Part shown: positions 1-32,000 of the stretch, in pieces | Layout of the letters: every line of letters starts with the position of its first letter | Position numbering within the stretch: position 1 is the stretch's first letter | NCBI RefSeq assembly: GCF_000223395.1 | Contig: NC_015931.1 | Span: 1,080,001 to 1,112,000 of the forward strand | Source: Pyrolobus fumarii 1A | GTDB lineage: Archaea; Thermoproteota; Thermoprotei_A; Sulfolobales; Pyrodictiaceae | Length of the DNA stretch: 32,000 bases | Direction: 5' to 3' | Position numbers and translations under genes: made by a program | Notes under the pieces: model-generated | What the model was told of the DNA's origin: nothing | What the model saw: only the letters and a program-made list of their open reading frames with translations | The model's database searches: none

Positions 1-1283
1 TCGTACTCTAGTATCTCGAAGACGTCGGTTATCCTCCTCTCGATCCTGCCCTGCGGGTTCTCCGGGGTGCGTATCCTCACACGCTTGATGATAATCGCGA
101 GGTTCATGAGCGGGATGTAGCCGGGCGGGATGTTCATGGGCGGGGAGGTTAGCCTCTTCACAGCTGCTTCGACCGACTCAGCGTGGAGCGTCGTGAGGCC
201 GCCGTGGCCGGTGGCTATAGCCTGGAAGAGGACGTAAGCCTCCTCGCCACGCACCTCACCCACGATTATCACGTCTGGCCTGTAACGCAGGCTCACCTTT
301 ACCAGGTCGAAGAGAGTAACCTCGCCTACCTTCTCGGCGCCAATGCCGTAGCTGGGCCTCGCTACTAGCTGTACCCAGTTCTCGAGGGGTATCTTGAGCT
401 CCGGGGTATCCTCGATAGTCACCACCTTTATCGTCGGACGGAAGAGGGTGGCCAGCGCGTTGAGTGTGGTGGTCTTGCCGGAGCCGGTCACGCCCATGAC
501 CATCGCGGTTAGCTTGTTCTCCATGGCTATCCAGAGGTAGGCTGCAATCTCGGCTGTCAGCGTCTTCCTCCTAATCATCTCGGCTATGGTGACCGGCTGC
601 TCCCTGAACTTACGGATGGTGAACGTCGAGCCTTTGGTCGAAACCTCCTTCTTGAACGTTGCTGCGAGACGGTGGCCGCCCGGTAGTATAGCGTCTAGTA
701 TCGGGAAGGCTGTGGAGATGTGCTTGCCCGAGATGTGCGCGAGCCTCAGCACGTACTCGTCGAGCTCGTCGTGCGACCGGAACACTATGTTCGTGGGGAC
801 GCTCTCATACTTACGGTGCCAGACGTACACTGGTATCCCGACGCCGTTGCAGCTGATATCCTCGATGTACGGGTCCCTCATCAGCGGGTCGATAGGCCCG
901 AATCCGATGACGTCACGCTCGATGTAGTACATTATCTTGTGCCAGGAGACGCCCGGCACGTCGCCAAGTGATATCCGGAACTTGTGGATAACACGCCTAG
1001 CCTCCTCGCGGAGGTACTCGCGCGGATCCTCAACCTCCTCTGGCAGCTTAAGCTCCCACTGGAGCGCCTCAACGATCCTCTTGAATATCCTCCTCTCTCG
1101 CCTGGTCAACGGGAGCTCATCCACACAGTACTTGTAGCCACCCGTCTCGACGTTCCGGAGTATCACGGCGTAGGCGTACGGCTCGTAGAGGGGGTAGCGC
1201 TCGACGACCTCGTACCCCCGCTCGATGCAACCTCTCTGCTCGCTAGTAGCCCCCTCAGCCTCGACAGCCTCCGCTCTAGCCAC
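1..1283 (-). CDS. Type IV pilus/archaellum-family secretion ATPase (FlaI/PilB/VirB11 superfamily); C-terminus runs off the window
   Basis: Absent from the ORF track because the window edge truncates it. My minus-strand translation reads ...YPLYEPYAYAVILRNVETGGYKYCVDELPLTRRERRIF...GPIDPLMRDPYIEDISCNGVGIPVYVWHRKYESVPTN...TIRKFREQPVTIAEMIRRKTLTAEIAAYLWIAMENKLTAMVMGVTGSGKTTTLNAL (Walker A at about 469-495)...RPDVIIVGEVRGEEAYVLFQAIATGHGGLTTLHAES (Walker B and His box). The only in-frame start above the conserved N-domain is GTG at 1283; the upstream in-frame stop is at 1335-1337. Confidence 0.85.
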   Translation of the reverse strand, partial: MARAEAVEAEGATSEQRGCIERGYEVVERYPLYEPYAYAVILRNVETGGYKYCVDELPLTRRERRIFKRIVEALQWELKLPEEVEDPREYLREEARRVIHKFRISLGDVPGVSWHKIMYYIERDVIGFGPIDPLMRDPYIEDISCNGVGIPVYVWHRKYESVPTNIVFRSHDELDEYVLRLAHISGKHISTAFPILDAILPGGHRLAATFKKEVSTKGSTFTIRKFREQPVTIAEMIRRKTLTAEIAAYLWIAMENKLTAMVMGVTGSGKTTTLNALATLFRPTIKVVTIEDTPELKIPLENWVQLVARPSYGIGAEKVGEVTLFDLVKVSLRYRPDVIIVGEVRGEEAYVLFQAIATGHGGLTTLHAESVEAAVKRLTSPPMNIPPGYIPLMNLAIIIKRVRIRTPENPQGRIERRITDVFEILEY

Positions 1284-1413
1284 GGCTACACCCCTACACT
1301 GTGTACACCGGACGCTCAGAACTCCCCATAGTGGCTATCGGCGGGGTAGGAAATGTCGGGAGTCGTTAGAGTTTAGGTAGGGTGTGCACCGCCAGTGTGA
1401 CCGGGATTATGGT

Positions 1414-4400
1414 ATGGCTGTTAGGCTCGCCGCGCTGATAGTAGCCACTCTAATCACGCTTATCCTCCACGTGGTTGTTGCCCACGCCCAGCTACCCCCC
1501 TACAAGCCCCCCTATATCGAGGTGCAGGTGCCGGGGCGCGTAGCCACAGAGTACTTCGACGGCGGCAAGCTCTGGGTGGTGTACGAGCAGGGCGGCGAGA
1601 CGCACATAGCACTCTACACGCTGGTTGGGGGTGTGCCCGTCCAGCAGTGGGTTAGTAGTGTGCCAGGCGAGCCCATTGCAACAGCGACGACCGACGACCT
1701 TAGCCTGCTGGCCGTGGCGACCAGCGCCAAGAAGATAGTCGTGTATGATGTGAGCGGGCTGCCCATCCTCGAGATAGAGCGTGGCGTGCGCGGCAAACCG
1801 CTCTACGTCGCGCTCGCCTCGAGGAGCGGCGGCAAGGTAGATACTCTCATCGTCGTCGAGGTTGTCGGAGGCTCCTCGTACTGGGTTTACGCCTACGCCC
1901 TTGACAGGCCGGCTGCGAGGAGGGCTGAGCTCTGGCTCCCCGTACCCTCAGACCTCACGCTGGACAGGTTCAAGGTTGTCCCGGTGCGCGTGGCTGCGCG
2001 CGAGACCGCCGAGCCGGAGATAGCCGTTGTGCGCGTAGTGAACGTGGAGCTGAACTACACTGGGACGGTGGTAGAGGGTGACTATGCGCTAGTCGCCGAG
2101 GTGTATCGCGTCACGGATGCCCCCGGTGGCCTCGTCTTCGTGAAGAGCATGGCTGGCAACGTGACCCTAGGCTACGAGGTCGGCCGCGAGCCCTACACGA
2201 TATCGAGTATAGACTCTGTAGTCGTCTACCGGTTCGAGGGGAGCGACACGCTATACCTGCTCGCGAGCCTAACGCTCCAGCAGGCTAGCGTCCCCGGGGT
2301 CACGAAGACCCAGCTACCAGGCAACATCTACGGCTTCGTCGTCGCTGACCTCTCGAGGAACGAGAGTATAGTCCGCTACGAGGATAGCAGCGTGGGCACC
2401 CTCGACTTCTACCCGATGGCGGGGCCCGCCAGGTCCTTCGCCGTGACAAGCGACGGCGGGATAATCGCGGTCGGCTCGAGCGACTATAACGTCTACATGT
2501 TCTTCCGTGGGGTGGACGCCTACCGGGTCCGCTACTCGATTAGCCTCGGGAGTAGCGTGACAACCGTTGACATGACCCCGATTGGCAACCTGGTGGTGGC
2601 GGGTGCCAGCAACGGCGCGCTCTACGCCTTCAACGGCGGCGACGGCGAGATCTACTGGAGTCTACCCTCCCAGAGCAGCGTCACATCAGCTACCATCACT
2701 GCCAGCTACGCGGCTTTCGGCACCGAGGGCGGCCGCGTGATAGCCTTCACCAACCCGCGCGTCAAGCTCTACTATCTCGGCGTGCAGCTCAACCTTACGA
2801 ACGCCCCCGACTACGTCCTAGAGGCGACCACCAACATAACAGTCGTGGGCGTCTACCACGCGATGCTGGTTAACATTAGCGTCTCGGGCGTGACCAGCGA
2901 GCTTGTCGAGAGGCCCTTCTTTGCTCTCCTGCCGGCCGCCAACTACACGCTGATAGTCGATAACGAGGTCCTAGGCGTGGTGGTCTACAGCGTCACCCTC
3001 TCGGCCAACGTGGTCTACTGGCTGCAACCCGAGGCGTTCAAACTACCAGTCTACACGTTGACCGTGTGCCTCCTCGACACTATCACCCGGGGGCCGCCGG
3101 CGGACGCCCTCCTGAGGATAGAGCAGGTGCCCTTCCCCGGGCAGAACGAGACAAGCCTCGCCGTGTACACCCTCCCGTTCAACGAGACCGGGTGCGCCTC
3201 AGCGAGGCTACCACGCGGCTACTACACCATAGGGCTCCTCTCCTGGCGCTACCCCCCGGTGATAGAGGGGGCGCCACACACGATCAGGTTGTGGAGCGAC
3301 ACTCTCATCCGTGGCAACGTGACGCCCTACACGGCGAGGGTGACGGTCAGCGTCGCCACTAGCTACGGTATGCCCCTGGCGGGCGCCACGGTCACACTCT
3401 ACGACCCAACCACCGGCCTAGAGTATAACGCGACGACGAGCGGCACCGGCACGGTTGTAATCGACGGCGTGGCTTACGGCGCCTATCGGGTTAGGATACA
3501 CCACCCCCACATGAAGCCCTACGAGACGCGCCTCCTCGTCAACGAGAGTAGTGTCGCGCTAAGCGCCACGCTGAAACCAGAGACATACTTCGTCACGATA
3601 ATGGCCGTTGATGCCGAGACTGGGGCCCCGGTGGAGGGCCTAACCATCAAGATAACCAGGGTGTTCGACGGGTACACTGTGAGCGTCACTGTCGAGAAGA
3701 GCTATTACATCGCGAGGCTCGAGTACGGCGAGTACCGTGTGGAGATAGTGAAGACGGGCTACCAGCCCTACACGGCGAGCTTCACAGCAGACCATGATAT
3801 GAGGATCGAGGCCCGCCTCACGCCAATACTCTACACGGTGACAATCCAGGTGGTTGACAGCCTCTACCAGAGGAGCCTCCCCGCCCGCATAGTGGTGTTC
3901 AACCCGGAGACGGGTAGGAGGCTCGAGAGTGTAACCGCGACGGGGGTCGCGACGCTACAGCTGAGAGCCGGGAGCTACGTGCTACGCGCCTACTCGCCCT
4001 ACGCCCACCCAGCCACAAAGACGTTCATCGTGCCGGGAGCCGACCGTATCGTCGTCGAGCTGGTGCCCCGCAACTTCACGGTAGTAGTGACCCCCATTGA
4101 CTCCCTCGCGGATGTGCCAATAGCGCTGCTCGGGTACAACGCGAGTGGCGTAATAGAGTGTAGCGACACCGGCGAGTGGAGCATGGAGTGGGTGAACGGG
4201 AGCCTAGTAGCGACGCTACCCTACTCGAGGGGCTGTAGGGTCACCATCCAAGCCCCGTACTACAACCCGCTCGTCGAGACGATAGGCGACATTGGGGCCA
4301 ACACGACGCTGAGGGTCGCGCTCGAGCCGGTGCTCTACACGCTCGTTATACGCGCTCGGAGCGAGTACGGGATACCCACGTCCTTCAACGCCACGGTGAC

Positions 4401-5706
4401 TGGCGGGCCCCTAAACGAGAGGTTCACCGTCTCTGGGCGTGGGGAGGCGACCCTAAGGCTGAGGCCCGGCGTCTACACGGTACGCGTCACCGCCAAGTAC
4501 CACGAGGCTAACGAGACGAGGGTTGTAGTCGAGGGGGACACTAGCGTAACCGTGACGCTACCCCTCCGAGTCTACACGGTAACCCTCCGCGCCATAGACT
4601 CGACGACCGGCAACCTCGTCACCGGCGCCACGGCGGTATTGACGAGAGTCGCGCCAACACAATCCAAGCCCGTCGTACTAGACCTCCGCGCCGGCACGGC
4701 GAGGATCCCGCTAACCTGGGGCACCTACAAGGTCAGGATCAGCGCACCAGGATACGCCGAGAAGACAGTGACGTTCACGGTGCCAGAGGCTACTAGCGTC
4801 GCCGTCCCACTAGACCCGCTCACATTCACGCTAAGGCTGCGAGTCGTCGACGCCCTCACCAACGAGCCCATCGGGAACGCGACGGTCATGATATTCGGTG
4901 TGCGGACCGGCACAGCAGTCAAGGCGCTAACCGACAAGACGGGTAGCCTAAAGCTAAGCCTGCGCAGCGACACCTACAGGATAGTCGTGCTGGCAGAGTA
5001 CCACCTCGGCGCCGAGAGGCAGGTAACCCTCCTCAACGATACGGAGCTCACCGTCAAGCTAGAGCCCGTGAAGTACACGCTGACGCTCAGAGTGAGCGAC
5101 GGCGTGACGCTCAAACCCTTCACGGGCAAGTGGTATGCGGTGTTCGAGAGGAAGGAGGGAGGCTTCAAAGAGAACATGACCTTCGAGGGCCCGGAGGCTG
5201 TGGTCCAACTCCCCTACGGCACCTATAAGGTCGTGCTAGGCGCGCCGAGGTACGACAAGAACGTGTTGAACGTGGAGCTGTACAACGATACGACCCTCAA
5301 AGCGGCGATACCCAGGAAGAGGTACACCGTTACGATAAAGGTGCTAGACGCTAGAGGCTCACCCGTCCCCAACGCGATAGTCACGCTAACCCTCACAGAG
5401 ACCGGCGCCCAGCTCTACACCGGGGTGACCGGCGACGACGGCACGGTCACACCAAGCCTACCGTGGGGCACGTACAGGCTCACCATCGAGGCGGGAGGCT
5501 ACCACCCATACACGACCATCGTCACGGTCAAAGAGGAGGGCCAGACGATACCAGCGATGATACGCCCAACGCTAGCCAAGATAATCCTAGACCTACTCCC
5601 AGCGATAATAATCGCAGGCGCGGTGATAGGCTCGGCAGCGTGGATAGGGATCAGGGTGCGCAGGAAACCAGTCAGCCTAGAGCTGCTAGAGGAGGAAAGC
5701 GAGTAA
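1414..5706 (+). CDS. Giant membrane-anchored surface protein, probably glycosylated: N-terminal signal/TM, beta-propeller-like region, at least 9 tandem Ig-like (CarboxypepD_reg/prealbumin-like) repeats, C-terminal TM anchor
   Basis: ORF track gives 1384..5706 (GTG). The ATG at 1414 gives MAVRLAALIVATLITLILHVVVAHAQ (signal/TM), so 1414 is preferred. Residues ~60-460 carry repeated strand motifs (LLAVATSAKKIVVYD, IIAVGSSDYNVYMF, LVVAGASNGALYAFNGGDGEIYWS, AAFGTEGGRVIAF) typical of PQQ/WD40-like propellers. Residues ~650-1390 carry ~85-aa repeats of the form Y[TF][VL]T[IL]..[VI]D..TG.P...A.V....T...G...L.L..G.Y.V.V...GY. N-x-S/T sequons are abundant. The C-terminus is IILDLLPAIIIAGAVIGSAAWIGI followed by RVRRKP. 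Confidence 0.8.
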   Translation: MAVRLAALIVATLITLILHVVVAHAQLPPYKPPYIEVQVPGRVATEYFDGGKLWVVYEQGGETHIALYTLVGGVPVQQWVSSVPGEPIATATTDDLSLLAVATSAKKIVVYDVSGLPILEIERGVRGKPLYVALASRSGGKVDTLIVVEVVGGSSYWVYAYALDRPAARRAELWLPVPSDLTLDRFKVVPVRVAARETAEPEIAVVRVVNVELNYTGTVVEGDYALVAEVYRVTDAPGGLVFVKSMAGNVTLGYEVGREPYTISSIDSVVVYRFEGSDTLYLLASLTLQQASVPGVTKTQLPGNIYGFVVADLSRNESIVRYEDSSVGTLDFYPMAGPARSFAVTSDGGIIAVGSSDYNVYMFFRGVDAYRVRYSISLGSSVTTVDMTPIGNLVVAGASNGALYAFNGGDGEIYWSLPSQSSVTSATITASYAAFGTEGGRVIAFTNPRVKLYYLGVQLNLTNAPDYVLEATTNITVVGVYHAMLVNISVSGVTSELVERPFFALLPAANYTLIVDNEVLGVVVYSVTLSANVVYWLQPEAFKLPVYTLTVCLLDTITRGPPADALLRIEQVPFPGQNETSLAVYTLPFNETGCASARLPRGYYTIGLLSWRYPPVIEGAPHTIRLWSDTLIRGNVTPYTARVTVSVATSYGMPLAGATVTLYDPTTGLEYNATTSGTGTVVIDGVAYGAYRVRIHHPHMKPYETRLLVNESSVALSATLKPETYFVTIMAVDAETGAPVEGLTIKITRVFDGYTVSVTVEKSYYIARLEYGEYRVEIVKTGYQPYTASFTADHDMRIEARLTPILYTVTIQVVDSLYQRSLPARIVVFNPETGRRLESVTATGVATLQLRAGSYVLRAYSPYAHPATKTFIVPGADRIVVELVPRNFTVVVTPIDSLADVPIALLGYNASGVIECSDTGEWSMEWVNGSLVATLPYSRGCRVTIQAPYYNPLVETIGDIGANTTLRVALEPVLYTLVIRARSEYGIPTSFNATVTGGPLNERFTVSGRGEATLRLRPGVYTVRVTAKYHEANETRVVVEGDTSVTVTLPLRVYTVTLRAIDSTTGNLVTGATAVLTRVAPTQSKPVVLDLRAGTARIPLTWGTYKVRISAPGYAEKTVTFTVPEATSVAVPLDPLTFTLRLRVVDALTNEPIGNATVMIFGVRTGTAVKALTDKTGSLKLSLRSDTYRIVVLAEYHLGAERQVTLLNDTELTVKLEPVKYTLTLRVSDGVTLKPFTGKWYAVFERKEGGFKENMTFEGPEAVVQLPYGTYKVVLGAPRYDKNVLNVELYNDTTLKAAIPRKRYTVTIKVLDARGSPVPNAIVTLTLTETGAQLYTGVTGDDGTVTPSLPWGTYRLTIEAGGYHPYTTIVTVKEEGQTIPAMIRPTLAKIILDLLPAIIIAGAVIGSAAWIGIRVRRKPVSLELLEEESE

Positions 5707-5746
5707 CCCCCGCAGTCGCCACACGCCCACCATACACTTGTAGAGT

Positions 5747-5968
5747 CTAGCTCTGCTCTCCGCCCTCGCCATGCACCCTGTTAAGCTCCTCAATAACCCT
5801 CTTAACGATCTCGAGCGTATCGGGGGTAAGCGGAGCCTCGACAAGAACCCCATTCACCTCCAAGACCAGACGCACACCCATCCACACCACCTCCAGCCTA
5901 GAACCAGGCACGACACCATCCCCAGGCACCCACCACCGCAAGTAAATACACAAGCAGCAACACGCCAC
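5747..5968 (-). CDS. Small hypothetical protein. The real start may be the internal ATG at 5881, giving 44 aa (MGVRLVLEVNGVLVEAPLTPDTLEIVKRVIEELNRVHG...)
   Basis: ORF track only; no recognisable motif. Convergent with the giant surface-protein gene. The N-terminal Cys/Trp-rich part looks non-genic. Confidence 0.2.
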   Translation of the reverse strand: MACCCLCIYLRWWVPGDGVVPGSRLEVVWMGVRLVLEVNGVLVEAPLTPDTLEIVKRVIEELNRVHGEGGEQS

Positions 5969-6787
5969 GACATATAATGAAGAGTAACACAGATAGGTTA
6001 TGACGCTCTACAATCAGGAGAGAACCAGCCCCGGCTAGTAAAGACCCTATAGTAGGTATGAATGTAGTTATGTATCGAAGGTGAGCAATAGGGCTTATCG
6101 CGAAGAAGATGGGTTTGAATCTACGTGTTGTCGAGTTTTTCGCTGAGCATGGAGTTGAGGAATCTTGTCGCCGAGCTAGGCTACCAACTGGAATTATTGC
6201 TCGACATTGCCGAGGTGTACGCTAGGAGGCCTGAAGACTACATACTCGGCTGGAGACAAGCTCCTTAGAGAGTTGGGTGGCAAGCCCCCGGAGAACCGGC
6301 TCCGGGAAGCTATCGAGTACATCATAAACTCCATTCAACCAAGAAGCCCATAGAATATAACGCTCGCATCCGCGCCGCTGAACCCTATCCCGCCACAGGA
6401 GGGGGTACAGACACACCCACCGGTAGACGACAGCCTTAGAAGCAGGCTAGCGGAAGGCGCGTATACATACGTACGTCAATTTCAACTGGGACAATCCCGC
6501 GGAGGAATTGACCTCAGTATTGAAGCGACTAACCTCAACTATAGCTTATGCCCTGGCGAGCTGATTTATTGCATCATGGTCGGCTATGGGTATTGGATAG
6601 TGGTCTAGGCTTAGAGTGGGACGGGAACCCGGATGTATTATCGTCGAAGCTTGTCACGCCTAGTCACAATGAGTATAGTGCAGAGGTTCACGGCTATGGT
6701 CGCTGCGAGGGGAGTTAGCCATGCTAGTATCAGCGCTATGGGGTTCTGGAGGAGGTTATACAACCATGTCACGATGACCACCCTCTA

Positions 6788-7885
6788 CTAGGGCCTTTCC
6801 GGAAGGATAAATACGTATAGTATGTGGTTGTCGAACAACACCAGGTCGTTAAACTCTAGGTCTATACTCTCACCGCTTCTCACTATGAGTTTCTCGCCTC
6901 TCCTAAACACGACAAGATCCGTATACGCGTACATACTTGTGCCCCTCACATGCCTCTTAACCGCGAGGTACACTGGTCGTCCATCAACACGTATAACGCC
7001 TCTAGAGCCTATGCTTACCTCGCCGTAACCTAGCGGCTTGTAAACACCATCTATAACGATATGAGGGACTAGCAGTTGCGGGTTAAAAGATGCAACAATC
7101 TTCAACAGCTGGAGAGGATCAAGGCTGTTACGATACTCGGGATCCAGCACCAGCTGTGTGAACAGTTCCAAGAGGCTACTTGGAGCGGGAGCCAACGAGA
7201 GCGCCTTGGCGAACTCTTTTGGGTCGCGTGGCGGGCTTAACCCGGTAACCAAGTAGTAGTATATGCCGGCAAGGCTGTAGAGATCGCAGCCAGAGCCGGG
7301 GGTCTCGCCGCCGAGAGCCTCTGGGCACGTATACCCTGGTGTTCCTGCCGCGAAGCCCGCAGCGTCAAAAGGTCGTGCAACACCAAAGTCGATGAACACC
7401 ATGCCACGCTTGGGAACTGGTATAACGTTACCCGGCTTTAGGTCGCAATGAGCAAAACCACGGCCGTGGATATGGACTAGCGATGCGAGTGTATAGAAGA
7501 CGGCTGTGACAGCCTTAAGGGGGTTCAAGCGGCCGACGGCGTTAAGGCTCTTGTAGGGTATGTACTCTATCGCAACGAGCTTGACATCATCTAAGTCTAG
7601 ACGGGTATGCAGTCTGGGCACTATAGGCATATCGTGCAATACGCTCAGCACTTGCGCCTCGTTAGTTATTTGGCTAGTGCCGCTCCCCCAGCCAAGCTTG
7701 ACGATAACACGTTTATTCTGATACAGGGCTAGCAGAGTCATCCTGCCACGAGAGTTCTTTAGCAACCTGAGAGGCTGGAAGCCTAGAGTCGATAGCCTTG
7801 ACTCTATATCCCCTGGCATCATGGTGTACTCCCAGCTGTTAAGAAGCGTGTTGTGATGCTCGTCTTTAACCCTATGGAAGCTCAA
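6788..7885 (-). CDS. Hanks-type Ser/Thr protein kinase with a C-terminal degenerate FHA-like beta domain
   Basis: Kinase motifs: VIVK (beta3 Lys), NEAQVL (alphaC Glu), HCDLKPGN (catalytic loop), DFG, GTPGYTCPE (activation/APE). The C-terminal ~95 aa (HIVIDGVYKPLGYGEVSIGSRG...) align with the start of the FHA in 11242..12528 but have IGS instead of IGR and no S-x-x-H. TTG start at 7885 overlaps the PP2C stop by 14 nt; alternative ATG at 7822. Confidence 0.85.
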   Translation of the reverse strand: MSFHRVKDEHHNTLLNSWEYTMMPGDIESRLSTLGFQPLRLLKNSRGRMTLLALYQNKRVIVKLGWGSGTSQITNEAQVLSVLHDMPIVPRLHTRLDLDDVKLVAIEYIPYKSLNAVGRLNPLKAVTAVFYTLASLVHIHGRGFAHCDLKPGNVIPVPKRGMVFIDFGVARPFDAAGFAAGTPGYTCPEALGGETPGSGCDLYSLAGIYYYLVTGLSPPRDPKEFAKALSLAPAPSSLLELFTQLVLDPEYRNSLDPLQLLKIVASFNPQLLVPHIVIDGVYKPLGYGEVSIGSRGVIRVDGRPVYLAVKRHVRGTSMYAYTDLVVFRRGEKLIVRSGESIDLEFNDLVLFDNHILYVFILPERP

Positions 7886-8795
7886 CTATAATGACTGTGG
7901 CGTCGTCCGGTGGGCTGCCTCCGCTTCCCGACAGCAGCCTTCTCAGGATACGCTCTGCTGTCTCGTGGGGGTCCCTGGTCTCTGACACTATGCGCGATAA
8001 CTCCTCGTCATGCACATAATTATGGATGCCATCGCTAACAAGTAGTATTCTAGCGGGTCTATTCACCTTATGGTAGGAGTAGTAAGGTTCTGCTCGCCTA
8101 TCCTGTAAGCTTGAAACGACATTGGTGACCACGTTGGGATTCATGGGGTCTACGTGATCCTGCGTCAATAGCTTGAGCTTATTATTGGCATCGTGTATGT
8201 ATAGACGTGTGTTACCAACGTGTACAAGGAATACGTAATCACATAGTATCAGTGTACCTGTCAGCGTGGTTGCAGCGTAGATGGGTACACCCAGTGTCCT
8301 AGAGTACTCGGCCAGCTTGGCTTTGAGAGTCTCATCTGCCCCCTGAACACTTTGCATCAAGACGCCGCTGACAGCGATCGATATGTCTCTGAGTCTTCTC
8401 TCTAGTGCGTCACACGTTCTGGTCTTGCTATGCGCCTCCACCATACCAAGGATTTGGGGGAGTGAGAAAGTCACTGTGTTTAGAAAGTAGTCAATGACGG
8501 CCTTGGATGCTAGTGCGCCTAGACCGCCACCCGATACACCGTCAGCTATAGCAGCGATAACATACTCTATCTTGTCTCTCCCGATGTCAATGCGGCCAAG
8601 TTCACATCTCGCCTCATCTTCGTTCCAGTAGTGCCTGGCACCGCGAATGCTCTTAATTATACAGCGGGCTGTGCTGCGTGACGCAACGCTGCGTCTAACA
8701 GCCATTAGTGTAAGTGTACTCGTCGCTAGTGTAACCCAGGGTAGTGCGAGTGCAGCTGTCTCCAGGAGCATCGACATCACGCTACTCCACCTCAT
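7872..8795 (-). CDS. PP2C-family Ser/Thr protein phosphatase with N-terminal TM segment
   Basis: PP2C motifs in order: IADGVSGGGLGALAS, LVHVGNTRLY, LTQDH, LLVSDGIHNYV, DDATVIIV. N-terminal hydrophobic stretch is MSMLLETAALALPWVTLATSTLTLMAV. Its ATG overlaps the upstream stop (ATGA at 8792-8795). Confidence 0.85.
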   Translation of the reverse strand: MRWSSVMSMLLETAALALPWVTLATSTLTLMAVRRSVASRSTARCIIKSIRGARHYWNEDEARCELGRIDIGRDKIEYVIAAIADGVSGGGLGALASKAVIDYFLNTVTFSLPQILGMVEAHSKTRTCDALERRLRDISIAVSGVLMQSVQGADETLKAKLAEYSRTLGVPIYAATTLTGTLILCDYVFLVHVGNTRLYIHDANNKLKLLTQDHVDPMNPNVVTNVVSSLQDRRAEPYYSYHKVNRPARILLVSDGIHNYVHDEELSRIVSETRDPHETAERILRRLLSGSGGSPPDDATVIIVELP

Positions 8796-9277
8796 GAGAG
8801 GTAGACCTCGTTACCTGTCTGGTCTAGTGTCATACGAAGCCCGAGCTCATCGAGACCCTCTTGGAGCAGCTTGAGTATATTACTTACATTCTTGAAGCCG
8901 TATCTCTCCTTCACCTCGTTGAGATCAAGCCTACCTCTAAGCACTAGCTCCCCTATGAGCCTCTCACGTATATGCTCCTCGACAGCCTTAGCTTCGTTCT
9001 CAAATATCTTCGCGAGTATCTTGATAGCGAATATAAGCGCTAATAGCGTGACAAGAGGCACCACAGCCTCATTCACGTACGCCTTTATGCCGGTCATTAC
9101 GTCATTTGCTCTGGTCAACACGTCCAGCTTCACAATAGCATTATAAGCTAGCATTATAGTGAATAAAGCCTTTAATCCTATAGCAAGATACCCAAGAAAC
9201 TTGCCAAGTACCGAGATAATACCATAGTATCTTGCTATGGGCACAACCGGGCGCTGAACACTCTCCGCTATGCTCAA
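8792..9277 (-). CDS. Membrane protein (2 predicted TM) with C-terminal wHTH-like domain; paralogue of 10601..11221
   Basis: TM stretches YYGIISVLGKFLGYLAIGLKALFTIMLAY and VVPLVTLLALIFAIKILAKIF. The C-terminal GRLDLNEVKERYGFKNVSNILKLLQEGLDELGLRMTLDQTGNEVYL resembles a winged helix. TTG start is preceded by GAGGTGA (Shine-Dalgarno-like). Confidence 0.6.
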   Translation of the reverse strand: MSIAESVQRPVVPIARYYGIISVLGKFLGYLAIGLKALFTIMLAYNAIVKLDVLTRANDVMTGIKAYVNEAVVPLVTLLALIFAIKILAKIFENEAKAVEEHIRERLIGELVLRGRLDLNEVKERYGFKNVSNILKLLQEGLDELGLRMTLDQTGNEVYLS

Positions 9278-9290
9278 CCACCGCTCACCT

Positions 9291-9989
9291 CTAAGGCTGT
9301 TGAGACTGTTGCGACGATGGCATTAGGGGGGCCGCAAACTTAAAGACGATGTTTATGACCCCCGCTGGCGATATCACGTCGCCATCTTTGAGTTGTATCC
9401 AGCCTCTGCCTTTGATTGGCTGGTTGTTGAGAAACGTCGGATTTGTGCTGTAATCGTCGCGTATGTAGCATATTATCGTGTTAATGTCGCGAATCTCGCA
9501 CCATATCCGGAACTGCCCGCCCTTCTCCCTCCTCGTGATATACCTTATGTACGGCTCTGGAATCAGCCCCTCGAAGTCCTCACGACCGAACACTCTGCTC
9601 TTCTCGTACACCTCTATGTACCTACCATCGGGGAAGATCAGGCGGTATGGTATTGGCAACTCCATTGTGGTTGGCAGCGTTGAGCGGCCTACACCGTGCT
9701 GTTGCACCGGCTGGGGGGTCAGAGAGGCAACCACAGTCTCGCTGGAGGATACGGCTGTGGGTCGTGACATGGAGACGGTCTGTGGTGTGTGTTGTGAGGA
9801 GGAGTATGCAGGTGGAGGTGCTTGCTGGTCTCCACCCCGCTGGTAGTATTGCGCGAATGTCGCGCTCATAACTCTAGTCTCATCTAGTCTAGCCCCACAG
9901 TTTTGACAGTAGATGGCATCAGGCGGGTTTGCATAACCACATGCCGGGCAGCGTTTTCTACCAGCCGCATTGAAGTGGTACGAGGACAT
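9291..9989 (-). CDS. Zn-ribbon plus FHA-domain protein (ArnA-like architecture)
   Basis: N-terminal CPACGYANPPDAIYCQNCGARL (C-x2-C...C-x2-C), then an S/T/P/Q-rich linker. C-terminal FHA motifs: RVFGRED...YITRRE...ICYIRDDYSTNPTFLNNQPI...DGDVI. The ORF track extends to 10043, but the ATG at 9989 (MSSYHF...) avoids overlap with the upstream gene ending at 10003. Confidence 0.8.
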   Translation of the reverse strand: MSSYHFNAAGRKRCPACGYANPPDAIYCQNCGARLDETRVMSATFAQYYQRGGDQQAPPPAYSSSQHTPQTVSMSRPTAVSSSETVVASLTPQPVQQHGVGRSTLPTTMELPIPYRLIFPDGRYIEVYEKSRVFGREDFEGLIPEPYIRYITRREKGGQFRIWCEIRDINTIICYIRDDYSTNPTFLNNQPIKGRGWIQLKDGDVISPAGVINIVFKFAAPLMPSSQQSQQP

Positions 9990-10002
9990 GTATCCCACCC
10001 CT

Positions 10003-10485
10003 CTAGGCCAACGGAGTACCACACTTCTTACAATACTTGGCATTAGGGTCGTTTAACGTACCACACCTACTACATACCCTCCCTCCGGTAGTGCCTCTAG
10101 CTTGTGCTACCGGCGATACCATAGTTTGGCTACCAGATGGAATGCTAGGAGGTTGCGGGGTGCCCCCCACAGCACCAGACATGGGAGTTACCAGTGTCTC
10201 GCCGCCTGTACCGCCTGACGGTGAGGTGGGCGGCTGCACACCTACTCCTCGGGGTTGAGGCTGGAGTGTCGGGGGTGGCGGAGGGGGCGGCGTACGTGGT
10301 ACACCAGATCCACCTGTTGCTGGCTGCACCCCACTGTTCTGCGATGGCTGGGTTCTGCCAACTACCGTCTCCACTTGCTTTCTCCCGCGCTTCTTCGTTA
10401 TCATAGGCAATACCAGTATGTACAGGAGGACTCCTAGAACGACTATGCCTATTATGATGAAGATCGCTACTAGAGCCTCTAACAT
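10003..10485 (-). CDS. Single-pass membrane protein with Pro/Ser/Thr/Gly-rich linker and C-terminal Zn ribbon
   Basis: N-terminal TM ALVAIFIIIGIVVLGVLLYILVLPMI followed by KKRGRK, so the rest is likely cytoplasmic by the positive-inside rule. Low-complexity PPPPPPP/TSPSGGTGG linker. C-terminal CSRCGTLNDPNAKYCKKCGTPL. First gene of the minus-strand operon. Confidence 0.7.
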   Translation of the reverse strand: MLEALVAIFIIIGIVVLGVLLYILVLPMITKKRGRKQVETVVGRTQPSQNSGVQPATGGSGVPRTPPPPPPPTLQPQPRGVGVQPPTSPSGGTGGETLVTPMSGAVGGTPQPPSIPSGSQTMVSPVAQARGTTGGRVCSRCGTLNDPNAKYCKKCGTPLA

Positions 10486-10520
10486 TGCCTAGCACCCAAT
10501 TTACTAATACTGTAAAGAGC

Positions 10521-10530
10521 ATATATATAA
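10521..10530. promoter_or_regulatory. Palindromic TATA-like element (ATATATATAA) in the 95-115-nt divergent intergenic region
   Basis: It lies 36-45 nt upstream of the ATG at 10485 (minus operon, giving a short leader) and 50-70 nt upstream of TTG 10580 / ATG 10601 (plus operon). It is the only strong AT-rich box in the spacer. Confidence 0.35.
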
Positions 10531-10600
10531 TGAATGTTGGAGCGTGTAGTGCTGGAGGTGGTCGGTTATACCGGGCCCTTTGACCAGGGAACTTCTAACA

Positions 10601-11221
10601 ATGTCTCCAGAGATCAATCTAGAGGTACAGATAACCTTCGATCTACGTTCCACGATCCTCTACTATGCTGCTAGGGTTACTACTCATACACTGGTGATAC
10701 TCAGATACATCATTATAATCTCCTTGATAATAACCGGGTTGAACATGCTTACGAGGCTCGACTTACTTACGTCCCTATTGTTAAAATGGCCACCCGATGT
10801 ATCGGGCATAGCCCTCCTCATCCTCAACGGGTGGATATACGCTGTTTTCGCGTATGTGATAGTTGCGGCGTTGAAAGTTGCTTTCGAGAAGCTATACCTG
10901 GATTATGTGCAGTCGAGGATAAACGAGCTTGAACGTATCATCAGTAGCTCACCCGGCGCGGTACCAGTAGCGAAGCTAGTTGAGATGCTTGGGTTGAGGA
11001 ACATCTACGAGTTTCTCGCAGCGGCAAACGCGTATCTCCTCAAGAGGGGTTCGAAGAGGGTGTACAGAATCCAGGTTGACCCCAATACTGGAACCGAATA
11101 CTTGGTGGAGAGCACGTTAAGCGGACAACCGGTGTCTCTGCCAGCTGTGCCGAGCAGCAATGATAGTAGTGAGGCCGAGACAGAGATCTTCGGCTCGTTT
11201 GGTAGTGAAGAGCAGCGCTGA
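10601..11221 (+). CDS. Membrane protein (about 3-4 TM) with C-terminal wHTH-like domain and acidic S-rich tail; paralogue of 8792..9277
   Basis: ORF track gives 10580 (TTG); the ATG at 10601 is preferred. It shares with 8792..9277 the pattern TM...A[LI]K[VI][AL]FE...helical linker...[VL].E..G[LF][RK]N[IV]...L...G......D..TG.EYL. Confidence 0.6.
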   Translation: MSPEINLEVQITFDLRSTILYYAARVTTHTLVILRYIIIISLIITGLNMLTRLDLLTSLLLKWPPDVSGIALLILNGWIYAVFAYVIVAALKVAFEKLYLDYVQSRINELERIISSSPGAVPVAKLVEMLGLRNIYEFLAAANAYLLKRGSKRVYRIQVDPNTGTEYLVESTLSGQPVSLPAVPSSNDSSEAETEIFGSFGSEEQR

Positions 11222-11241
11222 AACCATAGGGTGACAGTGAA

Positions 11242-12528
11242 ATGACCGGCTGTCGGCTTGAACAGAAGCCTGCCGAGCCTATCCAGGGTACTGCGAGCAC
11301 CTATCATGTTGTGAAGCTGCTTGGTAGCGGGGGTCAGGTGTGTGCATGGCTAGGTGTAGATAGAGCCACGGGCGAGTATGTTGTGATTCGTGTTCCTAGG
11401 CCGGATCTACCCCCGGATCTCTATCAGTTGCAGGTGAACAGGCTTAGGATAGCATACCGGATACTCTATGTGCTATATCAATATGCGTCCCAGACGAGGC
11501 TCCACATGTACTTCGAGCAGCCTCATGATTATACCGATATGGATCACACGTTCATGATGATGACTAAATATGTCGAAGGAGATGACCTCGAATCTTTCAT
11601 CGCATGCAGTGAGATGGGTATGTTATCGTCAGAATGTAAGCGGGTAGTAGGTGGTCTGCTTGATGCCGTGTACTTCATGCACCAGTTGGGCATTATACAC
11701 CGTGATATAAAGCCGAGGAACATTAGGAGTGCTCCGTGGGGTCCGGTGCTCATCGACTTTACAACTGCAAAGTACTTTTACGACGTGACTCTTGGCGACG
11801 TTTATGTTTATTCTACCGGTGGGTACACCGCCCCCGAGCAGATGGAGTACGCGATAGCCTCTCCACAAAGTGACGTCTGGAGCATGGGCGCTACCTTGCT
11901 GAGACTAGCAGCTAGGAAGGAGCCAGCAAGAATACTCCGGGGGTACCCGAAGCAGCTGCGTCGCCTAGCACCACACGACATTAAGAGGATTGCTCCGCGA
12001 GCAGAGGGGCTGGCTGAACTGATAGCGGCGGCTCTCGACCCGGACCCGTGTCTACGTCCAGCCACGCTGGACGAGGCTAGAACGCTTATCGGCGGTGGGA
12101 GCATAGAGGTGGGATTCGCGGAGGTGATCCTCCTAGGCAACAAGTATACCATAGAAGAGCGTGGTGTATGCATAGGAAGATCTAGCTCGTGTCACATCCA
12201 GATACCCCGGGATAGGGACCCAAACAACTTCATATCGGGTGTGCATGCAGTGATATTCTGGGATGAATTGAGGAAGGAGTGGATGATTCAAGATATGTGC
12301 AGCTTGAACGGGACTGCGGTGTGGAGGCCGGGTATCGACGAACACTGGGTGATAGTTTGGCCGGGAAGGAAGGTGACCGGACATATATGCATAAAGGGTC
12401 ATCCCGTTGGCGAGCCACTCCCTCTCGGCAAATCAGCACTGATATCCCTCGGTTTCGATCAAAACCTAGGACCTTACCTTATCGCAGTGTTTCGTGCTGG
12501 GCCACAAATTATATCGTCTATAGCCTAA
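11242..12528 (+). CDS. Kinase-like (possibly pseudokinase) protein fused to a canonical C-terminal FHA domain
   Basis: LGSGGQV Gly loop, HRDIKPRN, GGYTAPE and DVWSMG are present. The beta3 position reads VVIRV (Arg, not Lys), no alphaC Glu is evident, and DFG is replaced by DFT. FHA motifs: CIGRSSSCHIQI...FISGVHAVIFWD...WMIQDMCSLNGTAVW. GGTGA lies 8 nt before the ATG. Confidence 0.85.
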   Translation: MTGCRLEQKPAEPIQGTASTYHVVKLLGSGGQVCAWLGVDRATGEYVVIRVPRPDLPPDLYQLQVNRLRIAYRILYVLYQYASQTRLHMYFEQPHDYTDMDHTFMMMTKYVEGDDLESFIACSEMGMLSSECKRVVGGLLDAVYFMHQLGIIHRDIKPRNIRSAPWGPVLIDFTTAKYFYDVTLGDVYVYSTGGYTAPEQMEYAIASPQSDVWSMGATLLRLAARKEPARILRGYPKQLRRLAPHDIKRIAPRAEGLAELIAAALDPDPCLRPATLDEARTLIGGGSIEVGFAEVILLGNKYTIEERGVCIGRSSSCHIQIPRDRDPNNFISGVHAVIFWDELRKEWMIQDMCSLNGTAVWRPGIDEHWVIVWPGRKVTGHICIKGHPVGEPLPLGKSALISLGFDQNLGPYLIAVFRAGPQIISSIA

Positions 12529-13067
12529 ACGCTATGGATAACGATACTTACCCTCTCTAGCTAAGAAGTTGGTGGTAACACTTGCTCACGAGCTTATACA
12601 TCATTTATAAGCTACTAAATCGGTATTGAAGCTTGACTATATCATGCAGGGATTTGTATTTAAACTAGCATTGTATGCACGAATTGCGACGTGATGGCTC
12701 AAATAGAGCGGATGGTGCCTTATGTCTGTAGACAGCATGAGGTGGAAATGTGGAAGAAAGCCTACAGACTCGCCTTTTATTTGTGGCTTAATTGGAGTGT
12801 ACGCTCAGTAGTTTACGACATTGCTCGAAGCATTATTCATATGTAGTAGTGTAAGTTGGGTACGAGTATGACTCTAGTTTTATACCATTGGGACAATAAT
12901 GGCTGAGTGTACTTATGTACTAGCATGTACAAGCTGTGAGGATAAGAAAGCATGGGATATACGATGAAAGCTTCCTAGGACAACGATGATAGTACTGAAG
13001 GCGGCCTGTACATCATTAGCTTCTCTGTGGCGTGTATCGGGAGAGCCTAGGGAGGCTCCTCTACTAT

Positions 13068-13109
13068 GATACTCTGGGTATAATACCCTGGGTATGATAC
13101 TCTGGGTAT
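13068..13109. promoter_or_regulatory. Three perfect-register tandem 14-bp repeats (GATACTCTGGGTAT / AATACCCTGGGTAT / GATACTCTGGGTAT), each an ATAC-N5-GTAT dyad, spanning a TATA-like box
   Basis: Counted directly: 13068-13081, 13082-13095, 13096-13109. GTATAATA at 13079-13086 sits 29 nt before the TTG start at 13115, which is leaderless geometry. Confidence 0.6.
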
Positions 13110-13114
13110 GAGGA

Positions 13115-14344
13115 TTGGCGTTGAGGGTTGTAGTTGAGAGGCCGTGGCTCTCCAGGTTTCTTTTGAGTGGTGGGAGGAGGCTGTTATATGGTAGGAGGAA
13201 GACGGGGAAGACCTTCTACGCTAGGAGGGTTCTCCGCGAGTACCAGTTTTTTATCGTGCGGAGGGGCGGGGCGATATACGACCCGGTTAACGACGAGACC
13301 CTCGACGTTGCGGGTTTCCTTCGTCTCTGTAGGCTCGGCGAGCGGATAATCCTTGATGAGTTCCACCGGGCTGACCCCAGGATATTCGATGCTGTGCAGG
13401 CGGGCGTGTGTAGCGAGGAGCTTGTTTTCATCACCTCGACTCTCCACTACTACAGGAGGTTTGTGGAGGAGCCGGAGGCGCCTCTCAAGGGCCTCTTTGC
13501 CGTGCGGCGCGTTGGGCTCCTAACGCCCCTTGAACTCTTGAACACGGGTTGGGGTGGGCTGGAGGAGGAGCCCGCTAGGCTCATAGAGCATCTCGTCTTC
13601 TACCAGGAGCCCGTGTTGATAGGGAGGAGTCTCGGTGACATAGTAGCCTCGGGGATGGAGTATGCGCGTTCGCTTCTCGGCGAGGTGCTTACCGAGGAGG
13701 ACCACCGCTACACGGCTAGATTCGACGCTATACTCGAGGCTATAGCGGCGGGGCGCACCAGGCTAACCGAGATATCATCCTACCTCTACTTGAGGGGTTT
13801 GATAGAGAAGGATTCACCCAGCCACGTCACGAAATACCTGGATGTGATGGTGAGAGTCGGGCTCCTGGAGAGGCTGGAGGTTTGGGGTAGGAGGAGAGGC
13901 AGCATATACCGCCACTACTCGCCCCTAACCGACCTCGCCTACCACCTCCAGGCGAGATACGACTTCTACGAGGTGCCCGCGCCCCTCGAATACGGGGTGA
14001 GGGCCGCCAGGCAGCGCCTCCCCCTGCTCGTAGAGGTGTTCGCCGAGAGGCTACTGGCGCAGCTCTACGGGTTGAAGCCTGTGAAGATACTAGAGCCGGA
14101 GGTCGACATCGCGCTCGTGCGCTTCAAGAGGCTCGAGCTAGTCGCCGAGGTCAAGTGGGTCTCTAGACTCTCACGGGACGAGGTAAGGAGGGTAGAGGAG
14201 AAGCTCTACAGGCTAGAGGCGGAGAAGCGCATCCTCATAGTCCCGGATGAGAGCATAGTCCCCGAGACTAGCCTCGAAGTGTGGGACGCGAAGAGGATGA
14301 TAAAGGAGGCGAGAGCAGCCAAGAGCATCCTCGAGAACCTCTAG
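13115..14344 (+). CDS. Archaeal AAA+ ATPase (Arch_ATPase) with C-terminal DUF234-type wHTH/PD-(D/E)xK-like region
   Basis: Walker A is LLYGRRKTGKTF and Walker B is IILDEFH. The C-terminal LTEISSYL...VTKYLDVMVRVGLLER looks like a wHTH. EVDIALV...LVAEVKW is an E-x-D...E-x-K motif. This is the typical size and order for the family. Confidence 0.8.
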   Translation: MALRVVVERPWLSRFLLSGGRRLLYGRRKTGKTFYARRVLREYQFFIVRRGGAIYDPVNDETLDVAGFLRLCRLGERIILDEFHRADPRIFDAVQAGVCSEELVFITSTLHYYRRFVEEPEAPLKGLFAVRRVGLLTPLELLNTGWGGLEEEPARLIEHLVFYQEPVLIGRSLGDIVASGMEYARSLLGEVLTEEDHRYTARFDAILEAIAAGRTRLTEISSYLYLRGLIEKDSPSHVTKYLDVMVRVGLLERLEVWGRRRGSIYRHYSPLTDLAYHLQARYDFYEVPAPLEYGVRAARQRLPLLVEVFAERLLAQLYGLKPVKILEPEVDIALVRFKRLELVAEVKWVSRLSRDEVRRVEEKLYRLEAEKRILIVPDESIVPETSLEVWDAKRMIKEARAAKSILENL

Positions 14345-14422
14345 GTCCCCGGCGGCTTCTTGCATTAGATACGCACGGTGCGAGGCTGGTTGGGTAGCCT
14401 AGCCTTCCCCCAATCCTAGTCT

Positions 14423-15298
14423 TTAGCTCCTGGTGGTCTCCGCTAGCGCCTCTAGCGTCTCGAGTAGCCACTTCTCGGTCCTCTCGTGGGCGGCCACGTG
14501 CCTGTTCCAGTCGCGGTTTACGACGTGGACCCAGTAGGCTAGGAAGACGCCGAGCGTCAACAACGTGGCGACGATGTAGAGTATTGTTGGCCTCTCGGGT
14601 GTAGCCTCTCCCTCTAGGATCGGGGGTCTTGCGGCCGCGACGCCCTTCTCGCGGAGCACCTCGTATATCTGCTCGTAGAGCCTCCTCTCTACCCTCTCGT
14701 GCCTCGAGAGGTCGCGGCTCAGGAAGTGAAGTATGTAGAGTATCACGATGCTGAACACCAGGTATACTATAGCCCAGAGGCCCGGAGAGTGCTCCGACAA
14801 CGCGTCCCTAGCGTCATCCACCCGGTCCCTGAGCGCCGCGAGCCTAGCCCTATCCACCCCAAGCTCGGTGAACAACTCGTACACAGTCTGGTATATCCTG
14901 TCCACCCGGCGCCTATGGTCCACCTCCCTAGCGACCAGCTTGTAGACGGCATACACCGACCACAGGGCGAAGCCTACGGCAGCCGCCACAAGCCAGAACA
15001 CTAGGAGCCCAAGTAGAGCCGCAAAGCCAGCCGTAGCTTCAATCCTGACCTCCGAAGCCGCCTGGAGACGAGAGGAATGCATGTAGACGAACTCCGTCCC
15101 CGTGCCTATACTCGTCACGGCTCCCAAGACGAGCGCGAAGAGTAGAAGCCCGAGCATAACCGCGGATAGGGCCGCACCCACCACGAAGGGCAGCTCCACA
15201 AGCACAAAGGAGAACCTGGTATCGTTGCCCCTCTCCTCGATGTACTCCCTAAGCCGCGATATATACAGGCGCACAGTGTCCCTCTGCGATCCACTCAC
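14423..15298 (-). CDS. Polytopic membrane protein with three internal repeats (TM hairpin followed by Y..[VL].R[DE]..RH helix; DUF4234-like flavour)
   Basis: Repeat tails: VYAVYKLVAREVDHRRRVDRIY, ILYILHFLSRDLSRHERVERRLY, LAYWVHVVNRDWNRHVAAHERT. Each is preceded by a long hydrophobic stretch. GTG start at 15298. Confidence 0.6.
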   Translation of the reverse strand: MSGSQRDTVRLYISRLREYIEERGNDTRFSFVLVELPFVVGAALSAVMLGLLLFALVLGAVTSIGTGTEFVYMHSSRLQAASEVRIEATAGFAALLGLLVFWLVAAAVGFALWSVYAVYKLVAREVDHRRRVDRIYQTVYELFTELGVDRARLAALRDRVDDARDALSEHSPGLWAIVYLVFSIVILYILHFLSRDLSRHERVERRLYEQIYEVLREKGVAAARPPILEGEATPERPTILYIVATLLTLGVFLAYWVHVVNRDWNRHVAAHERTEKWLLETLEALAETTRS

Positions 15299-15596
15299 AG
15301 ACTAGAACACCCTCATAGACATAGCATTGACAAGGTATAGATTAAGTTGCTGACACCAATAAGGAGGATGCCACGCGGTACACCGAGCCCCTATCACCTC
15401 TCGCGCCCCGAAACCATCGACCCGGCTACCCCGCCACACCCGCGTGTGCCTAGAGGGGCACTGCCCTGGCCATCCACTCGCGTATAACCCTTCTCAGATC
15501 GTCTAGCCTGGCCACCCTGGAGCCCAGGCCGCGTAGGAGCTCCTCCACCCCATGCTCGTCTCTCACGATGACAACGCCTCTCCTTAATGCCATTCT

Positions 15597-15941
15597 TCAC
15601 GCTGGTTTCTCGACCGCTCTTCTCAGCTCCTCGGGCGTCATCGGGATAGGCTCTACCTTATCGGGGAGGACGTCCTGCACGAGCTTGTAGCGGTCGAGGG
15701 GGCGTATACCGCGAAACACCTCAGAGACTATTATGAGGTCGACGTCGCTCCACAGATTGAAGTCGCCACGCGCATAGCTACCGTGGAGCAACACAGAGAC
15801 CCTGCCAATGCGCGCCGCTAGCCTAGCGGCAGCCCCCTCAACCTCCTCGAGGATCCTAAGCCACTCTTCGAGCCTACTCCTCGGCACCCGAACATACTCC
15901 ACGAACGCACACCTCCACCGCCCCCACAACTCTCTCCGCAC
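15597..15941 (-). CDS. Minimal nucleotidyltransferase (MNT, antitoxin-type partner of HEPN); ends at an in-frame TGA that may be a nonsense mutation
   Basis: LLHGSYARGDFNLWSDVDLIIVS is the G-S...D-x-D NTase signature. The reading frame stays open for 48 more codons after the TGA (15450..15596: RMALRRGVVIVRDEHGVEELL...), which resembles the usual C-terminal helix of the family. Confidence 0.7.
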   Translation of the reverse strand: MRRELWGRWRCAFVEYVRVPRSRLEEWLRILEEVEGAAARLAARIGRVSVLLHGSYARGDFNLWSDVDLIIVSEVFRGIRPLDRYKLVQDVLPDKVEPIPMTPEELRRAVEKPA

Positions 15942-16268
15942 ACTCCAACGCCTCTATAGCGTCGCGCCTCGTGAAGCTCTCGTAGGGCGCTATCCCCGCT
16001 GCCCAGCCATCCGGGTACCTCGGCGGGATGTACAGCTTGTTCAGCATCGCGACACGCTCATAGAGAGGCTCTAGCTCTCGACAGAGGCGAGAAGCCCTCC
16101 TCCAAAACTCCAGAAGGTTACGCCCGAATTACTCGACACCAGCCCCCGCTGCAACGCCTTAAGCCCAAGCTCCGCAGCCTGATGCGACCCGAAACACACC
16201 CAGTCGTAAAAACCCTCCATCCAGATCCACCCGTATAGATGCGAGCGTTTGCCTAGCCCAAGAGTCAC
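15874..16268 (-). pseudogene. HEPN-domain gene split by a frameshift (toxin partner of the MNT)
   Basis: Frame A (16071..16268) reads ...MEGFYDWVCFGSHQAAELGLKALQRGLVSSNSG. A second frame, open over 15874..16128, reads RNLLEFWRRASRLCRELEPLYERVAMLNKLYIPPRYPDGW...YESFTRRDAIEALECAERVV, the classic HEPN C-half. The two parts overlap at 16071-16128, and the shift is most likely near 16110-16125. Confidence 0.6.
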
Positions 16269-16439
16269 ACCCCCATACTCAATGATAAGCCGTAGACTGG
16301 GTGAGGGATGGAACCATCCCCGCGACTAAAGCGACGCGGAGACAGTTTCCCCGGGGCCTTCGCGTGTTCCACTCATATCCCCGTGCTGCATGGAAACATA
16401 AAGCGATGGGTTACGCGGTATACCTAGTGGCCGTCTCTT

Positions 16440-17123
16440 ATGGCGTCGGGTACAACGAGCCGCGAGGATCTGAAACGCGCTATTCTGGAGTTGTTGAGGA
16501 GTGATTGGGAGTTTCGCCGTGCTGTTGCTGCTGAGCTTGGGCTGCTGGAGATCCTGGAGAGGCTCGTGAAGATCGAGGAGAGGCTGTTGAAGGTCGAGGA
16601 GAGGATCGAGGAGCACACCAGGGCTATAAGGGCGCTACAAGAGCAGGTCAAAGCACTTCAAGAGCAGATGGTGAAGCTCCAGGAGCAGGTGGCCGAGCAT
16701 AGCAGGGTGATTAGGAATCTCCAGGAGGAGCTCAGAAGGTTCGGGGATCGCCTCGCGGCGCTGGGCTCAAGGTGGGGCCTGTACGCCGAGGATGCTGTCC
16801 GGGAGTCCCTGTACAGGATCCTCCAGGAGTATCTCGGCGTGGCCAGGGTGGAGAAGTGGAGGGAGTACGACGAGGCGGGGGAGGTCCTCGGCAGACCGAG
16901 GATCATAGAGATCGACGTTGTCGTCAAGAACGACACCCATTACTTGATCGAAGTCAAGTCGAGTATAGACGTCTACGACGTGTACGTGTTCAACCGGAAG
17001 TGCGAGCTCTACACGAAGAGGGTGAAACCACCAAAAGTAAAGAAGCTGATGGTCACATTCTACGCCGACGATAAGGCTGTAAACGCGGCTGAAGAGCTAG
17101 GCATCGAGATAGTACGCGGATAG
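16440..17123 (+). CDS. Coiled-coil (DUF3782-like) protein with C-terminal PD-(D/E)xK nuclease-fold domain
   Basis: Heptad-rich LERLVKIEERLLKVEERIEEHTRAIRALQEQVKALQEQMVKLQEQVAEH, then ...IIEIDVVVKNDTHYLIEVKSS (D...E-x-K). This family is multi-copy in Thermoprotei and is often mis-annotated as chordopoxvirus fusion protein. Confidence 0.65.
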   Translation: MASGTTSREDLKRAILELLRSDWEFRRAVAAELGLLEILERLVKIEERLLKVEERIEEHTRAIRALQEQVKALQEQMVKLQEQVAEHSRVIRNLQEELRRFGDRLAALGSRWGLYAEDAVRESLYRILQEYLGVARVEKWREYDEAGEVLGRPRIIEIDVVVKNDTHYLIEVKSSIDVYDVYVFNRKCELYTKRVKPPKVKKLMVTFYADDKAVNAAEELGIEIVRG

Positions 17124-17160
17124 GGCTGAACAGGGCTACAGCTCCCCCACACCCTCACTC

Positions 17161-17299
17161 ATTATTCCCGGCTTACGGCCCGTCGAGCACGCCACTATGG
17201 CTCCCCACTTAGCTGTCTCCGGGGGTCAGGGATATTGACACCATTCTTACCTTCGACAAGGGCTTCGAGAGAGTACCATGGCTCAATGTAATTCCCTGA
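17161..17299 (+). pseudogene. PIN-domain C-terminal remnant
   Basis: In-frame piece 17213..17299 reads LSPGVRDIDTILTFDKGFERVPWLNVIP*, the typical PIN C-terminal T-x-D..F motif. Upstream, a different frame reads ...APHLAVSGG. No N-terminal half is present. Confidence 0.45.
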
Positions 17300-17391
17300 G
17301 GCACCGGTTTACGTAGAGTATGTGGAGTACGTGCTAATGCTAATATTCATCTCGGAAGCGAAGAACCACGCTAAGGATGGAGTGACGTGTA

Positions 17392-17439
17392 TGGAGCCCA
17401 CCGGTATTTAAACCCAGGACCTCCGGTTCCAGAAGCCAG
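17392..17439 (-). other. Degenerate tRNA 3'-portion-like fragment (anticodon arm with CTG loop, T-arm, acceptor 3' strand, CCA); no 5' half
   Basis: The minus strand reads CTGGC-TTCTGGA-ACCGG-AGGTC-CTGGG-TTTAAAT-ACCGG-TGGGCTC-CA. The T loop is GTTTAAATA rather than GTTCAAATC, and each stem has one mismatch. The matching 5' acceptor strand (GAGCCCA) is absent nearby. Confidence 0.4.
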
Positions 17440-17631
17440 TGTTCTGCCAGCGTTCTATAAGCTTCTGTTCTACTTGTTTGATAAATAAGTAGGACGGGCG
17501 GGTGACAAGTTACTTTATGTGTGGGTTGTTCGTGCTAAGTCGGGAGCCCAACAATTATAGTGTTTTCTTATCTATTGGCAATACGGTGTGGCTAGAGCTA
17601 ATAGTTCTGGGAGTGTAGTATCTCGGGGGAG

Positions 17632-17916
17632 TTGAGAGTGACTAGAGTTGGCTTAAAGCGCATTGTTATCGAGGTTCCTGAGAACCTACGAGTCCCTCCC
17701 GGCGAGATCGAGGAGAGATTGAAGATAGAACTGGCGTTGAGATTGTATGAGAAGGGCATAGCTTCACTAGGTCAGGCTAGGAGGATAGCAGGGCTATCTA
17801 AATGGAGTTTCTTAGAACTGCTAGCCAAGGAGGGGATACCCATGCGCTACGGCGAAGAAGAGCTAAGAGAAGACTTGGAGGTTGCCAGGAGGCTTGCAAG
17901 GGAATCAGGGAAATAG
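17632..17916 (+). CDS. UPF0175-family antitoxin-like protein, apparently orphan
   Basis: ELALRLYEKGIASLGQARRIAGLSKWSFLELLAKEGIPMRYGEEELREDLE matches the UPF0175 pattern (helix, S-x-G-x-A-A-x-x-A-G, then F.ELL...GIP). No intact PIN/DUF3368 partner follows it. Confidence 0.7.
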   Translation: MRVTRVGLKRIVIEVPENLRVPPGEIEERLKIELALRLYEKGIASLGQARRIAGLSKWSFLELLAKEGIPMRYGEEELREDLEVARRLARESGK

Positions 17917-17961
17917 TGGTGACAGAAAAGAAGAACTGGTTGTTGTTTCAAATCCTAGCTT

Positions 17962-18300
17962 GTACACGTAATACTATTAAGTTCCGAGTTCATACTGTCT
18001 CGCCTAGTTCCTTAATTCTCCTCGATAAACGCATCTATTGAGTAATCATGGGGAGGTTTAGCTTGTTCGTATTCACATTTATAGAGTGCAGACGTTCGTA
18101 ATAATATGGTGATTATGTAAAGCGCGTTGCTGCATCTTAAAAACAATAGCCTTGCTATAAGAACAGTGTACTTATATTTAGTAGATGTCATAGTTACCCA
18201 CACCTGAATAACGAATTACAACTTGTATTGATATTACGTATTACGATTACGACTGCTCCTGGCTTAGGGTAGCTGTCGGAACACGATAACCGGTTCAACG
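17962..18300 (-). pseudogene. Decayed copy (C-terminal half plus 3' flank) of the 23360..23746 TumE/DUF6516-like gene
   Basis: Nucleotide alignment by eye of 17962-18300 with 23348-23665 gives about 70-80% identity. The ORF 18012..18203 product ...KYKYTVL...CEYEQAKPPHDYSIDAFIEEN compares with ...KYSYTLL...HEYEQVKPLHDHSIDAFIEEI. Confidence 0.6.
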
Positions 18301-18315
18301 TGATACAGAGAGTAG

Positions 18316-18329
18316 TTGAGGGAGCACCG
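18316..18329. repeat. Left copy of an imperfect direct repeat (TTGAGGGAGCACCG) flanking the ~0.9-kb PIN cassette
   Basis: Compare 19242-19256 GTGAGGGCCACACCG. Both align to the single site ATAAGGGTTATGTTG (about 23667-23681) in the intact paralogue. Confidence 0.45.
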
Positions 18330-18456
18330 ACCAGCCGCCCAGCGCAAGGATGCGGCTCTCCAAGTTGCGACTAGAGTGGACAGAGAGCGGAGGCCCGCTG
18401 GTGTCAAAGAGTTGGAGAAGAGTCTGGAAGAGGTGAGTGAGAATGTGGAGCTGTAA
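18316..18456 (+). CDS. Possible 46-aa antitoxin ORF translationally coupled to the PIN gene
   Basis: TTG at 18316 and TAA at 18454-18456, overlapping the PIN start (18437) by 20 nt. The product is (M)REHRPAAQRKDAALQVATRVDRERRPAGVKELEKSLEEVSENVEL. It falls below the ORF-track cutoff and has no recognised fold. Confidence 0.3.
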   Translation: MREHRPAAQRKDAALQVATRVDRERRPAGVKELEKSLEEVSENVEL

Positions 18457-18940
18457 GCTTCTACTCGACACGAACATCATAATAGCATTGATTGGGCGCG
18501 ATAAGGGTGTTCGTCAAAGCCTCGCCTCGTTCATCCACTTTATGGTGAAGAGGAAAGGGTGTAGCGTCTGCTACCATGAGGTCTCGCTTCGAGAGATACG
18601 GGTTGTTAGGGGACCCTCGGTCGAGGCGCGTGCAACAACAGTGCTTGCGGAGCTTGGGGTGTCAAGGTGCGGGCCGCCAGAGTCCTCGCTGCGGAGTATG
18701 GCGGGGAGATACGCTAGGAGTGTGAAGAGGCTTGGCTTGAACGACGTTTTGATAGCGCTAGCGGCGAGGGAGAATACGGCGATACTGGTCACTGGTGATT
18801 ACAGCCTGGCGTCCTTCTACGCCTCGATAGCAAGGCCTGTGTGTAGAATCGGACAGCGCGGCCACGAGAAGAGTGTCGCTGTGAAACCCTTCATATACAT
18901 CCCTCTACCCGCGTTAACCGGGGAGTGTGAGTGGAGCTAG
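18437..18940 (+). CDS. vapC: PIN-domain toxin (VapC-like)
   Basis: LLLDTNIIIAL (first Asp), HEVSLREI, LNDVLIALAARENTAILVTGD (C-terminal Asp). About 165 aa, with an extended C-terminal tail. Confidence 0.7.
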   Translation: MRMWSCKLLLDTNIIIALIGRDKGVRQSLASFIHFMVKRKGCSVCYHEVSLREIRVVRGPSVEARATTVLAELGVSRCGPPESSLRSMAGRYARSVKRLGLNDVLIALAARENTAILVTGDYSLASFYASIARPVCRIGQRGHEKSVAVKPFIYIPLPALTGECEWS

Positions 18941-19200
18941 CAGACGCTATATACGAGATAGAGGATTTTGACCGTAGGGTGATGGCACCTCTCTTCCTAC
19001 TGTACCTCAGGCTCAAGCGTAGAGCCGACGGACGGCTGAGGGAGAAGCTCGACAGGCTAATGGACGACGCTATAATGGCTCGCCGCCACCCGTGCAACGT
19101 GCTCCGCGAGATGTGCCACATAGCCCACAGAATCGGGGTAGACGCGAAGATATGCAGAGAGCCACCCGAGCACTGCAAAAGCCGAGAACATGGACTCTAG
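18931..19200 (+). CDS. Hypothetical 89-aa protein overlapping the PIN gene stop
   Basis: ORF track only; helical, charged composition. It lies inside the ~0.9-kb inserted cassette. Confidence 0.3.
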   Translation: MELADAIYEIEDFDRRVMAPLFLLYLRLKRRADGRLREKLDRLMDDAIMARRHPCNVLREMCHIAHRIGVDAKICREPPEHCKSREHGL

Positions 19201-19241
19201 GGCCACCGCACAGATCTTCCTCGCCCTGACATGCACCCACA

Positions 19242-19256
19242 GTGAGGGCCACACCG
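19242..19256. repeat. Right copy of the direct repeat flanking the PIN cassette
   Basis: See 18316-18329. Homology to the intact TumE-like gene resumes immediately to the right (19257-19340 versus about 23682-23760). Confidence 0.45.
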
Positions 19257-19487
19257 GTAAATACTAGCCCTCCGCAGCTTACATGCAACGCAAACCACTC
19301 TATCACAAAAAGCTTCGTCGCCACTGTCCTCTCACTACCCCAGCTTATGCCTCCTCAAAACTCTCCCCTAACCCTGCATAGTTCCTCTATGAGGCCATAC
19401 CATATCATGAAATCGCCGTGTATCTCCGGGTCTAGAGGCCCTGGTAGTAGCCCCCTACCCCGCTTCCCATAGAAGCCGCTACTGATC
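19257..19487 (-). pseudogene. Decayed copy of the N-terminal part of the TumE/DUF6516-like gene plus the C-terminal 45 codons of its 86-aa partner
   Basis: 19375-19487 is about 85-90% identical by eye to 23800-23912. The product ...LLPGPLDPEIHGDFMIWYGLIEELCRV compares with LLPEPLDPEIHGDFMIWYGLIEELYRV. Homology stops abruptly at about 19487. Confidence 0.6.
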
Positions 19488-19673
19488 GAGCCTAGACACT
19501 TTGCCCAGGAGTTCAAGGATGTTGAACGGCGTGTAGTAGGCTTCGAGCACGCCCCTCTCCCATAGCCTCTGAAGCACCTCGGGGGTAGGCTCAACTCCTC
19601 TAACCCGGACGCCGACCATGGGGAGAAGATAGGTTGTGTCAAGGAGAATCCTAAGCTTCTTTGAGGAGCTCAC
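19479..19673 (-). pseudogene. vapC: C-terminally truncated PIN toxin (VapC) of the 19651..19878 antitoxin
   Basis: GTG at 19673 gives VSSSKKLRILLDTTYLLPMVGV...FNILELLGKV, only 64 aa. The distal PIN acidic residues are missing. The truncation point coincides with the end of the duplicated block (~19487). Confidence 0.55.
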
Positions 19674-19878
19674 GCTGCATCTCCTCCGACTCCCTCTCAA
19701 ACTCCTCGAACGTTGTCTCGGCGTACTTGGGGCCGCGGAGAGCGTAGGTGAACGGATCAGGCTCTGGCTCGAGTATTATCCTCGAGCCCTCGACACGCAA
19801 CCTCACATAGCTGCCCTCACGCACCCCAACAGCCTCGGCAAGCGCCTTCGGCAGATATATCGTGTATTTCTTCGACAC
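19651..19878 (-). CDS. vapB: AbrB/SpoVT-type antitoxin (VapB)
   Basis: (V)SKKYTIYLPKALAEAVGVREGSYVRLRVEGSRIILEPE is the swapped-hairpin SpoVT/AbrB signature. The ORF track extends to 19974, but the GTG at 19878 fits the family N-terminus. Confidence 0.75.
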   Translation of the reverse strand: MSKKYTIYLPKALAEAVGVREGSYVRLRVEGSRIILEPEPDPFTYALRGPKYAETTFEEFERESEEMQRELLKEA

Positions 19879-20694
19879 CCTTACCCTAGCCTCGAGGGTC
19901 AAGCCCCACACCCAGAGATGGAAATAGGCACGAGCCTTGAGTTTAGCCCATCGTCTGGGAACACAGCCCCTCAACCCAGGCTCGCAACACCCCTCTCAGC
20001 CTACACCGCGACGACTGGTAACGCTGCAAAGCACATGCTCTAGCCCCGGAGGACGAACAACCCACAAAGCTCTTGTGGAGAGCCTCCCAGGCCACACCAG
20101 CATGTAATAGGTTGTTTTGCCCTTCGCGGCTACCAGCAGAACTGCGGAGAAAAATACGGGGATCGCAGCCATGGACGCTAATGCCCCATCCCTGGGGTCC
20201 CCGCCACCCTGTAGCACCGGGTGTGTTTCACAATCCTCTATGGGTTGATCTGCGCTTTAATGCTCTAGAGAGGGCTCTCGTCAGGCAGGCTTGAGAGGAC
20301 GAAGATGAGCGCTGTGAGGAGAAGCATCACTATCCGGGGCGGAAATCGAGTCCTGTTGAAAGTTTTGAGGTTTGCGGGTGGCGGGGTAAGTTTATGCTCG
20401 CTTTTATGGCGTTTCTCTCTGGGCGTTAAGGAGTGTCTGGAGGAGCCGCTCGTATTTCTGCCCCCTGAGGCTGTTGGTAAGGTCCGTGAGTTTCTACGTA
20501 CTCGGGGGTTCTAGGCGAGATTATATCTGATCTTATGCTGGTTGTGAGCATATGCAAGGTTAAGCTTGGCGAGCGCCACGCCTATGAGGTTTTGGTTAGG
20601 CTTCCCACGTTGAAGGATAAGGGTGGACTTACTATAACAACTCACCGCTTCCTAGTAGATGCTGTGACGGGCGAGGTGCTCGAGGCGGCACCGG

Positions 20695-20890
20695 TTGAAG
20701 CCAGTCGCAGTTCTTGATACTAAAGTCTTGTTCAAGCTTGTTGCATGTACTCTCAGTGTACACTTCTGCGATGAGACTGTAAACCTAGCGTATAGGGTGT
20801 TGTGCGAATGTAAGTACGATTTCATAACTACTGAGGCTGTTGTCGGAACACTTTACTTCGCTAAGCGAGAGATTAGACATTACAAAGTTC
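20695..20890 (+). pseudogene. Possible PIN-domain N-terminal fragment
   Basis: KPVAVLDTKVLFKLV...FITTEAVVGTLYFA resembles the PIN N-terminal Asp and the T-x-E motifs. The rest of the ORF (to 21057) becomes Gly/Arg-rich and non-PIN. The upstream 60-aa ORF 20535..20717 overlaps it in the manner of an antitoxin. Confidence 0.25.
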
Positions 20891-21113
20891 ATACTCCACA
20901 TGCTAAGATTAACGCCCAGGATAGAGTGCCTGGCCGTTGGCTGGTCCCTGAGGGGGCTGCCGGGGGCAGCCAGAGGCCATGTGCCCGTAGCATAGAGGGG
21001 CGTTGGGGGCGTCGTCTAGGGTCGTTGCTCTGGGACTCTGTGATCGCGGGGTCTTGAGCCCAGCCTAGGCTGGGTTCTTTACCCTTCCCATCGTCCCACA
21101 AACATGGGGTGGG

Positions 21114-21374
21114 ATGGTGGAGGTGGTATGCAGGGTGGATGGGAAGGGTAGGATCCTCATACCTAAGGAGGTTAGGGAGAAGCTTGGGATCAGGAGCCTG
21201 GTCAAGCTTAGGGTGGAGAAGGATAGGCTCATACTGATCCCCGTCAACGACCCCCTGGAGGAGCTGACGGCTAACGTCGTGAAAGGGACTAGTGACGTGG
21301 CTCGCGAGATACGCGGTCTTAGGAGGGTTGCCGAGAGGGAGGCGCTTCGAGAGGTGGAGGGCAGGTGGTCATAG
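21114..21374 (+). CDS. vapB: AbrB/SpoVT-type antitoxin (VapB)
   Basis: MVEVVCRVDGKGRILIPKEVREKLGIRSLVKLRVEKDRLILIPV. It overlaps the downstream PIN gene by 10 nt. Confidence 0.8.
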   Translation: MVEVVCRVDGKGRILIPKEVREKLGIRSLVKLRVEKDRLILIPVNDPLEELTANVVKGTSDVAREIRGLRRVAEREALREVEGRWS

Positions 21375-21772
21375 TCGAAACCGACTTTATAGTAGCTGTC
21401 TCGTCCGCGAGCGACGCGCGACACGACGAGGCTGTGAGGATACTGCGGAGGAACGCTGGCAAGCTGAAACTCTCGCCATACACGCTGATAGAGCTCGACC
21501 TGCTAGTCAAATCCGGCAGGCTGATCGTCAACCTCCCAGCCTACTATGAGAGCCTCTCGAAACTCCTAGAGTTCTACGGCATAAGCCTGGTAGAGCCAAA
21601 CCCCGTGCACCTCGCGATAGCCTGGGAGCTTCGAAGGAAATACACCCTCACACACTTCGACTCTCTACATGCAGCAGTAGCCATAGCGGCTGGCGAACCC
21701 CTAGCAAGCTACGACGAGATCTACAGGAGGGTTAAAGAGCTGAAATACATCCACCCATCGAGCCTAGCATAG
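21365..21772 (+). CDS. vapC: PIN-domain toxin (VapC), apparently intact
   Basis: VIVETDFIVAV (Asp1), YTLIELDLL (Glu), HFDSLHAAVAI (distal Asp). 135 aa. Confidence 0.8.
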   Translation: MVIVETDFIVAVSSASDARHDEAVRILRRNAGKLKLSPYTLIELDLLVKSGRLIVNLPAYYESLSKLLEFYGISLVEPNPVHLAIAWELRRKYTLTHFDSLHAAVAIAAGEPLASYDEIYRRVKELKYIHPSSLA

Positions 21773-22570
21773 ACCGGGACGGCGGCTTCCCACCCTAGGC
21801 GACTGTAGGGCGGAAAGGAGGAAACGACATCCAGACCTATACCGTCCCAGCCGAGCGGCTTAAAACATCATGCGCGCCGCGACCCCTCAAGCCTGAAGGA
21901 CGGTTAATGGACGCCACAAACTACACTACAAGATGCGGGCTAACATATCAGTGTACCGTCCTATAAACCCTAGAGGCTCGTGGCTCGGGCGTTGCTAAAC
22001 AAGGCCAGTATAGTTACCTTTATAGCTGCTTTTGTGAAGAGGGAGTAGCCTCTAGACCTCTTACTCTCCAACCGCGACGCAACTCCACGGATTAAATGTC
22101 GAGGCGCAATGTATAGCCGACATTGACACGTGTACAGTCAACATGGCAAAGAGGGTGGTCCAGATGACAAGCGCGTGTCGGCGTCACGCGGAGGACAAGA
22201 TGATTCTTGAGCACCTCCTTCACTTTACATAGAGCCCTAAGCCTCTTGCATCACCCCACATGATACTTGAGGAAAGTCGCGGGGAATACCTAGTTGTACA
22301 TGATGCTCGTTCAAGTCCTTATCACGTTTATGGGCATGCCTGTAGCCTTAAGCTTGTTTATTAGATGGGCGTCAGTACCTTCACCCAACCGAGGATATAC
22401 CCCACATCCTCCGCGATAAGTGGCGTCCACCGTGAGACGAAGACAGTACAGGCCCAGCGTCACGAGGCGGGTCACACTAAGATGGTCATGTGCGCCGTGC
22501 GTGAAGACAATCCGATCCCTGGGACTAGCCGAATATAGTAACACTTGTGGCCCGTCAAATAGAGTAGGCG

Positions 22571-22855
22571 ATGGTAACGACTATTAGGGTTATTATAGCG
22601 GGTGATAGTGGGGCGGTTGTAGTGGACGAGCTGCTCAAGAGAATAGTCGTCGACCCTAAGATCATGGCCGGGAAGCCCGTTATTAGGGGTACAAGGAGCA
22701 CCGTTGACATGATACTTGAGCTGCTAGCCGCTGGCATGAAACCGGAGGAGATGGCTGAGGACTACAACATAAGCCTCGAGGATGTCCGGGCGGCGCTGCT
22801 CTATGCAGCCAGGGTCCTCGGTAGAGAGGAGATAATGATTGAGACGAGAGCTTAG
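22571..22855 (+). CDS. DUF433-family antitoxin-like protein
   Basis: IVVDPKIMAGKPVIRGTRSTVDMILELLAAGMKPEEMAEDYNISLEDVRAALLYA matches the DUF433 consensus (P....G.P.I.GTR..V..I...L..G....EI...Y.L....I.AAL.YA). Confidence 0.8.
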   Translation: MVTTIRVIIAGDSGAVVVDELLKRIVVDPKIMAGKPVIRGTRSTVDMILELLAAGMKPEEMAEDYNISLEDVRAALLYAARVLGREEIMIETRA

Positions 22856-23195
22856 AATCCTCCTTGACGAGGGTATGGGGCTTAAAGTCTACTATGAGCT
22901 GAAGAGGCGGGGGTACCACGTACAATCTATACCAGTGGAGCGTAGATGAGCCCCCTGACAAGGATGTCAACGAGACAGCCGTTAGACATGGCAAGATAAT
23001 AGTGACTATGGATGGGGTTCCGGGTATCTCGCCTCTGCATACAACCCGCCCGGGGTAATCATCCTAAGGTTGAGAGACCCGAGAATACCTAACAAGATTA
23101 AAGCGATTTGAAGCATCAAGCCTCGGAGGCAACTCTATGGCCACATAGTAATAGTGACTGATACACGGATAAGGAGACGACCAATAGCGCCATAG
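22839..23195 (+). pseudogene. DUF5615 (Mut7-C/PIN-like) toxin gene with at least three frameshifts
   Basis: The TTG at 22839 overlaps the DUF433 stop region. Family-like pieces lie in shifting frames, each ending in a stop: RILLDEGMGLKVYYELKRRGYHVQSI | DKDVNETAVRHGKIIVTMD | VIILRLRDPRIPNKIKAI | LYGHIVIVTDTRIRRRPI. Confidence 0.6.
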
Positions 23196-23278
23196 GAGCT
23201 ATAAGACGAGCAAGTTTCCTAGCAGCTCACCGCACAGAAATCTCGATGCTATGATACATCATGATAGTCGGAGATGAA

Positions 23279-23335
23279 GGGAATCCAGCCTTCCCTAACC
23301 AGTGGTCGCGGGTTCGAATCCCGCCAGCGGCTCCA
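23279..23335 (+). tRNA. tRNA 3' fragment: perfect T-arm, acceptor 3' strand, discriminator and encoded CCA; no 5' half in the window
   Basis: GCGGG-TTCGAAT-CCCGC (23308-23324), CAGCGGC (23325-23331), T, CCA (23333-23335). Upstream is a GGGAA-TCCAGCC-TTCCC hairpin (23279-23295) and a 12-nt variable-like segment. The loop lacks U33, so anticodon assignment is unsafe. The complementary 5' acceptor GCCGCTG was not found between 22980 and 23280. Confidence 0.6.
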
Positions 23336-23359
23336 CTTTCCCAACTCGTACACATAATA

Positions 23360-23746
23360 CTATCCGGTTCCAAGCTGGCACTGCTTCACCCAGTTCCTTA
23401 TCTCCTCAATAAACGCATCTATTGAGTGGTCATGGAGAGGTTTTACCTGTTCGTATTCATGCTTGTGGTGTGGGAAGGTCATAATATTGTGATAATGAGG
23501 TGCATTATCGTATCTTAAAACAACCTCATCGTTATAAAGTAGTGTATACGAATACTTAGTTACCCGTCCTTGGATGATGAGTTCCGATACGAAAACCTTG
23601 CATTGACGTTTTACCGCTCTTAACTTATAGTAGCCGTCGAAACCCGATAATCCGGGTTTATACGATATAAGGGTTATGTTGGTAAATCCTAGTTCCCGTA
23701 GCTTGCTTGTGACATAAGCTACTCTATCACTAAGCTTTATCCTCAT
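23360..23746 (-). CDS. TumE/DUF6516-like putative toxin (family assignment from memory of the motif)
   Basis: The 128-aa product has the motif RYDNAPHYHNIMTFPHHKHEYEQV...SIDAFIEEI. It lies 13 nt downstream of its 86-aa partner, and a decayed second copy lies at about 18.0-19.3 kb. Confidence 0.6.
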   Translation of the reverse strand: MRIKLSDRVAYVTSKLRELGFTNITLISYKPGLSGFDGYYKLRAVKRQCKVFVSELIIQGRVTKYSYTLLYNDEVVLRYDNAPHYHNIMTFPHHKHEYEQVKPLHDHSIDAFIEEIRNWVKQCQLGTG

Positions 23747-23759
23747 TGTCTTCTCCTCA

Positions 23760-24020
23760 CTACCTCGGCTTAAGCCTCTTCCTTAGTTCTTCCTCGACTC
23801 TGTATAGTTCCTCTATGAGGCCATACCATATCATGAAATCACCGTGTATCTCCGGGTCTAGAGGCTCTGGTAGTAGCCCTTTACTCCACTTCTCATAGAA
23901 GTCGCTACTGTCCATGCCGTATTTTTCCTCAAACTTCTTAATCTCGTTCAGCAGCCAGCGTCTCCTCGACACAAGCTCCTCCACAAGTTTTAGCATAGAC
24001 TCCAACCCTCTCACCACCAC
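23760..24020 (-). CDS. 86-aa helical partner (putative antitoxin) of the TumE-like gene
   Basis: KLVEELVSRRRWLLNEIKKFEEKYGMDSSDFYEKWSKGLLPEPLDPEIHGDFMIWYGLIEELYRVEEEL. Operon position is upstream of 23360..23746, and a paralogous remnant lies at 19355-19487. Confidence 0.6.
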   Translation of the reverse strand: MVVRGLESMLKLVEELVSRRRWLLNEIKKFEEKYGMDSSDFYEKWSKGLLPEPLDPEIHGDFMIWYGLIEELYRVEEELRKRLKPR

Positions 24021-24032
24021 CCACTTATCTAG

Positions 24033-24368
24033 CTAGATTTTTAATTCGGTTACCCGTGACACGAAAACTCTTTCTGCAGCCTCTACTAGGCGCACCATAC
24101 TATCGCAGACCAGCTTTACCTCGCTGTTCTCGCGATACAACCCTCCCCAGATTCCCAGGGGGTCAATGAGCGCCCGCAAATGGCGCACTTCCAGACCTCC
24201 TCTGACTAGTATCTCATAGAGTTCCAGCTTCTTCAGCGCCTTCTCCAAGCCGCTATCGTGTATGACCTTAACAATGCTAGCGGCTTTAGCCGATATACTC
24301 CTCGCGGGTATGCTCCTCTGCCCTGAGAAGCTTAATGTGTGTCCGTTGCACAATGGTACAAGAATCAA
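24033..24368 (-). CDS. Hypothetical 111-aa protein
   Basis: ORF track only; no motif recognised. It lies 12 nt upstream of 23760..24020 on the same strand. Confidence 0.3.
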   Translation of the reverse strand: MILVPLCNGHTLSFSGQRSIPARSISAKAASIVKVIHDSGLEKALKKLELYEILVRGGLEVRHLRALIDPLGIWGGLYRENSEVKLVCDSMVRLVEAAERVFVSRVTELKI

Positions 24369-24652
24369 CTCCCGGCTATTGGTTTTAACTCCTCAAGCAT
24401 GGTTGCCTACCCTGACGACACGCTCTGCAGGGGTGTTTCAAATCCATATTCTTCCGTAAAACACTTTGTTTATAGTGGTAAACGGGTAGTCACGAGCTCA
24501 GAAATCAGCTGGCAGCTCCACTCTCACCTTAAAACATTAAGCTAGAGGTTAGGCAACGATACTCAGAGTCTCCACTCTATTCCCGCTATGCTTAGAGTAC
24601 GATTATGTAGATCAACAATGAACTCCTACACTCTCACGAGGCACAATCCCTT

Positions 24653-24882
24653 CTAGCAGTCTTCCTCATACGCTTTTATGAACTCCTCACTGATTACCCC
24701 CGTCAACCCGAGAACACCAAGGAGGGCGCCGGGCTTCAGCTCCGAGTGCAGTGGTACAACTGTTACGAACTTCCTGCCTTCAGCCTGCTTTACCAGTACA
24801 ACGCGGCTCTTCCACGTCGCCCTCCCACAGTGAACCCGAGCCCCAACCCAGCATCTCGATTACCTCACGTCCCGGCAGCCAT
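24653..24882 (-). pseudogene. hicA: hicA-like toxin gene with at least two frameshifts
   Basis: Pieces in three frames: LPGREVIEMLGWG | GFTVGGRRG | SRVVLVKQAEGRKFVTVVPLHSELKPGALLGVLGLTGVISEEFIKAYEED*. They reconstruct the HicA consensus (GFE..RQ.GSH......G...T.VP.H.ELK.GTL..IL.Q.G). Confidence 0.55.
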
Positions 24883-25100
24883 GTGGGTCCCCACCTCAAC
24901 TTCTAGTACACCCACGATGTCTCTACTAATCTGCCCCAGCCTTCCCAGAGCCTCGGTAACCTCCCCCAGGTACAACTCTAACGCCTCCCGGAGATTCCCG
25001 AGAGCCTCCTCAATGGTCCTACCCTGACTCGCAACCCCGTAACAACCTCCTTAGCCACATACATGTCCTCTTCACGCAAGACAACAAACCTCACACGCAC
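24865..25100 (-). pseudogene. hicB: hicB-like antitoxin gene with a frameshift in a G run
   Basis: GTG at 25100 gives VRVRFVVLREEDMYVAKEVVTG in one frame. After the GGGG run at about 25035-25038 the sequence continues in another frame as VASQGRTIEEALGNLREALELYLGEV... Confidence 0.55.
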
Positions 25101-25380
25101 GTCACATCCGCTCCACAGTATCCAGGTTGTTAAGGGTATTTAACCCACGGAGAACAACCTCTAGCTGCGTAAAGAACCACCCTTCGAACAACGCTTTGTA
25201 TCGTATAGATGTTACAATCTCCCGTCAACTACAGAAACACCCGCATATAAACGATGAACCCGGCGAGCCAGACAAGCATGGCAAGAAGACCTATGCCCGC
25301 CACACTCAACGCCTTGCCAGCACCTGTAGCACTCTCACAACGGGCCCGCCAGATTCGTAGACCCGAGCCCCAATAGCAGA

Positions 25381-25855
25381 TTATCCAGGTGGGTGCCTTC
25401 CAGGGCTACTAGCTAGAGAGGGCTCCTCCCCAGCCACCGGCGCTACGCGCAACGCGCCGTACACAGTGACGCCAGTCTCAACTGCCCAGCCTCCTCCCTC
25501 CCCCGCGGATCCCCGCGGGGCACGAGACACACCGAGAGACGCGTCAACCACTACCACGATCCTCCCCCGCCTATCGACTCCACAGTGCCACGCGGGAGGA
25601 CGGGATGACCCCCGAGCACCTCCTCTACCCCACGCAGACCCCAAGACTCTCATGGTACCCCACACGCTCCTCAAGGAACGCTATGATCTCCCTCCTCCGG
25701 CCAACCACGCCGCATAGAGCAACCATCCTCCTCTTCAACTCCCCAGGCACACGCATACCCAGAACCTCAGACAACACTATACACCCACGCAAACAGAAAC
25801 GCAGAGACAACCCACGCATAAGGCTGTTAAGGCTATATCTAGCAGTAAAATGCAA
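25381..25855 (-). pseudogene. Possible decayed RHH-antitoxin/PIN pair
   Basis: ORF 25625..25855 contains MRVPGELKRRMVAL...REIIAFLEERV (RHH/VapB-like). ORF 25381..25674 contains GRIVVVVDASLGV (PIN N-terminus-like) but is otherwise Gly/Arg/Pro-rich and too short. Confidence 0.25.
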
Positions 25856-26089
25856 AAAGTGTAAGATGGCCTAAGCAGATGTAATGCAGTTATAATGTAG
25901 TATGCCTCGCGCTAAGATAGTAGCTAAACTAGCCTAGTCTTGACCCGTTATTCTATACCTCCATGTTAAAAACATTATAACTGTATTTACTTGTTCCTCG
26001 GACTAACGTTAACATCTTTAAGGAGCATAGACTTCCACATCCAGAAATGTGGAAGTAAAATAAATGCATCCTTCCTTACCTGCTCTAAC

Positions 26090-27973
26090 ATGGGATTACA
26101 AATGAATAGTGAATATAGAACGCCGCGTGCATTAATTAACGAAATACTCGAATGGTGTAATGTTACAAAAATGAATGAATCGAGTAGGTATGCACTCTGT
26201 AAGCTCCTCTACTCGGCAATACAAAGCGATAAGATTGCATTCATATCAGTTGTACAAGAGTATTTAGGGTTGCTGGCTGGTAGTCCAGAGGGTCGTGTGT
26301 ATGTCTCCACTGGTGACGTGCGCCACTGGGTCGACAGCCTGCGGTATGGCAGATCTTTTGGTCTTGTACCTTGGGCTTGTGGTGTAAAACGTGAAGACAT
26401 TGGGAGGCTTGATAGGCGCGGGGGTCCACACTGGAGTAACTTGTACTATGCCGTTGCGAATCAGTTCATAAGCGTTGACAATGTTGTTGAGGTGATCCCA
26501 CCGCTCAACTTGTATAACGTGAGAGAGCATGGTATTATCGGCCTGGGTGTTGTCGTAGCCGCGGAAGTCAATCCTTACAAGAAGTTATGGAGTCGTGAGG
26601 CTTGCCCGCCGGGCTCTGACGAGCCTTGCTACTCGCTTAGGTGGTATACTCTTCCGTTAATGCTTAGCGTGGATGATGAGATGTTACAACGGAATAGGAT
26701 ACGCGTTATTGGAGTGATAGGCGAGGTTTCTAGGAAGGGTAGGAGGAACTGTGCACAGAGCCTTGGCGAAGATGCTGGCAAGCTAGTTAACGTGCTATTG
26801 GAGAATCTTGAGAATGGCACCCTACGAGACTATGTTGAGCTTGCGTATAACTATCTCCGTGAATCCCTAGTATCTGCAGTTGGCGGTGCACACGAGACAG
26901 ACCGCGGTCTAATCCCAAACAGCAAAGTGGAGCATGTACTGTCCCCTTGGGAGTCTATACTAGGTGACCTTGGTAGTGTTGTTAAGAGGATAACTGAGCG
27001 TCTCTTATCTTCCGGTGTCTATATCGATAGAAACCTCGTGGAGGTGTTTGTTGCGCTCGTTGCACACTCTAACGTGTTACTAGTTGGCCCGCCTGGTACA
27101 GGTAAGACGTTACTTGCAAGCATACTAGCCGATGTCGTCAACGCGAGACTCGTCCCGCTAACAGGACATGCTGGTTTAACACGAGTAGACCTGATTGGAG
27201 GCCCTGTGCTGCATGGTGGTAACGTAGCTTGGCGCTCCGGAGTGCTGTTGCGTGCATTGTACTATGTTGCTAGGGGTGAGCGTGTTCTCCTCCTCCTCGA
27301 CGAGGTTAACCGGATGGATGTTGACAAAGTGTTTGGCGAGTTCTTCACGATATTCTCGTCGCCTAGCCCGCGTGGCTGGAACCTAAGGGTTGTCTGCAAC
27401 GCTATATGTGACGAGGCAATGAGCTATGCGGATCTCGATGAGCCTGCTAAGCTTGTATGTAAGTCCTGTATGGACAGGGAGGAGTTCGAGGACAAGGTTA
27501 GGAGTGGTCTTAGAGTTGTTGCGACTATGAATACCGTGGATTTCGCCACTGTGTTTAATGTTGGTGAAGCATTTGGCAGGAGATTCTTCAAGATTAGAGT
27601 ACTTCCCTCTATCGACGAGAATGTTATACGCAGGGAGGTTGAGGTAGCCGCTAACTATGCACGTAGCACATTCGATGTTGACGTTGATGAGGAAGTTGTT
27701 CGTAGTTTAGTGTCGCTCTTGAAGCATTTACGTAAAGACGCGAGTAGCAGCGACTTTGTGACGCCGCTACCCGTGGGGCCAGCTATGGTCGCTGGGGTCA
27801 TGGAGGCAGCGGCTCCAATAGCTGTTGCTAATGGCTCAAGAACTATCAGGATGGAGCATGTCTGTCGTGCTCTGGACACACTCGTACCGGTAAATGCGCT
27901 TCTCGACAGGGAGTGGATGGAAAAGTGGACAGGGGCGGTGTGGAACTCTTGCAGGGCGAAAATGAGCACTTAG
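26090..27973 (+). CDS. McrB-family AAA+ GTPase with a ~300-aa unassigned N-terminal (putative DNA/modification-sensing) domain and a Cys4 insert
   Basis: LLVGPPGTGKT (Walker A, 27086-27109). LLLLDEVNRMDVDKVFGEFFTIF matches the McrB signature DE.NR....K.FGE. VVATMNTVDF carries N-x-x-D. GEAFGRRFFKIRV matches the RRF motif. The ORF track start at 25991 (TTG) is unlikely. ATG 26090 or 26102 lies 25-45 nt after an AAAATAAAT box (26057-26065). Confidence 0.8.
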   Translation: MGLQMNSEYRTPRALINEILEWCNVTKMNESSRYALCKLLYSAIQSDKIAFISVVQEYLGLLAGSPEGRVYVSTGDVRHWVDSLRYGRSFGLVPWACGVKREDIGRLDRRGGPHWSNLYYAVANQFISVDNVVEVIPPLNLYNVREHGIIGLGVVVAAEVNPYKKLWSREACPPGSDEPCYSLRWYTLPLMLSVDDEMLQRNRIRVIGVIGEVSRKGRRNCAQSLGEDAGKLVNVLLENLENGTLRDYVELAYNYLRESLVSAVGGAHETDRGLIPNSKVEHVLSPWESILGDLGSVVKRITERLLSSGVYIDRNLVEVFVALVAHSNVLLVGPPGTGKTLLASILADVVNARLVPLTGHAGLTRVDLIGGPVLHGGNVAWRSGVLLRALYYVARGERVLLLLDEVNRMDVDKVFGEFFTIFSSPSPRGWNLRVVCNAICDEAMSYADLDEPAKLVCKSCMDREEFEDKVRSGLRVVATMNTVDFATVFNVGEAFGRRFFKIRVLPSIDENVIRREVEVAANYARSTFDVDVDEEVVRSLVSLLKHLRKDASSSDFVTPLPVGPAMVAGVMEAAAPIAVANGSRTIRMEHVCRALDTLVPVNALLDREWMEKWTGAVWNSCRAKMST

Positions 27974-27984
27974 AGCTCGAGTAT

Positions 27985-29295
27985 ATGCTTGACAGAGTTG
28001 CGAATTTCTACGCGAAGATAGGTCCTCTGAAACTAGGACTGGCACGCAACGAGATACCATTAGCATATAAGGATGCAGAAGGTCTATTGTTGGTCGCTAT
28101 CGCTGTTAAGCTGCTTCTCTCGGTGTTTATGCTCCTAGAGAAGTTCTATGAGCGTGTCATTCGTGCAGCTTCTAGCGTAGAGACTATTGAGTCGCCAGCT
28201 ACTCTTGGTTATCTTGATGTACAACGCACGATTAGAAACATAGTTGCCTTAAGGCCGCCAGTTTGGCGTGTTGTGCGTAGAGGGCTAAACCCTAACGATC
28301 GGGTACATGTTTGCAGTCTTTACAATACTGCCGTTGGGTTAGCAGGCCAGGCAAAACGGATAATGGAAAGTGTAGAGGAGGCTAGCGCTACCACTATCTA
28401 TGGAGAACTTGACCGGTTGCTCAAGAAGCTCGGGAGGCTATCGCAACGCGTAAAGTCACTCTATCGTAGACTCTGCGGGTTTCACCCTGAAAGCATAACT
28501 TACAATCCATGCTTAGACGCGAGGCGTGCTTGTAACGTGTGTAATGCTCAAAGTGTTGCTGGCGTACATTCGAAGCTTCTTAGCAACCTATGCACGCTAC
28601 ACTCTATGCTCTACGGCGAGAAGGCATCACGGGTGGCCATCGTTAGGAGAGTAAAGGACGACACCGAGTATATTGAAGCAGTGCTACGAGTCTATGCGCA
28701 GAGGCTCTATGAACTCTATGTGCTCTATATGCTTCTTCGTGCACTTGAAGGACTTACACCTGGTAGGATACAAGCAAGAAAAGAGAGGGTAATCGTCCTT
28801 GAGTATGACGGGTCCATCATAATCTTCTACAATTCGAAGCCAAGGGTCGATGGTATGCTATTGAGTAGAATTGCAAGGGGTAAAGCTGTACCACAACTCG
28901 ACCCGGGTATCCTCGAGGCTGCATCGGGGAGACCCGATATCACGCTGGTTGTAGGCGATCGTGTTGCGGCTGTGTTTGAGGCCAAGTACAGCCGCAGACC
29001 TAGCTACCTAACCGCTGCTAGGTTCAAGACACTAGCCTATATCCACGAGTACGACGCACGAGCTGGTGTCCTTGTCTATCCCGGGCTAGGAGCCACCAGC
29101 TCTGCGTACGAGGAAGAGGACGACGTTGATACTATCCGTTTACTCGCCGAGGCCGAGAAGAACGGCACGCTAGCAATAAGGCTATACGGCAACTCGACGC
29201 TCTACATACTTCCGCTGTTGCCGCGCGAGGACATCGAGGAGGAGAACATTGAGAGGATGCGGCGTGTGCTCCGCAGCTTGGTGGTGCTGTCCTGA
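27985..29295 (+). CDS. McrC-like partner with C-terminal PD-(D/E)xK nuclease motif
   Basis: GRPDITLVVGDRVAAVFEAKYS (P-D...E-A-K, about 28927-28995) sits in the C-terminal third, as in McrC. The ATG at 27985 lies 12 nt after the upstream stop (ORF track start 27913 overlaps it). Cys cluster: CGFH...PC...CNVC. Confidence 0.65.
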   Translation: MLDRVANFYAKIGPLKLGLARNEIPLAYKDAEGLLLVAIAVKLLLSVFMLLEKFYERVIRAASSVETIESPATLGYLDVQRTIRNIVALRPPVWRVVRRGLNPNDRVHVCSLYNTAVGLAGQAKRIMESVEEASATTIYGELDRLLKKLGRLSQRVKSLYRRLCGFHPESITYNPCLDARRACNVCNAQSVAGVHSKLLSNLCTLHSMLYGEKASRVAIVRRVKDDTEYIEAVLRVYAQRLYELYVLYMLLRALEGLTPGRIQARKERVIVLEYDGSIIIFYNSKPRVDGMLLSRIARGKAVPQLDPGILEAASGRPDITLVVGDRVAAVFEAKYSRRPSYLTAARFKTLAYIHEYDARAGVLVYPGLGATSSAYEEEDDVDTIRLLAEAEKNGTLAIRLYGNSTLYILPLLPREDIEEENIERMRRVLRSLVVLS

Positions 29296-29308
29296 GGCTG
29301 TCTGGGCT

Positions 29309-30328
29309 CTAGTTGTGGCTTACTGATGGTGTTCTTGGTGCTCTTCTCGTTGCTAGTTGTGCTGCTGGCTTCTTTCTTGCTGCGCTTCTTGCTGTTCTCT
29401 GTGTGGGTGGTTGTCTGTTTTCTTTTTGTGTTGCTGGTACTAGGAGTACGAGGGCGCGTAGGAGCTCTGGTATCTCGTGGATTAGTCTCCTTGCTATTCT
29501 CTGTGCCTCCTGGTAGGCCTCTTCTAGTGTCATTGTGGGTGGCGCCTCTAGCCAGACTTCTACCTCGCGGAATGTGCCGTAGCTCTCTACGCGTAGCTTT
29601 CGTATCCTGGTGTAGCGTGTGGTTTTCCGTAGTGTTGCTTTCACCTTGGCTGCTATGCTCTGGTGGTCTCTGCGGGGGACTATGCCTATGAGGTGTGTCG
29701 CCGCCTCTCTCGCCATGCCTAGCAGGCCGTGGGTCACGTAGGCTCCCATGGCTAGGGCGGCTATCTGCTCGGGTAGTGGTGTTGCGGCGGTATTCGCGAG
29801 TAGTATGGCTGCGCCGCCTCCCAGCTCGAAGGCCATGTCGAGCCTGAGCTTCTCGGCTATCATCCTCACGGCTACTATGTCGAGGTTCACGCGGCGTAGG
29901 CTGCGCAGCATGAACCTCTCGAGCACGTAGCTGGCTGCGGCGCTCGCCAGGGGGTATGCGGCTAGGGGCGCGGGGGTTGGCTCCGGGTGTGGCGCCACAG
30001 CGTTGCGGGCAGCCACGGCCAGCGTGACCATCACGGCGATTATGGAGGCTACTAGCACGGCTAGGGACTCCAAGCGCAGTATCTCGTACCGCGCCCTGTA
30101 CGCCACTGTGCGCGACGCGGCGACGCGGAAAGCGACCGCTAGGCTACCGAAGCTCATGGCCTCTATTAGCCACACGAACGCCTCCATCAGGATTACATCG
30201 GATGGCTCACGCAGGTAGAGCACGAGCCCCACCAGCGACAACAAGAGCGACACGAGGGCGACGGTGTAGGCTGCCCTTAGGGCGCCAGACGCGACCAGTA
30301 TCTTTCTCACCGCCAGCCTCCTCACCAC
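29309..30328 (-). CDS. Divergent cation-diffusion-facilitator (CDF)-like membrane protein with a basic disordered C-terminal tail
   Basis: About 6 TM segments. The cytoplasmic domain IRKLRVESYGTFREVEVWLEAPPTMTLEEAYQEAQRIARRLIHEIPELLRALVLLVP matches the CDF C-terminal (ZT_dimer) pattern. At the TM2/TM5 positions where I expect the canonical H/D-x3-D metal ligands, I read MEAFVWLIE and AEKLRLD. Confidence 0.5.
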   Translation of the reverse strand: MVRRLAVRKILVASGALRAAYTVALVSLLLSLVGLVLYLREPSDVILMEAFVWLIEAMSFGSLAVAFRVAASRTVAYRARYEILRLESLAVLVASIIAVMVTLAVAARNAVAPHPEPTPAPLAAYPLASAAASYVLERFMLRSLRRVNLDIVAVRMIAEKLRLDMAFELGGGAAILLANTAATPLPEQIAALAMGAYVTHGLLGMAREAATHLIGIVPRRDHQSIAAKVKATLRKTTRYTRIRKLRVESYGTFREVEVWLEAPPTMTLEEAYQEAQRIARRLIHEIPELLRALVLLVPATQKENRQPPTQRTARSAARKKPAAQLATRRAPRTPSVSHN

Positions 30329-30947
30329 GCCTCATCACCCCCGCCACGGGCAACACCCCGGGGCCAGGACGGTCAGGCTGGGTGCAGAGCGCGAAGGGCA
30401 TGAGGGCGGAGGCCAGGAGACCCAAGTGTAGAGGTATAGAAGTTAACCGTGCGAAACAAAAGGAATATCGAGGGTATTAGTTTTTGCATCAGTCGCTTCA
30501 AAGATGATAAATAAAACAAGAGTATTGATTGCCGCAAATTATCAATAATGTGATGTTCTCCAAGCCCTGTTAGCCAGGACAAAGTCATACAGTGTTTGTT
30601 TCTCCGTCCTAACATGCTAGCTCTGATGTAACCTGCAAGACTAGGATGCACGACGCTATTGGTCGTGATTCACAAGCTTGTAACCGAGTAGTGAGCAGGA
30701 ACGGCTACACATTAAGCTTAGTATGCTCGTCCAGTATGATGGGGGCCGGTGGACCTCGATAGGTTTGTTGCCGAAGTAGCGTCTATGGGCCTCCCCGTTG
30801 ACCCGGTGCTCGATCTCATAAGGCTTGTGTACACGGTTAGAGAGCTACCCTACGAGCTTGTAGAGAAGACGGGGGAGAGAAGGCCGCGTTAGCACCCTCT
30901 TCCTGGTCGACGAGTGGATTATAGAGCTGCTGTATAACTATAATCTG

Positions 30948-31850
30948 ATGCCGCGCGGCATGAGCGAGACTACACTATACGGTGAGTATGCTAATGTCAG
31001 GTACTACAGGCTTACGCAGAGGGGGCTAGAGATAGGCTCTCGGGTCTTCGTTAGACACCTGCGCGGGGTGTTTGACAAGCTGTTGGAGGTTCTAGAGGGG
31101 TATCCCCTGGGCTTGGTGCGTGTTATCGCGTTGAGTGCTCTCGACTTGCGGAGTGGCGAGCTGGGCTGGATAGAGGTTATGGTTGAAGGGTGGGACTTGA
31201 GCAAGGCGTTGTCCCACACGATTTCCGACATAGAGTTCTCGCTTGTGGACACTGTGGAACTTAGGGAAGTCTATGCAGGGTCTAAGCTTGTGTTCGGCGA
31301 CCTCAGGTTGGTCTTCGAGAGGTTGAAGCGTGCTAGAGCAGGCATGTACAAGCCTAGGGTCTACGACGTGTTTGTCGCCAAGCTGTTGGTGAGGTACAAT
31401 GGCGAGGTTCGTAGGATGGCCCTAGAGCTGATGGAGAAGCTTGTCGAGTTAGGCTTGGCGGGTAGAATCCCGCTCTTCGACAGCAAAGGCAAACGCTACA
31501 CGGACGCATATCGGGCTCCACCCGAGGTAGCCTACGTGCTCGAGAGGTACTCCTCTAGTTTCGACATGTCGCACATCCGGAGGCACGTTCTTGCCGCACA
31601 GCTTGTTATGGAGGCGTTAAGGAAAGAGCTGACTAAGAGCGAGCTTCTGGCGGCCCTGATGGGCCTAGGCATCCCGGAGGAAGAGGTGAAGTCCGCCCTG
31701 GAGGCTCTATACGCTAAGGGCGTGACATCAAGGTACAATGAGGCTGGAGGGCCAGACTCACCTCCCTTCATTATCCTCGACGAGGAGAGGGCGAAGAGGG
31801 AAGCCGAGGCGGTAGTCAGGCTAGCCGGGTCTCTACTCCTCGCGCCTTAA
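30948..31850 (+). CDS. Hypothetical protein (300 aa), helical with possible wHTH modules
   Basis: Long ORF with native-like G+C and codon usage, followed by an oligo-T tract. No family recognised. Confidence 0.55.
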   Translation: MPRGMSETTLYGEYANVRYYRLTQRGLEIGSRVFVRHLRGVFDKLLEVLEGYPLGLVRVIALSALDLRSGELGWIEVMVEGWDLSKALSHTISDIEFSLVDTVELREVYAGSKLVFGDLRLVFERLKRARAGMYKPRVYDVFVAKLLVRYNGEVRRMALELMEKLVELGLAGRIPLFDSKGKRYTDAYRAPPEVAYVLERYSSSFDMSHIRRHVLAAQLVMEALRKELTKSELLAALMGLGIPEEEVKSALEALYAKGVTSRYNEAGGPDSPPFIILDEERAKREAEAVVRLAGSLLLAP

Positions 31851-31883
31851 CCGGTATACACTAGGCTGCAACCCACACTAGCG

Positions 31884-31894
31884 TTTTTTTTTTT
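31884..31894 (+). terminator. Oligo-T (T11) archaeal intrinsic terminator
   Basis: GCGTTTTTTTTTTTGAAG lies 33 nt downstream of the stop at 31848-31850. Archaeal RNA polymerase terminates at T tracts of 5 or more. Confidence 0.5.
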
Positions 31895-32000
31895 GAAGAG
31901 GTGAGGTTTCACATACTTGACTTGATGCTCTACAAGGTTTTCCGTGAGGCTAGCGGGCCCGCGGCGAAGGCGAGGCGTCCATGCTGTCACGCAATATAAG

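Follow-up and report, generated by a model that had tools for sequence, protein, structure and literature searches.

Organization of the locus

Seven open reading frames, A to G, form two divergent arms between positions 6788 and 12528 of the window, the 32-kb stretch of DNA analysed here. All seven are real genes and are present in Pyrolobus fumarii 1A, as follows.

A, 6788..7822, minus strand: Ser/Thr kinase of the Hanks type, soluble and predicted to be active; the C-terminal ~105 aa form an all-beta domain (putative fold)
B, 7872..8795, minus strand: PP2C/PPM phosphatase; its N-terminal segment is hydrophobic and may serve as a membrane anchor
C, 8792..9277, minus strand: two TM helices and a predicted cytoplasmic PCI-like winged helix (8795-8953); its stop overlaps the start of B (ATGA)
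D, 9291..9989, minus strand: ArnA-like protein; C4 Zn ribbon at the N-terminus (9885-9950), then a linker rich in Q, P and T, then an FHA domain at the C-terminus (~9330-9662)
E, 10003..10485, minus strand: TM anchor (10402-10479), cytoplasmic P/T-rich linker and C-terminal C4 Zn ribbon (10009-10074)
Divergent intergenic spacer, 10486..10600, no strand: 115 bp, GC 0.443, with a TATA-like ATATATATA element at 10521-10529
F, 10601..11221, plus strand: 2-3 TM helices, a winged-helix-like domain predicted to be cytoplasmic, and an acidic tail in which T-x-x-F is invariant
G, 11242..12528, plus strand: kinase-like domain (11302-12060) fused to a canonical FHA domain (12127-12501)

Profile searches of the products identified two Hanks-type kinase domains, one PP2C phosphatase, two FHA domains and two Zn ribbons, so that Pfam matches uphold the parts list of the first-pass annotation. 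Of the two to three FHA domains counted there, those of D and G were recovered and the third, at the C-terminus of A, was not; the profiles otherwise agree with the kinase, PP2C and FHA assignments. The two tightly spaced divergent gene groups described earlier are kept across homologous loci, and intergenic distances inside each arm are -4 to 83 nt. The ATGA overlap of the C stop and B start at 8792-8795 is present, as is a GAGGTGA 7 nt ahead of TTG 9277. The reported 14-nt overlap of A and B at 7872-7885 exists if A starts at TTG 7885, which would add 21 aa, but becomes a 49-nt gap with ATG 7822 (344 aa), the start chosen by gene callers on identical public contigs. For D, ATG 9989 (232 aa), behind GAGGGGTGGGA, is more likely the start than 10043. 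TTG 10580 is an alternative start for F. A spacer of 115-227 bp occupies the same position in the homologous contigs L003, L005 and L011, and 10486..10600 is a candidate promoter region.

The GC content of the cassette (0.518) lies below that of its immediate flanks (0.59-0.62) and the window mean (0.546), as the description 'AT-richer than its flanks' implied. Its composition is, however, not unusual, as the cassette ranks 26th among 106 equal-length windows and is therefore no outlier. We looked around the cassette for an integrase, tRNA genes and flanking repeats and found none.

A predicted active kinase, a probable pseudokinase and a phosphatase

A, also called as 6788-7885, matches Pfam Pkinase with E 1.4e-17 to 1.6e-17. 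Its catalytic motifs are all present and are conserved among orthologues: the β3 lysine (VIVKLG, 7691-7708), the αC glutamate (NEAQ), HCDLKPGN (7427-7450) and DFG (7382-7390). The C-terminal region (6791-7135) carries no detectable FHA signature, with no Pfam match, a score of -1 bit against a purpose-built FHA HMM and an hhalign probability of 19%; its AlphaFold model has a pLDDT of 45. The FHA-like domain proposed for this region is thus not supported. At the same position, the more remote A-like kinases of L007 and L095 have a canonical FHA domain.

G matches Pfam Pkinase (E 2e-23) and FHA (E 5e-10), and its FHA domain retains GR, SxxH and NG. Alignment to StkP and orthologues places arginine at the β3 lysine position in P. 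fumarii (VVIRV, 11380-11394); the αC glutamate is lost and DFG reads DFT (11755-11763). The lysine-to-arginine change is found in all five cassette-clade G orthologues, and DFT in the same five and in P0008. Lysine, glutamate and DFG are kept in the Thermofilaceae-type homologues P0009-P0013, and lysine and DFG in P0014-P0015. G still has HRD, the catalytic asparagine, the aspartate of DFx and the Gly-rich loop, and kinases with a lysine-to-arginine change are usually, though not always, dead. G is probably a pseudokinase, and the earlier label 'kinase-like' is apt because the catalytic β3 lysine is absent. Since A keeps its catalytic residues without a detectable FHA signature and G combines a probably degenerate kinase domain with a canonical FHA domain, the sequences suggest a split between writer and reader.

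B was identified as a phosphatase by Pfam PP2C_2 (E 2.9e-9, 37.2 bits against a cut-off of 24) and by the NCBIfam Stp1/IreP model (E 5e-18, under that model's cut-off). Its closest PDB relatives are the M. tuberculosis PstP chains 1txo/2cm1, and the motifs NED, ADGVSGGG, VSDG and PDDAT are present. The N-terminal segment may act as a membrane anchor; it scores clearly as a TM segment in the homologue from L095 but only marginally in P. fumarii.

Zn-ribbon proteins and conserved threonines

D (9291-10043) exceeds the Pfam gathering scores for both Zn_Ribbon_1 (E 9e-7) and FHA (E 3.7e-5). The D-family profile matches the Chk2 FHA domain and the ArnA chains 5a8i and 8s05, the latter through Zn ribbon and FHA both, which bears out the resemblance to ArnA proposed previously. 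Phosphothreonine binding by this FHA domain is uncertain because threonine replaces the canonical serine and an insertion precedes the histidine position. E matches Zn_Ribbon_1/DUF7577 (E ~1.5e-7), its ribbon is similar to that of D (BLASTP E 5e-6), and its N-terminal TM segment is strong (hydropathy 3.3). The linkers of both proteins, and the tail of F, contain short threonine motifs.

ETxV motifs in the D linker, 9864-9881 and 9723-9740, minus strand: two copies
ETxV-type motifs in the E linker, 10354-10371, 10183-10200 and 10111-10128, minus strand: three copies
ETEIFG in the F tail, 11177-11194, plus strand: T-x-x-F motif

ETxV is short and weakly enriched in single proteins (shuffle p 0.03-0.5), and its weight comes from positional conservation. 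The D motifs are kept in all orthologues, including those on L098 and L099, so the threonine motifs were recovered on contigs outside those used for their definition. T40, T121 and V123 are invariant in the otherwise variable E linker, as are T194 and F197 in the F tail. The ETx[V/I] threonines of the D and E linkers and the F tail are candidate phospho-sites.

Membrane proteins C and F

Pfam gave no match for C or F, each with two predicted TM helices. C is identical to Pyrfu_1155, and among 1.84 billion representatives only five full-length homologues were found. A word-index search returned F from P. fumarii only; F orthologues precede G in L003, L005, L009 and L011. The AF2 model of C (pLDDT 85.5) has the α-β-α-α-β-β C-terminal topology of a winged helix, and its best Foldseek matches are PCI winged-helix domains, none of them significant (E >= 0.013). 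The L095 homologue of C exceeds the Pfam PCI gathering score, and the C family aligns with F over its full length in hhalign (E 4.6e-5, 69% probability). Together, these results give moderate support to the earlier suggestion that the two proteins are winged-helix paralogues: they are probably distantly related copies that share a winged helix of PCI-like type. In both, the TM helices are N-terminal and the winged helix is mostly acidic (net charge -8 to +3). Eukaryotic PCI winged helices assemble protein complexes.

Conservation of the gene cluster

Related uncultured genomes also carry the cassette as a unit. At least seven independent contigs, which range from 45 to 70% GC and have unrelated flanks, show all or part of its gene order and orientation. 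L005 carries the complete A-G cassette, L011 carries B-G (the gene following B there is not kinase A), and L003 carries C-G, reaching the contig end. Shorter segments occur on L099 (E-D-C-B), L098 (D-C-B) and L096/97 (C-B). L009 has a rearranged D/E/F/G/A set, with B and C absent from the contig, and L095 (26% GC) has a four-gene core of a PCI-like TM protein, G, a TM-PP2C and an A-like kinase. Looser sets of G, a D-like protein and PP2C and/or an A-like kinase are present in Thermofilaceae, Vulcanisaeta and Methanodesulfokora. Protein identities between contigs are 26-65% and look like vertical divergence. Around the cassette in L003, L005, L009 and L011 lie unrelated genes (respiratory Fer4/NrfD genes, RsmB methyltransferase, Thg1 and others), and no conserved neighbour or target gene pointing to an output was found among the homologous loci compared.

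Genes for kinases, FHA proteins and Zn-ribbon proteins are common, and certain relatives have only subsets of the cassette, as would be expected if independently acting signalling genes had come together by chance. Against this, every C homologue with readable context adjoins a PP2C and/or Zn-ribbon/FHA gene and every F homologue adjoins G; this co-localisation of the accessory genes, with the short gaps and the shared order and orientation amid unrelated flanks, effectively refutes a fortuitous juxtaposition. The proposal of a self-contained unit, which the first-pass annotation had staked on such linkage, therefore stands.

A model for the cassette and its alternatives

Given these domain identities, the pattern of catalytic and binding residues and the conservation of the cluster, we favour, with some confidence, a Ser/Thr phospho-signalling module that is self-contained, conserved in the lineage and operating on the cytoplasmic side of the membrane. 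A would be the writer, phosphorylating the conserved threonine of (G/D)-E-T-x-[V/I] in the linkers of soluble D and membrane-anchored E and in the tail of F. The canonical FHA domain of G, and probably also that of D, would recognise the phosphothreonines, while G, likely a pseudokinase through loss of its β3 lysine, could act as a scaffold or allosteric partner. B, with its N-terminal anchor, would be the eraser. The C gene always lies beside B and the F gene beside G, so the two membrane proteins probably hold phosphatase and reader at the membrane and link them to each other. Both kinase paralogues have a complete FHA domain in distant relatives, where the Thermofilaceae-type G is also a complete kinase; in the Pyrolobus clade, reciprocal degeneration apparently left a writer (A) and a reader (G). 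As for the output, analogy with ArnA makes phosphorylation-dependent capture or release of D the most plausible candidate.

An Arn-like switch for a surface structure, either the giant surface protein or a type IV pilus-like filament, with D in the role of ArnA and C/F in that of ArnR, is a possible but unlikely reading. It is a proposal about the output and does not conflict with the biochemical model of writer, reader and eraser. It draws on the architecture of D and its matches to ArnA structures, and on a 1440-aa CarboxypepD_reg/β-propeller surface protein that ends 1.08 kb from A, as had been noticed. In L013/L014 and on the P0014 contig, too, big surface proteins lie close to the related kinase/FHA genes; the P0014 contig additionally has a vWA gene paired with a Zn-ribbon-FHA gene, like ArnB/ArnA. 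However, the neighbour at 13115-14344, previously called a type IV pilus-type ATPase, has no T2SSE/PilB-type profile match, and Pfam and PDB searches gave nothing; the sole NCBIfam match, to the Sll1717 P-loop model, is below threshold. The flanks differ in every genome compared, which argues against a link to a surface structure. The cassette has no vWA (ArnB-like) gene, as the first-pass annotation had noted, and the N-terminal TM helices and mostly acidic winged helix of C/F do not fit the ArnR role. ArnA/ArnB are moreover reported never to lie within T4P or archaellum loci (PMC4858521).

We consider it improbable that the locus is a mobile anti-virus or stress island of the 'kinase-kinase-phosphatase' type, which would respond to infection with mass phosphorylation and an arrest of growth. 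Both kinases match the PADLOC PD-T4-6 and mad6 kinase models and NCBIfam MAD6/PglW, but these matches reflect the generic kinase fold and the NCBIfam ones fall far under family cut-offs. In P. fumarii many toxin-antitoxin genes lie on the right flank (two PIN, TumE, NTP_transf_2, PD-(D/E)XK), the genomic context is different in every genome, and a module of two kinases and a phosphatase is known from a prophage (PMC11341870). Nevertheless, the five non-kinase proteins match no defence family, save a weak match of the D Zn ribbon to a Cas12f model (E 0.0019), and no effector (nuclease, pore or NADase) is present in the cassette. The lack of integrase, tRNA and flanking repeats, the ordinary GC in the window and the 26-70% GC range of the homologous contigs speak against this reading and against the horizontal mobility suggested earlier, as does the vertical appearance of the protein divergence. 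Slightly less probable still is that the cassette regulates cell division, vesicle formation or membrane remodelling, as a relative of the STK/STP genes of Euryarchaeota ESCRT loci. The PCI-like winged helix of C/F fits such a role, and Makarova et al. describe archaeal ESCRT neighbourhoods that contain STPs, FHA proteins and membrane-associated STKs whose C-terminus is a PCI-like winged helix (PMC11188069). Yet no Vps4, ESCRT-III or CdvA family match was found in the scanned window ORFs or among the precomputed Pfam annotations for the homologous loci.

Comparison with known systems

The phospho-signalling module that we favour belongs to the known kinase/PP2C/FHA kind of system. D and ArnA have the architecture of Zn ribbon and FHA domain in common. 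The topology of C/F is inverted relative to ArnR, and their winged helix is mostly acidic and PCI-like, unlike a DNA-binding HTH, so the earlier description of C/F as ArnR-like membrane regulators does not hold. The two kinases and phosphatase invite comparison with the bacterial Stk2, PD-T4-6 and KKP modules, to which the defence reading was likened. In the ESCRT-locus STKs the winged helix is within the kinase, whereas in the P. fumarii cassette it is carried by the separate small proteins C and F, a difference that counts against the membrane-remodelling reading.

Gene content and organization of the cassette

The first-pass annotation had described 6788-12528 as a compact Ser/Thr phospho-signalling cassette of seven genes. 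The seven ORFs, designated A to G, lie in two divergent arms:

A, 6788-7822 or 6788-7885, minus strand: kinase ORF with alternative starts
B, 7872-8795, minus strand: PP2C ORF
C, 8792-9277, minus strand: identical to Pyrfu_1155 of Pyrolobus fumarii 1A
D, 9291-9989 or 9291-10043, minus strand: Zn ribbon and FHA ORF with alternative starts
E, 10003-10485, minus strand: TM and Zn ribbon ORF
F, 10580-11221 or 10601-11221, plus strand: TM protein ORF with alternative starts
G, 11242-12528, plus strand: existing annotation 'serine/threonine protein kinase with FHA domain'

In the gene calls of identical public contigs, A starts at ATG 7822 (344 aa) and D at ATG 9989 (232 aa), the latter start being preceded by the Shine-Dalgarno-like sequence GAGGGGTGGGA. 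C and B are joined by an ATGA overlap and GAGGTGA sits 7 nt ahead of the TTG start of C, both as originally described. The 14-nt overlap proposed for A and B exists only if A begins at its TTG and is lost with the ATG 7822 of the public gene calls. The divergent spacer between the arms, previously called AT-rich, has a GC content of 44% and contains the element ATATATATA. The cassette as a whole was also thought to be AT-richer than its flanks. Its GC fraction of 0.518 is indeed below that of its immediate neighbours, yet it ranks only 26th among 106 windows of equal length and is thus not an outlier. No tRNA genes or Rfam matches appeared in scans of the window and the repeat search found no repeats flanking the cassette, leaving the suggestion of horizontal mobility without a feature pointing to a mobile element.

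Conservation of the cassette as a unit

Orthologues of G at 45-51% identity pointed to contigs from uncultured organisms. One contig, L005, carries all seven genes in the order and orientation of P. fumarii, flanked there by respiratory Fer4/NrfD genes and by MobB/ABC genes. Partial sets occur on L011 (B-C-D-E / F-G), on L003 (C-D-E / F-G, then the contig end) and on L009, which has a D-like region, E / F-G and a convergent A, with B and C absent from the contig. In each of the four cassettes measured, neighbouring genes of an arm are separated by -4 to 83 nt. The edges of the cassette vary between contigs L011 and L009. On L011 the gene 3' of the PP2C gene (3-359) is an unrelated 119-aa N-terminal fragment and not kinase A, and on L009 the gene caller divided the D-like region (4771-5376) into ORFs of 117 aa and 68 aa.

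Word-indexed homology searches with C or F returned nothing beyond the P. fumarii proteins. Exhaustive HMMER searching recovered five full-length homologues of C, and these had the same context in every contig that could be read: E-D-C-B on L099 (GC 70%), D-C-B on L098 and C-B on L096/97 (GC 45%). On contig L095 (26% GC), four genes run in one direction over 723-4484:

two-TM protein, matched by the C-family HMM at E 4e-7 and ending in GTQIY
G-like kinase-FHA protein, Lys kept, DFT
PP2C, clearly anchored by a TM segment
A-like kinase with a canonical FHA domain

This minimal four-gene version is probably nearer the ancestral state of the cassette. Looser groupings, in which a G homologue lies within a few kb of a D-like FHA protein and a PP2C and/or A-like kinase, are found in Thermofilaceae, Vulcanisaeta and the korarchaeon Methanodesulfokora. 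A more distant and larger locus, on the metagenomic contig of the G homologue P0014 (JGI 3300075153, 3435-21014 of the locus), encodes a PP2C together with six or more Zn-ribbon proteins. It also has a vWA and Zn-ribbon-FHA pair resembling ArnB and ArnA, two kinase-FHA genes side by side and a fusion of vWA with DZR.

Beyond P. fumarii, the full cassette was seen in only a few uncultured relatives. A scan of genome contigs with G alone gave no matches. With an alignment query, the matches listed included Thermofilaceae, Vulcanisaeta and Methanodesulfokora together with generic bacterial kinases, but P. fumarii and its close MAGs were also missing from that listing, which is therefore no guide to absence in cultured Pyrodictiaceae. 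In the metagenome scan nothing exceeded 33% identity and the generic HRDIKP pattern dominated the matches. Fortuitous juxtaposition, the obvious alternative to a functional unit, would predict that the accessory genes are never found beside kinase or FHA genes elsewhere. Their co-localisation with such genes across contigs excludes a chance cluster and supports the earlier view of the cassette as a self-contained phospho-signalling unit.

The kinase-domain proteins A and G

Both of the Hanks-type kinase domains initially proposed exceed the Pfam Pkinase cut-off of 31.7 bits, with 64 bits (E 1.6e-17) for A and 83.5 bits (E 2e-23) for G. The closest PDB relatives of G are PknA and StkP, and PknA is among the top matches for A. 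The catalytic set of A is complete, comprising the β3 Lys (VIVK), the αC Glu (NEA), HCDLKPGN and DFG, and is conserved in its orthologues, from which A is predicted to be an active kinase. Despite its kinase fold, G does not hold the full set of β3 Lys, αC Glu and DFG. In an alignment of G with StkP and with the rest of its family, five of five cassette-clade sequences have Arg in place of the β3 Lys. The DFG motif is DFT in these five and in the homologue P0008, and three of the five, P. fumarii included, no longer have the αC Glu. G keeps HRDIKPRN and the DFx Asp, and all three of Lys, Glu and DFG are retained in the Thermofilaceae-type homologues P0009-P0013. The β3 Lys positions the ATP phosphates, and its replacement by Arg is the classic kinase-dead mutation. 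G is accordingly predicted to be a pseudokinase, and the conserved Lys-to-Arg change in an otherwise conserved domain suggests a pseudokinase under selection and not simple decay.

The cassette had been credited with two to three FHA domains. Those of G and D are matched by profiles, and the third, at the C-terminus of A, gave no FHA signal. The FHA domain of G scores 40.1 bits against a Pfam cut-off of 20.7 (E 5e-10) and has the complete pThr-binding set of GR/SxxH/NG in IGRSS, SGVHA and SLNGT. It also matches the NCBIfam FhaB/FipA model, below that model's cut-off, and weakly TIGR03354 VI_FHA (E 7e-4). The C-terminal ~105 residues of A had no Pfam FHA match at E <= 1, scored -1 bit against a custom FHA HMM, reached a probability of 19% in hhalign, and matched nothing in the PDB sequence search. 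A single-sequence AlphaFold model of this region is all-β and unreliable (pLDDT 45). Since a clear FHA domain occupies exactly the corresponding position in the A-like kinases of contigs L007 and L095, the tail of A may be a degenerate FHA derivative. The two paralogues would then have divided their roles, A as the writer and G as the reader.

The phosphatase B

The PP2C of the original parts list is well founded, as B scores above the cut-offs of both PP2C_2 (37.2 bits, cut-off 24) and PP2C (26.6 bits, cut-off 20.3) in Pfam. Its closest solved relative is the mycobacterial PstP, to which its metal-binding motifs NED, DGxxG, SDG and DD align. The position of the third-metal Asp is occupied by Asn (GNTR). 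The N-terminal hydrophobic stretch of B is borderline as a TM segment.

Zn-ribbon proteins D and E and their candidate phospho-sites

D and E were both confirmed by Pfam as the two Zn-ribbon proteins. D matches Zn_Ribbon_1 and FHA (24.5 bits, cut-off 20.7), and its family profile matches the FHA domains of Chk2 and ArnA. In the FHA domain of D the Arg and Asn are invariant. Thr replaces the Ser and precedes an EKGG insertion, and Gln takes the place of the His. E matches Zn_Ribbon_1/DUF7577 and has a very hydrophobic N-terminal TM segment.

Within linkers that are otherwise variable and Pro-rich, motifs of the form (G/D)-E-T-x-[V/I] occupy conserved positions. There are two in D (ETRVMS and ETVVAS), two or three in E, where T40, T121 and V123 are invariant, and one in the tail of F, where T194 and F197 do not vary. 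Enrichment of ETxV in single proteins is weak (p 0.03-0.5), and the argument for the motif consequently rests on positional conservation. Sequences outside the set that defined the motif contain GETLVTP and GETIVSP (E of L099), DETVVM and DETIVA (D of L099), GETEIMP (D of L098) and, in the L095 protein tail, GTQIY. We regard the ETxV threonines of D, E and F as candidate phospho-sites. The motif resembles the 'ETTS' phospho-switch of GarA/OdhI, an actinobacterial FHA protein.

The membrane proteins C and F

Pfam returned no match for C or F, HTH families included. Each has at least two TM segments. An AlphaFold model of C built with six homologues (pLDDT 85.5) places two long TM helices, the second reaching into the cytoplasm, ahead of a domain of β-α-α-β-β winged-helix topology. 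The top Foldseek matches to this model were almost all PCI-domain winged helices from the CSN, the proteasome lid and eIF3, at probabilities of 0.9-0.99 and with none significant (E >= 0.013). The top list also held an STIV winged-helix protein and MarR. The C homologue of L095 scores 23.1 bits against PF01399 PCI (cut-off 22).

BLASTP did not match C to F. In hhalign the C and F families give a full-length alignment (E 4.6e-5, probability 69%), and they have in common a C-terminal strand of the form DPxxGxEY(L/V), on which grounds C and F are probably distant paralogues. The first-pass annotation had described them as TM plus wHTH-like paralogues, in a parts list that echoed the membrane-bound ArnR regulators. 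The TM segments, the modelled winged helix and the probable paralogy lend moderate support to the first point, and an ArnR-like DNA-binding role is not supported. DNA-binding regulation is rejected as the default reading because the winged helix is PCI-like and because those of C and F are mostly acidic (net charge -8 to +3), which favours protein-protein contacts over DNA binding.

The genomic neighbourhood

The ORF at 13115-14344 (409 aa), previously named a type IV pilus-type ATPase, matched no pilus-ATPase profile, and searches of Pfam, NCBIfam and the PDB gave no relative above threshold. It has a Walker-A-like GRRKTGKT read directly from the sequence and is an otherwise unassigned P-loop protein. 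Directly upstream of it, at 13065-13109, are three overlapping 17-nt direct repeats (TATGATACTCTGGGTAT, 14-nt spacing) that resemble a repeated operator or regulator-binding site. The features that follow are:

14423-15298, minus strand: DUF4234 membrane protein, after 13115-14344
15597-15941, minus strand: NTP_transf_2, right flank
16440-17123, plus strand: DUF3782 and PD-(D/E)XK, right flank
18437-18940, plus strand: PIN, right flank
21365-21772, plus strand: PIN, right flank
23360-23746, minus strand: TumE toxin, right flank
25991-27973, plus strand: AAA_5/MoxR-like ATPase, 660 aa, overlapping the start of the next ORF
27913-29295, plus strand: 460-aa ORF with no Pfam match

The right flank from 15597 to 23746 is rich in small genes of toxin-antitoxin and defence type, which suggests a variable region beside the cassette. 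The pair at 25991-29295 may be a McrBC-like or MoxR-partner two-gene system. ArnB-type vWA proteins have been reported to associate with MoxR ATPases (PMC4858521), and no vWA domain was detected at 25991-29295.

A link between the cassette and a surface structure, as first suggested, gained no support, and large surface proteins are absent from the flanks of L003, L005, L009 and L011. Large surface or secreted proteins with CarboxypepD_reg repeats, β-propellers or Ig/PKD domains do lie within a few kb of kinase and FHA genes in three unrelated lineages (1384-5706 in the window, 14103-15824 on contig L013 and the P0014 contig). This proximity is a weak lead to the output of the system and possibly due to chance.

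A proposed mechanism

The cassette proteins have no sizeable extracytoplasmic domain, and the system would act at the cytoplasmic face of the membrane. C would tether the phosphatase B and F would tether the reader G. The proposal draws on the invariant pairing of C with B and of F with G, on the translational coupling of C to B at the ATGA and on the PCI-type winged helices, through which C and F might also bind each other. Kinase A would phosphorylate the ETxV threonines of D, E and F. Docking of the FHA domains of G and D on the phosphorylated motifs would alter which Zn-ribbon proteins stay at the membrane, and B would reset the system. Our best guess for the output is the release or capture of the ArnA-like D.

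An extension of this scheme, which we judge unlikely, is a membrane-tethered archaeal 'signalosome'. Here C and F would oligomerise through their PCI winged helices, gather B, the writer A and the reader G, and control the pThr-dependent capture of D and E through ETxV motifs acting like degrons. The PCI winged helix is the module that builds the eukaryotic CSN, proteasome lid and eIF3 complexes. If true, the signalosome reading would describe an archaeal signalling architecture not recognised before, in which PCI scaffolding and kinase/pseudokinase pairing were put to use early and outside eukaryotes.

To our knowledge, archaeal Ser/Thr phospho-signalling is known almost solely from the dispersed Sulfolobus Arn network. 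A single archaeal PPM phosphatase had been studied by the time of a 2016 review (PMC5007285). No description of the cassette was found in the literature searched, the coverage of which is limited and no proof of novelty. As a compact seven-gene system it could be reconstituted in vitro, and its conserved candidate phospho-motifs give precise residues for mutation. A and G would represent a natural example of kinase-FHA paralogues that degenerate reciprocally into writer and reader, and two membrane-protein families that were formerly orphans gain a PCI-like winged-helix reading.

Comparison with known systems

Functionally, the cassette is closest to the Sulfolobus Arn network, the actinobacterial fhaA-fhaB-pstP-pknA-pknB operon and the PpkA/PppA/Fha system of the T6SS, and it is a member of none of them. 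Among defence-system models, PADLOC matched only generic kinase models (PD-T4-6, mad6, PglW, MkoA). B, C, E and F matched nothing, and D gave one weak Zn-ribbon match to a Cas12f model (E 0.0019).

The Arn network also uses kinases of the Hanks type and a Ser/Thr phosphatase, with FHA binding that depends on phosphorylation (PMC5007285, PMC12852372). D has the Zn-ribbon, linker and FHA architecture of ArnA and its family profile matches the ArnA chains 5a8i and 8s05 through both domains, a likeness of architecture that at E values of only ~1e-4 to 1e-5 does not establish orthology. C and F are not ArnR-like, and the phosphatase is of the PP2C/PPM type in the cassette and PP2A/PPP in Arn. ArnR has an N-terminal HTH and a C-terminal TM region, whereas in C and F the TM segments are N-terminal and the winged helix is C-terminal and PCI-like. 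The cassette kinases also carry FHA or FHA-derived domains of their own, and the cassette genes are clustered where those of Arn are dispersed. The vWA (ArnB) partner is missing, as had been noted from the start. The window ORFs that were scanned with Pfam gave no VWA match, there was none in the precomputed annotation of L003, L005, L009 and L011, and a vWA and ZnR-FHA pair was seen only on the distant P0014 contig.

In the actinobacterial fhaA-fhaB-pstP-(rodA-pbpA)-pknA-pknB operon, too, two Hanks kinases stand together with a membrane-anchored PP2C and a pair of FHA proteins. The cassette differs in being archaeal, in having soluble kinases without PASTA or TM regions, one of them probably degenerated, and in lacking cell-wall genes, and it adds Zn ribbons and PCI-like scaffolds. 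The T6SS system PpkA/PppA/Fha1-TagH uses the same trio of a kinase, a PP2C and an FHA protein, the last acting as a phospho-dependent switch of assembly at the membrane. The earlier parallel with T6SS extends to this trio and no further, as the host is archaeal and no T6SS or other secretion-system families were found among the window ORFs scanned with Pfam.

Euryarchaeal ESCRT loci encode STK/STP proteins with TM segments, a PCI-like winged helix and sometimes FHA (Makarova et al. 2024, PMC11188069). In those loci the kinase itself carries the winged helix and Vps4/ESCRT-III are encoded, whereas the winged helices of the cassette belong to stand-alone two-TM proteins with no ESCRT genes nearby. 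In the T7SSb, the YukC/EssB pseudokinase and the FHA of EssC likewise pair a degenerate kinase fold, as a membrane-proximal scaffold, with FHA recognition. The MviN pseudokinase and FhaA of M. tuberculosis follow the same theme of pseudokinase and FHA. The cassette departs from both in that a single soluble protein contains the predicted pseudokinase as well as the FHA domain, and the membrane link would come from separate PCI-like proteins.

What the first reader, a model, noticed from the sequence alone, without database searches (positions are those of the whole stretch)
25991..29295. AT-richer McrBC-like two-gene system with an unassigned ~300-aa N-terminal sensor domain
Gene 1 has all the McrB GTPase hallmarks: GPPGTGKT, DEVNR....KVFGE, MNTVD and GRRF. 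Its first ~300 residues match nothing I can name. The stretch ...HGIIGLGVVVAAEVNPYKKLW...YSLRWYTLPLMLSVD has the feel of a PUA/EVE-like beta-barrel that reads modified bases, but this is a guess. Gene 2 is McrC-like only in its C-terminal P-D...E-A-K nuclease motif. The pair is markedly AT-richer than native genes; spot line counts give 38-47% G+C. It abuts the TA graveyard and converges on a native-looking transporter gene. It could be a type IV restriction system or CoCoNuT-like relative with a new specificity module in a hyperthermophile.
Basis: partly seen in the sequence, partly recalled or inferred. Interest (0 to 1): 0.7.

Follow-up and report, generated by a model that had tools for sequence, protein, structure and literature searches.

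The report
Divergent archaeal McrBC restriction gene pair
Two adjacent Pyrolobus fumarii genes, publicly labelled 'MoxR ATPase / cyclic nucleotide-binding protein' and 'hypothetical protein', are most likely a divergent McrBC-type (type IV) restriction system whose sensor is an EVE/ASCH-like modified-base reader; this corrects the annotation, but the system is an ordinary, already known kind.

Summary
Two co-directional, overlapping ORFs lie at the stated coordinates in Pyrolobus fumarii 1A: gene 1 at 26102-27973 (623 aa) and gene 2 at 27949-29295 (448 aa). Every quoted motif is present.

Gene 1's NTPase is McrB-type, not MoxR. hhalign gives 99.5% and E=2e-22 over 267 columns against E. coli McrB. 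Against the MoxR protein RavA it gives 77.6% over 44 columns. The signature is NxxD, the canonical clade, not the CoCoNuT NxD.

The 'unassigned' N-terminus matches no sequence library. Its predicted fold is a PUA-like beta-barrel whose best matches are ASCH domains. Its family profile also links to proteins that Pfam calls EVE.

Gene 2 matches no sequence library either. The three best PDB matches of its predicted fold are McrC chains. It keeps an invariant PD...ExK nuclease motif.

The McrB-like gene lies directly upstream of the McrC-like gene in all 8 related loci. dN/dS between two Pyrolobus strains is 0.25 and 0.29. No methyltransferase gene was found in the window.

EVE-McrB plus McrC is already the commonest EVE defence architecture. 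I rate this a new, very divergent, hyperthermophile-restricted member of a known kind. G+C is about 50%, not 38-47%. Interest is low to moderate.

The parts
26031..26066 (+). Putative promoter region of gene 1. It holds a perfect 10-nt inverted repeat (ACTTCCACAT-N6-ATGTGGAAGT, 26031-26056) followed by an A/T-rich TATA-like box (AAAATAAAT, 26058-26066).
   Evidence: The function is inferred only from its position 24-36 nt upstream of ATG 26090/26102.
26102..27973 (+). Gene 1: McrB-family NTPase with an N-terminal reader domain. It is 623 aa and equals AEM39049.1 / WP_014026726.1. The ORF is open from TTG 25991.
   Evidence: 100% identical to P0001. hhalign against EcMcrB gives 99.5% and E=2e-22.
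26102..26284 (+). N-terminal helical extension (residues 1-61) with two clade-conserved cysteines (C19, C33). It is present only in the Pyrodictiaceae-type members.
   Evidence: AF2 model helices 8-60; alignment A1; cysteine conservation.
26285..26776 (+). EVE/ASCH-like (PUA-superfamily) beta-barrel reader domain, residues 62-225. W76, S79, W91, G147, G149, W163 and R180 are invariant.
   Evidence: AF2 pLDDT 80.9 with beta-alpha-beta-alpha-beta(n) order. Foldseek best matches are ASCH 5y6b/5gus (prob 0.98, TMt 0.50). hhalign to the EVE-like set gives 98.1%. One member of that set passes Pfam's EVE cutoff.
26777..27016 (+). Helical linker plus a low-confidence segment between reader and motor (residues 226-305).
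   Evidence: AF2 helices 222-260, with pLDDT below 50 after residue 264.
27017..27781 (+). McrB-type AAA+ NTPase core (residues about 306-560). It holds Walker A at 27086-27109, Walker B plus DExNR..KVFGE at 27299-27340, the NxxD signature MNTVD at 27527-27541 and GRRF at 27575-27586.
   Evidence: Pfam AAA_5 at 1.3e-17. BLASTP against EcMcrB gives E=2e-13 with all motifs aligned. The family profile against PDB gives EcMcrB 2e-24 and TgMcrB 5e-20. Coordinates.
27395..27469 (+). Clade-specific CxxxC...CxxC insert (C432, C436, C453, C456) between Walker B and NxxD.
   Evidence: Conserved in 7-10 of 10 Pyrodictiaceae-type members and 0 of 6 others. Its function is unknown.
27949..29295 (+). Gene 2: McrC-like subunit, 448 aa, equal to AEM39050.1 / WP_014026727.1, Pyrfu_1187. 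It overlaps the 3' end of gene 1 by 25 nt. The ORF is open from GTG 27913.
   Evidence: The top three Foldseek hits are McrC chains 6ut6_G, 6ut7_G and 6hz4_M.
27985..28776 (+). Gene 2's N-terminal helical and beta region, predicted to be the McrC scaffold and finger. It carries conserved ES..G, PPVW and an invariant basic residue (R/K99, 28279-28281).
   Evidence: AF2 secondary structure. Fold alignments to McrC span 419-459 columns. Conservation. The role of R/K99 as the stimulatory finger is inference.
28777..29295 (+). Gene 2's C-terminal PD-(D/E)xK nuclease domain. The catalytic motif P317-D318...E332-A-K334 lies at 28933-28986, followed by the invariant YLTxARFK..AY..EY block at 29005-29058.
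   Evidence: Invariant across all 8 sequences of alignment A2. The motif aligns with EcMcrC TDITI..VDAKY and with Cas4 4ic1. Fold hits include EcoT38I, Can2, BstYI and BbvCI.

Best explanation
This is a two-gene, modification-dependent (type IV) McrBC restriction system of Pyrolobus fumarii.

Shown here:
- Gene 1 joins a divergent EVE/ASCH-like PUA-superfamily beta-barrel to a McrB-type AAA+ NTPase of the canonical NxxD clade.
- Gene 2 is translationally overlapped with gene 1. It is a highly divergent McrC, with a finger/scaffold-like N-terminal half and a PD-(D/E)xK nuclease.
- The pair is a conserved, selected unit, and no methyltransferase gene was found in the 32-kb window.

Inferred by homology to the E. 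coli and Thermococcus gammatolerans complexes (PMC7680126):
- The reader domain binds a modified base in foreign DNA.
- The McrB subunits form a nucleotide-bound hexamer.
- McrC inserts its finger into the ring and stimulates NTP (probably GTP) hydrolysis through a basic residue that repositions the NxxD motif.
- Hydrolysis-driven translocation brings complexes together, and the McrC nuclease then cuts both strands.

Which modification is read, and whether GTP or ATP is used, remain unknown.
For: NTPase is McrB:
- BLASTP against EcMcrB gives E=2e-13, aligning Walker A, DExNR..KVFGE, MNTxD and RRF.
- The family profile against PDB gives EcMcrB 2e-24 and TgMcrB 5e-20. These are the best single-module hits.
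- hhalign against EcMcrB gives 99.5%, E=2e-22, 267 columns. Against the MoxR protein RavA it gives 77.6% over 44 columns.
- NxxD is the defining McrB signature (PMC11090510; PMC7680126).

Reader domain:
- The AF2 model has pLDDT 80.9 and pTM 0.83.
- The 8 best PDB fold hits are ASCH chains. ATP-sulfurylase and further ASCH entries rank lower, and an SRA domain also appears; that the sulfurylase and SRA domains are PUA-like is my own knowledge.
- The profile finds only 53 representatives among 1.84 billion proteins. Almost all full-length ones carry McrB motifs.
- The weakest hits include a protein that passes Pfam's EVE cutoff. hhalign to that set gives 98.1%.

McrC:
- The top three PDB fold hits are McrC chains at prob 1.00.
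- D318, E332 and K334 are invariant.
- Its 448 aa is comparable to TgMcrC's 458 aa, which has scaffold, finger and nuclease domains.

Unit and function:
- The McrB-like gene lies directly upstream of the McrC-like gene in 8 of 8 related loci.
- dN/dS is 0.25 and 0.29, with intact ORFs in two strains.
- The pair sits in a toxin-antitoxin and defence-type neighbourhood both here and in Pyrodictium abyssi.
- No methyltransferase domain was found in any ORF scanned in the window.
Against: - There are no biochemical data.
- Gene 2 has no significant sequence match to McrC, DUF2357 or Pfam McrBC. hhalign against EcMcrC gives only E=0.11.
- The McrC fold matches have low TM-scores (0.22-0.29) and high rmsd. 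The gene 2 model is of moderate confidence (pLDDT 75.6, pTM 0.56, alignment of 8 sequences).
- Reader-domain fold matches are modest. The best E is 5e-3 and none is at or below 1e-3.
- Pfam's EVE model does not hit this protein itself. The hhalign link is partly circular, because the EVE-like set was retrieved with the query profile.
- The full McrB consensus MNxxDRS reads MNTVDFA here. The R is kept only in other family members.
- The best fold match, Zymomonas ASCH, is an RNA-acting protein by my recollection, so an RNA ligand is not excluded.
Confidence: 0.8

Rival explanations
1. Gene 1 is a MoxR-type AAA+ chaperone or remodeller, as RefSeq names it, or a cyclic-nucleotide-binding protein, as GenBank names it. 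Gene 2 would then be an unrelated hypothetical protein.
For: The best Pfam hit is the generic AAA_5. bpMoxR (9.5e-5) and NCBIfam GvpN (2e-9) score similarly to, or better than, the NCBIfam McrB model (7.7e-6) on the N-terminal half of the ATPase.
Against: hhalign against RavA covers only the Walker A region (44 columns, 77.6%), while EcMcrB covers 267 columns at 99.5%. MoxR and NorQ are absent from the 60 best profile hits, whereas McrB proteins lead. The McrB-type DExNR..KVFGE and RRF motifs are present. There is no VWA-domain partner. The conserved partner is instead a PD-(D/E)xK protein with a McrC-like fold. No cNMP-binding domain was detected.
Confidence: 0.03
2. It is a McrBC-derived system that senses or cleaves RNA rather than modified DNA, as proposed for CoCoNuTs. 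The PUA/ASCH-like domain would act as an RNA binder.
For: The best fold matches are ASCH domains. PUA/ASCH domains are classically RNA-binding (PMC7641849). Some McrBC branches are predicted to target RNA (PMC11090510).
Against: The signature is NxxD, not the NxD that defines the CoCoNuT branch. There are no coiled-coil, CSD, helicase or extra nuclease genes. The profile link is to EVE-like modules fused to nuclease-like or DGQHR/HEPN regions that are typical of DNA-modification sensing. CoCoNuTs are nearly absent from archaea.
Confidence: 0.08
3. It is a sequence-specific, LlaJI/LlaI-like McrBC relative. It would cut unmodified DNA at a recognition site and would need a protecting methyltransferase.
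For: McrB homologues with site-specific N-terminal domains exist, for example the LlaJI B3 domain (PMC7680126).
Against: The N-terminal fold is PUA-like, not B3. No methyltransferase domain was found in the ORFs scanned across the window, and none appears among the called genes beside the pair in four related loci. The organisation is strictly two genes.
Confidence: 0.04
4. The pair is an inactive relic decaying in a toxin-antitoxin 'graveyard'.
For: Pseudogenised HicAB remnants lie immediately upstream. The neighbouring segment varies between strains. Codon composition is atypical.
Against: Both ORFs are intact and of identical length in two Pyrolobus genomes, with dN/dS of 0.25 and 0.29. Every catalytic motif is intact.
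Confidence: 0.05

Closest known systems
EVE-McrB + McrC type IV restriction systems (Bell et al. 2020, PMC7641849)
   Same: A PUA-superfamily modified-base reader is fused to the N-terminus of a McrB NTPase. A PD-(D/E)xK McrC gene lies downstream and there is no cognate methyltransferase. The paper describes this as the commonest EVE defence architecture, found in about 300 bacterial and archaeal genera.
   Different: It carries an extra helix-containing insert and, in the Pyrodictiaceae-type clade, a 60-aa helical extension and six conserved cysteines. Its best fold matches are ASCH rather than EVE. I did not find it in the held supplements of either census paper.
Thermococcus gammatolerans McrBC (YTH-McrB + McrC; PDB 6ut3-6ut8; PMC7680126)
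   Same: It is an archaeal hyperthermophile system with a PUA-like (YTH) reader, an NxxD McrB and a McrC of about 458 aa with scaffold, finger and nuclease domains. TgMcrC is the second-best fold match to gene 2. TgMcrB is among the best profile matches to gene 1.
   Different: The linker here is long (about 80 aa) against 7 aa in TgMcrB. Sequence identity between the McrC proteins is undetectable.
Escherichia coli K-12 McrBC
   Same: Walker A, DExNR..KVFGE, NxxD and RRF all align. The gene order is mcrB then mcrC, with overlap. The nuclease motifs align as EcMcrC TDITI..VDAKY against PDITL..FEAKY. EcMcrC is the best fold match to gene 2.
   Different: EcMcrB uses a DUF3578/ADAM 5mC reader rather than a PUA-like barrel. 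EcMcrC hits Pfam McrBC at 2e-27, while gene 2 hits nothing.
Staphylothermus marinus McrB N-terminal domain (Hosford et al. 2020, J Struct Biol 211:107572; cited in PMC12707154)
   Same: By its title, it is a PUA-like N-terminal domain on the McrB of a hyperthermophilic crenarchaeon.
   Different: The paper is not held, so I could make no direct comparison. No entry described as McrB is among the top 50 fold hits. If related at all, it is a different family within the superfamily.
CoCoNuT systems (PMC11090510)
   Same: They have a McrB-like NTPase plus a McrC-like nuclease.
   Different: CoCoNuTs have an NxD signature, long coiled-coil fusions, tandem nucleases and accessory genes, and are nearly absent from archaea. 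Here the signature is NxxD, there is no coiled-coil fusion, and there are only two genes.

Membership tests
McrB-like GTPase (AAA+) | [quoted passage not shown] | tested here: met
   GPPGTGKT is at 329-336 and DEVNR at 400-404. Pfam AAA_5 scores 1.3e-17.
McrB-like GTPase (AAA+) | NxxD signature motif in place of sensor 1 (PMC11090510; PMC7680126) | tested here: met
   M-N476-T-V-D480 aligns with EcMcrB MNTAD. The motif is kept in every full-length family member.
McrB-like GTPase (AAA+) | Full consensus MNxxDRS (PMC7680126) | tested here: inconclusive
   The motif reads MNTVDFA here. The Pyrodictiaceae-type clade has D-[FY]-[AT], while other members of the same family keep D-R.
McrB-like GTPase (AAA+) | Closer to McrB than to other AAA_5 / MoxR ATPases over the whole domain | tested here: met
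   hhalign against EcMcrB gives 99.5%, E=2e-22, 267 columns. Against RavA it gives 77.6%, 44 columns. McrB proteins lead the PDB profile ranking.
McrB-like GTPase (AAA+) | GTP preference, hexamer assembly and McrC-stimulated hydrolysis | not testable with these tools
   This needs biochemistry. The determinants of GTP selectivity lie outside the core motifs (PMC7680126).
McrC | Encoded next to mcrB in the same operon, usually downstream | tested here: met
   It overlaps gene 1 by 25 nt. The order is the same in 8 of 8 related loci.
McrC | N-terminal DUF2357 / finger domain that inserts into the McrB hexamer | tested here: inconclusive
   Pfam finds no DUF2357 or McrBC domain in any member. Fold alignments to three McrC chains span 419-459 columns at prob 1.00, but with TM-scores of 0.22-0.29. 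UniRef names the Ignisphaera homologue DUF2357.
McrC | C-terminal PD-(D/E)xK nuclease with catalytic D...(D/E)xK | tested here: met
   D318, E332 and K334 are invariant. The motif aligns with EcMcrC TDITI..VDAKY. Fold hits include several PD-(D/E)xK nucleases.
McrC | Basic residue (Lys157 in EcMcrC; an arginine/lysine in the McrC proteins per PMC7680126) that repositions the NxxD motif | tested here: inconclusive
   An invariant R/K99 follows the conserved PPVW strand, and R/K240 is also invariant. I could not establish equivalence to Lys157 without coordinates.
EVE domain (PUA/ASCH superfamily) | Match to the Pfam EVE model (PF01878) | tested here: not met
   None of the 13 N-terminal domains scanned matched EVE at E<=1. 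Only distant non-McrB relatives do: P0105 passes the cutoff at 26.8 bits against 23, and P0108 matches weakly at 14.4 bits, below it.
EVE domain (PUA/ASCH superfamily) | Profile-level homology to EVE-family proteins | tested here: met
   hhalign of A3 against A5 gives 98.1%, E=1.2e-13, over residues 62-225. This is partly circular, because A5 was retrieved with the A3 profile.
EVE domain (PUA/ASCH superfamily) | [quoted passage not shown] | tested here: met
   AF2 gives E66-71, H73-86, E89-96, H111-119, then strands 122-188 and 217-220. The best fold hits are ASCH at prob 0.98 and TMt 0.50.
EVE domain (PUA/ASCH superfamily) | Binds a flipped modified base in an aromatic pocket | not testable with these tools
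   W76, W91, W163 and R180 are invariant and are candidates only.
CoCoNuT | NxD signature and a long coiled-coil fused to the GTPase | tested here: not met
   The signature is NxxD. The N-terminus is a beta-barrel plus short helices. The definition comes from PMC11090510.
MoxR AAA+ | MoxR-type core with an adjacent VWA-domain partner (as with E. coli ravA-viaA) | tested here: not met
   Only the Walker A region aligns to RavA. The partner is nuclease-like, and no VWA domain was found in the ORFs scanned in the window.

The most novel reading that the evidence does not exclude
The reader domain defines a hyperthermophile-specific branch of EVE/ASCH-like modules. It would recognise a DNA modification not covered by the characterised McrB readers (5mC, 5hmC, 4mC, 6mA), for instance one used by viruses of hyperthermophilic archaea. 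The clade-specific cysteines would form metal or disulfide sites that give a structurally new McrB variant. These include the CxxxC...CxxC set inserted between Walker B and the NxxD motif, and six cysteines in the reader domain.
Probability: 0.15. Interest if true: 0.5.

Novelty: new member of a known kind. Interest (0 to 1): 0.27.

Why it matters
First, it corrects the public annotation of Pyrfu_1187 and its upstream neighbour. They are currently a 'hypothetical protein' and a 'cyclic nucleotide-binding protein' / 'MoxR family ATPase'. They should be annotated as McrC and McrB.

Second, it identifies a small family of McrBC systems in hyperthermophilic archaea, with about 50 representative clusters among 1.84 billion proteins. 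Pfam, NCBIfam and PADLOC did not recognise the reader domain or the nuclease subunit as such. Defence-system censuses that rely on those models would probably undercount such systems in Thermoproteota.

Third, a McrBC from an organism that grows above 100 C could be a robust subject for structural work, or a thermostable modification-dependent nuclease.

It does not reveal a new defence principle.

Tried and rejected
Searches that found nothing:
- Direct sequence searches for the reader domain and for gene 2 were empty or insignificant. This covers Pfam, NCBIfam, PADLOC, PDB phmmer and PDB profile searches.
- Pfam on the Ignisphaera homologue that UniRef names DUF2357 gave no hit, so that name stays a lead only.
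- hhalign of the gene 2 profile against EcMcrC gave only E=0.11 at the nuclease motif.
- Rfam and tRNA scans of the window gave nothing. I found no tRNA-linked integration site and no RNA explanation for the ORF-poor stretch at 24400-25990. That stretch instead holds HicAB pseudogene remnants.
- No tandem repeats were found at 24000-26100.

Literature:
- The S. marinus McrB NTD paper and the 2026 LlaI preprint are not held.
- No held paper mentions both Pyrolobus fumarii and McrBC.
- The accessions are absent from the held supplements of both census papers, which may be truncated.

Readings rejected:
- CoCoNuT, because of the NxxD signature.
- MoxR.
- Cyclic-nucleotide binding, because no such domain is present.
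- Decaying relic, because dN/dS is 0.25-0.29.

Method notes:
- The bacterial sigma-70 and terminator scan does not apply to an archaeon, so I ignored it.
- The genome-contig scan returned only 5 loci because its peptide patterns were strict. The taxonomic distribution is therefore a lower bound.

Full report
**Source and observation.**
The window is from Pyrolobus fumarii 1A. Gene 1's product is 100% identical to AEM39049.1 / WP_014026726.1.

Public gene calls start later, at ATG 26102 (623 aa) and TTG 27949 (448 aa). Relatives do not align with the first 37 ORF residues of gene 1. With those starts, gene 2 overlaps the end of gene 1 by 25 nt.

The pair is 50.2% G+C with GC3 of 0.50-0.52. Native-looking genes in the window are about 60% G+C with GC3 of 0.77-0.80. 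'AT-richer' is therefore correct, but '38-47%' is too low.

A toxin-antitoxin island lies upstream, with PIN, MazE, DUF433 and TumE genes and frameshifted HicAB remnants. A convergent cation-diffusion-facilitator gene lies 13 nt downstream.

**Gene 1 motor.**
Pfam reports AAA_5 at 1.3e-17. That hit cannot separate McrB from MoxR or dynein-type ATPases, since midasin, McrB and NorQ all match the core.

Finer tests favour McrB:
- BLASTP against E. coli McrB aligns residues 306-510 with 177-365 (E=2e-13). Walker A, DExNR..KVFGE, MNTxD and RRF are all in register.
- The 16-member family profile ranks EcMcrB (2e-24) and TgMcrB (5e-20) directly after midasin. Midasin's score sums six tandem AAA_5 modules. 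MoxR and NorQ are not in the top 60.
- hhalign gives 99.5%, E=2e-22 and 267 columns against EcMcrB. Against the MoxR protein RavA it gives 77.6% and 44 columns, covering Walker A only.

The signature N476-T-V-D480 is the NxxD version that defines canonical McrB GTPases. CoCoNuTs have NxD and coiled-coil fusions (PMC11090510). The fuller consensus MNxxDRS (PMC7680126) is only partly kept here, as MNTVDFA. Other members of the same family keep D-R.

**Gene 1 reader domain.**
At sequence level residues 1-285 match nothing in Pfam or among PDB sequences, even as a 13-sequence profile.

An AlphaFold2 model built on that alignment is confident, with pLDDT 80.9 and pTM 0.83. It shows three parts:
- a helical extension at residues 8-60;
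- a beta-alpha-beta-alpha-beta(n) barrel at residues 66-220;
- helices at residues 222-260.

Its eight best PDB fold matches are all chains of the Zymomonas ASCH domain (prob up to 0.98, TM 0.50 on the target, E=5e-3). Other ASCH entries, an SRA domain and ATP-sulfurylase entries rank lower.

An exhaustive HMMER search of 1.84 billion representatives found only 53 proteins with the domain. Essentially all full-length ones are 540-620 aa and carry GPPGxGKT, DExNRADxDKAFGEFF and (T/M)NxxD..RRF. The domain is therefore specific to this McrB subfamily.

The weakest hits are different proteins:
- P0105 passes Pfam's EVE gathering score (26.8 bits against 23) and also hits YTH weakly.
- P0104 joins the same module to a DGQHR-containing region and a HEPN domain.

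That value is partly circular, because the set was retrieved with the query profile.

W76, W91, W163 and R180 are invariant and are candidate pocket residues. That assignment is inference.

**Gene 2.**
No library recognises it. Its small family of 9 known relatives keeps an invariant GRPD...E-x-K...YLTxARFK..AY..EY block.

The PD...ExK motif aligns with EcMcrC TDITI..VDAKY (E=0.11) and with Cas4 4ic1 (E=0.028). Neither value is significant alone.

The AF2 model has pLDDT 75.6. Its three best PDB matches are the McrC chains of the E. coli and T. gammatolerans complexes: 6ut6_G at 3.4e-5, 6ut7_G at 6.6e-5 and 6hz4_M at 1.1e-4. All are at prob 1.00 with 419-459 aligned columns. Other PD-(D/E)xK nucleases follow.

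TM-scores are low (0.22-0.29). I attribute this to differing domain orientation, but it keeps the N-terminal 'finger' assignment short of proof. The length (448 aa) and predicted layout fit TgMcrC, which is 458 aa with scaffold, finger and nuclease domains.

**The pair as a unit.**
The McrB-like gene lies directly upstream of the McrC-like gene, on the same strand, in all eight other loci examined. These are Pyrodictium abyssi, two Pyrolobus assemblies, Desulfurococcaceae/Desulfurococcales MAGs, an Aenigmatarchaeota MAG and one JGI metagenome contig.

Between P. fumarii 1A and the second Pyrolobus genome, both ORFs are intact and of equal length. dN/dS is 0.25 and 0.29, so the system is maintained and not decaying.

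No methyltransferase domain was found in any ORF scanned across the 32-kb window. That fits a modification-dependent enzyme with no cognate methylase.

**Mechanism.**
Shown here: the domain architecture, intact catalytic motifs, operon coupling, conservation and selection.

Inferred from the solved Ec and Tg complexes (PMC7680126):
- McrB hexamerises on nucleotide;
- McrC's finger enters the ring, and a basic residue (candidates R/K99 and R/K240) repositions the NxxD motif to stimulate hydrolysis;
- translocation and encounter of complexes trigger double-strand cleavage by D318/E332/K334.

The modification recognised and the GTP-versus-ATP preference cannot be determined here.

**Rivals.**
- MoxR or cNMP-binding, as in the public annotation: rejected.
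- CoCoNuT or RNA-targeting: unlikely (NxxD signature, two genes only). Not excluded, because ASCH and PUA domains often bind RNA.
- LlaJI-like site-specific enzyme: unlikely (PUA-like fold, no methylase).
- Relic: rejected by selection.

**Novelty.**
EVE-McrB plus McrC is described as the most common EVE-containing defence architecture (PMC7641849). PUA-like readers are also known on archaeal McrB proteins, namely the T. gammatolerans YTH domain and the S. marinus PUA-like domain. This is therefore a new and very divergent member of a known kind.

What sets it apart:
- It is restricted to hyperthermophilic Thermoproteota and DPANN archaea.
- The linker is long.
- The Pyrodictiaceae-type clade has a 60-aa helical extension and 10 to 12 conserved cysteines, including a CxxxC...CxxC set between Walker B and NxxD. 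Their role is unexplained.

Interest is low to moderate. The value lies in a useful re-annotation and a possible thermostable enzyme, not in a new principle.

Noticed in passing
window 26031-26066: A perfect 10-nt inverted repeat (ACTTCCACAT-N6-ATGTGGAAGT) sits directly 5' of an A/T-rich TATA-like box and the start of gene 1. It may be an operator for a regulator of the restriction operon.
   Followed up: no
window 26102-27973 (gene 1 residues 19, 33, 93, 168, 176, 217, 432, 436, 453, 456, 617): Eleven cysteine positions are conserved in 7-10 of 10 Pyrodictiaceae-type family members and in none of the 6 other members. They include a CxxxC...CxxC set between Walker B and the NxxD motif. These may be metal sites or stabilising disulfides.
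   Followed up: partly
window 24640-25100, minus strand: Frameshifted remnants of a HicB-like antitoxin and a HicA-like toxin lie here. They explain the ORF-poor, strand-biased stretch upstream of gene 1. No Rfam family or tRNA was found there.
   Followed up: partly
window 22247-25586 and 29920-30598, compared with L011: A second Pyrolobus genome is collinear with 25587-29683 at 94% nt identity. It lacks the 3.3-kb toxin-antitoxin segment just upstream (DUF433, TumE, HicAB remnants) and has an internal deletion in the cation-efflux gene. The McrBC pair therefore borders a strain-variable region.
   Followed up: partly
window 6788-12528: This is a cluster of two Ser/Thr protein kinases (one with an FHA domain), a PP2C phosphatase, an FHA/zinc-ribbon protein and another zinc-ribbon protein. 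Its G+C is lower (about 0.51-0.52, GC3 0.54-0.59) than that of the flanking genes.
   Followed up: no
window 16440-17123 (+): A 227-aa protein has a coiled-coil DUF3782 region and a C-terminal PDDEXK_10 nuclease domain. It lies at the start of the toxin-antitoxin island.
   Followed up: no
window 1384-5706 (+): A 1440-aa protein has a beta-propeller-like region and at least five CarboxypepD_reg / Ig-like repeats. It is probably a cell-surface protein.
   Followed up: no
P0104 (metagenomic protein, 886 aa; not in the window): The same EVE-like module is fused to a DGQHR-motif region and a C-terminal Swt1-like HEPN domain. P0106 and P0107 join it to a C-terminal region with a D...E-V-[QE] motif.
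   Followed up: no
L003 3015-4154: In a JGI metagenome contig, a radical-SAM gene lies 39 nt upstream of the McrB-like gene on the same strand. This may be chance, or it may be a third operon member in that branch.
   Followed up: no
window 26102-29295 (public records AEM39049.1/WP_014026726.1 and AEM39050.1/WP_014026727.1): The public names for the pair are 'cyclic nucleotide-binding protein', 'MoxR family ATPase' and 'hypothetical protein'. No analysis here supports any of them, and they should be replaced by McrB-family and McrC-family annotations.
   Followed up: yes
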